Of a DNA stretch of 64,000 nucleotides, positions 1 through 64,000 are shown piece after piece; position 1 is the first letter of the stretch, and every line of letters begins with the position of its first letter. This DNA is from Psammoneis japonica (Eukaryota): positions 1-64,000 of the forward strand of contig QPGO01000037.1 in the NCBI GenBank assembly GCA_008632985.1. Reading direction: 5' to 3'. The position numbers and the translations under genes are program-made. The notes below the pieces were generated by a model. It did not search any database, was not told the origin of the DNA, and was given only the letters and a program-made list of their open reading frames with translations.

Positions 1-310
1 AAAGCATCTTGTTGGCTCGGAGCACGTGGAAGGGGTGGGCACGGATGCGAATGTGGAAGGCGTCCTTTCCAATGTGCTTGGAAAGATGCTTGTTAATGGC
101 AACACGGCATGCTTCGAGGGCTTCAGAAGAAATCTGCTGCTTTTCGTCACAGACAAGGTGGGCCACAAACGGAAACTGATCGACGGGCGCCTTCTTGGCA
201 CCCACGTCAAAGATGCGGATCTTGGACTCCGGTACACCACGGCAGTACCGCGACTTGATGTACGGCTTGTTCTTTTGGTAACGGTAGCAACGAGCTGGAC
301 GGCGACCCAT
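1..310 (-). CDS. RPL10: 60S ribosomal protein L10 (uL16), 5' part; runs off the window edge
   Basis: Minus strand from ATG at 310 reads [27 protein letters not shown]...[10 protein letters not shown]...[12 protein letters not shown], the conserved eukaryotic uL16 N-terminus. Absent from the ORF track because the stop lies outside the window. Confidence 0.97.
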
Positions 311-950
311 TTTTCAGAATGGCTACAGCGCAAAAGTGGAACGAGAAAAAAATTGTGAGCAAAATTTGTGAGCAAAAGAAAGCGTGAGAAAGCTGAAGAA
401 CCCGGATTTCTGGTGCACGACTACAACACACGTCGCCCATGGCGACAACGCCGGCGGGAACAACCTTGCCGATGCGGTTCAATCTCTCAAATAGCAAATA
501 ATACACGCTCTAACAGCATAGTACGAGCCCATAACAACAACAGCGCCATTCACATTGCCGCCGCAACGCCATGGTCATCGTTTCACTTACCACAAGGTGC
601 AACAAGAAAAAGTGCGACCGGAGGAAGTTGCCCGTAGAACATACAGAGATCCAGTACTACATTTTCAGGTATTTAACAACCGTACGTCACGCACCGAAAG
701 AGACCGAACTCGACAGGCGCGAACACTTATGAAATCGAATGAACTCGCTGGAATGCGAACACCAAATAAATCGCAAACTGGGTTATGAGCTTATTCAAAA
801 TAGTAAGCGGTAGCAAGGTAAAACCGGGTTTCTTTAAATCCTGTCCGCCCCTCCTTTGAAAGATTTCATGCCTTCAAAACGCGAATAGGAAGCCATGCCA
901 TGGCGTCGTTGGTGATCGATTGGGAGACAATAGAACATACATAGCACACC

Positions 951-3066
951 ATGTCGCGACATCGCAACGTTCGAAACCTTACTGAAGACGACTATTATGA
1001 TGATTATGATGATTATGACGACTATTACGAAGAGGAAGAAGACGATTACTATTATCAACAACAACAAGAACGTCGAGATCGAGAACGAGCTCAGCAACAA
1101 TTACAAGCTGCGATACCAACAAAGTCATCGTTAAAGAAATCGAATGAACAACCAAAGCAGCAACAGCAACAGAGCTACGCAGAAAAGGAGCGAATTTTGC
1201 TAGAAATGAATTTTACAAAAGAGCAGGCGAAATGGGCACTGGAGCAATCAAACGGAAATGTGGAGAATGCTGCAAACGCCTTGCTTACATTAGGAACAAG
1301 CACTTCTCTTTCAAAGCCCAAAATGGAACCACCTACATCTCTTCCTGGTATATCAAAAGCTCCACCAGGATTTTCTAGACCTTCAGGTGCAAAAACTCCT
1401 CCTCCGCCTGCTGCAAAGGTTGCGTTTAAAACCGAAACCAAAGAGAAAGCACCACTGACACCACCACCACGAGATCGAAAAAGTACAGAATATGGAGCCT
1501 TGCCCAAGATTCCAGACGAAATCTTAAAAGTGGTTGAAAACCAACGGAGTCGTCTTTCCATGGTGGTGTTGGGTCATGTCGATGCTGGCAAGGTGAGAAG
1601 ACTTTTGCGGGAAGGAGGTTGAAGAATGTGTGTATGTCTGGGCGAACTTATCTTGCTGAAAACTTCCCTGCGCTTTTAACTCATTATTTCTCGGTAGAGT
1701 ACACTCATGGGACAGCTCTTACTTCAGCTCGGTCATGTACAAAAGCGAACAGTGACAAAATATCAAAAGCAAGGTATGTCTCGTTCGGTTCAATAGTATT
1801 GATCTCAGCCTCAAATGTCATTCGTATTCATCCCCTTGTGCCTTTCAACACATTCTAGCGGCGGAACTGGGCAAGGCATCATTTGCCTTGGCTTGGGTCA
1901 TGGACGAGGATGATTCGGAACGAGAACGCGGTGTCACCATGGAGGTTGGGACCAAGTTTGCCACGACGGAAAAGCACGATTTGATCATTTTAGATGCTCC
2001 CGGCCATGCTGATTTCATCCCCGCCATGATTACAGGAGCCGCGTCTGCCGATGTCGGCCTCCTCGTTGTAGCAGCCACGCCCGGAGAGTTTGAAGCGGGA
2101 TTTGAAGCTGGAAAGGGACAACACAGTGGCGGTCAAACGAGAGAACACGTGATTTTAGCTCGTGGATTGGGTGTGTCTCAATTGCTCGTGGCTGTCAATA
2201 AGTTGGATGCGGCGGAACCGCAGTGGAGTCAAGCTCGTTTTGATGAGATCAAATCTCGGCTAATGCCGTTTTTGCAAGCCAATGGATTCCAACCCAAACG
2301 GATTCGTTTTGTGCCAATCAGTGGATTGTCCGGTGCCAATGTAAAAGAGAGCGCATCCAAGGAACCAAATTTGGCCCGTTGGTATGACGGTCCGACCATG
2401 GTGGAAGCGATTGACGCCTTTGTACCGGCGCAACGCAATGTCAATAAACCCCTCCGTGTGATTATCACCGACGTCTATGCCGAAGGCAAGGGTGTGGCAA
2501 CTCGAGGCCGGGTCGTTCAGGGTGTGGTACAAGTCGGCGACAAACTGGTTGTCTCGCCCATTGGTGACAATGCGACCGTGTCGCGATTGGATCATGGTGT
2601 GACATCCGACGCATCTGTCGATCGCCTCAAGTTTGCTGTCGCCGGTGATGCCGTGGAGCTGGTGTTGAGTGGCATTGATATTGTCCGTGTCACGCCGGGA
2701 TGTGTGCTGAGCCACCCACACTTGCAATTGAGACCGCCGGTACGATCCAAGCTACAAGCGAAAATACTGGTCATGGAAGAATTAGGTGTCCCCATTATTC
2801 GTGGAGCTACCGTGCTGCTACACATGCATAGCATTGATGTGCCCGCTATCCTTTCCAAATTGGTGGCAACCACCAAGCGCGACGGCTCCATCAAGAAGGA
2901 GCGGCCGCGTGTCCTGACGGGAGGCGCAAGTGCGACTGTAGAGATTACACTGTCTGCCAAAATCGTCATGGAGGAGTACGCTGAATGCCGAGCGCTCGGT
3001 CGTTTTGTCCTGCGAAGAGGAGGCGATACGATTGCGCTCGGTATTATCGAAAAGATAGTTGGCTAG
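951..3066 (+). CDS. HBS1: HBS1-like translational GTPase; exons 951-1592, 1698-1773, 1859-3066
   Basis: MSRHRNVR N-terminus. GHVDAGK|STL is split by a GT-AG intron. ERERGVT, DAPGH and NKLD motifs; C-terminal [13 protein letters not shown]-like segment ([28 protein letters not shown]). Confidence 0.93.
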
Positions 3067-3210
3067 AGAGAACTAAGGTATTTCAGCGACTGTGATTTAA
3101 AAAGTATAGCGACGATCCCTGATTACAATAGCAAAATTTCAAAAATCTATCAAAGACCAACTTGTTCAATTCTTGCTGACACGCATTCTTGTTCTCTAGT
3201 TCTGTGCCAT

Positions 3211-3921
3211 CTAGCTTTCTCCGTTTGACATTGCAACCTCCACAGACTCGGCAACGGCATCCACAACGTCAACATCCTCATGATCGGAATCTAACATTGG
3301 TTCAATAACTCCCGTCTCCTCGTCCACGTGCACTGGCCAATATCCCCCATGTTGCTTTTCTTCTGCCTTGGCAACAGCCATTTTCCATCCCTCCACAAAG
3401 GCCTCATGTGTTGCACGCTCGTCCTTCCAGAAAGTTTTACTTGGCCCCACGAGGCATCTTATAATCATGAGAGGCGTGTAATATAGGACTAGAAAGGGCT
3501 GCAAAAAGTACCGAAACCACGTTGGAAAGACCCCCACAACAGTAGAAACAACCTTGTTGAACACTCTACTCGTTGTAGCACCAACCGCAACACGAATGGC
3601 CGTGAGAGAAATGCCCGTTGTCGCACGCAAGGTTGCTCGGAGTGCGGTAAAGGAAAATCCCGTCAAATTTCGAAGCCGTGTTCGCAACGATGAATCATCG
3701 CTGTCAGGATCTGCGCCACTGCTTGACATCTTCAACGACAGATTTGATCTTGGGGAAGAAAATTCTGGTATTGTCTTGAATTTACGGCCAGCACTTAGCA
3801 GAGAATGACCAACCATGCTTGGTCGCATCGGCATGTTTCCCACATAGGCCAGCGAAGACCGGCTTTTGCATATTGCAGTCAACAGAAGCAAACACGAATG
3901 CAATGATGAAATGCTGCGCAT
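3211..3921 (-). CDS. Hypothetical protein with signal peptide plus transit-like peptide (probably plastid)
   Basis: 236-aa ORF with hydrophobic N-terminus, Ser/Arg-rich linker, and a compact C-terminal region with a hydrophobic segment. Confidence 0.65.
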   Translation of the reverse strand: MRSISSLHSCLLLLTAICKSRSSLAYVGNMPMRPSMVGHSLLSAGRKFKTIPEFSSPRSNLSLKMSSSGADPDSDDSSLRTRLRNLTGFSFTALRATLRATTGISLTAIRVAVGATTSRVFNKVVSTVVGVFPTWFRYFLQPFLVLYYTPLMIIRCLVGPSKTFWKDERATHEAFVEGWKMAVAKAEEKQHGGYWPVHVDEETGVIEPMLDSDHEDVDVVDAVAESVEVAMSNGES

Positions 3922-4268
3922 CTTTGAGTAAAAAGCAATACCTGTACAACGCTAGAGAGTCTAAGGTCAATGTGACTGACACTTTTAATTTCGCGAACAA
4001 AAAAGCTTCGAAAAAAACAAATGGCGGGCGTCGTGGTGACACCGCAAAGCTTGCGAGTGAGCTAATTTTTTCGATCGTGTCAGCTTTTTTGAGCCGCCTG
4101 TCCATCCCCCGATCGGCATTTCGACCTAAAATGGATATATTGAAACTTGAAGACTTAAATACCACGAAAACGAACGAGCGGCGGAAAGATTTGCGTAGAA
4201 TCCACGTAGGATTTGTACCATCGACGCGGCGAATTATCGCCATTTTCACCACCCGTTGAATTGTAACC

Positions 4269-4867
4269 ATGGCGGCGGACGACTTGAAATCCCTCAGCTT
4301 TGCTGAACTAAACGCCAAGTTCAAGGCACAAATGGCAGAATATAGGGCTGCATCCCAAAGCATTGCGGCGGCGCGTGGAAAAGAAGCACGCATCGCCCGG
4401 TACGAAAAACGCCTTGCCGGACCTCAGACTTGGAGGCAAATGTCCGGCGTCAATTTGATGATTCACGAAATCAAACACGTTGGGAACCGTCCTTTTGCAT
4501 GGGGATTTGGGTAAGTGGCAGTCAGTGGTGGAACGCCATGATGAATGAAGATAAATCAGGTTCTTGAGTGCCGCTGCTGTCTGGAGGGTGTTTTCCTATT
4601 CGATCGCGTTGCAAGAATATGGAAATTGTTTCTTATTTGTTTGTATTTTTCGCCTCACATTTTCGATTCCCTTCCCCAAACAGCACCATTGCTCTTCTGA
4701 CTCTCTATGCTCAGACAAAGTTCACTGGTAAGTCCTAAAGGGTGTGTCGCACGAGATGAATGATGCGGAGATGACGCTACAGCTAATCCCTTGCCTTCTC
4801 GTTTCTTGTCACAGATGAAATGAGGGCAAACTCTGATTACTGGCAGGCCTATCACGCAAAGAAGTGA
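4269..4867 (+). CDS. Small membrane protein resembling mitochondrial ATP synthase 6-kDa (i/j-like) subunit; exons 4269-4510, 4684-4727, 4815-4867
   Basis: Two in-phase GTAAGT...CAG introns give the C-terminus GNRPFAWGFGTIALLTLYAQTKFTDEMRANSDYWQAYHAKK*. This resembles the plant 6-kDa subunit pattern NWPFLVGFA...LTEEDAKNS. The gene model is solid; the product call is tentative. Confidence 0.6.
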
Positions 4868-5311
4868 ACTCTCACTGTCTCAAATCATATTGGATGAATC
4901 TTTGTAATCTCTTTGAGGTAGACTGACCTACTTTAACGAACTAGAGAAGATATCTTTGGTTGATCCTTCCGTTCACATAACTTTGGCGCGTGCGCTTTTT
5001 TCTTCTCGCTCTTTGGGCGGTCTTCACTTCTTTGAAAAGGCCATTAAACCCTCGCACATGTGTGAGCTTGTTTGTCTTTGCATTTGTTATGAAACATGTT
5101 CAGTTAGAACATCTGATTTAAAAAGACGAGAGCCTCCGGTTTCGCATCTCCCCGCTTCACACACCGCGCATTATTCAGTCTAACGGACCCGGAAGTTGAA
5201 CTCGCACGTACTTTCCCGCCGACACCGACACCCCTAACAAATACTTGTAGCTTGGAAGCCATCCTATTGATCAGCTATTTCATTCAATCAGTAACCTATC
5301 AGTCGACAGCC

Positions 5312-6315
5312 ATGTCTGGAGTTGCAATGTCGACTATTTTATCATACGTGCTGGTTGCACTGCTCTTGGAAGTATCCTCGTCCTTGTCTCCGCCTTCCGA
5401 CTTGCCTCCGCCGACAGCCGCGGTTGCTACGGGCAACTTTGGATGGGTAGGACTCGGAGCAATGGGAAACCACATGGCAATGCATATTCATCAGTCCAAC
5501 AACGAAAAGGATCTGTTGGTATGGAACAGAACCCCGGAACGAGCCACGGAACACGCCGCCACGCACGGTACAATAGCAACAAGCTCTCTCGCTCAACTCA
5601 GCAAAGAATCGTCAGTCGTTTTTCTGTCACTTCCTACAACTACAGAAGTGGAGCAAGTCGTTGATTCTCTTAGTGATTTAAAGCCAGGCAGTGTGATTAT
5701 GGATACAACGTCTGGCGAACCCATAAGAACCAAAGAACTGGCGGATAAGTATTTGCAAGAGCGCGGACTTTACTTTGTCGATTGTCCAGTGTCTGGCGGA
5801 CCAGCTGGAGCGGAAGCTGGTACATTAACATGCATGCTTGGTGGTGACAAAGACGTCGTTGACGCTGTGAAACCAATACTGGCGTTTGGAACAATGTCTT
5901 TAATTGTGGTCCAGTCGGAAGTGGGATGGCGTGCAAATCTATCAACAACATTCTCAACACGGCACACTTGCTTGTTGGTGCGGAGGGACTGCTCATGCTC
6001 AAGAACTTTGGAGTAGAGCCTGACGTGGCGTTGTCGGTCATTAATTCATCATCAGGACGATCTCTTCAGACAGAAGTTCGACTTCCAGAGGACGTTCTTA
6101 CTGGTCGATTCGGATACGGTTTCAAACTGTCGCTCATGGCAAAGGACTGCCGAATCGCTGCTAGTATTGCAGAGACGGAATTTCCAAAAGCTACGCTTTT
6201 ACCGCAGGTATCAAAATTAATGAACCACGCAGAAAAGCGCTATCCAGAAGGTGACTACACAGAGTCCGTTCGACTGCTGGAGGAAGAAGCAGGGACCGAC
6301 TTGAGGGTTGATTGA
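5312..6315 (+). CDS. Beta-hydroxyacid dehydrogenase (3-hydroxyisobutyrate dehydrogenase family) with signal peptide; 1-bp frameshift near 5890
   Basis: GWVGLGAMG Rossmann motif, VWNRT and DCPVSGG. The sequence continues in another frame as NNVFNCGPVGSGMACKSINN...FKLSLMAKD. Confidence 0.88.
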
Positions 6316-6535
6316 ATAATTTTCCTCTAGAGAGCTACTGTAATTGAGACAAAAGCTGAGCTGTGGCAGTGATCATCTATCAAGAAGAAAACATGAACTA
6401 GGCAGAAATGATTGATGTAGGGGACACAAGAAAAAGAGACCTAACCCCCAAGCGGTTCCGTGCCTCAACGTTCTGCATCCGCGCTACTGACTCTTCATCA
6501 GCTCACAATTCACGACTTAAAATTACTTGTAGACA

Positions 6536-6985
6536 TTACTTTCTGCCTCCGGGGAAAGCTTTTCGTTCTCCCACCAGTATACACAAAAGACTCGCAATGT
6601 CTGCGTAAACAACCGTTTTCATTTTCGATGTTAGTTGACTCCATCGCGGCAGCGCCAATGCCAAAAAGGCAACATCCGACGCGGCTGTCAACGAAATTGC
6701 CATTGGCAAATACGAAGGATTTTGAAAGGCTGCGGTCAACAACCCCATTCCAAGTATCCCAAACATGGCTGCTCGATGTTGAAGGGCGAGAATCAGAGAC
6801 GGAGACGAATAAGACGAATCATCAGCATTTGTCTTGTCATCGTCCTTTATCGGAACGGAAATTCCATAGAGTTTTTCCAGTTGAGACGCTCCCAAGACTC
6901 CTGGAAGCGGCAGCAGATGAATGACTGCGGCCACACCAAGAAAGACTGTGTCAACTCTGACAAAAGGTCTGGTAGCACAGTTCAT
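6536..6985 (-). CDS. Small multi-pass membrane protein of a bacterial-like family
   Basis: IHLLPLPGVLG...LEKLYGI...LQHRAAMFGILG...VVYADIA motifs and about four hydrophobic segments. Likely start MNCATRP at 6985. Confidence 0.65.
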   Translation of the reverse strand: MNCATRPFVRVDTVFLGVAAVIHLLPLPGVLGASQLEKLYGISVPIKDDDKTNADDSSYSSPSLILALQHRAAMFGILGMGLLTAAFQNPSYLPMAISLTAASDVAFLALALPRWSQLTSKMKTVVYADIASLLCILVGERKAFPGGRK

Positions 6986-7226
6986 GATGGCGAAGATTCG
7001 CCATGGGCAGGACATCCAAGATCCATCATCATCAAAAGAGGTTTTAGGGAACAGGTCGATGTGCTTCGCATCGGCAGCTCTACGAGCGAGCGAGCGCGCG
7101 ATCGACGCGCACAAAATCTCTGGAAAGACCGAACCTCGAACCGCCCAACACTCCGCCAACGCACGGCAACAGGTTGCTGCTTTCACACAATAATTCTTGC
7201 TACTAGAGAGGAATGCCCTGCGTGGT

Positions 7227-7925
7227 ATGCGTGTAGGAACCTACCTTTTGTTTCTATTGGGGCTTTGCATCGTGAACCTTGCTCGTCCATTGACCGTAAA
7301 GTTTTGGAAGCGACTCGCTGCACAGCGAAATGCGCGCATCGTAAAGCCTCTACCTGTAGACAACAATGTTGACGAACACTTCATGGACTTGGCAATCGAA
7401 GAAGCTTCCAAGGCAGAACGTATCGGTGAAGTTCCAATTGGAGCCGTTGTGGTTTATTCGACAGGAAACGGAAAACAAAAGATCCTTTCAAAAGCCGGAA
7501 ATCGAATGGAAAGTAGTCACGACGCGTCTGCCCATGCCGAAATGCTAGCCTTACAACAGGCAGCTTCCCGCCAAGAGAATTGGCGTTTGATCAATTGTAC
7601 ACTCTACAGCACACTTGAACCGTGCGTCATGTGTTTGGCTGCCTGTCAGGCATTTCGCGTCGGGCGCGTCGTCTATGGTGCTCCCGATTTGCGACTGGGA
7701 GCGGTAGAAACGCACATTCGGTTGTTGGATGTGGTTCATCCTTCGCACAATATTTCAGATGTTGTAGGTGGAATTCGAAAGGAGGAGAGCGCTGATCTCT
7801 TGAGAAGCTTCTTCCGAAAGAGAAGAAGAGAGGCAAAAAAGTCGAAATCCAAAACTGTTAGCACGCAAAGAACGACCTGGCGAATATCAAGACGATTTCC
7901 GTGGAGAATACGAAAGCGTCAATAG
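7227..7925 (+). CDS. tadA: tRNA adenosine(34) deaminase, bacterial TadA type, with N-terminal signal peptide (probably plastid-targeted)
   Basis: GEVPIGAV, HAE, TLEPCVMC, VYGAPD..LGA and LLRSFFR motifs. Confidence 0.9.
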   Translation: MRVGTYLLFLLGLCIVNLARPLTVKFWKRLAAQRNARIVKPLPVDNNVDEHFMDLAIEEASKAERIGEVPIGAVVVYSTGNGKQKILSKAGNRMESSHDASAHAEMLALQQAASRQENWRLINCTLYSTLEPCVMCLAACQAFRVGRVVYGAPDLRLGAVETHIRLLDVVHPSHNISDVVGGIRKEESADLLRSFFRKRRREAKKSKSKTVSTQRTTWRISRRFPWRIRKRQ

Positions 7926-8203
7926 GTCCAGAAGTAAAATCATGTATCATGGCACCGTGTTGAGAGCGGCATAAAGCTATCCAGAGAGGTGCTTGGTAGC
8001 TAACAGGACGACACTCTATCATAAATCATAAGCCATGGTAAGGTTACAACAGTCGGGTCGGCAGGAAGGCCGAGGCGCGAGGCGCGCGGTTCATCGTGCC
8101 ACAACTCCGGGTTCACGAATCATCACGAAGCAATTATTTTTGGAAACGACGGAGAGAAAAAGAGCAGAACGAGAACCCCGACCACAAAACACGCGAAACG
8201 ACG

Positions 8204-10934
8204 ATGAGAGGAAGACGGGATACGTACATCTTTAGAGGGTTAGTGAAGTTCCTCCTGATGAGGAGTGTTGCGCATGCTGATATAGGGCCGGATGGCCTCT
8301 GCAACCTCTTTGGTTTCCTACCTTTCACGTTTGGCGGGTAAGTTCCAAGAAGTGACATGGCGTTTTGTTCAAAGCTGCAATCAATCATGTGGTCTCATCA
8401 TTGTTCTTCCTTAAACATCTATAGAGGAGAGGTATGTGACTCGTGCGTCGGCTTTGGCTTTAATCATATGGCTTCTATGTTCCTCGCAATGGAACATTTC
8501 AACGCGAGAAACGGCAGTGTCGTGAAGGAATTGGAATTGTTCAGAGACTGCCCCGTCAAGTTCGACATGGACCTGGAAAAATCAAGAATAATCAATGCAG
8601 ATGCATTGTGCAGTCAAGAAGGACTCGAGTTTCTTGCCACTCAGGAGGATGCACCTTGTGCAGTCGTTGGACCATTTGATGATCTTCCAGGATTGAGCTG
8701 TCAACGATTGCGAAAGCTCGCAAGTTCCCAGTGACCACACACCGTGGTTTCGACATTCGTGCGATATCACCGTATCCATCACCGTACACCACTCAATTGT
8801 ACCCAGATATAATCACAACGGCAGAAATTTTAGCAGCAACGCTTCTGAGGAGAAACAGAACTGGTTATGTTGCGCATCTGTACGCGCTAACAGAAATGGG
8901 TAGCCTTTGGCGCGAAACAGTTTCAGTTTTGCTCGACGAGCATAACATTTCAAATCAGGGCTTTTCTTATAACAGCTCGCTTAGTCCAGCTGAAAGTGAA
9001 AGGAGAACCATGCAGCGGACGTTGGAGGGAGTGAAGGACTCGGGCTATCGTACAATCGTCGTAACATCTGAAATAATTTCTATTGAGCTGAAGGAGATGG
9101 CGCAAGTGGCTACTGATTTGGAACTCACAAATGGAAATTATTTGTGGGTTTTCATGGGAGAATTCGATCCCTCTTTTTGGGAGACAACTGATAACGTCAC
9201 AGTCAAGTTTCTCGAAGGATCCCTATTGCTCATGCCGTTGGAGGAAATGTTTAGAAATGACACTACTCCCTTTGTACTCGCATGGAAGAGCCAAGGCAGC
9301 GAAGCTGTGAAACGCCTGAATGACGCCAATCCTATCCGACGTGGTGATAACGATACTGAAGTATCTGGTCCTGGATACGTAACCACAAGTACACCTGGCT
9401 ATGTTTATGCCAAGGATGATTACTTTTCAAATAATAAGTCGTATCCTGATTTTTGTTCGGGGTTTTTGTACGACGCTGTGATCGCTACAGGGATGGGAGC
9501 ATGTCGAGCATTCGCTGCCAATAATGGATCAAGAGTTCCGATTGATGACTTCGTCAAAGAGATCCGCAGTAGCGATTTTTTGGGTGTATCGGGCCATGTT
9601 CACTTTGAGTGCCAAGACTGTCCAGTACGAGACTCGTCATCGTATGTGTGGGTTGTTATGAATCTCTGGCCACCTGGTATGTTTGCTACTGATCTCATCG
9701 AAGACGGCGAGTACGAGTTTGTGAATGACACAATCTATGCCGATGGTCGTTCTGTTCCGCCGACGCTCCTGAGAGATCCCGGCGAACAGAATTATTTGAG
9801 CGGCGCAGTTCGAGGAGTTGGTTTTGCACTTTTAGGTGTTGCGTGGCTTGCAGCTGCCGTAGCCGCGGTCTGGGTTTTTCTCCATCACAAGCATCGCGTC
9901 GTGAGAGCGGCCCAGCCATATTTCTTGTATTTGATTTGCTTGGGAGCTGCCGTTTCCGCTGCAGCGATTTTCTCTCTTTCCTTTGACGAGAGTTATGGTT
10001 GGTCGACTCAGCAGCTTAGCCACGCGTGTATGTCAATACCGTGGCTCTCCTCGCTTGGACATATTATCACGTATGGTGCACTTTTCAGCAAGCTGTGGAG
10101 GATTAACCTAGTATTACAACCGGTTCGAAGAAAAATTGAAATAAAGCAGTTCTTTGGCCCTCGCTAGTACTCGCTGCGGCCACGGTTTTGATACTTGCTC
10201 TTTGGACCGGCCTGGACCCTTTGGAATGGAGTCGAGAATGGATAAATAAAGTCACAGGCGAAACCATTGGCCAATGTCGGTCTGAAGAAGGCGCTGCTCG
10301 TTTTCTTGTACCATTGATCGCGGTACTGGTAATCCCTACTCTGATGACGCTGTACATGTCATGGTGTACAAAGGACATAGACGAAGCTTGTGAGTTTTCC
10401 TCCCTGACTTGAAGAATGTTGTCCTGCCACTCGTTCACACCGAGCAGATTCTGATCTCTTACCTCTTTTCTGTTCTAACTCTTAGATTCTGAGTCCTACT
10501 GGATTTTCATCATGGTCTTGGTTCAGTGCGAGGTTATTCTATTTGCTGTACCAATGTTTGTTTTGCTTCGAGATGTATCGACTGATGGTCGGTACTTCGG
10601 CTACGTCATTTTAATATGGACGTTCCCCATGACGGCATTGGCGTTGATCATTGGACCAAAAATTGTAGCCTTTCATCGTGTAGAGCGTGGAAGCAACGGT
10701 TCATCGGGTAGGCGGAGAAATAGAACGGGTGCCACCGGTGATGTCCATGTTACCGGCCTAGAAATGCACCGGGCTTCGATCTCAACGTTGACGCCTCCGA
10801 CTGCATCACATGCGGATGAAGATGTTGGCCAGTCCTCAGTGGGAAGTATCGGAGATCTCAGAGAGAGCACTGCGTCGCGTCCGAATGAGCACGATGACCA
10901 CTTAACAAAACCAACCTATTCAATTGACCCATGA
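8204..10934 (+). CDS. Class C (GABA-B-like) GPCR with extracellular ligand-binding domain; introns near 8338-8424 and 10390-10485, apparent frameshifts near 8690 and 10150
   Basis: LAMEHFNARN, AVVGP and FLYDAVIA in the ectodomain. 7TM region VVRAAQPYFLYLIC...CMSIPWL...YGALFSKLWRIN...DPLEWSRE...IGQC...LIIGPK. Confidence 0.85.
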
Positions 10935-12046
10935 TGGAAGTAATCCAGAACCTTTATTTTGCACTCAAACAGGCTGAGAAACCCGGTGCTCTTTGTTCCG
11001 CTCGATTCTCAAAGTCATTGCGAGATGGCGGACAATTGGGGTACGGCAGTGATAATTTGGGAAGAAACAACACATCTACTGGCTTAAATACATGGCGCAG
11101 TGATAGGCCAGGCACGGCAGAAATTTTGTTGTGCCGTAGAATGAAAATTGAATGCTCAGCTTGGAAAAAAGTGAATCAAGCACAAAGTGAGCTCATGTTG
11201 CATGCACTGCTTGTAGATGAGAAGAACACTGGTAAGGGAACGAAGAATGCGCTTCTATAATTCATGGACAAAGTATTTTCTGATTGTTGCAGTAAGGACG
11301 ATTGCGAATTGCGACCTGTTCAAATCAGAGTGCTTTTAAGATGTCCAGTTCTCCAGTTCTAGTCTGCTCTATCTAGAAGTAGAGAGAGCAGTGCTGGCTG
11401 GGTACGGACTGCTGTAACCTAATTTCGAACAACACTTGCTAACATGATCTACAACGAACTAACTCATGTAACTTAACAAGAACGACTGCAGTGAAAAGCA
11501 CACGATGCCATCGATGCCAACTAAAATGAATGAACAAATGACTGACTGAATGAACACAACATCGTGTCATTCCATGCAGCATGCAGTGGGCTCGGCGGGC
11601 CGGGCGGGGGGCTTTTTGTCCTCATGAGTCGCTTGCGACCATCCTATTACAATGCCGTGAATGCGATCTGGGGTCTGGGGGGTCGGTACGGGGGGGGGAA
11701 ACCGTGGCGCTATGATGGCGGCTTTCCACTTTCAACTTTCCAGCATACCGTACATACCGGTACGCTTCTCGTTCCCTATCCCTTCTATCGTATCTTCCCC
11801 TTTTCCGTTTGAAGAATATGCCAATAGGGCTAGTGTTTTTGAGCGTGTGAGGGACTCTAGAACTCTAGATTGAAGCACGTCAGAACAATAGTGTTCGGGG
11901 AGGGGTGTGAGGTGCATAGCGATTGAAGTCAGGCGTTAGGGATCAGAGACTTGGTCGCTGGTCGCGTTCTCTGGTCGTGTCACACTAAAGATACGTGACA
12001 CTTCCATTCATCACGGCAGCCTTTTGTTCGACGTTGGAAGAGCATC

Positions 12047-14331
12047 ATGATGTCGTTATGGGAGATCCTTCTTCTACTATGCAGCCACTCCTTCGTGGCA
12101 ACAAAGGCTCGAAATGCCGCTGCCAGACGCCCAAACTTTATTTTTATGTTTGCCGATGACTTGGGGTTTGGTGACCTGAAATCTTACGGACATCCCTACG
12201 CCAAAACGGACAATGTGGATCGACTTGCAAGGGAAGGGACTGCCTTTCGTGGCTTTCATAATACCGGGAATATCTGTCCCAATTCGAGAACGGGCTTTAT
12301 GACAAGCCGGAATCCATCGTGGTTCCCGAATTACAACCCCGACTATGGATTCCGGGGTGCTATCACAGTGACGCAGCTTTTAAAAGACGCTGGATATGGT
12401 GCGTTTATGTTTGCAGTTTCCACTACAAAGTGAATTGATTTGATACTGTGTTATTCCCAGTTCTCTTACCCCGCTTTTCTTGCTTTGTTCAGTAACTGGC
12501 CACATTGGGAAGTGGAATATCGGTAAGCCCAAACCACCTCAAAGCGATTCCGGTATTCAGTTTCCAGAGTATGGAATGATGGACGTGAGAATAACTGGGG
12601 ACGGAAGACGTGATCCACGCGGCAAAGAAGCACACCGTTATGATTTGGCAATTGACTTTGTTGAAAAGTATCGTAATGATCCCTTTTATTTGCAGGTGTG
12701 GCAATAGTAAGTGATTGCTATCCAATCAAAGTCGGTGCTGGTGTGACATACCCAAGCTCAGCCTCATTCACATTGAAAATTCTTGCTACAGCGTTCCACA
12801 TGAGCCAATTCTACCTGCAGCGTATTTGCAGGAGGCATTTGAGGGTCTCCAAGTCGATCGTAGCCTCTTTGGTCCCCACATGCAAGGAAACTTTGATCGA
12901 ATCATCAGCTCCGGAGGTTAGTTGTTCCTGATTGCAATGCTGTTTGTTCTTCACACGCCATCATTGAGTGCCCACTGTCTTACCACAGGTAATATAAACA
13001 CGTCGATGAAAAACTACCTCGCTGAGGTGTATGGCATGGACATCCACATTGGCAGACTGCTAGACAGACTAGATGAGCTTGGTCTCGCAGAAAACACCGT
13101 GGTTGTTTTTTCGAGTGATAATGGACCTGCTGTGAATGGCCGTGCCGAAGACTATGCTGCGGGATGGGCAGGAGGCCTTCGTGGGGGCAAGCATAGATGG
13201 TACGAGGGCGGACCGTCAGTTCCGTTCTTGGTAAGGTGGCCGGGACAAGTGCCAGCTGGAAAGGTGAATGACGAATCCTTTTTCTCAGCACTTGACTGGC
13301 TACCTACTATTTGCTCGCTTGCAGGAGCAGAATACCCGGAAAACTTGGTGGAGGGGGAAGACATTAGTGACATCTGGAAAGGGTCCAACCGATCAAGAAA
13401 GAACCCAACGTTTTACCAAGACCCTGGTTCTTCGACCATCGTCGCAAGGTACGGCAGGTGGAAGCTGTTTCGGTCAACAAGGGAGCTGTATGACATGAAT
13501 GCTGATCGCGAGGAGACTGATAACGTGTATGATGAATTTCCCGATGTTGTGGCTGCCATGAGGGATCTTATTGATCAGTACGATGCCACGATACCACGTA
13601 ATCATGCTTTTGGAAGTCAATCGCCACTTCCGTTTGACCCTGCAGAACCGGTACAAGAGTACGTAATTCCGGACGTGCTCCGCGAGGCAACGCCTCCTCC
13701 AACTTCCGCCCCGACTCCGGTACCCTTGGTATCAAGTTCAGCTCCGACTTTCTTCGATGCGACTAGTTCAAGCTCAAGCCCGTCTTTAGATGTTACATCG
13801 TTGAGCACAAGCCCCACTCTGCATGTTACGTCAAGCCAAAGCAAGACCCCTTCAGCATTACCGACGGTGTCATTGAGTGCTTTCCCTTCTCCTGCACCGA
13901 CCACCTCACCACATCTTTTCCATTCTTCTGTGCCGACCGGGTTATCAAATACTTTGCATTCTGATGCACCGACTGCCTCACCAAGTGCTTCGCCTTCTTA
14001 TGCGCCGACTACCTCACCAAGTGCTTCCCCTTCTTATGTGCCGACTACCTCACCAAGTGCTTCCCCTTCTTATGCGCCGACTGACTCACCAAGTGCTTTC
14101 CCTTCTTTTGCGCCGAGTTCTTTCCGTTCTGCTTCGCCATCCATGTCGCAGAGTCTTTATCCTTCTAATGGTCCTTCTGTGGTGACACCTACGATAGTCC
14201 CATCCACCGCGGTGCTGTTGCCGACAAACCCACCAGCGACTAGTTCGCCCTCATCAGCTTCAGATTTTCACCTGAAATTGCCATCCCCTTTTCTTCTCTC
14301 CTTTATTACCGGTATTATTTTCTTGGTTTAA
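12047..14331 (+). CDS. Arylsulfatase (S1 family), multi-exon, with Ser/Pro/Thr-rich stalk and hydrophobic C-terminus
   Basis: Signal peptide, RPNFIFMFADDLG, CPNSR, GHIGKW, VVFSSDNG and GLRGGK..YEGG motifs. Three GT-AG introns between about 12400 and 12990. Confidence 0.9.
13965..14117 (+). repeat. 36-bp coding tandem repeat, about 4 copies (APTTSPSASPSY)
   Basis: tgcgccgactacctcaccaagtgcttccccttctta repeated with few substitutions. Confidence 0.9.
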
Positions 14332-14661
14332 AACGTGTTATTGTTGAAATTGTGGAAACGAGAAGCGACACTGGAATTAGTGAAATGGCAGCTGTGTCTA
14401 TACTTTCACGGAAGAAATCGCAGCTCGCTTCCGTTCTTCGACATGCGGAATGTGGCACACCAGGATACATGTCTTGGACTCCAATTCAAAAGAAGGGGTG
14501 CAAGAAATAACACTGAATTCATGACAATATGACGAGGCGATGATCTCAAGGGTTGCGGCACGAAAGAGGAAATACATCGGAAATGGCAAAAGACGTGTGC
14601 ACTGCCTCCAGTATCTAAAGTTCATGCAGGGCTACTCTCTACTGTTGTGCCTCTTCGTTGT

Positions 14662-15180
14662 TTACTCTCCATAAGCCATCACTGCCTTCGCTACGTTCTC
14701 TGCTGCTTCAGTCAGCACCAGATCGCGAGGTGACTGCACTGCTTGGTCAGCTTCATTAAAAAGCTTGGTGTACCACACAACACTCTGTCGGTAAAACTGT
14801 CCATCGGTTCCTCCAAGAAATTCGCCTCCATGAAAGAATCCAACGGGTCTCCAGCCAACCTTTTCCAGTGTTTGCTGGGTAAGACTATGTGTTGTTGCCG
14901 CCCAGCAAACTCCATACTGAGCACCCGACTTTTCAACCATGGAATCGATAAAGACACCGAAATTCTCCCAGACACCTCGGCCTCGACAATCCGGATCGAC
15001 AGCACCCCAAATCACGTGAATGCCACGTTGTCCCAACATTTTCCTTGCACTAAACACAGATATAAGCTTGTTGTCATCTGTCTGGTCATATGTACCCCAG
15101 ATAGAATACTCTCCAGAGGCGACATGGGATCGGATGGCGTCGGGTGAATGATGCCACTCATAGTCTGAGTTGCCACTCAT
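14662..15180 (-). CDS. GNAT-fold acetyltransferase-like protein, possibly 5'-truncated
   Basis: WGAVDPDCRGRGV acetyl-CoA-binding motif A and TQQTLEKVGWRPVG motif B. Confidence 0.65.
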   Translation of the reverse strand: MSGNSDYEWHHSPDAIRSHVASGEYSIWGTYDQTDDNKLISVFSARKMLGQRGIHVIWGAVDPDCRGRGVWENFGVFIDSMVEKSGAQYGVCWAATTHSLTQQTLEKVGWRPVGFFHGGEFLGGTDGQFYRQSVVWYTKLFNEADQAVQSPRDLVLTEAAENVAKAVMAYGE

Positions 15181-15209
15181 TTCATCAATGGCAAAATTTC
15201 CTCGGTGCG

Positions 15210-16742
15210 ATGAGCATGGGCGAAGACGCCGCATTCGAAGCTCTAACGCGTGCACCAAATCCCACGCCGGAGCTCCTTGCCCAAGTGAAACAGTTGCCAG
15301 TCGCCACCAAAGTGCCTCAACAATTCTATATAGCAGATGTGTGGTCTGAGGCCGAAGACGATGGAACACATAATGTGACAGCCGCAGTCTCGCAATACTG
15401 GGTCGAACCTGGTGAGGAAGTTACGGTCCCCCCTGAAGATTGTCTGGGACTTAATCTTGCCACAAGCATGCAGAAGATCACTAGCATGGAAGGAAAGATG
15501 GGAGAACTTCTAATTCTGATCGGAACCATAGCCAAGGCCTGCCTTCACCCAGGAGAACACCTCCCAGGATTTGATATGCCTAGAATATCGGAAATGACGC
15601 AGCCACAGCGTCCGCAGCGACTCTTTTTTCGGAACCGAGGTCTGATCAACAAGGCCAGGGCATACCTGGAACAGATGGGACTCGAGAACAGCACAGGAGT
15701 TGCCTGCTCGCAGATCGTCAACGCATTCAAGGTTCAACATTTGTTTGGCTCAGGAATGCAGCAAGGCACCGAAGGGGGCATCAACCAACAGCTTGACAAT
15801 GTCATGCAAGGAATGGCTCATGGCGACAATGATCCTCAAGCAATTCGGAACTTTTGTGGTAACACTGTCTTGGCCATGGCGGAGGACAAATACGTCGATG
15901 AAACTCCTTCTAGCTTCCATGGATGGAGTCCGCATGAGGCAGATCCAGAAGAGACGATTCCGTATTCCTGGTATATTCGAGGACCAGCTCTGCAGGAAAG
16001 GACTTATGGATATCGTACTAACCAGCTCTGGGGATGGCGTACAAATCTAGAGACGGCCTGCAAGATGAGCGATACGAGTAAAATTCACGAAATCGTCGCG
16101 AAGCATAGTCAAGAAGAACTTCTTGATTTCTGTGAACGCCGCCTTCTCTTGACCAAGGCGGCCAGAGAGGGAATGGATAAAGTCGTCCAAGTTTTGTTTG
16201 ACACTGTCGGTTGCTTCCCAAATGGCGTACATGATGCCCGTCCTGAATGGGGCGCATCGCAATATGCCAGCGGTGACAAGGGAATGAAGGATTCCCCTCT
16301 TGTACTGGCTGCGCAAGAGGGACACGTCAAGTGCGTGAAGATTTTGTTGGAGCATGGCGCCGACCCATCCCTCAAGGATTCGAGTTGCGGCGGCACGCCG
16401 CTTCATTTTGCAGTCATGGAAGCCCACGACGACATTGTGAAACTGCTCTGCGAAGCCAAAGCGCCGCTGGATGCCAAGGGGAATGATGGACTCACCCCAA
16501 TGGATCTTTGCTACGCTTGGTTGTATCACAGCGACGACATGCGAAAGGCTTTTTCTCCCGTGCATAAAGTCTTGCGCCGATTCTACGTAAAGCAGAACCG
16601 ATGCGTCGTCTGTTACGCGGCCAACGCCACAAAGCTCTGTCCTTGTCATGTCGAGCTTTACTGCAACACACGATGCCAAAAGAAACGGTGGAAGCGTCAC
16701 CGAAAGGAGCATAACAGCATTGTCAACAAGATGAGCTCTTGA
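15210..16742 (+). CDS. Ankyrin-repeat protein with C-terminal MYND-type zinc finger
   Basis: SPLVLAAQEGHVKCVKILLEHGADP, GGTPLHFA and GLTPMDL repeats; CVVC...CPC...YCNTRCQKKRWKRHRKEH. Confidence 0.85.
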   Translation: MSMGEDAAFEALTRAPNPTPELLAQVKQLPVATKVPQQFYIADVWSEAEDDGTHNVTAAVSQYWVEPGEEVTVPPEDCLGLNLATSMQKITSMEGKMGELLILIGTIAKACLHPGEHLPGFDMPRISEMTQPQRPQRLFFRNRGLINKARAYLEQMGLENSTGVACSQIVNAFKVQHLFGSGMQQGTEGGINQQLDNVMQGMAHGDNDPQAIRNFCGNTVLAMAEDKYVDETPSSFHGWSPHEADPEETIPYSWYIRGPALQERTYGYRTNQLWGWRTNLETACKMSDTSKIHEIVAKHSQEELLDFCERRLLLTKAAREGMDKVVQVLFDTVGCFPNGVHDARPEWGASQYASGDKGMKDSPLVLAAQEGHVKCVKILLEHGADPSLKDSSCGGTPLHFAVMEAHDDIVKLLCEAKAPLDAKGNDGLTPMDLCYAWLYHSDDMRKAFSPVHKVLRRFYVKQNRCVVCYAANATKLCPCHVELYCNTRCQKKRWKRHRKEHNSIVNKMSS

Positions 16743-17253
16743 GTTGCTCAAGTGCGTCAGCGTCCTTACCAAAATTTCGATTTTAGTCTTGCATCTCTAT
16801 TTACTTAATTTCTATTGGCTTTGATTGCTTTCTCATCACCAACTTTTCGAGATATCGGGAACTGATCCACTGCTTTTTTTCCGGCACAAGCATAGCAATG
16901 CCGGTAATAATGGCACACCTGTTACCACGAGGTGTCCTTCCTGTTTCCTTCTGAGATGCAATAAGCATTCCTGATTGGAAACTAGTGTCGAAATTCAGTT
17001 ACGTAGCATGGTTTACGTATTTTGGTACAGTAGAGACCTTCCTAAGAATAGACGATCTCTAGCCTGTGCAACAGGATCCACGACCTACATTTCAAAGGTA
17101 TGTGGAGGAGACGACATGGTCAATTGTAGTAAAATGGCAGAAACTAGAGATGCCTCCTGGACAACAGCTTAACCGCAGAACCCCCAGTGGATACCCTTTG
17201 TATCCAATACAGAAAAGATGTTGAAACGTGACTAGGGTTGTCGAGTGAAAAAT

Positions 17254-18456
17254 CTACGGAACATATCTATCGGGCCGCTTTCGTTTCCTTGTTTTTGATA
17301 CGTACTCAAACAAGTCAGGCTTGTCCCGAAGCAACGAAAATAACAAGGATAGTCTTTTCGGTTCGGTCTTGTGTGCGACTGTGGCAATAGCGTGCGCCCA
17401 GATGCACGGATGAGCGTTATCAACCTTCAACAATTGTTCCGAGTGAGCATTCAAAAGGAGCAATATAATAGAATCTTTATCCCTGGAAACTGCATAATGA
17501 ATCGCCAAACGCCCTTTGTTCTCTATGGCATTGACGTTAGCACCGTGTTGAAGCAGTAGGCTTTCAATCTCTTTTTTTCCTCTGACGCAAGCAAAGTGCA
17601 ATGTTGTACATCCGTGGTAGTCCGTTGCCTCCATGTCTGCTCCATTCTGCAGCAATAATCTTGCTACAGCAACGTTTCCTTTGGATCCGTATGTAGTGAA
17701 ATGCAAAGGACTCCTACTCCGTTCATCTGTGGCATTGATGTTGGCGCCTTGTTGCAGCAGTAAGCTTGCCATCTCTTCCTTTCCCCGGACACAGGCAAAG
17801 TGAAACGTGCTGTATCCGTGGCTGTCCCTTGCCTCGATGTTTGCTCCATTCTGCAGCAATAGCATCGCCACAGCGCAGTTCTTTGTAACGTGCAAAGGAG
17901 TCAGCCTCTCATTGTCTCTGGCATTTGTGTTAGCGCCTTGTTGAAGCAGCAAGTTTGCAACCACTTCGTATCCAAGGACGCAGGCGCAATGTAGGGGAGT
18001 GCCTCCTTCGTTATCCACGGCATCAATGTCGGCTCCATTCTGCAGCAACAACATCATCTTCACCGCAGCGTTGCTGGACGCAGCGTAGTGCAAAGGAGTT
18101 CGATTCCGATTATCTCTCGAATCTACCAGTGCCCCGTGCTCGAGCAACAACTGCGTAGCGGACGCCGGTGTTGACGGGAACAGAGCAGCAACATGGAGCG
18201 GTGTCCATTTTTCAGCATCCCGGTTGCGCCCATTCACATCAGCTCCATATTCCAGCAAGAGATCAAGCATGCCGGTGGGATTTTCGTGAAAAATCCAGTA
18301 CCTGAGTGCCAGATAAAGTGTAGTCTTGCCACTCGGAAATACTTCACGGCTTGACGTCGTGGCATTCACGTTCTGCCCAAGTTGAAGGAAGTGTCTGGCT
18401 AGATTGACACCTCCGAAAGCAACATTATAAAAGAGATCATAATCAGAAGTACTCAT
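17254..18456 (-). CDS. Ankyrin-repeat protein (about 9 repeats)
   Basis: Repeated TPLHxA...LLLQxGAxxxA units across 400 aa. Confidence 0.92.
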   Translation of the reverse strand: MSTSDYDLFYNVAFGGVNLARHFLQLGQNVNATTSSREVFPSGKTTLYLALRYWIFHENPTGMLDLLLEYGADVNGRNRDAEKWTPLHVAALFPSTPASATQLLLEHGALVDSRDNRNRTPLHYAASSNAAVKMMLLLQNGADIDAVDNEGGTPLHCACVLGYEVVANLLLQQGANTNARDNERLTPLHVTKNCAVAMLLLQNGANIEARDSHGYSTFHFACVRGKEEMASLLLQQGANINATDERSRSPLHFTTYGSKGNVAVARLLLQNGADMEATDYHGCTTLHFACVRGKKEIESLLLQHGANVNAIENKGRLAIHYAVSRDKDSIILLLLNAHSEQLLKVDNAHPCIWAHAIATVAHKTEPKRLSLLFSLLRDKPDLFEYVSKTRKRKRPDRYVP

Positions 18457-18711
18457 ATCTCATGACAAATGATGACGGCAATGGATGGATGCTCGACGTA
18501 CGATGCCAACACAAACACACTCAGGATCAGCCGAGCGACAAGCTCCAAACTCCAAAGCGAGCGAATTTTGCTCGTGGTGTCCAGGTGGCGGGACACCGTA
18601 ACTTGAGTCTTGAACACGACTCCACCGCCCTCGCGAGCAACGCGATTCTATTTCAGAAATGCGAACCGTCACATCAAACATTATTACGCACTGGGATCTG
18701 GGATCTCCACC

Positions 18712-20427
18712 ATGGCATCTGCCAGTTCAGTCCCTTCACCGGGCGAGGAATGGACCTCCACTGATCAACCAGTACCAGAAACCATCTCATTTCCTACGAA
18801 AGATGATGTGTCATCTGAGAACAAAGGCAGTGATTCCTCCTCTTCCAATGTAGATCCAAAACAAGACGTGACTGTGACGAATGACGACTTGATGGTTGTT
18901 ATTGCCGACGAGAATGACTCTGATCGAGCACTGAATGAACGCCCTGAGCCTCTCCATGGTTCTACCATGACAGAGAGTGATATTCCTGAATCATATCCCC
19001 GTCGCTCTGCAGAAGGCTCTTCCCTCTCTCCTCGACGATGGTCTTCAACCATATCTATCAATTCCATCAAGACCACGAGCGTCGTAGACCCTGCACCAGG
19101 ACTATCACGCTATGCTCTGACATGCATTGTGATCAACTACATCAGCTCTGGGTTCTTGCTCCTACCACATGCCTTTGCAAAGGCGGGAACCCTATTATCG
19201 ACGTTTGTCTTTGCTTGTGTTGCCCTCCAGGCGTTCATGACTTCTTCGTTTGTACTGAACGCATGCGCTCGAGCAGAGGCCTTAGCTAATAGTGAAATTC
19301 TTCCTTCTGGAGGACGAGTCCTCCAAGGAGTTGCGGGAAGAAGGTACTCCATGGCAGTTCGGACGAGAAAGTACGAGTTAACGAAACTCACTCACATCTT
19401 TCTCGGTAAATGGCCTACCATCTTCTTCACGGTTGCGCTCATGGGAGATTTGTATACTTGGTTGCCTCCCTCTGTCTTTGGTGCTACATTTGCGGGCTTT
19501 CTTCCATTTGGAAGTGGTGATATGGATTACAAAATATATGTCCTCGCATTCATGGCGGTCACCACGCCGCTCACGTTGGTTCCTATTCTGGATCAACTTT
19601 TTATTCAGCTCATCTTTTTAGGAGCACGGCTCTTGATGGTGACTCTCATGCTTGCCACAGTGGCGGTGGGCTATGTGTCTAATGTGCCTCAATTCGGAAC
19701 ACAAGTCGGGCCTGTCAATGACATTCCATTGGCAGATTTTGGAAACTTAATTCTTGTGATTCAGACGGCTATCTTTTCTACTGCCTTTCAGTTTGCAGTT
19801 CCAACGACTGCAAGCATTAGTCAAGACAAAAAGATTATTCTACCTATTTTCAAAGTCGGGGGGAGCTTCATCTTTTTCTCGAATTTGATTCTAGCATTGG
19901 TCCTTAGCATTTACTTTGGACGTGACAACATGCAAGGAAGCAGCAACCTAAATTGGGAAGAGTATCATTCAGCCGAGCCCAATCGACCTGGTTGGGCGAG
20001 CTGTCTTCGGGGATACATCGTCTTGTTTGCCGCGATGGACAGCTTGGCGGTATTTCCGTTGATTGCTATTTCTTTGAGCGAGATCATCATCGACTTCCTC
20101 TATCCCGAGAACTCTCTAGCAATCCATCTTGATTGGAAGAAAAGAAGTTTTTTCCGTCTCCTCGCGAGCATTCCTCAAGTCATCGGGGCCATGTTTATGA
20201 AGGAACTTGACATATTGGCCATATACGGTGGAATCTTCACTTTGATCAGCTACACGGTTTGTCCCTCGGTTCTCCTGATCCAAAGTCGTCGTCGGATGGT
20301 TCAGGAAGACTTGCCAGTGTGGACTCACTACACTACCATCTTCTCCTCCGATGTATGGGCTTGGATACTCATCGTTGCGGCCGCTGCTGTGATTGTTGGT
20401 ATCGTTGTGGACCAAACAATCAGATAG
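18712..20427 (+). CDS. Amino-acid transporter (Aa_trans/SLC38-like, TMEM104-like)
   Basis: INYISSGFLLLPHAF, RKYELTKL..IFLG and about 11 hydrophobic segments. Confidence 0.85.
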   Translation: MASASSVPSPGEEWTSTDQPVPETISFPTKDDVSSENKGSDSSSSNVDPKQDVTVTNDDLMVVIADENDSDRALNERPEPLHGSTMTESDIPESYPRRSAEGSSLSPRRWSSTISINSIKTTSVVDPAPGLSRYALTCIVINYISSGFLLLPHAFAKAGTLLSTFVFACVALQAFMTSSFVLNACARAEALANSEILPSGGRVLQGVAGRRYSMAVRTRKYELTKLTHIFLGKWPTIFFTVALMGDLYTWLPPSVFGATFAGFLPFGSGDMDYKIYVLAFMAVTTPLTLVPILDQLFIQLIFLGARLLMVTLMLATVAVGYVSNVPQFGTQVGPVNDIPLADFGNLILVIQTAIFSTAFQFAVPTTASISQDKKIILPIFKVGGSFIFFSNLILALVLSIYFGRDNMQGSSNLNWEEYHSAEPNRPGWASCLRGYIVLFAAMDSLAVFPLIAISLSEIIIDFLYPENSLAIHLDWKKRSFFRLLASIPQVIGAMFMKELDILAIYGGIFTLISYTVCPSVLLIQSRRRMVQEDLPVWTHYTTIFSSDVWAWILIVAAAAVIVGIVVDQTIR

Positions 20428-22299
20428 AGATCGGTAACCATTAACAAGGTTGTCAAGCACAAGATTGGCAGACACATTCGTATTGAACACGTGCTTACAT
20501 GTGGTTCGTGCCAATGCACAAGGCTGACAGACACATTGTATCACACGCATACATAGTTTACAAATGTATCCTTTTAAGCCGTAATCTTTTTTAAGCTTGT
20601 AGCTTCCTTCTGAATTCGTTGCCTGAACAGTCAGATCACAACAGGATCTGCATCTCTGATGCCGCTCTGCTGTTCCACGGATTTCAGAGCTGGGGATTGG
20701 ACATGCAGTAGCTGCTCTGGCACGGCAGCCAACAACAACTCACTCCCCATCCTCAAAAAGACCCCAGCTTTGGTGGGTTGGCTCAGGCTGCCCAGATCAC
20801 AAAAGGGTCTGCAACCTGGTGCTGCCCTGCTGTCATGTGGCTGGGGGGTGCTGGGACAGAGCTGCTCCAGCACCAGACACCCATTTTGGCCTAACCCTCT
20901 TTGTGGTTCACCCAGTCTTGCATTGTCTTCAGATGCTGACACTCACCACAAGATGACTTGCTTGGCAAGAGCCACATCTGCAAAGTCTTTGTTGCCTCTG
21001 GGCAAGAAGAAAAAGAAGAAGAACACATGTGCACTCTCTCTCTGGTGACAAGAGAACATTCTCCAGCAAAATTCTTGAAGTGAGTTGGGAGCCTTTTGAA
21101 CAATCTCAGGGAAGTGACAGAGCACAGTTTTGGCTGAGGAGGTGATGCTGTGGCTGAGAGGCACTCAAAACTCTCCAGCAGCACACAGCTCCTTCTCTCC
21201 ATTGCAGTCTGCTGGCTGCTCCTTCTTTGAGTGAACTTTCTTTCTCTTCTTCTTGCTTCTTTAAAGCATGTTGCATTCTGACCATCCTCACAAGTCAGCC
21301 AGCATCATCTTGATTCTTCTGCAAGAAGGAGGCAGCTGGCAGCCACTCAAGCCAATGATGCTTTTTCTGAGAGGTTTTTCCAATGAAGCCACCCTCCTTG
21401 TCAGGATGGCTCTTGTGAAAACCTCCTCAGCTTGCTTGTTTTTGTCCAGAGGGCATCTTTTCACTGGTCTGCTGGACAGTGTGTTGGTGAAGATCACTCC
21501 CTGAGACAGCACAAATCTGTCAACATCAGCATTGTCTCCAAAGTGGTTTGGCAAATCTCTTTGTTTTTTGTTGATGCTGGGTCCAATTTGCCTTCACATG
21601 GAATTGTCTGACAAATGAAGGGTTCTTCACAATGTTGTTGATGGTGGTCTTGGTGCAGCCCCACCATGCCAGCTGAGGTGAGCAAAACTTTTCTGGATGA
21701 CCCTCAGCTGCTGTGGGCCAGCCAGGTTGGGCTGAAACACAGTTGCTGTGTTCAAGACAGACATTTCTCAATGTCCAAAGCACTTGAGAGTCAAACAAAG
21801 CTCTGCTCAGAGGGTTGCCATCAACATTGGTTTACCAAGAAACTTTCTGGCCTTTTGAATGTGCTCTTGATGGACCAAGTCCCTGCAAAAGTCAAAGAAC
21901 ATGTGCACAAAAAGTGCACCACATCCTTCAAAGTGCCACTCAAGTGTTGTTTGCTAATGACATTGGGAGTGGCATGTCCCAGCTCAAGCTCTGTTAGAAC
22001 ATGCTGAAGTTGCCCCTGCAGCCAGGCTTTGGTGGCTTGACCAAAGACAATGTTGAGGTGGGTGGTGCTGGCCCTGCTCACAGCACCCAAGCCAGATTTG
22101 ATGCCACCGCTGGTGTGCAGTTCTTGTGACCAAGCATGTGCACTCTGTCTCAGTCACTTGGCACAGAAAACAGCTTTCAACAAGATGTTGTGCACAACAT
22201 GGTGAGTTTAGATGCAGCAAACAAGAGAGCTGCAAAGGCACAACATTTTGTGTGATTGATTGCTTTTGTCACCATGCCAACATTGGCCAGCAGGACTGA

Positions 22300-23190
22300 G
22301 GCACACAGTCTCCATTCTTGTCACAGCCAAGACAAGCCCCAACAGCATGGGCACACAGATTTGATGGGACACTCTGCAATGGGAGCATCTCCAGACTCAA
22401 CATGCATGCAAAGTTTGCACAATGGCATCAAGTGAAGGCCATCTCTTCCTTGGGCCTCATTTGCTGTGACTCAAAACTTTGCCACCAGGTTTGTGGAGTG
22501 GCATGGCCAGCTGCTCCGCTTGCAGAATTTTGTTAAAAAGCTGCCCATCTGTCAAAACTCAGCAGCCCTCAAGCTTTTTCTCAATCCTCTGCATGATGTT
22601 TTCTCTGTTTCTGTTTGGCTTGCTGACAGCAGAGTGGCTGCAACAGTGACACCAAATGTGGCATGCATCATCCTCTGGTGCTGCTCGCCCACCCAGTGGA
22701 ACATGTCAGCCACAATCTCCCATGGAGCACAGCATCCCCAAATTGCAATTGGACAACATTTGCAAACCACCCATGTGCAATGATGAACAAGATGCAGTGG
22801 CAAGAACAACACATCTTTCAATGATGATGATGGAGATGGCAACAAATTTGGTGATGTGGAAGGTGAGAGCAGCAATGAATGCAAAAACCACAAGGAACAA
22901 CAAAGTCATCAACAGAAAAAGAAAAGAAATGCCAACCACCAAAACTGCAACATCTGTCAACTCATTCAATTGCTGAAAGACCTGCCCATGTTCCACAAAT
23001 GGTGCAAACTTGGCAACCAGCCCACATCTGGCAATGACTGCCACAAGATCAGCAAGAAAGTCTGCAAGCTGATCTCCAGGACAGTCCACTTCACACCACA
23101 CCACAACAGAGCTGGTTGGAAACTCCAGAAAAGTTGTGCAAGCTGCTCCAACTGCCTGTCTTTCTGCACTTCTTTCACCATGCCATGAAC
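22300..23190 (+). pseudogene. Decayed Plavaka/CACTA-like transposase, C-terminal portion
   Basis: Remnants QLIQLLKDLPMFHKWCK...KVCKLISRTVHFTPHHNRAGWKLQK resemble the PR..G.GWK.QK motif I recall for this family. Confidence 0.5.
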
Positions 23191-23399
23191 TTTGACACTG
23201 GACTTGGAGAGTGTTTCTTAACTTTTTCCGCACCCATGCGGTTTCACGCGATTGCCGTTTTAAACAAAATTTAGAATTGTGAAGAACACCACAACAAATG
23301 ACAAAACTCTTCCATTCAAATAAATGCAAATAAATGTGAGCAGTTTCGACCGTGACAGTTTTGCCTGATGGCATTACAAGCCCCAGCTGGGACAGACTT

Positions 23400-24480
23400 T
23401 GGACCTGCAGTTTGGACAATTGCAAAGAGATCCATGCCTCACACAATCTTGCACCTTGTGAAAGTCTTGAATGCTGTGGCTTTTCTCAGACTTTCTTGAG
23501 TCTTGAGCCAGACTGCTGCTTGGTGGTGGAGGATGACATTAATTCCAAATCAGGAGTGCATCCAAGCACTCGCCACTTGGCCTTGTCATGCCATTCCTTG
23601 AAAGCCACATGGGTGGAAGTGACAATGACTGGTTCACCTCAAGAGGATCCCATTGATGTGGTCTTGCCTGTGTTGTTCATGTGAACTGTCAAATGCTTTT
23701 GAGAAACTGCTTTGTGGGGTCTCTTGCTCTGGCTGGAAAAGTCCTTCTGTGCCACTTGCCTGCAAGCATGCACTTGCCATTGGGGCCCTTTGTGACATGC
23801 ACTCCAAATGAAGTTTGTGGGTTGGAAAGGTTTTTTGGGTTGGCCCATGTGCAAGTGTCCAGCAGGAATGATTTCCAAACCTGCTGTTCAAAGCTCCAAT
23901 GTGGAGCTGCAACCATTTTGTCACCATGAGGTTGTTTGGCATTTTCCAGGTTAATGGGAGTCAACTCTTCCCAGGGACAAGGGAAGGTGTTGCACAGCAC
24001 ATCAATGAGGGCAGTTGAGTGCCAAGTTTGAAAGTGCTGCCACAGTGTCATTCAGTGAAAGCAACAACATCATCGCAAAGATGGAAAGGGCCTCTGCAGT
24101 CATCAAAAATGATTTTGTAAAGCTTGGCACAGACACCACAGAGATTGTTGAGAGATGGCAAGTTGGCAAACATGTCCTCTGTGGGGTGGTGGTGCACTCT
24201 GTCAAGGTGGGAATCATCGCCATCAAGACATGTGTCTGTGCAGCCACAACTGGCAGCAGAGTCTTCCTCATCCAGTTTGTTGTTGGCAGCATTCATGGGA
24301 ACACCAGGCAGTGCATCAAACAACTCAGCATCAGACAAGTCCACAGACATGGAGTTGTTTTTGTCTGTGTCACAAAACAGCAATGCAAGTGGAGACATGT
24401 TGTCAAGTTGCAGAGGTGCTGTGTGAGTCGCAAGCTGGACATTGTTGGCAACAGATGCGATGCGTTGCAAATGCCCCAGC
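23400..24480 (-). pseudogene. Decayed Plavaka/CACTA-like transposase, N-terminal/catalytic portion
   Basis: Frameshifted remnants WSFEQQV..FLLD...NP...FG....GKWHRRT...DPTKQFL, GEPVIVT and KWRVLGCTPDLE (family pattern WR.LGYIPDL). Confidence 0.6.
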
Positions 24481-27383
24481 ATTGGGGCAGTGGACTCAGA
24501 TGAGGACAAGCTTTTCTTGGCATCAGCCAATCCTCTTCCAGCACAATGACCAGCCAGGACAACAGCATCACAGAAGAACAACAGAGCAGCAGACTGGGCT
24601 CTGGGCTCTGGAAGATGAGTTGGCCAGCTGGTGGGTGACAGAAGCGCAATGAGGATTGTTGTGCAAGTGGCTGAGGATGCAGGAAAATGACCAATTGCAG
24701 CAAGGGCAGGTGCATTTGGTGCAATGCACCCCCCTGGCAAATGTCTGCTGCATGGCCCAGTTGAAAATGTGCTGCTGCATTGAGCAGCACTGGAGTGTTG
24801 CCTTGGTCTTGTCAGGTCCTCATGCAAAGGTTGGACAGCGTGGCTGCAAAATCAGAAACAAGACACAAAAAGGGCACAAAGGGTGTGTGTGCTCAACTCA
24901 TTTCACAAACAAAAATTTCACAGACTGCACACAACCTCTGTGACATTGGAGCATGTTCGCCTGTGCAACTCAAGCCAGGGTGGTCATTGCTGCTTTTTTA
25001 GCTCAATTTTTGCCCAAAAGGCTCGTGATTTTCTGCTCAAAATTTTTTTGCCATGCTTGCATCATGGCAACCATGGCAAATTTGGATGATGTGGGTGAGT
25101 GCAATGGAGGGGGTCCATCCACAAACTCTTGTTCATTTTACATTCCTTGTGCATCAAAGGTCAGATGCACATCAAATGTTTGTGGACACCCCACTGCATT
25201 TTAGAAAATGAACGGCACATGTCTGCTTGTGCCACCACAACATGTTCATGTTCCAATGCTTGTGCTGTGTTGATTTTTGCATTTCAGGCAAGGCAAAGAA
25301 ATGCCAGAGAGCTCAAGATGCAATGTAAAAAGGCTCAACAGAGTTGTGGTGAGCATGGATCACTGAGAAGAGGACACTTTCAGCCATCTTGCTTCAAGCC
25401 AGAAGTGATGAAAACTGTGCCGGATCTGTGACATGCTCCAAGGATGCACAAGTCAGTTGTGTGCCTCACACCAAATCTCCAGCCCATCCTTGAGTCAACA
25501 AATGACTTCTTTTGCAAGCTTGTGTGAGTGTTGTTGTCCACTGACAAATGTTTGAGTGATGATGTGTGTCCACACTGTTGTGCTCATGCTCTGTTCTTTT
25601 CTCACATTTCTTGTGGAGCATGCTCAGGGAAGTCAAAGAAGTGACAAAAAAGTCAAGATGCAAGGCAAGGCTCAAAAGAGTCACATGGCAGAGAATGTCT
25701 GTTGAGATGGCCATGTCACCACAAAGGACCCTGTGTTGAGTTGTCTGGTCTCTATCTGCTCAGCACTGGCACAGGATGTCTCCACTGATGCTGTGTGATT
25801 GACCAACTCTTTTTTGAATTCATGGCATTTTTGTTGGTGACAGTCCTTGGTTCAGAGTGGCAGAAGAGGCATGTTGCGGCAGTGCTGTCATGTGGAGTGT
25901 TGTGTTTGACAGTTTTCCAGTGTTGTTGACATCAAGTTGCCTCCATTGAACACTTTCTCAGCATTTTGGCATGTGGCAGATGAAAGCAACTGTTCTCCAG
26001 CCAACAGCTCTCCAACAGCTCTTGGCTGCATTGCAGCCTGAACACCTGAGCACCTGAAGCCAACTGTCAGTGCCTCACAGAATGAGATGACAAAGAAAGT
26101 TGGCAGCACAAATGCAAAGCTGAGCACATTGTGGCTTGTGGTTGCTGCTGCTGCTTCCACCACTGCCACTCAGAGGTCTTCTTTTCCTCAGCTTCTTCAC
26201 CTTCATTGGCAATGTCAGTGCCTGATCATTGGAAATCTGCTCCAATCAGATGCTGGCCAGGGCTTTTGTGATTCTCCAGCATGGCACACAAAATCAACAC
26301 CATCTGGAAATGGGAAAGACAATGCAGCTGTTGCAGGTCACCTCTTTTTTGATGCAAGTCTGTGCACTCTGACTGCAAGTGTGCTTGGGAACAGGCATGC
26401 TGTCTTCTGAACAACGCACTCAAAGAATTGATTCAGGAATCTTCAGAGTGCCAGTGCAGATCATGCTGTGGACAACAAAAAGGTTGTGGCAGAGCTTGTT
26501 GATTGTTGGAAAGAGATGATTGCACATGTGAAATGCAATTTTGTGGCATGCATGAAGCATGTGGCATGTGTGCAGAAGATGATGATTTGAGAACCAAAGC
26601 CCTTTTTGCAAAACTGGAGCTAAAAGGTGGGGGATGACCTGACTTAAAAACATGTTGACATTTGGATTGCACATGCAGGGAGCAATTGCAAAATTAAATC
26701 ATGTGTTTTTTGTCAAAAATTGTGCACAACATTTTCATGAAGGTCACACAAAACAGATCAATAAAATGCATCATTGTGGCCATTCTTTTTCAATGTGCTG
26801 CTGTCAAAGAATTGAAAAGCACTGGCAACAGAGTCACAAATTTTGATGGGAAGCATGGTTTGAATTTGTGGTGGGGTGGGCTGGCTCTTCCACTGGAACA
26901 ACACCCAAGTTTTGACCTGATGAACAAACAAGTTGTCAACAACCTGCAACTGCAAAATGTGGCAAGGAAGAAGAAGCAGAGGGAAACCTCTGGCAACCAA
27001 GGGCAGTGGCAGCATTGAAAAGGACAAGAGCAAGTGGGGGCACCAGTCTGCAAAATGAGAAATTGAAGAGGTGGCACACAAAGAGCTGCTTCCAGAAGCA
27101 AAATTCTGTGCAAAGGTCAACATGGCCAGTGGTGGAAAGACATCAAGGCTGGTCCACAAAAACACAGCCAGTGTCAAATTTGGCAAGTAGTGCCAGGTGG
27201 AAACAAGGGAAGACTGGGCAAAAAAGTGTGCCCTGTGTTCCATCAATGCAAATCAACACAAAGAGGAACACTTTCACGCAGTCAATCTTGAAGAATTTGC
27301 TGAGTGACAAGCAGCAAGTGAGTTTTGCACTCTGCAGTTACAAGACATGGCTTTGAACACTTGTGTCATGCATTTGTTAAGTT

Positions 27384-28340
27384 GTGTCACCAGCTGAGCC
27401 AGCCAAGGGTGGCAAAAGCCCCGTGAAGAGCAAAGGAGGACATGGAAGAGGACAAAGAGGCAAAAACAGTGAGAAAGCAGCTGCTTGGGATGACTCAACC
27501 ATGAATGCAGTGGTTGAGGAGAAACAGAGGAACAAGGGCATGCACAATTGGCTTTGTGACAATGCACTCAAGTTCTGCAAGAGCATGACAGTTTGGAAGA
27601 AAGATGGCAGAGACAGGAAACAACAAGGTGATGGAGCTGACTGCAGCAAGTGATGAGGCTCTTGGGCTGTTGACATTAGAGAGCTGCTGAAAGACATGGG
27701 GGAGCACAAGGCAATGAAGGCCAGGAAGATCCAAGAAGGAAGACAGGAAAACAACAATGAAGAAAAGCCACCAGATCCTCTCTGCACAAAACTCACAAAT
27801 GATGCAAGACATGAGGAGATGAAGGAACAGAATCTCTGCACAAAACCCACAAATGATGCAAGACATGAGGAGATGAAGGAACAGAGCATTTCAATGAGTT
27901 GCACAGCAATGTGCAAGAGGACAGGTCAAGTGAGATGGGTTGGAGTTCAACGGTTGGTGCAGCAGGAACAAGAAAGAAGAATGCAAGAAAAAGGGAAAGA
28001 AAGAAATGACCAGGAAGAAGCTGGCACAGAAGGAAAAGAAAGCACAGGCCACATTGGAGCTGCCAAGCAATGACAAGGATGGCAAAGGAGGAAAGAAGGA
28101 ACAAAAGATCAGGATGAGAAAGACAACGCCAGCCATGACAAGAGTGAGGATGCAGAGGGCAATGATGAAGTCAGCAAAGAAGAGCCTGGCAGAAGGGAAG
28201 CAGTGCAGCAAAAGCTTGACAGCAGTTGGACAGCACCAAACAGTTGAGTTGCAAATGAGCCACTGTCCAACCAGCCTTGTTGGCAACAAGCAGCAATGCT
28301 TCAGAGCTTGGCAACAAGAGAGGCATTGGTTGATTTAATG
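27384..28340 (+). pseudogene. Decayed transposon accessory ORF (charged, Lys/Glu-rich)
   Basis: Broken frames containing PLCTK...ARH...SISMSCTAMCKRTG and a K/E-rich tail, within block A. Confidence 0.35.
27780..27885 (+). repeat. 54-bp direct tandem duplication
   Basis: ctctgcacaaaac(t/c)cacaaatgatgcaagacatgaggagatgaaggaacaga at 27780 and 27834. Confidence 0.9.
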
Positions 28341-31285
28341 CCAACAAAATTGACAACATGAAATTAAACACAAGAGTGCTTTTGCTGGTCAGATTTGGCA
28401 GGGGCAATGTTGTGCAATCTCATGGCAAACAGGAGAGGGTTCTGACAGGGATGGAGTGCATGTTGATTGGAGCAGGGGGGCCTGATGCTGACAGCAGTGA
28501 GAGCCAAAGACACAGTGGTAGACAGTGCCTGCATGGTGTCCATTGTTGATGGTTGGGGAGAACAACAAGATTCAATTGTCTGCATCTGAGCCAGCCAGTT
28601 TGCCATTGCCTGAGTTTTCAACATGAGAGGGCACATTGCAGTGATCAAGTGGGCTTTCTTTCACAGCAAATTTTCCACTTTTTAGAGACACTAATTGTCA
28701 ACTGTGACAGACAGCCAGTTGCTCAGATGGTGATGTGTTGTTGCCTGTCACAGATGCCAATTTTCATGTCCACGCTGTTTTGGCACCCCCACCACCAGCT
28801 CTTCCTGCTGTTGAAGCTGAGGCAGGCCTCTCTCCTCCTTGTCCTTGAGACACAGTGCTGTCCCTCACAGATTCTGTGGTGCAGCACCAGGCAATCCCTC
28901 CACCAACCACCTTTGTGAGGCTCTGCTCAGGTTGTTGACTTTGCCACAGATGTCAAAACTTTGTGCAATGGTCATGGAGTCACACAGCATGTTGACAGGC
29001 ATCCACATCCAACTGGGCTGACACATGGTGACCAGCCTGAGCACTTGACAAAGTGCTGCAAAATCTCAGCATCATCTGCACTGACAGGAAGAACCAGAGT
29101 TTTTAGGATGCTGCTTCAAGTGCAGATTCAGAGTTGGGAACTCAGGCATGTTGCGCATTGCCTCAGCAGATTGAAGGTGCATTTTAAGAGCACTGGCTGT
29201 CACCTGGTGGCAGGGCTGGAGTGCAAGCTGAGAAAGAATGCGGCAAGTGCACTCAAGAAGGACTCCATGAAAACTGTGATCAGCACCCCCCCCCCCTGCA
29301 GATGTCAGCATGTTGCTGGCAATTTGGGTGCTGATTTTTGTGCTGTTTGGGAGTGCCATGAGCTCCTGAGTGGCAACAAATGGCAACACCTTGCTCTTAA
29401 TTTTGGGCATCTGTTTGTTGAAATCATGCTGCCATGACTCAAATGTGGCAAAATGATGTGTTTTTTGAGCTTCAATTGCACATTGGGAAAGCAGTCCAGC
29501 CAAACACACAAAACAGCTGCACCCAGCTTGGGGTGGCAGACTCATGGGTGCAGCACATGTGGTGTCATGTTGACAGCACTCAGACAGTTGGTTGGGGCCC
29601 ATCAAATCCTGTGGAACAGCCCATGGCTGGGAAAATGCTTGCTTTGACAGAAGCTAAAGAGGAGCAAAGCCATCACTGTCATTGGTCCTCTGTGCAGAGC
29701 TCCACGCATTTTGGTCTGTAAGTTGCCAGCTCACGCCAACATTTGTGGTGATGAACTTGCAGCAGGCTGCTGTGACCACATCCCAAGTGATGCAATCAAA
29801 AGAGACCACTCAACAGTGTCTGTTTGATGTGCCAGTTGCAGGAAACAGCAACAACAGCGTGTGACAGCTTGCAGCTCCAGTTGTTGATGGAACAGAACAG
29901 CTCAGCAGGAGACTTGCACACACACCAAAATCATGATTTTCTCAGCCATGTGATTTCAGATTTGAGCTTTTGTTGAGTGAGGAAAACACACCCAGGAGAA
30001 AAACATCAAGTCACAGGAGGCTCTCATTTTTGGATTGAGGGTGGTCATTTCCCATGCCCATCCTAAAATCACTGTGTCACCCAAGTGAACACACAAAAGC
30101 CATTTTCACACATTCACAACCAACCACACACAAAAACAAGAACACATCAGGAGGCACCACAGTCGAGGCACAAAAATGATGTTCCACCCTTCAACAGCAC
30201 CAGAAGGATCCCAAGAAACTCTGCTGGAGTCAAGCATTGGCACCAGGTCACAGCAACAAAGACTCCTGCTCTGACTGTGAAGCCCATGAAGTGTGGAACA
30301 TGATGCTGGAAACATGGCGGGACAATCCACCCCAGCTTGTTTGTGAATTTCTCAGTCGTGTTGACAAGCAACATGCAACCCGCTGCATCAACAAAGATGA
30401 CTCCAATGTAGATTTGAAAGACTTGGCTCTCTGTGATCCCGGCTTTCTGAATGTTGTCAAAAAAGTTGCAAAAAAGTTGAGTGCTGGATTGCCACAGGCA
30501 GTGAAGGCCATCTTGAAGACAGAGGCAGGTTGTCGTGACACCCGACACCCAGCTCACCCATGCCCAGTTGCATCAAAAGCAGAAGCACACAAGATGGATG
30601 GAACTGAAAATGCTGGAAAGAACAGCTTTGTTGGAACTGCTGCTCTCTCTGATCCTGTGTGTGTGCGCAGCTCCGCTGAGATCAAACTGCGGCCCGGTGT
30701 CTGCAGCTCTGATGCCAGAGTGCAAAAAGTTTGTGTCAGCACTGGTCAGTGCACTTTGGAGTGCAAAGTGGCAAAGGCTGTTGCCCATGCATTGGCCATG
30801 TCAAAGGGACTGGAGCCCATTGCAATGGGAAGCCAAGTCTCTCGGCATCATCTGCGCTGACAGGAAGAGCCACGCAGAGCAGCTTTTGGCGCAGTGCTCC
30901 AAACAGAGAAACAGTGCTCTGACCACACTCAAGAGAGAGGATTGATTCTATCAAAACTGTGATCTGCACCCCGTCTTTACTGATGTCAATGTGTTGCTGG
31001 CAAATTCTGTTGCTCTTTTGGCGCCACATTGGGAAACACAGCGATTTGCCAAACACCAACCACAGTCGCATGCATGTATGCGCGTGCGTGCGTTCGCGTT
31101 CGTTCGCAACCAAAAATGTGAACTGCACATCAGCCCAACTCCGATCATTTCTATCATGTCGCTCATTTTTTTCTTCCTTGTCGCTTATCGCCGCACCTTG
31201 GACCTTACTGCCACCATGAACCATCACCTCACTCCTCCCGCTTCTAGCCTGTAGCAGAACAAGAGATTAAATACATACAGAAGCT

Positions 31286-33353
31286 ATGTTTCATAAGCCA
31301 GGATCATCCTTGGGTGTGGGCCCCAACAAGAAGAAATCCATGGACGTGCCTCTCAAGAAGTCGGATCGTAAAGCTCTGAGAAACGCAGCTCTCGAATTGG
31401 TGCATGAAGATAGAAAGGACGAATGCGCTTTAGTGTTTCAACAAGCTTTTCTAGATGGAATATTGATGCAACGGAAGCTAACTTTACCGGAAGGCAAGGT
31501 TATGTTGTACACACGAAACCCATCCTCCGGATGGCCGTACGGGGTTCCTCAGATAGTGTGGATCTCGCTCGATGACGGTTCGAAGAGATGGATTCATGCT
31601 CCGACTGTGGCACTTTTGGCCCTGTTGCCTTCTGATTCATTTGATTCTGTCCTAGTTTCACCGGCAGTCTCCAAATTTTTGTGTCGTGGCGCTCATTTAA
31701 TGAGGGCAGGAATGCGAAAAATTTCCGAGCCAACCAGCAATCGCGATGGATTGGTTGTGATTTGTGTACAAGGCAATCCACAACCAATGGCTGTAGGACA
31801 ACTAACAAGAGACACTTTTCCCGAAACAATTGGTCCCGAAGCCAAAGGAATTGGTGTTATGATTTGGACTTGCTATGGAGATGACATTTGGAAGTCTCAG
31901 GTGCCCGTGTCAGAAAAGGATTGCGATGCTTCTGCCGTCAGTTCCATGGGCGGAGCTCCGTTTGATCACGGACACTATGGCAATGTCGGTTTTCTTGACG
32001 GTAAATACGTTGCGCCCATTGTTTCAAGTGAAGATTCTCATGTTGATGAGGGCGCGGAACAATTGGCAGAGAACGAGGGCGAAGATAATCAGATAACTCC
32101 TACAGCAACAACAGAGGATAAGGCGGCTTCAGTCGAGGGTGAGACACCAGATACCGTTGATCAACCGGTCGATCAAGCTGAAAAGGCAATAGAAGAAGAC
32201 GATGGTGTAAATCCTCATGACAAAGTACTGCATGAAGCAGTCTGTAGAGCGCTTGTTGGGTTGAAGAAGTCGGATCTACCAATGACCACCGCCAACTTTT
32301 ACGCGCAGCACGTTCTACCTGCGAGCTCCTCTCCGATTCAATTGAAACAAACGAGCTACAAGAAGCTTGGGAAGTATCTTGCTCAGCAGGTGGAGCGAGA
32401 ACTTCTTGCTTGTGGTCCTGACAAGGATAAGAAGGATCCAATGGCTTATATCGTGAGCGTCACCCGTAGCCACCCAGATCTAAAGCCCTATCGCCAAGAA
32501 CAGAAGGAAAGCAACAGCAACAATGATTCGTCAAAAAAGAAAATGGCCATTGTTAATCTCTACATGGTACCGCACCATGTCATATCCTTGATGCGCTTGG
32601 ACCAAGACGACGTCAAGGCTGTGACTGCAAAAAGCCCTGAACGCAGAGGCACAGGCATGCTCACGGCACCAGAAGTCCGTGCAATTCTCGAAAAGTATGT
32701 AACCGACAATGATCTTGTCAATCCCTCCGATCCAGCTCATGTCCGTGTGGATGGTCCATTGTGTGACGCGCTGTATAAAAAGCACAAGGGCGGCTTTCCT
32801 ACGAGCGTGTCTCGCAAAGAGCTAAACGCGGAATGGTTGAAAAAGATGGACGCGGCGTATGCTATGGTTGAAATGCCTGGGAGCAAAATCACTGGGTTGT
32901 CACGGGGGAGTGCACCCAAAGTGTCCATGGAGGTTAGTAAACGACAGGGCAATCGAAAATATGTGACACGAATCCGAGGACTGGAAGCTGTGAGTTGTTT
33001 TTATCTGTTATTCAGAACTTTCGTTGCAACTTAATCTGACACGCTCCTTGTCGACAACCTTACGTTTCACTCTCTAGTATGGCATTGATCCGATCGAGTT
33101 TGCCAAGGATGTGTCCAAGCGATTTGCGTGCGCCACTACAACAGAAACCAACCCCGAAGGTCGCGCGGCTCTCAAAAAGGGTCACGTCGAGTTGGTAATT
33201 CAGGGCCATTTAGTGGAAGAAGTCCGAGCGCTGCTGCTTGGTAATGACAGTCTGACGAGCCACGGTGGCGCCAAGGGTGGAGACTATTGCTTGCCTAAAA
33301 ACGTGATTGAAGTGACGCTGAAAAAAGGCGTACCAACAAAAAAGAAGGGCTAA
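31286..33353 (+). CDS. EIF2D: Translation initiation factor eIF2D (ligatin); exons 31286-32989 and 33078-33353
   Basis: MFHK...LKKSDRKALR N-terminus, PUA (VSKFLCRGAHLMRAG), LKQTSYKKLGKYL, SWIB-like segment, SUI1 (KRQGNRKYVTRIRGLE|YGIDP...IQGH). Confidence 0.92.
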
Positions 33354-33589
33354 ACTACTAAAGTAGAGAGTGAAACGATACTTACAATAACTTGTGCCGC
33401 AAAGTGGAGCGACAAAATCGTCAACTGAGAATGAGGTGAATTTGTGGTATGTTCTGTGTGGGTCTTGTAACGTTCGCAAGTGAATGGTGGATGATCGATC
33501 GGAGGTAGAAGACAAAATGTTCAGCATTCGTCGCCGTGTCTGTGTGCTCATTGTCTGCTTCAGAACAGTGGGTTCTGTCCCCATTACAC

Positions 33590-34696
33590 TTATCCAAATC
33601 CCTCATCCACGTCATTGCTCACTGGCGTAGAACCCCACGCTTTCATCTGCAAGGTCAACAATTCTTTACGAATGCTGTTTGCATGCTCTTCGGGTATCTT
33701 CTCCATGATTTCTTTCCATTCCGAAAGAACCGTGTCACGTTTTTCAACAATTTTCTCTGTAATCAACATGGGATCGGCAATGTCGTTTTCGGTAATCACA
33801 GGAGAGGAACGCAGAAGCTCTTCCAGGAAATCGTCGGCTCGGCCGTATTTCTGATCGCCGTCAAAATACTCTCCCACACGTAGTGTATAAAAATCATACA
33901 ACCAATCAAAGGACGCTCCCTTTAAATCACGCAATAATTGGTGAATCGCCGCTTGTGTGCATAGATTGTACAACAAGTCAAAGTTCCCGTTTCGAAAGGG
34001 CGATGAATCGCCCACGGTAAAGCCCAACTCATTGTTGATGAGCGCCGATGTGGTCCGATCAAACGACAAGTCAGACGTGTCATCGGACGATTGAGCTAGC
34101 TTGGCGTGTTCAAAGTACGAATCGAGAATTTGTAAATTGGCCGTTTTCAACAAATCCAAGTCACCCACCCACTCCTTGGCGATTTGTTCTCGCACGCTCA
34201 GTATACGCCCAACCAATCCAACGGGATTAATGTCAATTTCGAATTCGACGAAACGCTCTTCTAGATAAGGATTGTTTTTCGACCATCCTCCGTGTCCGGC
34301 TCCACGTCGTTTTGCCGACACCACAACGACATCGTTGGGGGCTTGCATCATGGCCAGCAAAGGACCCTCCCACGTGCCACCAAGGCGTTCGATATAACCG
34401 GCACCAGTTCCGTGGTACTTGAGCATGCCGTGCGTGCCTAAGAAATCTTCAATCCACTTTACCGAATGCGGATCACGAACAGAATCACAAAGAAACATAA
34501 AGCTCTGAATGGCACGCTGTGTCAGGAGATTGCGGACATCCACGCGGGCATCGTTTGTGTGGTGTTCGTTGCGGTCTTGATCGGAAGCAGACAGTCTGGT
34601 GCTTATTTTGCGGGGGGTCGACTTTATCGATGCAGAAGAAAACCCATTACTAGAAGAGAGTGCTATCAAGAGTGTTGAGAGAAGGAGGACCCTCAT
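33590..34696 (-). CDS. Plastid-targeted protein with two RbcX-like repeats
   Basis: Signal peptide ending SNG-F. Repeat 1 NLLTQRAIQ..W...RILSVREQIAKE; repeat 2 NLCTQAAIHQLL..WLYDF...ADDFLEELL...KIVEKRDTV. The CDS is clear; the RbcX call is inferred. Confidence 0.7.
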   Translation of the reverse strand: MRVLLLSTLLIALSSSNGFSSASIKSTPRKISTRLSASDQDRNEHHTNDARVDVRNLLTQRAIQSFMFLCDSVRDPHSVKWIEDFLGTHGMLKYHGTGAGYIERLGGTWEGPLLAMMQAPNDVVVVSAKRRGAGHGGWSKNNPYLEERFVEFEIDINPVGLVGRILSVREQIAKEWVGDLDLLKTANLQILDSYFEHAKLAQSSDDTSDLSFDRTTSALINNELGFTVGDSSPFRNGNFDLLYNLCTQAAIHQLLRDLKGASFDWLYDFYTLRVGEYFDGDQKYGRADDFLEELLRSSPVITENDIADPMLITEKIVEKRDTVLSEWKEIMEKIPEEHANSIRKELLTLQMKAWGSTPVSNDVDEGFG

Positions 34697-35109
34697 GGTT
34701 TTGTTGTTGGCATTGCTGATGGAAGTTGTGACAGAGTTGTGACAGCTGTTTTCTCTCTGTGTGTCGCATTTTTCGGAATTTTGGCAAGCCGGCAGAAGGG
34801 CAATAGAGCAATAAAGATACGACAACTTTTGATGTGCAACGGAAAAACGACATTTTTAGTTATCTGTACTCGTATAAAAAATAATAGGAAAGCTGTCTAC
34901 AAAATGTGGGCACGAGTGCTTTTCGCATTCCTGTTGTTGGTTTTGCTTGTTTGCTTGCTTGTAGTAGGAATACTACTTTCATCGGTCACTACCATCTCAG
35001 AACCAAACCAACGTACTAAAGAGCAATAGGAAAGAAAACGAGAAAGTGAGGACAGACATTGTCTAGATACAGTAGACACATTTGGCCCAATCACTACTAC
35101 AAATTCCGT

Positions 35110-38100
35110 CTACTCTCTGTTTTCTTCATCTCGAGATGAAAAGCAACAAAAAAGTAATTTCAGCGTTTCGCCCGTGGTTCGTGGTTGGTATTCCTCGATC
35201 CGATCCACATTATAACTCGTCGGGGGATCCTTGTTGTCATTTTTTGACAGTGGTTCTGCACTAGCTGGGTCACCAACCCATTGACGTGGAATTCCCGTGG
35301 CTGTCGCATACCCTTCTCGCCCGTAGAGCGTGCGGACCGATGACCGAATGCCCGCAGAAGACAGTGTCGTATCCGCTTGATTATGATCAATGACAATCGG
35401 AGGTGACACTTCTTGTTCCACGCTGACGTTTTCAAAGTAGCGACTTTCGGAAACCAGCGACACATTGACGGGAGTAGAAGGACTTGCCGGTGCGCCACTG
35501 ATCCAAACGTTCTCCATGCCTTCTACGAGATTTGAAGCTGCCGGTGCCGGAGGGCTTTTGTACTTCATTACGGTCGCCGAAGAAGCCTCTATATCTTGTT
35601 GGCGTCGTTTCTCCAATTTTTGCTGTCGTTGCTCAAACTGAGCTGCGGTGATCGCGGCATCCACCTTGTTGTAGCCGTTCTCTTCCAGATACTTTGCAAG
35701 CAAGAGCTGACCGCCCAATAGGGTGTTCGGAGAAATGCCCTCTGCCCCCTCTAAGCTTCTGCCGCCGTCATCATTTGGAATGCGAAGCTTTTCAATACGA
35801 TTCTTGATGTCCCGAAAGTTGTCGACGTCCTCCTCTTCATGATGTGTGAGTGCGGGAAATGTGGCGGGTAAAGACTGACATCGTTTGTGACGCATTTGTC
35901 TGTCGTTGTTTTCCTTATTGACCAAAGCATCTATACTAAATAAGGATATCAACTCGTCTTCGGCACAACAACTCTCACCAGTAGAACTGCTAACATTCGG
36001 TTCATCCGTGTAAGGCAAATCAAGGTGTCCCAAGCCAGGACTAGCTCCATGGTGTGTCTTGTCAAGACTATCTTCACTGTCTGAATGTGGCTTAATCAAA
36101 TCGCTCCCATACTCTGAATCCTCTGTATCAGAGCTTGTTCCGTGACGAATCCTGTCCAAGGATGACGCACGACTTCTGGCAGCGTCCCTGTCTGTCTCAG
36201 TTTCGTCATTTTCGTTGGTTTTCTTTTTAGTTTGCTCAAGAGAGCTCAAAAATGTAGCAACAGTTTCGTCCAAGTCTTCTAGACCATGCCCATGATTGGT
36301 GCGGTCCAGTGAGGATGTCCGGTCCCGCTGAATGAAACAATCCGAGCTTGAGGAGGATGAAGGGCGCATACTCTCTCCCAAACTATGCGAGCACGACCCT
36401 TTCGATTGAAGCTTATGAATTGTACTTTTTTCAGAAGCGAGTGCGGAGGAGACGCTGTCGAGGCTTTGTATACGTCTCATCATTGCTCGTGACTCTCTTT
36501 CGTTATCAAGACAGAAGGATCTAGAGAGCCCTGTGGCATCCATAGGCGTTCCCGTTTCTCCAGGAGTTGTTTTTTCCTCAGCGGACGAAGGAAAGCTCCA
36601 AGAACGTGCAACAGAGCCTACCGGTGACGGATCACTCATTGTCGATCTCGAACTGTGGATGTGTGGAACTCTAGGGACTCGTTTTCCTCCTAGCAGTCCG
36701 GTTTTGGTAAGTAAATCTAACGTGCTTTCGCAAGACGCCATTTCATCTTCTTGATTCAGGGATCTGCTTCCTGTACCACTGATAGCGCCTTTAGCCATAC
36801 TGTCATTACGATATTGTCGTAGCATAACAACGTCATCAGTGAAAGATGAATAGTGTGGAAGTGGCTGAGGTGACCTGCGGTAATCCTTGAGTGCTTCTAA
36901 GTCGTCGCCAAATGATGGTGTGGCCGGCAAGGAAGGATACGTGATTTGATTACGACTTGATTCGGCGCCCTCGTCTGATTCAGAAAACGCCGCGTTGTCC
37001 TCGTTAATTGCACTTGACGAATGACTAGTCTCTTGTACTGGAGGAGATTCACATTCCTTCAAGACTCGATCCACAAAACTCCGATTAGCACACTCTTGGT
37101 TGTCCGTGCTATTCTCTGTGTCAAGATATATTTTGGAAATAGAGGATTCGTCCATCGTTAGTCTTTGCTGAACAAGGTCGTCCGACCAGTACTCTTGAGC
37201 GTCGAAACTTGATTCATTCGTGGTATGTTGTCGTCGTTCATCAGTGGTAAGTTTCAACAAAGAACCTTTCGTTTCTATAGATTCCAGTTGCTGTGAAGGC
37301 AAATCTTCCATGCAAACATGAGCGTCATTTGCGTCAGACCCGTTCAACGGCACTTCTTGGGTAGAATTTCGCTTTGACTCTACGGTGGAATCTTTGATGC
37401 CTATCCTTCCTTCATCATCTGAAGTCTCGACATTGATGTCATCGCTGGGCATACCGGTAGCATCAGTTTGAGTTGCATTCAACTCTAGCTCCGTACGCGA
37501 AGTCAGATCCACTGTTGACGCCCGGTCAGCAGTGTGTTTCTCCTTAGAGCAATGAGAATCATACGACCCACTCGTTGTGAGTGTTGACCGTTCGAACGAA
37601 AAGGCGCGATCGTCACCAGTGCCAGTGGAGGTGCCACTTTGTCCTTTCTCGATACTTCGTCCCATCGACAGATCAGATGATGAACTTCGAAGCGGTGCGA
37701 GGTTTTCAACCGTTGATAGTGTTTCCAAGTCGTCACTAGTGCGTTGGAATGGCACAGAATCTTCTATGACTGAAGATGGGGCTGGTAAAGAAGGAGGCGT
37801 AACTTGATCTCGACGTGATGATTCGGTGCTCTCGTCACGGTGAGACAACGAAGATCTCTCCTCGCCAATTGCACAATTTGTTTCGTCTTCTTTGCACAAA
37901 CTTGAAAAAAAGCCAGTCTCTCCCGATGAAGAAGGTTCGCCATTATTCAAGACTTGATCCACAAAACTCTGACTAGCATACTCTTGGCTGTTCTCCATGC
38001 TATTCTCTGAATCAAGATACACTTCTGAAATTGAGGATTCATCAATCATCAATCTTTGCTGAATAATGTCGTCGGACCAGTATGCTTGAGATTTGAGGCT

Positions 38101-38877
38101 TTCTTCGTTTGTGGTATCTTGTAGTTGCACGTAGGTGGTAAGTTCCAACAACGAATCTGTCCTTTGACTCGATTCCAAATGCTGGGACTCTGTTTCTTCC
38201 CTGCAATCATTGTGGTCGCTCGCTTCACATGCCTTTAATGACACGTCATGTGTGGAATTTCGTTCAGACTCTGCTGACGAATTGTTACAATCAATCTTTT
38301 TCTCGTCAGATGAAGAATCGATATCGAAACCTTCGCTGAGCGTACCAGTAGCATCAGCTGCATCCAACTGTTGCTCTGTACTACAAGTGTCATCCACGGT
38401 TGACGAGCTGTCTTTAGCTTTTTCCTCGTCAGAGTTCTGAAACTCATGAGACCCACTCGTTTTGCGCGTGGATCGGTCCAACGAAAAGGCACGGATATCG
38501 CCAGTGGAGGTGTCACTCATTAGTTGTTTCTCAGGACTTCGCCCCCTCGACGGCCCAAGCGATGAGCTTCGACCCAGTCCAGGTTTTGAAACTTTTAGGA
38601 GCTCCTTGTTGGAACTGCTGCGGGGCGGCAAATTATGATTACAGTGTGTTGTAATCCCAGGAGAAATATCTTCCTTTTCTCTTCTATTTGCTGCGTTTTT
38701 GTTAAACTCTTCACTTGCTTTTGTAGTAGGAGACCGTTCGAGCGAAACGGCACGTCGACCAAAGGCAGCGTTCAATCGGCTTTCAAGGCTACGCCCTCTT
38801 GTTGCTTGATCGGCCGAATTGCTTCGCCGAATCTGCTGCAGCTCTATCTTTATTCTCTCGGATTGTGAAGACGACAT
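35110..38877 (-). CDS. 1255-aa Ser/Glu-rich, probably disordered protein with an internal ~290-aa tandem duplication
   Basis: Long uninterrupted ORF. STGD.RAFS..RST..TSGS...YWSDD..QQRL..DESSIS..YLD.EN occurs twice. C-terminal LLFCCF. Confidence 0.8.
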   Translation of the reverse strand: MSSSQSERIKIELQQIRRSNSADQATRGRSLESRLNAAFGRRAVSLERSPTTKASEEFNKNAANRREKEDISPGITTHCNHNLPPRSSSNKELLKVSKPGLGRSSSLGPSRGRSPEKQLMSDTSTGDIRAFSLDRSTRKTSGSHEFQNSDEEKAKDSSSTVDDTCSTEQQLDAADATGTLSEGFDIDSSSDEKKIDCNNSSAESERNSTHDVSLKACEASDHNDCREETESQHLESSQRTDSLLELTTYVQLQDTTNEESLKSQAYWSDDIIQQRLMIDESSISEVYLDSENSMENSQEYASQSFVDQVLNNGEPSSSGETGFFSSLCKEDETNCAIGEERSSLSHRDESTESSRRDQVTPPSLPAPSSVIEDSVPFQRTSDDLETLSTVENLAPLRSSSSDLSMGRSIEKGQSGTSTGTGDDRAFSFERSTLTTSGSYDSHCSKEKHTADRASTVDLTSRTELELNATQTDATGMPSDDINVETSDDEGRIGIKDSTVESKRNSTQEVPLNGSDANDAHVCMEDLPSQQLESIETKGSLLKLTTDERRQHTTNESSFDAQEYWSDDLVQQRLTMDESSISKIYLDTENSTDNQECANRSFVDRVLKECESPPVQETSHSSSAINEDNAAFSESDEGAESSRNQITYPSLPATPSFGDDLEALKDYRRSPQPLPHYSSFTDDVVMLRQYRNDSMAKGAISGTGSRSLNQEDEMASCESTLDLLTKTGLLGGKRVPRVPHIHSSRSTMSDPSPVGSVARSWSFPSSAEEKTTPGETGTPMDATGLSRSFCLDNERESRAMMRRIQSLDSVSSALASEKSTIHKLQSKGSCSHSLGESMRPSSSSSSDCFIQRDRTSSLDRTNHGHGLEDLDETVATFLSSLEQTKKKTNENDETETDRDAARSRASSLDRIRHGTSSDTEDSEYGSDLIKPHSDSEDSLDKTHHGASPGLGHLDLPYTDEPNVSSSTGESCCAEDELISLFSIDALVNKENNDRQMRHKRCQSLPATFPALTHHEEEDVDNFRDIKNRIEKLRIPNDDGGRSLEGAEGISPNTLLGGQLLLAKYLEENGYNKVDAAITAAQFEQRQQKLEKRRQQDIEASSATVMKYKSPPAPAASNLVEGMENVWISGAPASPSTPVNVSLVSESRYFENVSVEQEVSPPIVIDHNQADTTLSSAGIRSSVRTLYGREGYATATGIPRQWVGDPASAEPLSKNDNKDPPTSYNVDRIEEYQPRTTGETLKLLFCCFSSRDEENRE

Positions 38878-39529
38878 GTTGTGACTTGTGATGTGACGCT
38901 ATCTAAATCGCCATGTTGATGACGCGGCACTGGTTTCATGCCGTTCCACTTTTTGAATTTTTCTTCGGATTTCCAAAATATTCGTGAACATATACGCAGA
39001 GACATTTCTTCATATTAAAAATATTCAAGCGTTAATACGCTATAATTTGCATGCTGCCCGTATTCGGGATGCCGATGGACCTTTTTCAAGACCTCGTGAC
39101 CTCGTCGTCGAGAAAGATCTCCAAATCCAAACATCTCACATCTCACACATCACACACCAACTGCTACCGGTATTTAATAACTGCTACAGTACTCCAGTAG
39201 TTGCGTGCTCAATGCAAAACTAAACCACCTCGATAAGGAGTCTTTCCTGCCTTCTACACAAGGATTCAGTCCAAGGAATGATGGCGTATTGTACATTTTT
39301 CTAAAACACGTCTACATGTTACAGTTCGCAGAGACGAAAACGCGAACACGCGTTGTACTCTCGAATCGGAAACCACCACCATACATGGAACGTACGGACA
39401 GTAGCAGTCACCAAATATATCTCCAGCTCTTTCTTGTGATATAGTCTATGAGAATCGCATTGGTTGGTGAATGAAAAAGGGTACCAAACTGCTCAAGCTA
39501 CCGTGGTAAAGCTCTCTCCAACATTGTTA

Positions 39530-40828
39530 CTATCGGAACAAGGCAGCCAACTCGTCGTCTTCCTCTTGCGTAGACGAAAAGAAAAGATGAGAAGACTTGA
39601 GCTTGCGCTTCTTGAGGGGTCTCCTAGGTTCCTCCTCCGCAAGAGGGCCAACATCATCAAGAGGTTCGTCCGCAAGAAGACCAACATCATCTAGTGGTTC
39701 AGAAACTTCAAAAGAAGATTCACAAATAGTGGCTTGATCATGTTCTCGCATCATATCGCGCAGTCCTTGTGTTGCTTTCTTGGCGGCCCTACGATCGCCA
39801 ATATCGACCCACGCCTCGGTCTTGGGGTCTTTTCGAAGAAACCGACCGTTTCGGTCCCGAACCCGGGCCACGAGGTTTTGGACGATTTGCTTGCGATCCT
39901 TCGCATCCGCTTGTTCATATGCCTCCACCGTGTCGAGGAGGCTCAATCGCCACTCCACATTGCCGCGGTGACGCATAGCCTTTTTTCCTCGTCCCATGAT
40001 AACATCGTTTTCTTGAGGATCTTTAGACGCATCCTCTTTGGAGATCGGTGGTTGCGACACTAGAGGTGAAGGGGAGGGGTGATTGTCTTCTGGAGGTGGT
40101 GTATCCGGAAGAGGAATCGACAAGTTTTGTTGAGCAATGAGTTGGGCGTACACGTTGCTTGTTTGGGACGGCTCTGGATTGGGAGAAATGACATTCACCA
40201 GTCGGGAGCCCGTTTCCGAGAGCACTTGAACTTTGGGAATACCATATGAGACTGACTCCTTGTTTGCCTTGATAGCGTTTTCTACCAATCTGAAATCGTC
40301 ATGTAGTAGCGCGACGTCTGCATGTCGAACACGAGGTGAGACGAAACGTGTAAGGTCGCTGTTGCAGTTGTACTTAAACATACAATTCTCTAAACGAAAT
40401 CGCTGCCACTTACACATGCGTCGTTCCCACTCTTCCCACGGTCCATCCGAAAAGCTCGGTGGAACAAGAAGATCCTCCAGAGCTTTCAACTCAAGCATCA
40501 GATCGGAAAGTGCCTTGTACAGCATTCGTCTGCTTACGTTGCGTCCCATACGAATAGCCGACGCGACAAGGCCATTGGGAAGATCCCTGAGCTGATTCTT
40601 GTCCTTGTAGTACGTTGCTTGCATGTCTTCGTGGGTATACGCCAATGGTGGATGCCAGCCCAAAGGATGCTGAGATTCGGGAAGAACAACGACTGGCTGC
40701 TTTGGATTGACCGGTCGTGGAGCAACCATGGGGTTTGCTTCAAACAGATTCGCCAGTTCGCTGGCGTCAAACGTGGGTGGCATCCTCACGAACGCTGGGT
40801 AAGTGTTTGGAGGCATAGAACGCTTCAT
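39530..40828 (-). CDS. DUF6824-type domain protein
   Basis: PQENDVIMGRG...HRGNVEWR...IV...NGRFL...W......A.KKATQGLRD. Confidence 0.85.
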   Translation of the reverse strand: MKRSMPPNTYPAFVRMPPTFDASELANLFEANPMVAPRPVNPKQPVVVLPESQHPLGWHPPLAYTHEDMQATYYKDKNQLRDLPNGLVASAIRMGRNVSRRMLYKALSDLMLELKALEDLLVPPSFSDGPWEEWERRMCKWQRFRLENCMFKYNCNSDLTRFVSPRVRHADVALLHDDFRLVENAIKANKESVSYGIPKVQVLSETGSRLVNVISPNPEPSQTSNVYAQLIAQQNLSIPLPDTPPPEDNHPSPSPLVSQPPISKEDASKDPQENDVIMGRGKKAMRHRGNVEWRLSLLDTVEAYEQADAKDRKQIVQNLVARVRDRNGRFLRKDPKTEAWVDIGDRRAAKKATQGLRDMMREHDQATICESSFEVSEPLDDVGLLADEPLDDVGPLAEEEPRRPLKKRKLKSSHLFFSSTQEEDDELAALFR

Positions 40829-41406
40829 GGTTGAGAGTGTATTGTGTTATGTTGCTCAAATTGTGTGCTTCTTGTGTGCGGACTGAGCTGGGAAAGTGAA
40901 GAGATCGCGTTGAGTTTGGAATTGAAGGCTGCCGGGCGGCCGCTCGGTGGCTGGCAGCAGATGCGCGTGACGTTGCACTTGCCAGTCACACTTTGATTTG
41001 ATTGGTTGTCGGGGTTCTCGTCGAAGGTTGCAGTTGACACAAAAGTGGTCGCGCGAGTTTTCGTCTTTAATTGTTTGCTCAGCGGACATTTTTAACCCAG
41101 ACTCAGCGATTTGGTGCGATATTTTTGGTGTCGGTTTCACATGGTTTGCACGTAAAATATTGTACTGGACAGAAGTTCATGGATCGGACAAAGAGAGAAG
41201 AACACGATTAAACTCTTTTGGTGCGATCGTGACGTGCCGTCGATCCGTACGAAATCACGTAGAAACTCGTGTAGAAGAATCGAAAGGAAGGAAACGTCAG
41301 CCATCCAAGATGATTGCGAGAAAAATAGACAAAGATCGCGACCCTTTCCACGCTCCTCACAAAAAACAGAATCGCATCCGTAGAACCAAAAGTACCGTTT
41401 GGAACC

Positions 41407-42360
41407 ATGAAGGTCCCTTGCGCTTTCGACGGCTCTCTCCTTGTCAATCACACGACGCAGCTTGGTTGGTACCCTCCGCTTCAGTGGACCATGGAGGATG
41501 CCATCGCGGAAGAAGTCTTTGAGAAGAACGGTGAGAAACTGCCGATTGGCTTCTTTGTTTCTGCGATTGAACTCGGTCGTGAGTTAAACAAGGGCACTCT
41601 TGAACGTGCTCGTAACGACATCTGTGCCGAGCTTCAAACCGTCGACGTCCTCTTGTTGTCTTCTACCGCCGACCGCAACAAGCAAGCCGAAGGCATCAAG
41701 CACCGCGAGCTCTTGTTTCAAGATCTTGAAGTTGTCTCCAAGGCCCTCGACAAGACGAGTCGCTCTACTACCACTACGGCGACGAGTGAACCAACCGATC
41801 TTGTTTTCGTTGATGGCAGCACCCCGGCTCATACCACACGCAACGAGCAAGATGTCGAGGCAGCTGGAATTCTGATCCAGCTTCAAGCTGAGAGCTCGTT
41901 CCGCAGTGGAATTCCTACCAGTACGCTTACCACGATTGTGGAGCCTCGCGCCACGGACGTTCTATTTGGAAGCTCTCCTACCGCTTTCGAGCATGTGGGT
42001 AACATTGGCTGGAGGGTCCTCGTTGCCGCGAACAAGGCCTTGTACTCGGCTCTCACGAGTCCGAGAGAAAAGACGTTGCTCGCACAAAGCATTGTCCAAG
42101 CCGTCAAGAACCAGAATCCGCCCGGTCGCTTCTTGGAAAAGGATCCCAGGGGTCTTTGGATCGAAGTTGATATGCAACGGGCAATCGACAAGACCTCTCA
42201 AGCTCTAAGAGATGCTCCACCGTCACTTGCTCCGACCCATCACGTTGTGGCTCGGCAGCGGCGCACTACTACCGCCGCTTCTTCTTCGCGTAGACCTCTT
42301 GTGGAACGCAATACTGGGTTCTACCGGAATGTCAACACGAGTGCCGCTCGGGTCATGTAA
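41407..42360 (+). CDS. DUF6824-type domain protein, paralog of the divergent neighbour
   Basis: PRATDVLFGS...HVGNIGWR...SIV......PPGRFL...W......AIDKTSQALRD. Confidence 0.85.
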   Translation: MKVPCAFDGSLLVNHTTQLGWYPPLQWTMEDAIAEEVFEKNGEKLPIGFFVSAIELGRELNKGTLERARNDICAELQTVDVLLLSSTADRNKQAEGIKHRELLFQDLEVVSKALDKTSRSTTTTATSEPTDLVFVDGSTPAHTTRNEQDVEAAGILIQLQAESSFRSGIPTSTLTTIVEPRATDVLFGSSPTAFEHVGNIGWRVLVAANKALYSALTSPREKTLLAQSIVQAVKNQNPPGRFLEKDPRGLWIEVDMQRAIDKTSQALRDAPPSLAPTHHVVARQRRTTTAASSSRRPLVERNTGFYRNVNTSAARVM

Positions 42361-42393
42361 AAAGACCCAAGGCGTCCTTGTGGGGGGGGGGGG

Positions 42394-42488
42394 NNNNNNN
42401 NNNNNNNNNNNNNNNNNNNNNNNNNNNNNNNNNNNNNNNNNNNNNNNNNNNNNNNNNNNNNNNNNNNNNNNNNNNNNNNNNNNNNNNN
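42394..42488. other. Assembly gap (95 N) preceded by a poly-G run
   Basis: Run of N in the sequence. Confidence 0.99.
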
Positions 42489-42869
42489 ACGAGCAAATTA
42501 TGAACACGTGTAGTTGTAAAATGCATATAGAGGGGTTATTAGAAACGAGTGGCAGAGAACTCCTTCCATCTACCGTAGCTACCAATGTATGAAGGGAATC
42601 CGACCTCTAGAGGCGTGACGAGCACAAGACTTGTTCACAGAGGAAGCGCCAGCATGGCTCTTTCTTTCTCAAGTGAGGAAACTTTTCTAGAATACTTAAA
42701 AGAACAGATCCATTAAATTGGATTACACGAACACACAATGAAGAGAAGGTGTTGTGTTTCCAGAATTAAGGCAAAATGGCTTTTAGAGAGAAACATAGAA
42801 TCTATAAGTTATGAAGGTTAAACCCCAATAATGAATCTTGAAGAGCGGACGTCCATTGTATACGTGGAT

Positions 42870-43544
42870 TCATCTGGAATGCTGTGACGCCGAGATGGAT
42901 TCCAGTATTTCTTCTTGAAACTTACGCATCTCTTCCAGTTGCATCCTTCGTACCTCCTTTTCTTCTGACGTCTTGACGATTTTTTTCTGCTTCTTGTTTT
43001 TCCATGCTTGAGCTGCTGGAGCTTGAAGTTTACCGGAAGCAACCAGTCGATCCAGCAAGGCCGAATCGTCTTCTTCACGCATCGCGCGTTGCTGTTCCTT
43101 CTTTTTCTTTTCTTCAAACATGGGTAGTTGGTCCTTCCAAGCCTGAGCGGGAATGGGCGATATTTTCCCGTCAGCCACCAAGCGATCCAAGAGTTCTAGC
43201 TGGGCAGCAGTGCTGGCCTTGTTGTGATAACTTTGTCTTGAGGATGGGCAAACTTTGGTTTCCCGAGGGCGTACTTCGGCGGACAGTATGCGGTTAATCT
43301 GTGGTCTGACTGAAGCGCACATCTCGCATACCAATTTCATTGGGTTTTCGTTCATATAAGTACACGCAGCACATTGCCACGCTTCGTTGTTGTCGTTACA
43401 GGACGAGGAATACAACATCGTGTTATTTCGGACGGCGATATTTTTGTCGGAGGGAAGTTTTTTGTGACCCGACAAAAATGGAAGCGGGACGGCTCGCTCG
43501 GGTTTTGATGGCGGGAAAGTCTGTCGTCTTGACAATTTTGTCAT
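42870..43544 (-). CDS. RanBP2-type zinc finger protein
   Basis: WQCAACTYMN......CEMC; two copies of LLDRLVAxGKxxxxxAQAWK. Confidence 0.7.
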   Translation of the reverse strand: MTKLSRRQTFPPSKPERAVPLPFLSGHKKLPSDKNIAVRNNTMLYSSSCNDNNEAWQCAACTYMNENPMKLVCEMCASVRPQINRILSAEVRPRETKVCPSSRQSYHNKASTAAQLELLDRLVADGKISPIPAQAWKDQLPMFEEKKKKEQQRAMREEDDSALLDRLVASGKLQAPAAQAWKNKKQKKIVKTSEEKEVRRMQLEEMRKFQEEILESISASQHSR

Positions 43545-43808
43545 ATTGATGGGACACTTATTGATCGCGGGTTTTTACATAAAGATCAAAGACAAGTAAA
43601 CTTTCGCTACTAATTCTACACAATAGCCCCATCGGACAATCGCAACTGTACAACAGAAAGTTCGAGTTCGCAGACCTCGCACCATTTCTCATCCTCACGA
43701 CGCACGATGAGAAATCATGCGAAGTCTGCCAACGCGAAACATCAGGCCACAACAACTCACAAACAACGATCGATTGCACATCCATAGGGCCCTCACCCTA
43801 CACAGAAA

Positions 43809-45331
43809 TCATGGGTGGGTTTCCACCATCGTGATCAGGGGGGCCTGGAACGAATCTTCGGGTTCATCGTCCTGCGGCATTTCGGAGAAAGTATGAGTCG
43901 AACAACCAGTGTGGAAAACAATGCAGCTTCGCACAACAACATGACATACCGGTCCTTCGCCCATGTCTCGTCTTCCTCGACATTGTCTCTTCGACACTAT
44001 CTTGATCTTCGTCCTGGTCCTCCATCTCATCGTTGCTATCTTCCTCCGAGATCTTCTTGGAATGACCCGGATCTTTGAGATCCGGTTGCCACGCACAAGT
44101 GTGGCCTCCCTTGGGATAAAGCCACAGCGCCCACATTTGTATGAACCACGAGGACCTTCCTCGCTCATACTCTCCGAATCGCTATTCCGTGGCGGAGGAT
44201 CGACGTGCTTGAACTCGGGTCGTTTCTTGCAATCATGAGGCTTTTTTCCTTTGGAAGTCTTTTTCGTCTTGGGTTTCCTGCAAAATCTGCACAGATATCC
44301 GAGTTTATTCTTGAGATTCCTCGCTTTCGGGGCCTTCTTGCTTGGACGTTTCTTGGAAGGAGTAGGCTTCTGGCGTTGGCTCATGCTGCCTTTTGGAAGG
44401 AGCACGTTGCTCTGTCCGGTTTCGTCGACTTGAAACGCTTGACGGATCAAACTTGGATTGTTTCGCAGAAACGACATTAACAGCTCTTGCGTGGCACGGG
44501 CGAAAGCGGCATCCTTACCCAGAGTGATCCGGTTGAGATTTGAGCGAGAACAAACAAAAACGGTTTAGAGACATGGAGGAGGAGATACCGTACAGCATTT
44601 CTTCTGCATGTATCGGCAATGGAGCGTCATGGGCTCGGATCATCGCATTGTACCGTACACAAGCAGAGCATGGCGCGGTTAGTCCACGCAGATGGGTACT
44701 CAGTACTCACAGCTTGTTCTTGTTGGAAGGCCACCCAAGCGTTACGAGCATCTTCGTTTGCCAAGTAAGAGCGGACCGCTTCTTCACGGAAGACTCCAGG
44801 GTGCTCTCTCAGCACTTGGTCCAGTGTTTCCATGAGGGAGTCTGCCTCCCCCCCCTCTTCTTCCCCGCTGCCATTGTTGTTTTGGTTCATGTTGCAATGG
44901 CTAAATTCTGCAATTGTGAGCAATTTGGCGTTGAGTAAAGCGTTTGCTACTCTTGAGAGAAGCTGCTGGAAAGGATTTGCTTCAACACCATCATCATGTG
45001 CTTGGCGAGGTGGCGCAGTTGAAGTCTGAATAGCTTCATGAACGAAGTATCCATATGAACATTTGAGGTTTTGAAGGGAATGTGTTGTGGCTTTCAACTC
45101 TCCACAAATTTCGCTCCACGTGCTTCCTCTCTTCGTTGTCGAACGTTGACAGGACGTAAGAGCAAAAGAGAGCTTGTCATTGCATTGCAAGCTTTCATAG
45201 ACTAGCACACAAGAATCTCCGAAGCAAAGCATTGTCGAATGTTGACAGGACGTATGAAGAGCGAAAGAGAGTTTGTCATTGCATTGCAAGCTTTCATAGA
45301 CTAGCACACAAGAATCTCCGAAGCAAAGCAT
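43809..45331 (-). CDS. Hypothetical gene or pseudogene in 2-3 frames with Cys/His knuckle motifs; structure unresolved
   Basis: ORFs 44627-45331 and 43809-44477. YLCRFCRKPK...HDC and YKCGRCG motifs; acidic tail in another frame. Confidence 0.4.
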
Positions 45332-45333
45332 TG
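45136..45333. repeat. Near-identical 96/99-bp tandem duplication
   Basis: Units start ttgtcgaa at 45136 and 45232 and encode MLCFGDSCVLVYESLQCNDKLSFAL twice on the minus strand. Confidence 0.92.
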
Positions 45334-46358
45334 AAATCCTTGCTCACGACGCGGAGCGAGAAAAGATGATTCAGTACAGCGGTTGCTCGGGCGTGGACGT
45401 CGTCTTCTCTCCTCACGTTTAACGCGTTTTGGAGGCGTATGTCGCCGCATCAACCGGAAGAGTGGTAGTTCTGTGAGCTTCTAAGCGGACACTGGGAAGT
45501 GGAATGAGGCCGACTCTATGCATGGGCAACCGGCACGCGATTGGATGGGACATAAAAGCGCACCGTAAGACGAGCGCCGTGCTTACTTCAGGGCTCGCAG
45601 TTGCCCGTGATTCGTATTGTCGCGTGCTTCGAAATATCGCTGTACAATTGCAGTAGGGAGAGCAAAGAAAATTCTAGTCCTAAGTGTGGTTCTTCTTTAT
45701 ATCTGATGTTTGCATTCTCAAGTTTGCGACTTTGAAAGATCGTCGAACAGGCTTGTCTCCTCTTCCTCCACGTCCTCCTCCATGTCGACGTTTCCAAAGT
45801 ACTTGCTTCATAATTTCTATCTGATTTCTATCTGCTTCAACTGTGGAACCTCCTTGGAGAAAGCAAGGGAAAATGCCGGTATGTCTTTCCCAGAGCAAAA
45901 CGTCCATCACAGGGGTACGTTGCAGGATTGACATTGAAGCATCAAGCATGCACGACATCTGTTCATTGGATGAAACACTGGAATGAAAATAGATGTGATG
46001 CCGTGTGGCAAGAACTTTCTTCCGTCACGCAACTCCACGACGATCGCAACTTTTTTGACCGCCAACTTTTCGACGCAACACTCCCATAGTGCTACACAAG
46101 TGATAAAAGACAGGCAATGCCGAAATGCAATTTCTATCGTACTAACATTTAATGTTGCGATCCATTTCCTCGATGACACGCACAATCTTCATTTCCATAC
46201 TTAACACTCATCGTGTGAATCATATTCTGAATGCTGTATGGGCTAGTCTCCACTTACTCGATCACATCGTCGCCCAAGCATGCTCTTGCAATACACACTA
46301 CCTATATCCCGCTTGACACGTACTGCTTCTTTCTTGTTCTTTGCCCCACCAGTAGAAC

Positions 46359-47493
46359 TTAAGCATCGGTGCAATTACATTCAAATAGCTCACAACTGTT
46401 GGGTGTGCCGCAACGCTTCTCGATGGGAAGAGCTTTAAGATGGCGGGCACGACCTCCAGCATTTGCGCTATTGTCGCATGATCCATCTATTGGTAAAGTA
46501 TAGCACTGGCATGAGCATCCAGACGTCGTACAAGTAGTGCCATCAAGGCACCGTTCCGGCGGGCACTCCTGTGACGGACACTTGCGGTTGCACATTTCAG
46601 CGCTGACGAGAATATACTGGTAGGGTGGCCCTGAAAAAAAATCTTGGTAGGCCGCGGTGGAACAAGCAAGTCCATTCACTTCAACATACCCTGGACTAGT
46701 GGGATCATCAAAGTTCGGGATGTGATGAGTGAATTGAATGTCAAGAGTGGGGTAAGCCCCTTGGTTCACGAAATTTTTATGAGCACCGCATGCTGTGACA
46801 TCATTGAATACAACAGACGGCAGCTTGCTTGGCGAGGAGGTTGATACCTGGATATTTGTGGGATGATCCAGAATCATAACATTGTTCAGGGTGACGTCAG
46901 TATCCGTACTGATAATTAGTCCTCGATTGGCATTGCCCAAAGCCTTTGTGTTCTCAACGATACCAGCAAAGGCATTAAGAACCATGCCTTCCTGATTATC
47001 CAAGAATTCGGAGTCCATAACCTTAAAGTTGTTTTGATGGAGGACATTCAGCCCGTTGATGTATCCACTAACACTGCAATTTTTCACCGTCACTCCATTG
47101 GCTCTTATCACGATTCCATTGTAGCCACCACGGCTACTACCGCCATTCATCAAATCACGAGTCCCCAACAAGGAAAAGCCATTGCAATCTAGCGTCACGT
47201 CGTTCTGTGTAATTTTCAATCCTCCATCACCAATGCAGTGTTCAACTAGGGTTGTGTCTTCTGTGATCAAAAATGGGTCCCCATTCGCATTACCACAAGT
47301 GACATCAAGCGCATCAGCTTGATTCTGCTAAAAAAAAAAAGAACGATGCACAATCAACATCAAAGCGGGAGTGGGCCACAACTGAATCGAGAGTTACAGG
47401 CTGCAGTGTCACTCAATGTATGCTGACCTGTATTGGGGGGCGGGAGGAAGATAGGAGTAACGTAACGAGCAGAGCTGTTTTCGTAAAGACCAT
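46359..47493 (-). CDS. Secreted right-handed parallel beta-helix (pectin-lyase-like fold) protein; exons 47428-47493 and 46359-47327
   Basis: Signal peptide MVFTKTALLVTLLLSS and an in-phase GT..polyT-AG intron. VTLDCNGFSL, GI.I.ANGVTVKNC.VSG motifs; Cys-rich C-terminus. Confidence 0.8.
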
Positions 47494-47765
47494 TTTTGTT
47501 TTCGCGCTTCTTTTCTTGTGGGAAAGCGAATTCCAACAATCCACGAATCTGCGATGTCGGTCGGGCTTCGGGTCGGTGACACATCGCAAAACTTCCCTCC
47601 GAGAGTATTGTAACGTGAGTCAACTGGTGACGGCCAGACTAGCCGAAAAAAATCTTGCAACTTTCAACAACACACACAACACATCAAACATTAGGTTATG
47701 TACTTCTAATAGTGCTATTCTCAGCGTCTCGCATTGATACTATATATCTTTTACATCACAGCAAC

Positions 47766-49619
47766 ATGTCAGGAAAAGAGGCGATTGCGTTTGTGTTGGA
47801 TTCGTCACCGTCCATGATGACGCCGTATCCCTCTGCTTCGGACGATGATCCTTCGTCGTCGACACGCTTGTCGTGTGCAAAATCCGCCTTGGTGGGGATG
47901 CTGAGTAATCTCATGATTCAATCCAAAACCAATCAAGCCGGTGTCGTGGTGGTCAAGACGCGTCAGACAAGTCATTGTATGGAAGTTCTTGACGACAACG
48001 ACAATGTTCCATACACAAACGTGACGGAATTAACAACGAGTAGCGTCAACAGCATCAACCGACCGACCGTGGAGTTGTTGCGTGCGGTAGACAAGGTCCA
48101 ACCGACGCTTTCCGCTGACGAAATCAATACTGTCGGTGGTGACTTGTGTGTCGGATTGACCGTGGCGGCCGATGCTCTGTACAGAAGTACCTTTGGAAAG
48201 AAATTCAAACAGCGGCGCATCGTTGTCTTTACCGATGCCGACGGACACCATTTGCGAGTTGATCCGCAAGAAATGTTGCACATTATCGAAGGACTCCGAG
48301 AAATGGAATGCACACTCACTGTGATTGGTTTGGATTTTGACGAATCCGCCGAATTCAAATACGCTGCAACAACAAGTTTGAGCGAAACACAACAAGCAGA
48401 AAACGAGCAAGAAGAAGCCGGTAGCGATACTTCTGAAGGCAACGATCAAGAAGAGAAAGATGCAGCTGAAGAAGTGCAAGATGACGAAAATGATAATGAC
48501 TCTTCAATTACAACCTACACGAAAAAGAAAGACATTGAAAAGCTCTTGATTCGTTTGGCACGGCTCACGGGTGGCAGCGTCATTGCCGCATCCACCATGC
48601 AGCAAGTGCTGGATTCCACTCTGGGCAAGCGCATACCAAAGTCGACTCGGAAAAAGATGGAACTGCGTGTGACACCCGATCTTGTTGTGGATGCTCGCTT
48701 CTCGCTTCTTCTCTCCAAATCGAACATTCCCTCGCTCAAAAAGCAGGCCGTCCTGCTCGATGACGACAAGCAGCCCATGGTGAATGGTTTGGGACAGGAA
48801 ATGCGAAACGAAATCGCCACTGTAACGAACCATTTGGATCCAGACAATCCCATGGAACATGTCAAGTATGAACACTTGACACAGGGCTATCGCTATGGAT
48901 CGGATTGTGTACCACTAGGTGTCTTGGACAAGTTTGGGTTGCAAAACCATTCTCCGTGTTGTATCAACATTATGGGGTATACCGATGTCGATAACGTTCC
49001 CATGCGTTATAGCATCGGCCCACCCTACATTGTATCAGGAGCAGACTCGCGACGAGCCTGTGTGGCAATCTCCTCCTTGGCACAAGCCTTGCAACGGTTG
49101 AAACGAGTGGCACTCTGTACCTTTGTCAAGACCAAAAACGCCGATAAGATTCTGGGAGCGCTCTTTCCGCATACCGAGGAAACGGACGAAAAAGAAGCAA
49201 CCAGCAGCAACGTTGCATCGCGCCTCGTGTTTCTCCAGCTCCCCTTTGCCAATGACGTGACAAAGCTTTCCATGCCCTCGATGGATGAGTTTGTCAAGGA
49301 CGAACACAAGACTGTCTGTCACGACTTGATTGATTCACTCATGCTGCCAGCAGACTCGCTTTGCAGCGAACGCATTGCTAACCCTGCCATTCGAGCCTTT
49401 CATAAAACAGTCATGCACCGTGCCATTGACCCATCCGCGCCGATTTCTCCGTTTCGCAGTTCAAAGGAAGATCCCATGTCCACACCAAGGTCTGTTTTGG
49501 AACGTTCGAAAGGTCATGTGGATGCGTTTCGAAAAGCGTTTCCTCTGGAAAAACCGCAAGAAGAATCCACCGAAAGTGGTAGGCCAAAGAAGAAGCAAAG
49601 GTATTGGCTTGGGCATTAG
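47766..49619 (+). CDS. KU80: Ku80 (XRCC5)-like NHEJ protein
   Basis: vWA start KEAIAFVLDSSPSM, RRIVVFTD, GYRYGSDCVP, AISSLAQAL, LQLPFANDV and NPAIRAF..TV..RA. Confidence 0.88.
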   Translation: MSGKEAIAFVLDSSPSMMTPYPSASDDDPSSSTRLSCAKSALVGMLSNLMIQSKTNQAGVVVVKTRQTSHCMEVLDDNDNVPYTNVTELTTSSVNSINRPTVELLRAVDKVQPTLSADEINTVGGDLCVGLTVAADALYRSTFGKKFKQRRIVVFTDADGHHLRVDPQEMLHIIEGLREMECTLTVIGLDFDESAEFKYAATTSLSETQQAENEQEEAGSDTSEGNDQEEKDAAEEVQDDENDNDSSITTYTKKKDIEKLLIRLARLTGGSVIAASTMQQVLDSTLGKRIPKSTRKKMELRVTPDLVVDARFSLLLSKSNIPSLKKQAVLLDDDKQPMVNGLGQEMRNEIATVTNHLDPDNPMEHVKYEHLTQGYRYGSDCVPLGVLDKFGLQNHSPCCINIMGYTDVDNVPMRYSIGPPYIVSGADSRRACVAISSLAQALQRLKRVALCTFVKTKNADKILGALFPHTEETDEKEATSSNVASRLVFLQLPFANDVTKLSMPSMDEFVKDEHKTVCHDLIDSLMLPADSLCSERIANPAIRAFHKTVMHRAIDPSAPISPFRSSKEDPMSTPRSVLERSKGHVDAFRKAFPLEKPQEESTESGRPKKKQRYWLGH

Positions 49620-49633
49620 ATTTTCGCCACAAG

Positions 49634-51038
49634 CTAAATGTCATCATCGACAAGTGCGTGCATCCGTAGCGCTCTTCCAAGGGTGGTTGTAGCTGGGCAT
49701 GTTTTCTTGAAGAGCAAGGAGTGGATTCTTGCCACGTACAAGGGGTGATAAAGGTCGTGGAGTGAAACACTATACGTCGCGGCCGCTTGTAGCTCTGGCT
49801 TTGGTCCGACTGGCCCATTGACCTTGTGGTTTGGATGTTTTAGTTTTTCCCAGTAGGCTACTTGCTTTCCGTAAAAGGACTTGTGTCCTCCTCCAGAATG
49901 TACTGTAAATAGCGTGTTTGGATCCACTCCATGGTATTGCTGTTCACCCGTTTCTATGTCTCGTGTATCGCCCCCGACAATACTCAAATCTCGAAAGCAA
50001 TTTGAGATCATTCGATCTTCGTGTGAAACCTTGGCGTGTGGACTGCATCGCGGAAAGCCCTCGTTTACGATCATTTTCAGCGCAGCTCGATTGAGAGTAT
50101 ATCCTGGTCGACCTGTAACCATGTAGGAAGAGGCTTTGTCTCTGGCCCATTCACCAAGAAAGAGAGGATCGGTTGCATTCGTTTGTGTAGCCGTAATCCC
50201 CGCCAAAAAGTACCGAAAGTTTTCAACAATCATGTACAAATCATCACCACCCAAATGAAAGAAATCATAGTCTTTCTCATAATTGTTGTAAATATACGAC
50301 CAAATGCTCCGCGTTTTCTGCCACATGTTGTTGTAACTCTCTTCGCCCTCGTGCAACAAATCACCAAACCCAAAGCAGGGACCGTCTCGGTGGAGAATGC
50401 CAAGAACCCATCACACTTGTACCCCCATGATAACGCAGTGGTTCGCAGCAAGTCATGCATTGAGGATACGTGTATATCCCACAAAAAATTCTAAGTCGTC
50501 TTGCAGAATCATCATTGTGTATGGCTTCCTTCCAAATTTGGATCTTTTCCATCAAGAGTTTGTAGCCTCCATCTTTTTCAAAGCCACGACCAGGGCCCAT
50601 GGCACAAACATACTCTGCAGACAGGATTTCTCTTTTCGTTTCCGTCGTGTTGCGGATATCAGTCTGATAATTCTGCAAGAGATTCCAATACGTTGTATCG
50701 TTTATCGTGCGGCCCTGATTGTTTCCTCTCAAGAAGAAATCTTCAACTCCGCGACGCAGAGCTGTTGGGTCAGCAACGTAACCAAGAGTTCCATTCGAGT
50801 ATCGAGCTCCGGCATGAGGGTGTGGTTTCAGAAACGACTCGAATCCTGCAACGTCCTTTTTCTTTTCTGCTGGTTTTTCGGTTGATGGCCTCGGCGTGAG
50901 TTCTTCTGGATGAAGAAGTTGTGTGGTGCTGTTCAGAATTACGTTCTTCAATAGCGGAACATAGAATAATAACGCCACAAACGCGAGAAAGGGATATATC
51001 AACCAACATCGCAACTGTCGATTCATCATCTGCCGCAT
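49634..51038 (-). CDS. Core-1 beta-1,3-galactosyltransferase/Fringe-like GT31; two apparent frameshifts near 50470 and 50360
   Basis: Type II anchor, RIFCGIYT, SWGYKCDGFLAFS, HEGEESYNNMWQKTRSIW, YDFFHLGGDDLY and EDRMISNC spread over three frames. Confidence 0.85.
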
Positions 51039-51204
51039 TACTATTGCCGAAAAACAATGGCCTGTTGCTAGGAATCGACCGTCGTCATTGGCAAAACGTG
51101 AATGTGAATTTTTGAAGCCGAGATAGATAGATCTTGATGCCATCGATGTCGGTCCGTCGTCCGAGCATTCGATGCGTCCCTCCACGCTGTGAATTTCATT
51201 CAAG

Positions 51205-52700
51205 CCTCTGTGCTCAGATGCACACCACCAAAGGTTAGGGCCCTAGATGGGGCCAGAGCTGCAACAAGGAACTCACCTGAAAAGGCCAGCCACGATGGCT
51301 CTTGGTAGCCACAGTGCTTTGCATCCAGCAGCACCCTCGGTGCCTTTGGCTTGCAGCTGTTTGGTTGGCTGGTCTTGTTTTTTGGGAAACAAGGTGAGAT
51401 TGGGCCAGATCAGCAAGAGAGGCACCTTGCAAGACGAGCCAAACAAGCTCTCAAGCCACTGCCTTGTGTCTGTTAGTGCAGAAGGCAAAATGCCCCCCCT
51501 TGGTGCATGTCTGGCTTCAGCTTGCAGCGTGGTTTTCTTGCCTGGCTGGCCCTCTTGTTTTCTGAGATCAAGGTGAGACTGGGGCCAGGTCTGCAAGAGA
51601 CTCACTTTGCAAGATGAGCCAAACATGGCTCTCAAGCCACTGCCTTGTGTCTGCCAGTGCAGAAGGCAAAGGAGCCCCCTTGGTGCATGCCTGGCTTCAG
51701 CTTGCAAAATGTGGTTTTCTTGCCTGGCTGGCCCTCTCATTTTCTGAGATCAAGGTGTGAGAGACTGGGGGGGCCAGATCTGCAAGAGACTCACCTTGCA
51801 AGATGAGCCAAAACATGGCTCTCAAGTCAATGCCTTGTGCCTGCCAGCACAAAGAGCAAGAGACACTCCTTGGCACATGCCTGACTTTGGCTTGCAGCAT
51901 GGCTTGGCTGGCTGGCTCTTTTGTTTTGGCACACCCCTCTGCTCTGCAAAAGTGAGGAACGAGTCTGCTGGTCTCAGGTTGCAGACAACCCAGGTGAGGT
52001 TGGGCCATGTCCACTGCAATGCTGGTCTCAGGCTGCAGACAACCCAGGTGAGGTTGGGTCATGTCCGTCACAAGGGGCTCATCTTGCAAGGGTCAAGCAC
52101 AGCTCTCAAGCACCACTGCCTTCTTGTGCCCAGCAGCAGCAAAGGTCCCTCTTGCTTGGATGGCACCCCCCAGCTCTCACAGCTGCTTGGCTGGTCGGTG
52201 GTTGGTTTTGTTTTGGCACCCTTCCACCCTCAAATTTAGATCTGCAGCCCCAGAGATGCCCAGCAGCACAGCAGAGACCCCCGCTGGTGCCGTGGCTTGC
52301 AGCAGCTTGCCAGCTTGCTGTGGTTTCACCTTTTTTCAGTGGCGGCCTTCCACTCCTCAGTTGAAAACGTGAGCACACACACAAACCACAATGCCCGACT
52401 GGATGGTGATTGATTTCTCAACGGACACCCACAAAAACAAACACAACCCACAACAAGACAAGCGACAACAAACCACCACCCAAAACAGAACATTCCATTT
52501 CAACCATTGCTGCAATGCCAAACACTGCAGGTTGCATTAATTCCAAACAATGAGCCCAAAACAAAAACAAAACCATTCTGATTCGACAACATGCATTCTT
52601 GGGAGCAAAGCCAAACATCGGCATGAACGCTTGCTCAACTTTCGAAGCATTGGTGGGTTTGTTGGCCGGGCATTTGTTTCTCACCCATGCGCCATTTGGA
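51205..52700. repeat. Block B core: CpG/TpA-depleted repeat with ~180-bp tandem units and a 54-bp duplication
   Basis: Units beginning caaggtg at about 51390, 51569 and 51751. gctggtctcagg...catgtcc repeated at 51967 and 52021. Confidence 0.85.
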
Positions 52701-53500
52701 GGATCTCATGAAAGTCGTTGCTAGAAAGGTGTGCCAGGTGACTGCACTTTGCCAGGACACAACCACAGAGGTGGAAGGCCCTGGATTTGGATCGGGTGGA
52801 ATTGGTGGCTTCCGGCATCACGACCAAAGAAGAAAGTGAAGGTCAAGGAACAACCGTCGTGCTTGGCAACCCCGGTTACGGCAAAGCACAATTTCAAATT
52901 TTCAAATGTCAGTGGTGAGAAGTTTGTGCAAGCCACCTTTCAGTTCCCCGAGACTCCTCATGGCCCGATGGAAGTGACGTTTGCAGAAGGAGGCTGCACG
53001 ATGGACAAGTTCATCCAAGTGAACCAAACGTTTCAAACCGAAGACGACAATTGCACGTTTGGAGAGAAGATTGCGCTCCAAGGAAAGCCCTTGCGAAAAT
53101 GCATTTTCTCTTTGACCGAGTCCCTGATGATTTTGAGCTCAGGAAAAGGTCCGGGAGTGGAAAAGGTCACAAGATTGGGATGTCAGTTTATCGGACCTAC
53201 GACATTGTGGAAAGCGATGCTGATGCCCCGAAAGGGACAGATTTACGCCGGTTTTTTGGGGAGAAATTACATGTTTGTATTTTCACTGGAAAAATCACTG
53301 ATATTTTAAGCGATGGTAAGACCTTCTTACATGATGTCAACACTTTTGAGGGATGTTCCGGTGCTGTGGTCTTTCTACTTGACCAAAACCAACCAGATGG
53401 CTTCGATACAAGTCTCGCGGGCATGGCAGTTGGAGTCCATTCTGGAGGGGTTGATGTGAACAATAACATTGGATTCAAGCTACCCAGACAAGCACCATAG
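52620..53500 (+). pseudogene. Trypsin-like serine peptidase gene with intact 3' end and degraded, TpA-depleted 5' half
   Basis: VTAKHN (His motif) in one frame; HDVNTFEGCSGAVVF...VGVHSGG in another. Confidence 0.7.
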
Positions 53501-53770
53501 TTGCTACTGTTGGGTGCGGTGTTGGGTGACAAAGATAATACCTGTGACCCTAACAGTATGGAGAATCCACTCCTTAGTGAAAAGATGTATTGGGCGAATG
53601 CTGATGGTACATTAGCAGATACCGGTATTAATCGATTTGATGCGTTATATGTTACTCATCATGGATGTCGAGCCCGTGGACTCCTACTGTAGCGTATGCT
53701 AGCTAGTGTCCTCAATAATTCCCTCAAACTTAAGAGGCGCAAGCTAAGAACGATAGAAGAAAACTTTAAC

Positions 53771-54604
53771 CTAATCTTTGTCGGCCAATTGCTTTTCAAG
53801 ACTCTCCACTTTTTGCTCTAGTTCCTCGATTCTTGGCAAAAGTGCCACCAGGGCGTTCTCAGAATACTTTCCAAGTACATCGACTTCGATATTTACAAGA
53901 CCACCAACCATTTTGGCGGGGATAATGATTTTCTTTTGCGTGTATTCCACCAGCATAAAGGTAAACCATAATTCCTTTTGATTTACCTCGCAAACTGTAA
54001 GAGACGTGCCATCAATAGCCACAAATCCTTTTGGAACAATGTAACGAAGCAATTCAGGCGAAACTTTGATTTTGTAAAAGAGCGAATCCTCGTCAATCCA
54101 GCGATCGATGACTTCACCCACACCATCCACGTGTCCCTGAACAAAGTGTCCCGAGTTTCGACCCCCAATTTCACTGGCTCGTTCTAGATTCACAGCATCT
54201 CCTGGTTTAAGGGAACCGAGATATGTTTTTCTCAACGTTTCGGGCGCAAGACCAACTGTAAATGTATTGTCCTCGTGCAGCGACGTTGCCGTCAAACACA
54301 CGCCACTGACACAGATACTGCAGCCCAGATAGGCTCCATCCAAGACCACTTGGCCCTCCACAGTGAGTTCGGTACCATGTCCTTTGGATCCATCCCACAA
54401 GGGCATGTCATTGCGTTCTTCAAGAGCCACGACGGTCCCCATTTCTTCGACAATCCCAGTAAACATGTGACGACGAGACCAAGTAGTAGTGTCTCTGCTT
54501 TTTGATGTGGATAATACCCCAAGAGGTGAAAACGCGGTCGTCCTTTCCAGACTAGCACATAAAACGGCAATTACAACACATTTTAGTATACGGCAAGATA
54601 GCAT
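53771..54604 (-). CDS. ribE: Riboflavin synthase (alpha chain), plastid-targeted
   Basis: Signal peptide ending TTA-F, then MFTGIVEE, SICVSGVCLT, VNLERA, GHFVQGHVDG, KGFVAIDGTSLTV and VNIEVD. Confidence 0.96.
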   Translation of the reverse strand: MLSCRILKCVVIAVLCASLERTTAFSPLGVLSTSKSRDTTTWSRRHMFTGIVEEMGTVVALEERNDMPLWDGSKGHGTELTVEGQVVLDGAYLGCSICVSGVCLTATSLHEDNTFTVGLAPETLRKTYLGSLKPGDAVNLERASEIGGRNSGHFVQGHVDGVGEVIDRWIDEDSLFYKIKVSPELLRYIVPKGFVAIDGTSLTVCEVNQKELWFTFMLVEYTQKKIIIPAKMVGGLVNIEVDVLGKYSENALVALLPRIEELEQKVESLEKQLADKD

Positions 54605-54900
54605 GGTGGGTTGCAGTCGCAAGAGATTCAACACAACGATTGTGAAGACGCGTGTCGCAATTTTGATTTTTGATTTTTGTGAAGGGGGAGCACGTACGTA
54701 CGCCTCACGCCTCGCGGACGCTGGAGGTTCCAACGCACAGAGGACAGACGCGTTTCAATCATGCCAGTTTAGTTTACCGTATGTAGTCGGGGGGATCGAT
54801 TTTGCGGAGAAACGTCAAAAACGCCAAAAACAGCAAACTGCAAAAAATAATCTGCAAAACTCATCAACCATCAACACTCTCTATTATTGACAACACCAAC

Positions 54901-55586
54901 ATGAGCGATCTTGCCCCATTTGTTGCTGCTACTCTTCGAGACAAGGTCGTCGAAGATCTTTTAGAGGAGAACAAGCGCCTCCGGAAAGAGATTCAGGAAA
55001 ATGCAAAAGAACAGAACGAAATTCTTGCCGATGAGGCAATCGGGGCAACGACCAATCACTTCGCATTGCGGTTGCGGGTCCCGCTGTAGAAGGCCAAAAA
55101 TGTGTCGTTTACGCAACTCAGCCCTTGGCCCCGATTTCAACGTCGAAATTTTGGACAATCAATGACTGCACTTTGGGCGACTTGTCTGACGCCCGAATTT
55201 TTGTAAACGGCGACGATTGCGGATCTTTTCTGGGGGAGGGTAAAATTGGCTTTGTTCTGAACATTGACTTTACATCCTATAACAACGAACCGCCTCGCAA
55301 AGAGATCAAGTCTCTTGATGACATTGATCTCCCATCTGGAAGCAAGGACTTTGCGCAATTCTCTGTTTCGGAATTCCGCTACGGGGCTGGTCTCATATTC
55401 TTTGAACTCAAGGGCGTTCCAAAGCATAAATGGTTTGAGCTAGCTGAGATCGACTTGAATGAGTACCTCGCTGCACCATTCGAAATTGACATATTGACAG
55501 TGAGCTTCTCGTTGGGTGAGCTCATTGAGTTCTTTGGCGCCGAGACTGAGGTCTTATTTCTGGATGCAGATGACATCTTTCGCTGA
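54901..55586 (+). CDS. Hypothetical protein of the diatom MSDLAPFVAA family; frameshift near 55040
   Basis: MSDLAPFVAATLRDKVVEDLLEENKRLR continues in another frame as QSLRIAVAGP...VVYA... into ORF 55125-55586. Confidence 0.6.
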
Positions 55587-56059
55587 CTGGTTTCAATGCG
55601 TGATTTGGTGTAACGCGGTACATCAGAGAACAGAGCAACATGGCTCCAGGTCTTTGTAGGATCCCAAACACTGACACTTTCATGGAGAGAGAGTTATTAA
55701 TGGCACTTGTGTGCGTTGATTCGCAATGAGAAAGTGACTTTGAGTTTCTCTTAGCTGGCTCCCAAAGTCTTCAGTATGGAAAAAAGTTACGCGTCATCTT
55801 CTCGTTCGTATTGTCTGTGTCATGTAGGACTGTTTCGTTCCGACCGTTAAATTTACAGTTACGAGCACAAATGAGCATGGAAAGTATACGTGGCTGTATA
55901 ATGTGACGAATTGCACACGAGTTGTTGAGAACTTGGCGAGAGACAGATAGCAGCCACACTGCTAGATTCTGTTGACGAACATCTGACGCATTCTACACAT
56001 CGTCTACGCAATTGGCTGGCCATGGTTAGGCCAATGTTCAAATCAAGCATTAGAGAAGC

Positions 56060-57500
56060 AAAACGGCTTGCTGCCAGAGGCAAAAGAACCATTGCAAGTT
56101 GTTTCGGGGCGTGGCATCACACACCCTCGGGTGATGCCGATCCTGGCTGATCGCCATGTGCTCCTGCCGCACTGTTGGTGCACTGGGGATGTGGGTTAGC
56201 TTGTTGCCGGAGTTGCAAGGTGGAAGCACAGCAGCACTTTAAACACAGAGTTTTGGCTTTGTTTTGCCTGCAGTCCACTGTCTCACAATTCGCGATGACA
56301 CTTGTTTTGCTGCCCATGTCGACATGTTCCAGGTCTAGAGGTGGGACCTTGTGCTGCTGAACTGTGACATCGACAGTTTTTTTAATCGCGTCACATGTCG
56401 CGCACGCACATTTCTGCATGATTTTGGCAAAATTTTGTGTCATTTTACAGTGCAGTCATCAGGCGATCCATTCAACAACTTTTGACATTTTTTTCTTCTA
56501 CGCCATTCTCGAGTGTTTAAAGAATGGTGCAGGGCAGGCATCATCCAAAGCTTTGAGTGTGCACAGGGACATGTGTGCTGCAAACTTGGCCATTTGTTTT
56601 TTGTCGAAGACAAACAAATTCATTGACCAGAGTGCGAACCACAGAGCTCGCACGTAGAATTCTACGGGGCAAATGTCACAAAAAGTCCCGGTGTGCCACC
56701 TCTGGGACTGGAACCCGTCTGTCATTGTCATTGCTGTTTGTTGTTGCTGAGAGCGCCTCTTTCACAAACCCTGGCTGCAGAAAGTGCAAGAGTGCTTGAA
56801 GTGTGCATGGAGCAGCCAATGACAAAGAAGATGTTTGTGCTCAGTGCCACAGCATTGTGACCTCAGATGGAGCACACAAGCTTGAAACAAAATCAGAAGG
56901 GCATTGAAGCTGAAGTTGACAAGGCAATGCCTTGAACATCATGGGCATGATTGCAATGTTGCTCTTTTAAATTTGGGCCTCCAGCTGAGTTTCTGCTCAG
57001 CCCAGATCCTGTTTTCTCTGTTTTTTCCAAAATGTCATGAGTGGGCATGAAACTCATGGTGTGTGCAGCACACATGCAAAGTTTGCTGCACCAATTGTGT
57101 GTGTGTGTTGAATGATCAAGTGCAAAGAGACAAACCCAACAGTGTTCTTCAATGTGTGGTTGCAAAACAACAGAGCTGTGGCCCAGATGTTTGAAAGAGC
57201 CACACACAGAGCTTGTGCAGCACATTTTTTGCCAAAGCAAGGGTGTTTTTTTTTCCTCGTCAGTGTCAATTGTTCCCACACACTCGCTTTTGGGGAAAGA
57301 CAATGGTTTTTGTTCAAAATGCATCTGCAGAGTTCACACCTGAACTCCACAACTCCACCAATGCAGGGGGGGGTGCTGCTGTTGGCCACCCAGCCACAAG
57401 CTTCAAAATGTGCTTCACTGCCAAAACTCTGCACCAAAAAAGGCACTTCAGAAACATGAAAAGAAAAAAAAAAATTTCATGCAAAATTGAGTCGTGAATC
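56060..57500 (-). mobile_element. Block C: CpG/TpA-depleted decayed element, possibly a MULE/Mutator-like transposase
   Basis: Composition as in block A. Remnants LFALDHSTH (cf. MULE ..LDGTH), EKNRENRIWA, and a SWIM-like VDC...KT.C..C....Q.NP.P. segment. Confidence 0.5.
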
Positions 57501-57708
57501 CAGTCGTGTTTCATGACTGAGCATCGCCGACTCACCCGACTAGTTTAATTTTGTGACGTCATCACTCCGCTGAGTCGTCGTCGTCGACGAAAAAGCAAGC
57601 AACATCGTCGTGCTCACAATGGTCTCATCCGACCTCGATGTCGCCGCTTCTGAAAGACTTTGGATCCCATTTATAGCACTGTCACAAAGATAAAGAGAAA
57701 CAGAAAGA

Positions 57709-58389
57709 ATGAGAAGTTATTACAATCGAAGCTTCAAGGCAATAGTGATGAAATCTCAATTAAGTCATCGACGTTCTGTCGAAGCACCAGCACGAGCATT
57801 TTACTTTACAAACACGGAATCAATGAAAAAAGATGATCCATATGCTCAACTCGGACTTACATGGGGCGCAACCACTAGTGAAATCAAGGAGGCCTTCAAG
57901 CAAAAGGCGAGAGACTTGCATCCAGATGTCAACACAACCGATGAACCACAAGTGGCGCTGAGAAAGTTCCAAACGGTGCTTCGTGCTTATAGCCAGCTGA
58001 TGCAAACCAAAGGAGGCTTGCCTCATGATGACGAAGCTATGGAACAATGGTCGTTTTCGGTGTGGAGAAAGGGTGATATCATTGCTCAAGATCGCACCGA
58101 CGTGGCTGGTGTGGCACGCAAGCGCCCGGTTCAGCCGGCCAGTAGCCAGACCAACAAGAACTGGGGCATTGCAGCCTTGGGGCATCCGAATGGAGGAGGC
58201 AATCGCGTTCGTCGAGCAGAGTATCTAGGAGATGGAAAAGGACCACGATCTTCAACGGTTGGTACGGGACAAAGCAAGTGGGTAACACGAAAAGAATTTA
58301 AGCCTTGGAACCCCGATGAAGCACAACTGAAAAGGGCTCAACCTTCGAAACGAACCGTACAAGCGCCTTCTTGTGCCAAAGGACTGTAG
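57709..58389 (+). CDS. DnaJ (J-domain) protein
   Basis: DPYAQLGL...EIKEAFKQKARDLHPDVN...FQ.V..AY..L. Confidence 0.88.
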   Translation: MRSYYNRSFKAIVMKSQLSHRRSVEAPARAFYFTNTESMKKDDPYAQLGLTWGATTSEIKEAFKQKARDLHPDVNTTDEPQVALRKFQTVLRAYSQLMQTKGGLPHDDEAMEQWSFSVWRKGDIIAQDRTDVAGVARKRPVQPASSQTNKNWGIAALGHPNGGGNRVRRAEYLGDGKGPRSSTVGTGQSKWVTRKEFKPWNPDEAQLKRAQPSKRTVQAPSCAKGL

Positions 58390-58968
58390 CTCTGACATGC
58401 CGATAAAACACATTTTATCTGGTTTATTGCGTGATGGACTTGGGATGAAACAAGTTAGTGACAAGTACTATCGGGCTATCGCTCCTTGTAGGACGGGGGC
58501 ACCAGTTGCGTAGCTGCAAATAATGGACCTCAAAAAAGGCGCTGCATTGCGGGGCAACATGTAGCAACAGTTACTAAAGAGATGTTTTTAAAAGCCTGAA
58601 CACCTGGTGGCCCCAAAAACAAGTTGAAATGTCTGGGTCGAGCGGCAAATTGAATCAGACAGCCGGGAAATACAAAGTGCTCCTGACCCGAGCGCGTTGC
58701 GTTGGTCTTGGATGGCATTAGGTCTAATAGGTCGGTGCCTCCATTGGACGTGTGTGTCCGAAGGGTGTTGTGGTAATTGCTTACTAGGCCTACTAGAGCT
58801 CTAGATAGTAGCTATAACTGATCATTTGACAGGTGCTCACGACTCACGACTTGAATAATAGTTGCACGCCTTTGTTGATTCGTGGTTCAAACGGAAGTCG
58901 TGCCGCGTCCGGTCAGTGATGAACCATTGGTCCGACGGAGCCATTATTTGTCCAAAGCAAATCTCAAC

Positions 58969-59550
58969 ATGGGAAACTCGGCTTTCTTTTCTAATTCGAC
59001 AGAGTGGGCTTCAGGGATGCGCCCAAAGCCAAGGAAGATATTGGTGCTTGGTTTGGACGCGGCAGGGAAAACAACCCTTTTGCATAATCTCAAGCTGGGC
59101 GAACCGGTGACCACAATCCCCACGATCGGATTCACCGTGGAAGAACTCAGAACTCAATCCAACAACATTGTTGCGTGGGAAGTGGGCGATAGAATTGGTT
59201 CTCGACTCTTTGAACGTCACCATTTTAAAGACACGGATGGTGTCGTCTTCGTCGTGGACTCGAACGACCGGGAGCGAATGGATCAAGCGAGAGATCAACT
59301 ACACCAACTTTTCAAGGAAGAAAAATTGCGCGGAGTTCCATTGTTGATCATATGCAACAAGCAAGATTTGCCTGAAGCCATGTCACCCCAAGAGATTCTT
59401 CTGCAGTTGGGGGTTCCCAATGATCAAGATGACTTGGAACGACCCATGCGTGCTCTGGGGTGCGTTGCCAAAACAGGTCAAGGACTACATGATGGCTTGA
59501 TCTGGTTATCTGAAGTCGACAAGATTGTACATGATGACATCTCAAGTTGA
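58969..59550 (+). CDS. Divergent ADP-ribosylation factor (ARF)-family GTPase, possibly an early pseudogene
   Basis: MGN start, [28 protein letters not shown] and NKQDLP. G3 motif degenerate (WEVGDR). Confidence 0.85.
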
Positions 59551-59882
59551 GTCCAACGAACCCACTTCCTCGTCCGTACTACATCTTGTTGAGCGGGCGA
59601 GGAAATGCGGGGAGTGGGGGAGAAGTGGAGACTCCAGAAACACACACAGAAGGATGCACCCGGCGACACTGAGTTACCCTTCAACAACCCTTTCTGAAAA
59701 TTGAAAATACCCGACATGAGACATGGATTGCGCGAGACTGGAGATATCATGATTGAAGCAACACCTAGACAATTTAAAAAAAAAAAATACAACACACCAC
59801 ACATACGTTCCACTCCATATTCTCGACTCGATTCACACAGTCACACACAAACTATTTGTCCTTGACGACATCATCATCTTCT

Positions 59883-60338
59883 TCATCCATACGTTGCGTA
59901 TCCGTGCCACCCATCTTTTTTGACGCGAATACAGAGATGAGGGACTGGTTGCGTGTGACCACCATACTGACCATGACTAACGTAACGGTGTTCGACCCAT
60001 TCAAAGGCATCTACTTGATAGCCATATGACTCAAGTTGACGATTCATTTTTGGAACCCATTCCTTTTCGAGACGAGCCACCGAAGCTTCAAACATTTGAT
60101 AGCCACAACACGCCTTGGGAACTTCCTCGGCAATGGTTATTGGAAGACCGTGCGGATCAAAAATATCGCCTTCGAGGAGCTGGCGGGGTGTGGTGGCGTT
60201 GGCCCATTCACTCCCTTCGTCGGCACCGCGAAGAATGTACCGGCGAGGACGAAAGCAGGCGCATTCTTCGTAAAGATAAGCAGCAATTACATCTTCTTCA
60301 TTCTTCCAACGTGGAGTGCAAGAGCAGCAACAACCCAT
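59883..60338 (-). CDS. Hypothetical protein with N-terminal MGCCC acylation-like motif
   Basis: 151-aa ORF from ATG 60338 with normal composition. Confidence 0.65.
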   Translation of the reverse strand: MGCCCSCTPRWKNEEDVIAAYLYEECACFRPRRYILRGADEGSEWANATTPRQLLEGDIFDPHGLPITIAEEVPKACCGYQMFEASVARLEKEWVPKMNRQLESYGYQVDAFEWVEHRYVSHGQYGGHTQPVPHLCIRVKKDGWHGYATYG

Positions 60339-60559
60339 AATTCGTGAGAGTAGGGTGTAGGGCAAAGGAAGAAAGAAGACAGAGATGTTATAATGTAAAG
60401 ATTCTCAAATCTGGAATCTGTATCCAAGATCCGAAAAGAAACGAAGCGCGCGAAAATTCGGCGCAAAAACAAGCTAAGGTTACCTGGTGTGTGTGATAAG
60501 TCAGCGCAAATCCGGGCAGACATGCATTGTGTCCCCCAAAGCACGTGCTTGTAGACAAG

Positions 60560-62390
60560 GTCTTTCTGCTTCGTAGGAATGACACCTCCAAATCGAAAAG
60601 TTTTGCCGCCATTTTTGCTGCTGTTGAGAATGTCCTCTTCAGCCAACAGCCCCCAACAATTTGACTCTGCCTTCACAAATTTGACATCTGGGTGCACCAA
60701 CAGGATGCCAGACATTTCACACAAACAAAGAATGAACTCAGGGCAGATGACCACCAGCAAAGAAGGGCTTTTCCATGATGGCAATGACTGGTTTGTGTGT
60801 GCACCACACCGTTGCACACAAATCCACACTTTTCTTTCCAAACATGGCCCTCTTTTTTCCCCAAATGAAGAACTCTGTAAGAAGCCCCAATGATTGTTGC
60901 AGACTTGCAATGGCGTGCACCATTGTCCACAGCAGTGGTGCAGATGAAGCACTGTTGTCAAACTTGCTGTAACTTGGCACACACAACAAAAAAATTGTTT
61001 GGTGAAAATGCATGGTTTTTGACGTTTTTGCAAAAAAAATCTGCAATTGCCCATGACTCACAACTCACGACAAGCAGTTGTGCACTGTTGCTGGCTCTTG
61101 TGGCTCAAACTTCAAAAGCAAGCAGCCATGCAATGCCCAACCAAGCACTTGTCTAACAGAGCTGTTGTTGGTCACAAAAAGCAAATCTCAACGTGGGAAA
61201 CCTGGCCTCCTTTTGCAATTTGAAATGGTGGGCTTCATGGATGCACCAAAAGCTGAGGAAGATGTCAGCACTTGGCTTGGATGCAGAGGCAAAACAAAGC
61301 TTTTGCACAATCTCACAAGCTCAGCAAACTGACAACCACTGTTCCCACAGTTGGACTCACTGTGGAAGAACCACAGAGCTCAATCCAACATCTTTGTCAC
61401 ACAGAAAGTGGGCAACAGAAGCGGGCCTTGGCTCTCTTTGAATTTCACCACCCATCATTGTCACGGAGCACATGGATCAAGCAAGTGACCAACTGCACCA
61501 ACTTTTTGAAGAGAAAGAAAAATTGCATGGAGCTCTGTTGTTGATCATGTGAAACAAGCAAGATTTGCCCAATGTGATGTCACCCAGGAGATTCTTCTGC
61601 AGTTGTTGGGGGTTCCCAATGATCAAGATGTGACTTGAAACGACCCATGCGTGCTGTGGGATGTGTTGCCAAAACAGGCCAAGGACTAGAAAATGGTTTG
61701 ATCTGGTTCTCTGAAGTTGACAAGATTGCACAGGATGATGTCTTAGTGGAGGCCAAACCTCAAGGCAAAGCTGAGTCTGACAAACCCATGTCCTCGTCGG
61801 TGCCACACATTGTCGATCAGCTTGGTTGCAACCCTTCTGACACCAACAAGTGGAGAGTCCTGTCCTCAAGAGTTTCCATCCTGATCAGCAGAGCACCGAA
61901 TGTCCTTTTGCAAAGGCTGTCAAACTCTGGGGCATCATGTCCAAGAAAATGGCAGCCAATGCTGAGGCCTTGTCAGCATTTTCATGTCATGGGTTTTTCG
62001 CTGGTCTGATTTTTGTTTTTGAAATTGTGCACAGGCAAAAACAATGCACGAACACATTTTCCTTTGAGTGGGTTAATTTGTTGGGCAGTTAAATTCTCTA
62101 ATTCACATGAGTGTAAAACACACAACAGTTCATTGAGCCTGTTGTGCTTTCCAATTTCCAAAAGTTTTGAGAACAAAAACGCGTTTTTGCCGTCAGAGTC
62201 AGTGACTGCGTCCGTCACACAGTCACAGAGGAGAGAAACAATGGACAAACGATGTCGCACAAAGACAGACGATGGCTGCGGAGTGTCCAATCTGAAATCT
62301 TTGCTGTTCCATCAAGTTCCATGTTTTGGTCATCGCACATGACATCTGGATGTCGCACAACGGTCGGGATCAAAATCTGCTCAAAACTCT
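60560..62390. other. Block D: TpA- and (in its core) CpG-depleted region containing the ARF duplicate
   Basis: Near absence of TA and CG from about 60620 to 62100; TA-only depletion from 62160 to 62380. Confidence 0.85.
61050..62009 (+). pseudogene. Hypermutated duplicate of the ARF locus (homologous to about 58835-59600) plus a remnant C-terminal extension
   Basis: Colinear matches such as aagcaaatctcaac, aacaagcaagatttgcc, gggggttcccaatgatcaagat and gttgccaaaacagg. Start ATG->GTG, indels and TGA stops. Confidence 0.92.
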
Positions 62391-62472
62391 AAGTTTGCTC
62401 AACCCAAACACGTCCTGCTGTCCCATCAGTTGTTCTTCGTCGTAAGTTTCTCCTGGCGAATCCCCTTGCACA

Positions 62473-63636
62473 ATGGGAAACTGTCTCCAAGTTGTGGAAA
62501 CCAGAAGCATCGAAAGGGCGGCTAGAAAGGTGGAGGGCGCTTTCAACGAGCTCGTTGGAGCGGAGGGTGATAGTTTCAAAATCGCGGTTGCTCGTGAAAA
62601 GTTGAGTTTTGCAAAGCGCGGTTATGAAATCCGCTTGGCAAAACTTGCGGAAAAAGACATTGACATTGCTCAACGGGAGATCGCTAGAGCTGGTAGTGAC
62701 CGTAACAAAGTGGACGCTGCCATGGAAAAGCGGCGACGAGCAGAGAGCAGATACCAGCGCCATATGGCCAACATTGAAACTCTCGAAAGACCTGCCGTTG
62801 ACAACGCTCAAGTGCACGAGCAAATCACACCGAGCCCTTCGATGAGCGCACTGCGCCATTCTACCGACGCATTGAGTCCTCAGCTTCGAAATCCTTGGGC
62901 CATGGAAAATGGATCGTCTACGATCCAGTTTCGCTCAGACAAGAACAAAGATAGGGACCTGCGTGCTCAAGTAGCCAACCACTACCGGTGTAAGAAGAAG
63001 GATACGAAAAACGGAAAGACTGTTGTTTTGGCCAAGTGCTGCATCTCGCAAGTGGTGGGTGATCACAATCAAGCAACAGCGGTGCATCTCCTGCCCCGCC
63101 GAAGCGCCCCGAAGCTTTTGGAGAGTTTTGACATGGATGGTCATCCTGAAGGAATAGACAACTTTCGCAATATTGTCCTTCTGGCAAAGAACATTGAGGC
63201 TGCATTTGATCGACAACGAGTTTGCTTTGTAAAGAATTTTGAGACTGACAAAATTGTACTTGAGATCTTGGACCCCTCGGTTGAGTCAGAGCCGATTTTT
63301 GATGGTGCAACCTCAGCGATTGGAGAATGTAGGGGGAAGCCAATGCAGTTTGCACAGGGCACAGGGCCATACACGCGAGTTCTGTCGTGTCATGCTGCAA
63401 TGAGCCACGCGGTCGCTAAAGAGAACAAGTGGATTCCGTTTGACAAGGATGTTCCGAAAGAATATTTGTGCGGTTCTCCGCTTCGCGAAGATGTAGTCCT
63501 GTGTTTGAAATATGACTTTTCTATGAGCGGCAAGAGTTCAAACGTTTCTGATCTCTCCATTGCCGAAAATGCTGAAACGAAGCCGACAGTGGACAGCACA
63601 CAAAATAGTGCCACTCATTCTAGTGTGCCTGTATAA
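62473..63636 (+). CDS. HNH-endonuclease-like protein (HNH_2/Crinkler-type C-terminal domain) with coiled-coil N-terminus
   Basis: CCISQ......AVHLLPR...IDNFRNIVLLAKNIEAAFDRQRVCF...ILDPS...PYTRVLS.HA. Confidence 0.75.
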   Translation: MGNCLQVVETRSIERAARKVEGAFNELVGAEGDSFKIAVAREKLSFAKRGYEIRLAKLAEKDIDIAQREIARAGSDRNKVDAAMEKRRRAESRYQRHMANIETLERPAVDNAQVHEQITPSPSMSALRHSTDALSPQLRNPWAMENGSSTIQFRSDKNKDRDLRAQVANHYRCKKKDTKNGKTVVLAKCCISQVVGDHNQATAVHLLPRRSAPKLLESFDMDGHPEGIDNFRNIVLLAKNIEAAFDRQRVCFVKNFETDKIVLEILDPSVESEPIFDGATSAIGECRGKPMQFAQGTGPYTRVLSCHAAMSHAVAKENKWIPFDKDVPKEYLCGSPLREDVVLCLKYDFSMSGKSSNVSDLSIAENAETKPTVDSTQNSATHSSVPV

Positions 63637-64000
63637 GAAGTTGGCCGGACCGAACAAGAACCTCATAGGGTGCGGGAATACATATTTTCACATTATTTTG
63701 ACGCACTGAAACCTATCCATGGTTGCGGACTGATGAGAAACTCAGGCGAGACTCAAGTCGGCGAAAAAGTTGTGACTGAAAATTAAAAATACAGTTTAGG
63801 GCCCTAGTGGTGTTCGCTAGAGAGAGTCTACTGATGATTGTAAAAATCTCAAGGGAGCTCTGTAAGTGTCTAAGCAACCCAAGATGCTATGAGAGGGTAA
63901 TTTTAAAAAAGATGAAATACACTCTACGACTAGGTTCCGAAGATACAGATCAACCGTTGTTCGAGAGGTAAAAGAGATGTCTTGTCTCTTGGTATCTGTG

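What the first reader, a model, noticed from the sequence alone, without database searches (positions are those of the whole stretch)
20605..31100. Transposon blocks in which both CpG and TpA are erased: candidate undescribed RIP-like genome-defence system
Seen: about 10.5 kb with an abrupt left edge where TA and CG nearly vanish (1 TA, 0 CG in 21001-21600) while TG/CA dominate. The same signature recurs at ~51.2-53.2, 56.1-57.5 and 60.6-62.4 kb, whereas host genes in between have ordinary TA and CG. Known: CG loss is explained by deamination of 5mC in CG-methylated diatom transposons, and fungal RIP (CpA->TpA) creates TA. Neither removes TA. Inference: a second process converts TpA to TpG/CpA (A->G on either strand) in silenced DNA. 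Together the two arms destroy Tyr and CGN-Arg codons and so inactivate elements. I do not know of a described eukaryotic pathway that does this.
Basis: partly seen in the sequence, partly recalled or inferred. Interest (0 to 1): 0.93.

Follow-up and report, generated by a model that had tools for sequence, protein, structure and literature searches.

The report
Diatom relic DNA stripped of CG and TA
Several stretches of dead, non-coding DNA in a diatom genome have lost nearly all their CG and TA letter pairs to TG/CA; CG loss is expected in methylated DNA, but no described process removes TA this way.

Summary
Five segments (14.1 kb, 22% of the window) have TA o/e about 0.07 and CG about 0.18, with TG/CA about 1.8 and unchanged GC%. 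No background 500-bp window comes close (0 of 914). An independent contig set reproduces the bases and bridges both edges at single-copy depth.

The depletion is mutational. One block holds a dead copy of the intact Arf-like gene 1.5 kb away. In that pair 12 of 14 TA became CA/TG and 31 of 38 CG became TG/CA, evenly on both strands. A younger patch keeps half of its sites, so decay was gradual.

The erosion is confined to the blocks. Ordinary intergenic DNA has TA 0.61 and CG 1.01. TA loss reaches 200-660 bp past CG loss on one flank of each block.

The "transposon" label is unsupported: no domains, homologues, terminal repeats or extra copies. A RIP-like repeat-triggered defence is unlikely, because the intact Arf copy is untouched.

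The CG arm fits known 5mC decay. The TpA-specific A:T-to-G:C arm matches nothing I found in print. I favour a DNA-level adenine deaminase needing a 5' T, aimed at silent chromatin. That mechanism is inferred, not shown.

The parts
20620..23213 (.). Block 1a: CG- and TA-erased relic DNA
   Evidence: HMM segment: TA 8, CG 6, TG 284, CA 308 in 2594 bp. No Pfam domain.
23214..23352 (.). Short patch of normal composition that splits block 1; multi-copy in the genome, probably a younger insertion
   Evidence: 6 TA and 7 CG lie within 23219-23375. Depth is 619 in bin 23204-23670 against about 70 elsewhere, with loose ends at 23179, 23210, 23390 and 23442.
23353..31064 (.). Block 1b: CG- and TA-erased relic DNA, single copy, content unidentifiable
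   Evidence: TA 31, CG 42, TG 883, CA 905 in 7712 bp. 0 Pfam families in six read-through frames. 0 homologues. No terminal repeats.
30836..31147 (.). Overhang of block 1: TA still erased, CG nearly normal
   Evidence: TA 3 (obs/exp 0.16), CG 17 (0.86). TA-only and CG-only segmentations differ here.
51188..52789 (.). Block 2, including a 180-bp tandem array (about 51390-51896)
   Evidence: TA 7, CG 21, TG 161, CA 179. TRF period 180-181, 2.8 copies. Units differ mostly by transitions, with TG opposite CA at 1-5 sites per pair.
52618..53185 (.). Overhang of block 2
   Evidence: TA 2 (0.06), CG 25 (0.71).
56059..56719 (.). Overhang of block 3 (left side)
   Evidence: TA 9 (0.21), CG 27 (0.67).
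56692..57489 (.). Block 3
   Evidence: TA 1, CG 4, TG 97, CA 91 in 798 bp.
58829..59596 (+). Intact Arf-like GTPase gene (CDS 58969-59550) with about 140 bp upstream: the unmutated parent or paralogue
   Evidence: Pfam Arf PF00025, E 1.4e-49. Normal composition. Aligned range; ORF limits.
60610..62048 (.). Block 4
   Evidence: TA 5, CG 14, TG 154, CA 169.
61043..61820 (+). Dead copy of the Arf-like gene inside block 4 (stops, frameshifts)
   Evidence: Transition-tolerant alignment score 818 against a shuffled maximum of 46.5. Residual Arf match E 2.7e-5, 24.1 bits, cutoff 22.3.
61541..61719 (+). Less-diverged patch of the dead Arf copy (89% identity); keeps 1 of 3 TA and 2 of 4 CG; probably refreshed by gene conversion
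62176..62383 (.). Overhang of block 4
   Evidence: TA 0, CG 13 (1.06).

Best explanation
The blocks are old, non-coding, single-copy relic DNA lying between ordinary diatom genes. At least one block is a dead local duplicate of a host Arf-like gene.

Within these domains two dinucleotide-specific, strand-symmetric transition processes have run almost to completion over a long time. (1) CpG became TpG/CpA, the expected decay of CG-methylated DNA by 5-methylcytosine deamination. (2) TpA became TpG/CpA. This is an A:T-to-G:C transition confined to the TpA step and running about as fast as the CpG decay. It is roughly an order of magnitude faster than transitions at other A:T sites.

Shown here: the direction of change, the strand symmetry, the TpA specificity, the restriction to the blocks, and the gradual time course.

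Inferred: that the domains are methylated or silent chromatin, and the enzymology. My favoured mechanism is deamination of adenine in DNA (A to hypoxanthine, read as G) by an enzyme that needs a 5' T, as tRNA-adenosine-deaminase-type enzymes do. I suppose it is recruited to a silent chromatin domain slightly wider than the methylated core.

Consequences, also inferred: Tyr codons, TAA/TAG stops, TATA boxes and AATAAA signals are irreversibly erased, and spurious long ORFs appear.

My confidence that a domain-restricted TpA-specific mutational process exists is about 0.8. My confidence that the mechanism is adenine deamination is about 0.35.
For: Direction and specificity. In the Arf pair (58829-59596 vs 61043-61820) TA went 12 of 14 to CA (7) or TG (5), with 1 kept and 1 changed to TC. 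CG went 31 of 38 to TG (13) or CA (18), with 3 kept. In the oldest part (473 columns, 73% identity) all 8 of 8 TA and all 30 of 30 CG are lost.

Per site, T in TpA changed by transition in 7 of 18 cases against 31 of 279 for other T (Fisher p = 0.0036). TpT is 0.08, TpC 0.11 and TpG 0.14.

Pure transitions inside YR steps: the YR-step fraction is 0.2383 in blocks and 0.2399 in background, and GC% is unchanged.

Domain restriction: TA obs/exp is 0.50 in coding DNA, 0.61 in 15.9 kb of ordinary intergenic DNA and 0.57 at the codon 3-1 boundary, against 0.07 in blocks. CG is 0.98, 1.01 and 0.93 against 0.18.

Gradual decay: the 89%-identical patch keeps 1 of 3 TA and 2 of 4 CG. Other sites show ts:tv of about 2:1 (52:26).

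Steady state: block counts are TA 52, CG 87 and TG+CA 3231. At equilibrium these imply TA loss at least about 31 times faster than TA creation.

Separable arms: pooled overhangs (1753 bp) have TA 0.13 but CG 0.76. This fits a TpA-only process better than a general T-to-C at TpR.

Real DNA.
Against: Only one ancestor/derivative pair exists in the window, so direct evidence rests on 14 TA sites. No whole genome was available. That left several things untested: genome-wide generality, TE family alignments, and the presence of any deaminase, DNMT or TET/JBP gene.

There are no methylation, chromatin or expression data, so 'silent/methylated' is an assumption.

No eukaryotic DNA adenine deaminase is known to me (recalled).

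The surviving TAs are strongly context-biased: 40 of 48 lie in TTA/TAA contexts, and 2 of 48 lie in ATA-type contexts against 47% of background TAs. New creation by C-to-T at TpC could explain this as well as enzyme specificity could. In the dead Arf copy 2 of 3 TAs are new.

A mutation-accumulation study in another diatom reported no TA hypermutability genome-wide (PMC6604790, passages read). That is compatible with domain restriction but gives no support.
Confidence: 0.55

Rival explanations
1. By-product of repairing T:G mismatches in methylated DNA. Frequent 5mC deamination recruits repair that is biased or error-prone. One version is a thymine glycosylase or VSP-like activity that resolves T:G or T:hypoxanthine pairs at YpR steps to C:G. 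Another is long-patch resynthesis by an error-prone polymerase. On this view TA loss is collateral damage of the CG arm, not a separate targeted enzyme.
For: TA and CG erosion co-localise. The TA overhang of 208-661 bp on one flank of each block could reflect excision tracts running out of the methylated core. Precedents, from passages read: human TDG excises T opposite hypoxanthine and fixes A:T to G:C (PMC4041421). Full-length TDG excises pyrimidines at TpG, CpA, CpG and TpA steps (PMC11488719). Repair of T/G mismatches mutates flanking DNA (PMC3999860). Mismatch-triggered gap filling by Pol eta gives A/T mutations at WA motifs (PMC6423074). VSP repair is held to eliminate CTAG in E. coli (PMC5337935).
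Against: The human glycosylase strongly prefers TpG and is weak or inactive at TpA (PMC4041421). Here T-to-C at TpG is 0.14 against 0.39 at TpA. In the overhangs TG/CA stay high (1.45/1.63) while CG is only 0.76, so TpG was not converted to CpG at a comparable rate. The Pol eta WA signature predicts AA/TT to be hit too, but TpT is the lowest class (0.08) and AA/TT are not depleted.
Confidence: 0.2
2. A dedicated RIP-like genome-defence system. Duplicated or transposon DNA is recognised and then hypermutated at both CpG and TpA to inactivate it.
For: The outcome is irreversible inactivation. Block edges are sharp. One block is a duplicated gene copy. Diatoms have DNMT4 enzymes related to fungal RID whose function is unknown (PMC9998398, passages read).
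Against: The intact Arf copy 1.5 kb away is not mutated, whereas RIP hits all copies. No transposon feature was found in any block. Depth is single-copy. A roughly 9-copy young insert inside block 1 is unmutated. Decay is gradual, and ordinary neutral divergence accompanies it. A 98%-identical 54-bp tandem duplication inside block 1 is also unmutated.
Confidence: 0.12
3. A genome-wide neutral mutation bias against TA. It is visible only in the few long stretches free of selection, and CG loss is added locally by methylation.
For: Background TA is already under-represented (obs/exp 0.54). The blocks are the only long non-coding stretches in a compact genome.
Against: 15.9 kb of ordinary intergenic DNA has TA 0.61, and the weakly constrained codon 3-1 boundary has 0.57. 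Both are about 8 times higher than the blocks. Block edges are abrupt, within tens of bp. The only diatom mutation-accumulation study I read reports GC-to-AT bias and no TA hotspot (PMC6604790).
Confidence: 0.06
4. Foreign or intrinsic composition (integrated virus or other element that avoids CG and TA), or hyper-edited RNA copied back into DNA, or a sequencing artefact.
For: Many RNA viruses avoid both CpG and UpA (recalled). Blocks 1-3 have no identifiable content.
Against: The dead Arf copy lies next to its parent. It shares 140 bp of upstream DNA and a conversion-like patch. Changes are strand-symmetric: CG to TG 13 vs CA 18, TA to TG 5 vs CA 7, and TG 1181 vs CA 1228 in block 1. That argues against single-strand RNA editing. 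Independent contigs reproduce the bases at flank-equal depth.
Confidence: 0.05

Closest known systems
Decay of CG-methylated DNA by 5-methylcytosine deamination (vertebrate genomes, methylated transposons of diatoms and other eukaryotes)
   Same: CG becomes TG and CA in equal shares on both strands. The change is confined to a domain, gradual, and about 10 times faster than other transitions. This accounts for the CG arm.
   Different: It does not remove TA. CpG-depleted vertebrate DNA keeps TA at roughly 0.7 obs/exp (recalled). Here TA falls to 0.07.
Fungal repeat-induced point mutation (RIP) and RIP-like TpCpG mutation in basidiomycetes (PMC3318451, listing and start of abstract seen)
   Same: Dinucleotide-specific transitions permanently inactivate non-essential DNA. 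The fungal enzyme RID is related to diatom DNMT4 (PMC9998398).
   Different: RIP changes only C:G pairs, typically creates TpA and AT-rich DNA, hits every copy of a repeat, and acts in bursts before meiosis. Here TA is destroyed, GC% is unchanged, the sister copy is spared and decay is gradual.
Depletion of CTAG in E. coli and Salmonella attributed to very-short-patch repair (PMC5337935 passages; Bhagwat & McClelland 1992 cited there)
   Same: A TA-containing word is lost to CA/TG forms as a side effect of a system that guards methylated cytosines. This is the only known case I can name in which TA loss is tied to 5mC.
   Different: It is bacterial, genome-wide, limited to the CTWGG-like context and modest in size. 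Here every TpA context is affected (ATA-type most completely) and only within domains.
Second phase of immunoglobulin somatic hypermutation (mismatch-triggered gap filling by Pol eta; PMC6423074 passages)
   Same: A deaminated cytosine triggers A:T mutations nearby, so one lesion produces two arms.
   Different: The hotspot there is WA (TA and AA) with strand bias and many transversions. Here it is TA only, symmetric, and almost purely transitions.
A-to-I editing by ADAR and tRNA-adenosine-deaminase-type enzymes, including engineered adenine base editors (recalled, not from a call)
   Same: A is read as G, with a preference or requirement for U/T 5' of the edited A.
   Different: Those enzymes act on RNA naturally and on one strand. 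Here the change is fixed in DNA on both strands and confined to a chromosomal domain.

Membership tests
Fungal-type RIP | Only C:G-to-T:A transitions, usually CpA to TpA, giving AT-rich, TA-rich products | tested here: not met
   TA is destroyed (obs/exp 0.06). A:T-to-G:C changes are abundant. GC% is unchanged.
Fungal-type RIP | All copies of a duplicated sequence are mutated | tested here: not met
   The intact Arf copy has normal composition and a full Pfam match of E 1.4e-49. Only the other copy is mutated.
Fungal-type RIP | Dependence on a RID/DNMT4-type methyltransferase and a premeiotic stage | not testable with these tools
   No whole genome is held. DNMT4 occurs in many diatoms (PMC9998398), but the species is unknown.
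5mC-driven CpG decay | CG to TG and CA, symmetric, with TG/CA excess | tested here: met
   CG went 31 of 38 to TG (13) or CA (18). TG/CA obs/exp is 1.8.
5mC-driven CpG decay | The region carries CG methylation | not testable with these tools
   No methylome is available. Only contigs of one DNA run were laid.
   0 credible Pfam families in 94 + 82 frame segments and in 6 + 18 read-through frames of the blocks, apart from the Arf remnant. 0 hits for two long frames. Heavy decay could hide them: the Arf remnant kept only 24 of 168 bits.
   Transition-tolerant search of all block chunks against the window found only the Arf pair and one 150-bp internal repeat. Depth equals the flanks.
Pol eta / somatic-hypermutation-type A:T mutagenesis | WA (TA and AA) hotspot | tested here: not met
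   Transition fraction is 0.39 at TpA but 0.08 at TpT (= AA), the lowest class. AA/TT are not depleted.
Thymine-glycosylase / VSP-type biased T:G repair | T-to-C favoured at TpG at least as much as at TpA | tested here: not met
   TpG is 0.14 against 0.39 for TpA. Overhangs keep TG/CA at 1.45/1.63 with CG at 0.76. The n is small and CpG re-decay confounds the core, so this is a weak rejection.
ADAR / TadA-type adenosine deamination | Strong preference for U/T immediately 5' of the target A | tested here: met
   A preceded by T changed in 0.39 of cases, against 0.08-0.14 for other 5' bases. 12 of 14 TA were changed by transition.
ADAR / TadA-type adenosine deamination | Acts on RNA, so changes sit on one strand | tested here: not met
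   TA to TG 5 vs CA 7. TG 1181 vs CA 1228 in block 1. The process works like such a deaminase but at the DNA level, so it is not filed as a member.

The most novel reading that the evidence does not exclude
Diatoms possess a previously undescribed DNA-level mutator that converts A:T to G:C specifically at TpA steps within silenced chromatin. In effect it would be a natural, chromatin-targeted adenine base editor. Together with 5mC decay it permanently disables promoters (TATA), poly(A) signals, Tyr codons and stop codons of unwanted DNA. That would make it a genome-defence arm with no known counterpart in any eukaryote.
Probability: 0.3. Interest if true: 0.95.

Novelty: new variant of a known kind. 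Interest (0 to 1): 0.8.

Why it matters
Context-specific hypermutation of silent DNA is known in two forms: CpG decay and fungal RIP. Both act on cytosine.

A domain-restricted process that erases TpA through A:T-to-G:C transitions, as efficiently as methylation erases CpG, would be a third form. It implies an unknown enzymology: DNA adenine deamination, thymine modification, or strongly biased repair.

If it is an enzyme, it would interest work on genome defence, on the evolution of mutation rates, and on base-editing tools.

There is also a practical consequence. These blocks lack TAA and TAG stops and so produce long spurious ORFs that gene callers will annotate. The TA/CG/TG/CA signature is a simple way to flag them, and to map ancient silent chromatin in diatom genomes without epigenomic data.

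Tried and rejected
1. Whole genome: none is held. Genome-wide scans, TE-family alignments and searches for deaminase, DNMT4 or TET/JBP genes were therefore impossible.

I used stop-to-stop segments and then read-through with X at stops.

3. An R/Y-alphabet coding-potential model trained on 25 intact ORFs separated too weakly: median 3.8 in genes against a shuffled 99th percentile of 4.6. I dropped it. There are weak hints of fossil coding signal at 24.0-24.5 and 27.3-28.3 kb only.

4. Two long frames of block 1 were searched. There were 0 hits at E<=0.01 among 1074 candidates and 0 hits in 1.84 billion representatives. I read them as spurious ORFs.

5. The tandem units of block 2 show TG opposite CA at 1-5 sites per pair. 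This fits independent decay but cannot tell CG ancestors from TA ancestors.

6. Search for the orthologous neighbourhood with the flanking eIF2D-like gene in metagenome contigs: 2 loci at 35-39% identity on contigs of 2.3 and 5.8 kb, with no depleted stretch. Uninformative.

7. Earlier scan notes: nothing on this genome, and only unrelated CpG-poor phage cases.

9. Sequencing runs: no RNA holder is listed, so nothing can be said about expression.

10. Literature searches (with passages read) found no description of joint CG and TA erasure in diatoms or other eukaryotes. This covers only the held open-access library and the terms I used.

11. I considered a UV-type origin. C-to-T at dipyrimidines may create the residual TTA/CTA-context TAs, but it does not explain TA loss.

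Full report
**Observation**

In 20605-31100 there are 45 TA (obs/exp 0.06) and 63 CG (0.11). TG and CA are at 1.85 and 1.84. The rest of the window has TA 0.54, CG 0.99 and TG/CA 1.17-1.19. GC content is the same inside and outside, about 0.48.

The specific count for 21001-21600 is exact: one TA, at 21262, and no CG between 20723 and 22108. The left edge is abrupt at about 20600.

The three further blocks are real too: TA 0.08-0.10 and CG 0.30-0.39. A two-state HMM over pyrimidine-purine (YR) steps places the eroded DNA at 20620-23213, 23353-31064, 51188-52789, 56692-57489 and 60610-62048. That is 14.1 kb, or 22% of the window.

None of 914 background 500-bp windows has TA<=3 together with CG<=3 (minima 5 and 11). 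Of 232 block windows, 158 do.

The blocks are not simple repeats. TRF found one 54-bp duplication in 12 kb. The fraction of YR steps is the same in blocks and background, 0.2383 vs 0.2399. That is what pure transitions inside YR steps would leave.

**Is it real DNA?**

One public run (X1, possibly the source sample) holds the stretch. Its contigs cover 19001-33000. Two base differences and two one-base insertions are at full depth inside block 1. The contigs bridge both edges (19973-23406 and 27856-33000). Depth is 62-75 in the block and in the flanks.

The blocks are therefore contiguous, single-copy chromosomal DNA and not an assembly or chimera artefact. X1 is only partly independent of the assembly.

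**What organism, and what lies around the blocks**

The flanking ORFs are ordinary eukaryotic genes. They include ankyrin proteins, an eIF2D-like protein, Ku, riboflavin synthase, a DnaJ protein and a DUF6824 protein. The closest relatives of the riboflavin synthase are all diatoms (Chaetoceros, Attheya, Odontella and others) at up to 77% identity. This is a compact diatom genome of unknown species. Each block fills a long gap between genes.

**What the blocks contain**

I scanned 94 frame segments of block 1 and 82 of blocks 2-4 against Pfam. I then scanned all six frames read through with X at stops. Blocks 1-3 gave nothing above the curated cutoffs.

Two long open frames of block 1 have no homologue. 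One search gave 0 hits among 1074 candidates. The other gave 0 hits in 1.84 billion representatives. These frames are best read as artefacts of the missing TAA and TAG stops.

Purine/pyrimidine-space seeding and a transition-tolerant Smith-Waterman of every block chunk against the whole window on both strands found no LTRs, TIRs or similarity between blocks. They found only a 150-bp internal repeat (score 97, null maximum 49.5).

The "transposon" label therefore has no support. Heavy decay could still hide a transposon. The one identifiable remnant keeps only 24 of the 168 bits that its intact relative scores.

**The key pair**

Block 4 contains a dead copy (61043-61820) of the intact Arf-like GTPase gene at 58969-59550. 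The intact gene matches Pfam Arf at E 1.4e-49. The remnant matches at E 2.7e-5. BLASTN first showed the pair. A transition-tolerant alignment extends it to 58829-59596 vs 61043-61820, including about 140 bp upstream of the start codon (score 818, shuffled maximum 46.5).

Taking the functional gene as the proxy for the ancestor:
- TA: 12 of 14 became CA (7) or TG (5), 1 was kept and 1 became TC.
- CG: 31 of 38 became TG (13) or CA (18), and 3 were kept.
- TG to CA and CA to TG double changes occur at 13 of 110 sites. This is about the number expected if ordinary transitions create CG or TA intermediates that then decay at once.

Per site, T in TpA changed by transition in 7 of 18 cases against 31 of 279 for other T (p = 0.0036). 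C in CpG changed in 23 of 50 against 21 of 219 (p = 1.7e-8). Other sites show transitions to transversions of 52:26, an ordinary neutral pattern.

So the depletion is mutational, strand-symmetric and specific to the two palindromic YR steps. It struck a host-gene copy while sparing its functional twin 1.5 kb away.

**Tempo**

In the oldest part of the pair (473 columns, 73% identity) all 8 TA and all 30 CG are gone. In a 174-column patch of 89% identity, probably refreshed by gene conversion, 1 of 3 TA and 2 of 4 CG survive. Loss therefore scales with divergence.

Both dinucleotides decay roughly an order of magnitude faster than ordinary transitions. No burst needs to be assumed.

Inside block 1, a 140-bp patch of normal composition (23214-23352) coincides with about nine-fold depth and loose ends. 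It is probably a young insertion and is unmutated. A 98%-identical 54-bp duplication is unmutated as well.

**Domain restriction**

TA obs/exp is 0.50 in 32 kb of ORFs, 0.61 in 15.9 kb of ordinary intergenic DNA and 0.57 across the codon 3-1 boundary. CG is 0.98, 1.01 and 0.93. The blocks have 0.07 and 0.18.

A genome-wide neutral bias that shows only in junk DNA is therefore unlikely. A mutation-accumulation study in another diatom reports GC-to-AT bias with CG/CC/TG as hotspots and no TA hotspot (PMC6604790, passages read).

**The two arms are partly separable**

I segmented TA and CG separately. On one flank of each block, TA depletion overhangs CG depletion by 208-661 bp. Pooled, these 1753 bp have TA 0.13 but CG 0.76, with TG/CA at 1.45/1.63. 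I found no comparable reverse overhang: CG depletion leads by about 120 bp at the left edge of block 2 only.

**Context of surviving TAs**

In the block cores, 40 of 48 residual TAs lie in TTA/TAA contexts: TTAA 14, CTAA/TTAG 17, GTAA/TTAC 8 and ATAA/TTAT 1. ATA-type contexts make up 47% of background TAs but only 2 of the 48. GTAC is absent.

Normalised to one-step precursors, the ratio runs from 70 per 1000 (TTAA) to 0 (ATAC, ATAT, GTAC). In the dead Arf copy only 1 of 3 TAs is ancestral, and the two new ones are CTAA and TTAG.

The survivors thus look largely like new TAs made by C-to-T at TpC or CpC. They are removed fastest when a purine, especially A, precedes the T. Residual CGs show no such context bias.

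At steady state the block counts are TA 52, CG 87 and TG+CA 3231. These imply that TA is lost at least about 31 times faster than it is created, and CG about 19 times faster.

**Mechanism**

The CG arm is what CG methylation predicts. Methylation of transposons and repeats is documented in diatoms (PMC9998398, PMC2806351 passages). Methylation of these blocks is an inference.

For the TA arm I weighed four ideas.

(i) A DNA-level adenine deaminase that needs a 5' T. This fits the strict TpA specificity (0.39 against 0.08-0.14 for other contexts), the strand symmetry and the TA-only overhangs. No such eukaryotic enzyme is known to me.

(ii) Biased T:G or T:hypoxanthine repair by a thymine glycosylase or VSP-like system. 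Biochemical precedents exist (PMC4041421, PMC11488719, PMC5337935). The known enzyme prefers TpG, however. Here TpG is not converted to CpG at a comparable rate.

(iii) Mismatch-triggered patch resynthesis by a Pol eta-type polymerase (PMC6423074, PMC3999860). This would elegantly tie both arms to one lesion and explain the overhangs. But the WA signature fails: AA/TT sites are the least mutated class.

(iv) Thymine modification at TpA, such as 5-hydroxymethyluracil (recalled from dinoflagellates). This is untestable here.

I favour (i) at about 0.35, with (ii) and (iii) together at about 0.2.

A RIP-like, repeat-triggered defence (about 0.12) is disfavoured. The sister Arf copy is spared, repeats inside block 1 are unmutated, and the tempo is gradual.

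**Comparison and novelty**

The phenomenon works like CpG decay or RIP, in that it is dinucleotide-specific and irreversibly erodes dispensable DNA. It fails the defining tests of RIP: it destroys rather than creates TA, it changes A:T pairs, and it spares one copy of a duplicate. Its second arm is outside what 5mC chemistry explains.

Six literature searches aimed at this signature and the passages I read found no description of joint CG and TA erasure. That covers only the held open-access library.

I file it as a new variant of a known kind, namely context-specific hypermutation of silent DNA. A substantial chance remains that the underlying enzymology is categorically new.

**Limits**

The direct evidence for direction rests on one pair with 14 TA sites. 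The compositional evidence is overwhelming, but it is indirect. I had no genome, methylome, expression data or second species.

Noticed in passing
window 23214-23352 (context 23179-23446): A short patch of normal TA/CG density inside block 1. It coincides with about nine-fold contig depth and several loose ends, so it belongs to a young multi-copy element of unknown type. At 23326 about half of the laid depth reads A where the window has G, which would make the window's TG a TA in those copies.
   Followed up: partly
window 22706-23374 (-), 24051-24851 (-), 60287-61054 (-): Long open reading frames (222-267 aa) inside or running into the eroded blocks. They have no Pfam match, and the two that were searched have no homologue. 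They arise because TAA and TAG stops have been erased, and gene callers are likely to annotate them as genes.
   Followed up: partly
window 61541-61719 vs 59344-59518: A sub-segment of the dead Arf copy is 89% identical to the live gene, while the rest is 73-76% identical. This suggests a gene-conversion event between the gene and its pseudogene.
   Followed up: partly
window 27779-27885: A 54-bp unit duplicated in tandem at 98% identity inside block 1. It lies in a strongly purine-skewed stretch (27-28 kb: AT skew 0.37, GC skew 0.23).
   Followed up: no
window 51390-51896: A 180-181-bp tandem array (2.8 copies, 84% matches) forms the left part of block 2. It is possibly a satellite-like repeat.
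   Followed up: partly
window 35110-38877 (-): A 1255-aa ORF with no Pfam family. It contains an internal duplication (37058-37709 vs 37946-38590, 70% identity).
   Followed up: no
window 62473-63636 (+): A gene with an HNH_2 endonuclease domain (E 1.5e-6) starts about 90 bp beyond the right-hand TA-depleted edge of block 4.
   Followed up: no
window 42394-42488: A run of 95 N, which is an assembly gap.
   Followed up: no

Follow-up and report, generated by a model that had tools for sequence, protein, structure and literature searches.

Five blocks, 13,553 bp in total (~13.6 kb), in a stretch of the genome of the diatom Psammoneis japonica have lost nearly all of their TA and CG dinucleotides, and one of them carries a decayed duplicate of an Arf-family gene that is intact elsewhere in the same stretch. 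The two Arf copies offer a natural comparison, within a diatom, of a sequence before and after the process. The stretch analysed, hereafter the window, comprises 64,000 nt of the forward strand (assembly GCA_008632985.1, contig QPGO01000037.1, positions 1 to 64,000). It is likely that the blocks are silenced DNA hit in place by transition processes at TpA and CpG, with a TpA arm like that of Bigelowiella natans, a CpG arm due to 5-methylcytosine deamination, and one mark for both. New here are the diatom host, the involvement of both dinucleotides, the near saturation of the loss, and a gene copy, likely of host type, as its victim.

Composition and content of the depleted blocks

Blocks were delimited by HMM segmentation across the window.

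20724..30842, no strand: block A, 10 kb, HMM segments 20724-23218 and 23376-30842 with 157 bp of normal composition between them
51245..52618, no strand: block B, from the HMM, with roughly four 150-190-bp tandem units at 51245-51950
56717..57492, no strand: block C, from the HMM, with 1 TA and 3 CG in 776 bp
60608..62048, no strand: block D, from the HMM, 1.4 kb, containing the Arf duplicate (copy B)

Across the 13,553 bp of the five blocks, 45 TA and 70 CG were observed, compared with 484 and 762 expected, respectively. The observed/expected ratio (o/e) was 0.02-0.06 for TA inside the blocks and 0.53 in the rest of the window; for CG it was 0.02-0.18 inside and 0.98 in the rest. GC content (0.480 in blocks, 0.479 outside) and the total of pyrimidine-purine steps (23.76% versus 24.01%) were unchanged, as predicted by pure transitions, and CA o/e in the blocks reached 1.7-1.9 while TA o/e stood at 0.05. 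Block A had a TA o/e of 0.04-0.06 and a CG o/e of 0.02-0.08. Block D retained 5 TA (o/e 0.05) and 14 CG (o/e 0.18), with TG at 1.91 and CA at 1.71. Block edges were sharp and neighboring genes were spared. At 60607/60608 the density of TA plus CG dropped from ~1 per 12 bp to at most 1 per 100 bp, and CG o/e outside block D was 0.99 at 60339-60607 and 0.85 at 62049-62472. At the edges of block D, neither terminal repeats nor target-site duplications could be convincingly identified.

The TA sites that survive in the blocks were strongly biased in context (chi-square p=1e-13), with TTAA (13 versus 3.0 expected) and CTAA/TTAG (17 versus 5.1 expected) in excess and ATA-containing sites scarce (2 versus 18.8 expected). 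This bias points to a sequence-reading enzyme of some kind, and any candidate must reproduce the flank preference, in which ATA is removed and TTAA spared, with a suggested order of ATA > GTA, CTA > TTA. Surviving CG sites showed no flank bias (p=0.86) and no TCG-specific bias. Contigs built separately from a DNA run, possibly of the same sample as the assembly, span blocks B and D at ~55-64x with <1% differences; as these contigs rebuild both blocks at that depth, the block composition is not an assembler quirk.

Recognizable block content was duplicated DNA throughout, consisting of the Arf duplicate, the tandem repeats of block B, and a paralogue of block C. The tandem units of block B differ from one another by CG/TG/CA and TA/CA in the same columns. 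Elsewhere in the genome, block C has one or more paralogues with fewer mutations: a 326-bp contig placed on 56728-56943 carries 6 CG and 1 TA, compared with 1 CG and 0 TA in the window there. A tblastn comparison of 65 window ORFs with the blocks returned the Arf copy as the sole match, and no viral or TE protein domains were found in any block among the ORFs searched using Pfam, phmmer, and tblastn. Two block D ORFs had no Pfam match, and for 39 of the 54 stop-to-stop ORFs (≥90 aa) in block A, no Pfam match reached the gathering score and two fell below threshold (E=0.002-0.003). Rfam gave no match on 50000-64000. A 267-aa ORF at 24051-24851 on the minus strand produced a single phmmer match among 1.84 billion proteins (E=9.3e-4, in 11 short stretches) and was dismissed as noise. 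A second block/non-block pair was considered where block A ends on the right (29186-29352 versus 30865-31034), but its members were only 72% alike, too weak a match to use.

An intact Arf-family gene and its decayed duplicate

The features of the pair are as follows.

58824..59592, plus strand: copy A aligned stretch, the gene with short flanks, matching copy B
58969..59550, plus strand: copy A ORF, intact, 193 aa, Arf-family
59373..59490, plus strand: high-identity tract, 89-96% between copies A and B (copy B side 61570-61690), a possible gene-conversion tract
61039..61816, plus strand: copy B, an Arf pseudogene 78% identical to copy A

Copy A matched the Pfam Arf family (PF00025; E=4e-50; 170.1 bits with a cut-off of 22.3), and its best homologues were 40-56% identical. 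Its switch II reads WEVGDR instead of WDVGGQ; at the altered positions, D and G are present in 109/109 homologues and Q in 90/109. Judged from these residues, copy A is a divergent Arf member that may be unable to hydrolyse GTP. The copy A stretch had a TA o/e of 0.29 and a CG o/e of 0.96. Copy B, the sole location in the blocks found by tblastn with the copy A protein, has an in-frame TGA as its codon 129, along with two deletions and several frameshifts. A third Arf copy was present among the DNA-run contigs, on a 1597-bp contig with an upstream partner; its homology with copy B reaches 61981, near the block edge at ~62048, and a CG lies inside its 30-letter loose end, the small part that is visible. 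An exact 24-mer common to copies A and B had no match in metagenome contigs. As the Arf-like gene varies in copy number, its description as host-type is likely but unproven. The earlier note had proposed that the process strikes a duplicated host-type gene as well as TEs; the gene duplicate holds, with that qualification, whereas the TE part found no support among the block ORFs searched.

The copies were paired by local alignment (58824-59592 versus 61039-61816) and realigned independently with MAFFT. The local alignment gave 729 ungapped columns, of which 567 were identical, 113 were transitions, and 49 were transversions. The 14 TA sites of copy A read CA (six), TG (five), AA (one), or TC (one) in copy B, and the sole TA kept, at 59486, reads CTAG in copy B. 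The 35 CG sites became CA in 16 cases and TG in 12, with 3 kept and 4 otherwise changed; in the MAFFT realignment, TA to TG/CA amounted to 11/14 and CG to TG/CA to 30/38, with 3 CG kept. A previous hand count of TG or CA at 10 of 12 TA sites thus becomes 11 of 14, with two additional sites in the 5′ flank. The single TC and the kept CTAG reported with it were both recovered, as was the change of most CG sites to TG or CA (28/35, or 30/38 by MAFFT). The high-identity tract carries three of the four TA or CG sites kept by copy B, and in its 96%-identical part copy B retains 2 CG and 1 TA, which implies that gene conversion took place recently or that the process is now inactive.

Changes between the copies depended on context. 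A>G occurred at 11/28 TpA sites versus 42/337 in other contexts (Fisher p=7e-4), and C>T at 31/70 CpG sites versus 28/268 in other contexts (p=1e-9). By preceding base, the A>G rate was 39% at TpA compared with 15% at CpA, 12% at ApA, and 10% at GpA, so that A>G changes are not equally frequent in all contexts, the outcome named beforehand as speaking against a TpA process. A>G was also elevated at ApT (20/91); TpA is therefore favored, not exclusive, in this old pair. Hand-derived hazards per target base were ~10x background for TpA and ~11x for CpG. TA and CG have decayed near-equally in the Arf pair and the block edges are common to both, a pattern compatible with one machine. Both strands were used equally: outcomes comprised 17 TG and 22 CA in 22 runs (20.2 expected), and no strand clustering indicative of processive one-strand deamination was seen among these 39 TG/CA outcomes.

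To polarize the changes, nonsynonymous codons were compared with 109 Arf homologues as outgroup. Copy A retained the family residue at 20 codons, where copy B is derived, and copy B did so at 5, where copy A is derived. Changes assigned to the copy B lineage include nine CpG transitions, one TpA transition, and one TpA transversion. The alternative that TG/CA is the ancestral state, raised in the earlier note, is therefore not favored, the outgroup siding with copy A at 20/25 codons; only two TA sites were polarized by it (the one transition and the one transversion). At codon 93, one of the 5 codons derived in copy A, at least one CG was gained there (CA>CG); the 28 CG sites scored as lost may therefore include a few gains in copy A.

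Between copies A and B, double flips were found at 12 of 116 TG/CA sites, where ~1.5 would be expected under independent neighboring transitions. With a value of 0.10, the double-flip rate is the same as that of background transitions (0.10-0.125), as predicted by a model with short-lived TA/CG intermediates. Three TG>CA flips, polarized to the copy B lineage, fell on invariant residues (L25 TTG>TCA, V47 GTG>ACA, and W70 TGG>CAG). The process was persistent or recurrent through the lifetime of the pseudogene. Two results support its action in place, as first suggested from the hand alignment: beyond copy B, block D extends for 431 bp on the left and 232 bp on the right with no homology to copy A and is depleted equally there, and the tandem units of block B differ by CG/TG/CA in the same column.

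Proposed mechanism and competing explanations

Under the favored explanation, block D would be non-functional DNA, probably silenced, with a decayed Arf-like duplicate inside it. Two context-specific transition processes would act in place and on both strands in block D and the four other blocks, one changing A:T>G:C at TpA to give TpG or CpA and the other changing C:G>T:A at CpG to give TpG or CpA. The rate of each would exceed that of other transitions roughly tenfold or more, and all four pyrimidine-purine steps would consequently drain into TG and CA. The TpA arm appears to be of the same kind as the TpA-only hypermutation of B. natans, and the CpG arm would reflect the deamination of 5-methylcytosine where repeats are methylated, in line with expectation for diatoms. 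Since the block boundaries of the two arms are identical, we infer that a single silencing mark aims both.

A more ambitious proposal, which we consider unlikely, is that one silencing-guided ADAT2-like deaminase, acting on both A and C, removes both TpA and CpG from diatom DNA that is duplicated or foreign and is homologous to the machinery of B. natans TpA hypermutation. If true, it would represent an ancient mutational genome defence common to stramenopiles and rhizarians and a chemical mirror image of fungal RIP. In an assay in E. coli, amphioxus ADAT2 deaminates both A and C in DNA, with a cytosine preference for TCG, a CpG context (PMC10354150), showing that both arms could in principle be the work of one deaminase. 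Its adenine preference is GAA, however, not the TpA of the diatom blocks, where surviving CG has no TCG bias.

Somewhat less probable still is a RIP-like burst, in which a homology-sensing system such as diatom DNMT4 mutates duplicates at a sexual stage in one or a few rounds. RIP changes CpA to TpA, enriches AT, mutates all copies of a duplicate, and depends on a methyltransferase of the RID/DNMT4 type. The blocks resemble RIP of Neurospora and other fungi in that context-specific transitions act block-wise and on both strands in duplicated DNA and turn genes into pseudogenes. Every block with recognizable content is indeed duplicated DNA, and the homology of the third Arf copy to copy B stops at 61981, near the block edge at 62048. 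In contrast to RIP, TpA is destroyed in the diatom blocks, CpA and TpG accumulate, and GC is constant; CA, the step that RIP targets, is enriched. RIP hits both copies, whereas copy A, although duplicated, is undepleted and its reading frame is open, and the visible part of the third copy, small as it is, contains a CG in its loose end. Block D also runs 431 bp to the left of the copy A homology, and strand clustering is lacking. The polarized TG>CA flips, occurring at the background rate, would need a process at work later than the background divergence or for its whole duration rather than one early burst. Diatom DNMT4 enzymes group with RID and have no known function (PMC9998398).

It is very unlikely that the composition predates insertion, as it would in foreign or retro-copied DNA, such as an Arf gene captured by a virus or TE, that had undergone editing in RNA or single-stranded DNA form or selection against UpA and CpG. 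Many RNA viruses avoid UpA and CpG jointly (PMC3829696), the targets in B. natans are integrated viruses (10.64898/2026.01.13.699255), and the block edges are sharp and insertion-like. However, one-strand editing of RNA or cDNA would yield one product, and the TG and CA outcomes are interleaved at 17:22. Copy B is broken, with invariant residues altered, which excludes selection on a working element. The tandem units of block B diverged by the same changes after duplicating in place, and viral or TE domains and terminal repeats were not found in the searches of the blocks and the edges of block D.

Only marginally behind in plausibility, and equally doubtful, is a route through thymine, not adenine deamination, at TpA, by misdirected G.T mismatch repair or TET/JBP-type 5-hydroxymethyl-uracil (5hmU). 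In the first case, a thymine glycosylase drawn to methylated DNA would excise the correct T of G.T mispairs arising in replication, TpA being its second-best context; in the second, a 5hmU mark at TpA would mispair with G. TDG favors CpG strongly over TpG when the G strand is considered (TpG there being TpA on the T strand), and dinoflagellate 5hmU is located at TpA; both contexts fit, and the strong context bias of surviving TA (p=1e-13) agrees. Strong G.T repair, however, should protect CpG, and CpG loss is as thorough as TpA loss. The window offers nothing that separates this route from adenine deamination.

An artefact, in which modified DNA is misread as TG/CA, or reversed polarity, with copy A gaining TA and CG, is largely refuted: modified bases can give systematic transition-type miscalls on some platforms, but the k-mer contigs of the DNA run recover the blocks at normal depth, the window contains a 95-N scaffold gap typical of scaffolded short-read assemblies, indels and the 49 transversions also separate the copies, and copy A is ancestral at 20/25 informative codons.

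Relation to known systems

The processes proposed here, silencing-directed transitions at TpA and CpG, have their closest counterpart in B. natans, where TpA-specific hypermutation affects integrated NCLDV and virophage DNA and was seen directly in mutation-accumulation lines, at a de novo rate ~1000x background (Mettrop et al. 2026, bioRxiv 10.64898/2026.01.13.699255). In the proposal of those authors, an ADAT2-like enzyme deaminates adenine in DNA and the process serves as a mutational genome defence. The process is episodic there and leaves a long-term footprint of clustered TpA-poor, CpA- and TpG-rich windows, many of them unannotated. As in B. natans, A:T>G:C changes on either strand turn TpA into TpG or CpA, although in the diatom pair they are enriched at TpA and not exclusive to it, and they are confined to discrete regions with abrupt edges in normal surroundings. 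B. natans is a chlorarachniophyte, a rhizarian, whereas the host here is a diatom, a stramenopile. Its spectrum is almost exclusively AT>GC, while the diatom blocks lose CpG equally strongly; the term "CpG" has 0 occurrences in the available text of Mettrop et al. Depletion in the diatom is near saturation (TA o/e 0.02-0.06), compared with a Rho of 0.45 reported for a B. natans NCLDV region. Unlike the viral targets of B. natans, the sole identifiable victim in the diatom is a duplicate of a cellular-type gene. The diatom blocks also show a wider context, with loss of ATA/TAT and survival of TTAA and TTAG. The diatom process is known from its sequence footprint, that of B. natans from mutation-accumulation lines.

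The CpG arm resembles 5-methylcytosine decay in the methylated repeats of vertebrates and plants, which converts CG to TG or CA on both strands and is restricted to silenced DNA. Methylation of the blocks would be in keeping with the methylation of diatom TEs by DNMT5a (PMC9998398). Such decay leaves the equally complete loss of TpA unexplained.

The first report of local TpA hypermutation dates from 2026 and concerns a single chlorarachniophyte. The B. natans preprint was the only such report found in the literature, and no paper found there described the erasure of TpA together with CpG in a diatom; the window adds a second major lineage. The process reaches saturation, is spatially coupled to CpG loss, and can destroy a cellular-type gene duplicate. 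Its signature, TA and CG near zero with constant GC and pyrimidine-purine content, could be used in genome scans. The blocks also present an annotation hazard, as the absence of TAA and TAG stops leaves long false ORFs within them.

The duplicated Arf gene

Local alignment paired 58824–59592 with 61039–61816 over 729 ungapped columns (567 identical), with 113 transitions and 49 transversions separating the two copies, which lie as follows.

58969–59550, + strand: copy A, the upstream gene, an intact Arf-family ORF of 193 aa (PF00025, 170 bits)
61039–61816: copy B, the broken downstream duplicate

In copy B, a TGA stop falls in frame at codon 129, and the copy has also suffered two deletions and several frameshifts. 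Copy A has WEVGDR in place of WDVGGQ (D and G are present in 109/109 homologues and Q in 90/109), T in place of the N of FNVE (109/109), and H at two positions where 108 to 109 of 109 homologues carry Y. Judged by these residues, copy A is an unusual Arf, one that may bind GTP without hydrolyzing it.

At the 14 TA sites of copy A, copy B reads CA (6), TG (5), AA (1), or TC (1), with one site kept; the 35 CG sites became CA (16), TG (12), or another dinucleotide (4), and three were kept. Realignment using MAFFT agreed (TA to TG/CA, 11/14; CG to TG/CA, 30/38). An earlier note made from the sequence alone had counted 10 of 12 TA sites as TG or CA; this tally was borne out by 11/14 in both alignments, and all of its individual site examples were recovered. 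With copy A as the source and both strands counted, A-to-G changes were found at 11/28 TpA sites compared with 14/117 at ApA, 17/114 at CpA, and 11/106 at GpA (TpA versus all other 5′ contexts pooled, Fisher P = 7e−4), a comparison that the note had called for. C-to-T changes were found at 31/70 CpG sites versus 28/268 elsewhere (P = 1e−9). As a single hit destroys the dinucleotide, survival from copy A to copy B is the better measure. Only 1/14 TA and 3/35 CG survived, which by hand arithmetic corresponds to ∼1.3 events for each TA target base and ∼1.2 for each CG one, compared with ∼0.13 and ∼0.11 per remaining A and C base. TpA and CpG changes are each in roughly tenfold excess over those at other A and C bases.

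Identity between the copies reaches 89 to 96% across 59352–59490/61570–61690, is up to 86% beside this tract, and is 61 to 80% over most of the remainder. In copy B the tract holds two CG and one TA, three of the four kept sites, and copy A is free of TA and CG across 88 bp (59352–59439). Gene conversion, in either direction, could account for this tract.

A third Arf copy was identified on a 1,597-bp contig from DNA run X1/X2. It differs from copy A at 15 of 183 bases (59247–59429) and then matches the 3′ part and flank of copy B (61631–61981; 44 differences in 350 bases), its homology reaching 61981, past the end of A-B homology at 61816. This copy would be an ideal outgroup or parent for copy B. 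Additionally, a half-depth contig (31×) links 58405 straight to 59734, omitting 1,328 bp (58406–59733) that include all of copy A, and the contig carrying copy A is likewise at approximately half depth (33×). Thus, it seems that the Arf-like gene is present, absent, or replaced between haplotypes.

Direction, timing, and strands of the changes

As an outgroup, 109 of the 120 homologues listed (170 to 240 aa) were aligned with copy A and copy B was read codon-wise; family residues were those found in ≥60% of homologues, and nonsynonymous codons only were scored. The family residue was kept by copy A only at 20 codons and by copy B only at 5. Changes in the B lineage comprised nine transitions and one transversion at CpG, one transition (I24, ATA>ATG) and one transversion (L180, TTA>TTC) at TpA, and 14 transitions and seven transversions elsewhere. 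The A lineage had three transitions and three transversions, including a gain of CG from CA at codon 93; a small share of the apparent losses in B are gains in A. The A-to-B direction of change, as read in the earlier note, is well supported by these codons for CG to TG/CA, and the TpA case has only two outgroup sites, together with the block-wide evidence, behind it.

Double changes between TG and CA were found at 12/116 sites by local alignment and 13/114 by MAFFT, compared with ∼1.5 expected from independent adjacent transitions. Three, at invariant residues L25, V47, and W70, were assigned to the B lineage. TA and CG would be short-lived states that resolve randomly to TG or CA, in which case the flip frequency should equal the per-site background transition probability. 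The former was 0.10 to 0.11 and the latter 0.10 to 0.125, meaning that B was still being targeted throughout its ordinary divergence or once that had occurred, and not in a single early burst. On a deamination reading, an outcome of TG places the event on the top strand and CA on the bottom, whether the site was TA or CG. The 39 events split 17:22 (TG:CA) and were randomly interleaved (22 runs; 20.2 expected), a pattern that speaks against both the editing of a single RNA or cDNA strand and one round of a processive enzyme working on one strand.

Depleted blocks across the window

A two-state HMM of TA plus CG density called five segments, which form four blocks (A to D) nearly devoid of both dinucleotides.

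20724–23218: block A, part 1
23376–30842: block A, part 2
51245–52618: block B
56717–57492: block C
60608–62048: block D, containing copy B

Across their 13,553 bp, 45 TA and 70 CG were present, compared with 484 and 762 expected from the window's normal observed/expected ratio (o/e). TG and CA o/e were 1.7 to 1.9, GC content was 0.480 in blocks and 0.479 outside, and the four pyrimidine-purine steps summed to 23.76% of dinucleotides inside versus 24.01% outside. Since transitions preserve the purine/pyrimidine pattern, this unchanged total fits rewriting of ordinary DNA by transitions. If the blocks are at equilibrium, TA/(TG+CA) of 45/3104 and CG/(TG+CA) of 70/3104 would place target rates at ∼34 and ∼22 times those of the reverse transitions (hand arithmetic).

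In-place transition mutagenesis, as the earlier note had proposed, is supported by two sets of related sequences. Block B holds approximately four tandem units of 150 to 190 bp that differ by CG/TG/CA at one column, TA/CA, and several TG/CA flips. A 326-bp DNA-run contig, paralogous to part of block C, carries six CG and one TA where the window has one and none, with 14 transitions and three TG/CA flips among the 16 differences listed. Two of the few target sites left in blocks are among the differences listed between window and run contigs and vary as expected (51474, TA versus CA; 60915, CG versus CA), a hint from a very small sample that the process could still be active.

Around the 70 CG sites still present, flanking bases matched those predicted by TG/CA sites (chi-square test, P = 0.86); flanks of the 45 surviving TA sites were biased (P = 1e−13).

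Contexts of TA sites surviving in blocks
TTAA: observed 13, expected 3.0
CTAA/TTAG: observed 17, expected 5.1
All ATA/TAT-containing: observed 2, expected 18.8
GTAC: observed 0, expected 3.1

The bias means either that the TpA process takes in one or more further bases (A before T best, T worst) or that new TA arises mainly at junctions of T runs and A runs.

Contigs assembled separately from the DNA run covered the stretch compared at ∼55 to 64×. A 2,024-bp contig over 61052–63073 had 13 differences from the window, and contigs over block B had 5 and 14. The run may derive from the assembly's own sample, and the contigs therefore exclude an assembler quirk, not library-level bias. Error-prone reads of modified DNA are argued against by the exact k-mer contigs and by a 95-N scaffold gap (42394–42488, directly 3′ of a DUF6824 gene).

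Block D extends past the homology with copy A by 431 bp on the left and 232 bp on the right, both as depleted, and its left edge is abrupt (60607/60608). Promoter-side flanks of both adjoining genes had CG o/e of 0.99 and 0.85. In the ∼400 bp right of blocks B and D, TA o/e was low (0.09 and 0.19) but CG o/e was near normal (0.66 in 52619–53000 and 0.85 in 62049–62472, respectively); therefore, the TpA and CpG arms are not perfectly coextensive. Among the differences listed, positions 52730, 52788, 52883, and 52985 all read TG/CA in the window and CG in run contigs, which may mark CpG loss newly spreading at the edge of block B.

A high-copy repeat occupies 55912–56813 (1,398 contigs; summed depth, 15,000 to 52,000 versus ∼55 elsewhere). 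Within it, 407 bp (56321–56727) missing from a paralogous contig are bounded by imperfect 27-nt inverted repeats (56321–56347 and 56693–56719). Although it adjoins block C, this MITE-like element shows only half depletion (TA o/e, 0.24; CG o/e, 0.74) and is therefore probably younger than the block.

Host and known systems

The Ku protein of the window (617 aa) had 58 matches at E ≤ 1e−10, the closest Ku80 homologues being ≤50% identical. The few named matches were from Attheya, Ditylum, Cylindrotheca (twice), and Stephanocyclus, all of which are diatoms. The organism is treated here as a diatom with no close sequenced relative among the proteins in the collection searched.

In a 2026 preprint on Bigelowiella natans, 231 of 302 new mutations fell in two integrated viral regions; these were A>G or T>C in nearly every case, always lay on TpA, and arose at ∼1,000 times background in only some lines; the genome holds 124 clusters of TpA-poor, CpA- and TpG-rich windows, and an ADAT2-like DNA adenine deaminase is proposed (bioRxiv 10.64898/2026.01.13.699255). 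In the preprint text consulted, CpG, diatoms, and wider sequence context go unmentioned. Amphioxus ADAT2 acts on two bases of DNA, deaminating A with a GAA preference and C with a TCG preference (PMC10354150), diatom TEs undergo CpG methylation by DNMT5a, and many diatoms have a RID-related DNMT4 of unknown function (PMC9998398). The literature searched yielded no description of a diatom in which TpA and CpG are erased together. The most fitting description of the process is a diatom equivalent of Bigelowiella TpA hypermutation that is spatially coupled to CpG decay and has reached near saturation. On the features tested, it fails the definition of RIP. The observation of the earlier note was confirmed and its interpretation is supported; in copy B, the process has acted on a duplicate of a cellular-type gene, which is likely of the host type named in that note.

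Gene density in the window is high, the majority of genes are without introns, and DUF6824 is present in two. Three long open frames without homologues were found in blocks.

60287–61054, − strand: open frame of 255 aa
24048–24851, − strand: open frame of 267 aa
22706–23485, − strand: open frame of 259 aa

Their length arises because TAA and TAG are nearly absent from blocks, and gene-prediction software will probably list these frames as genes.
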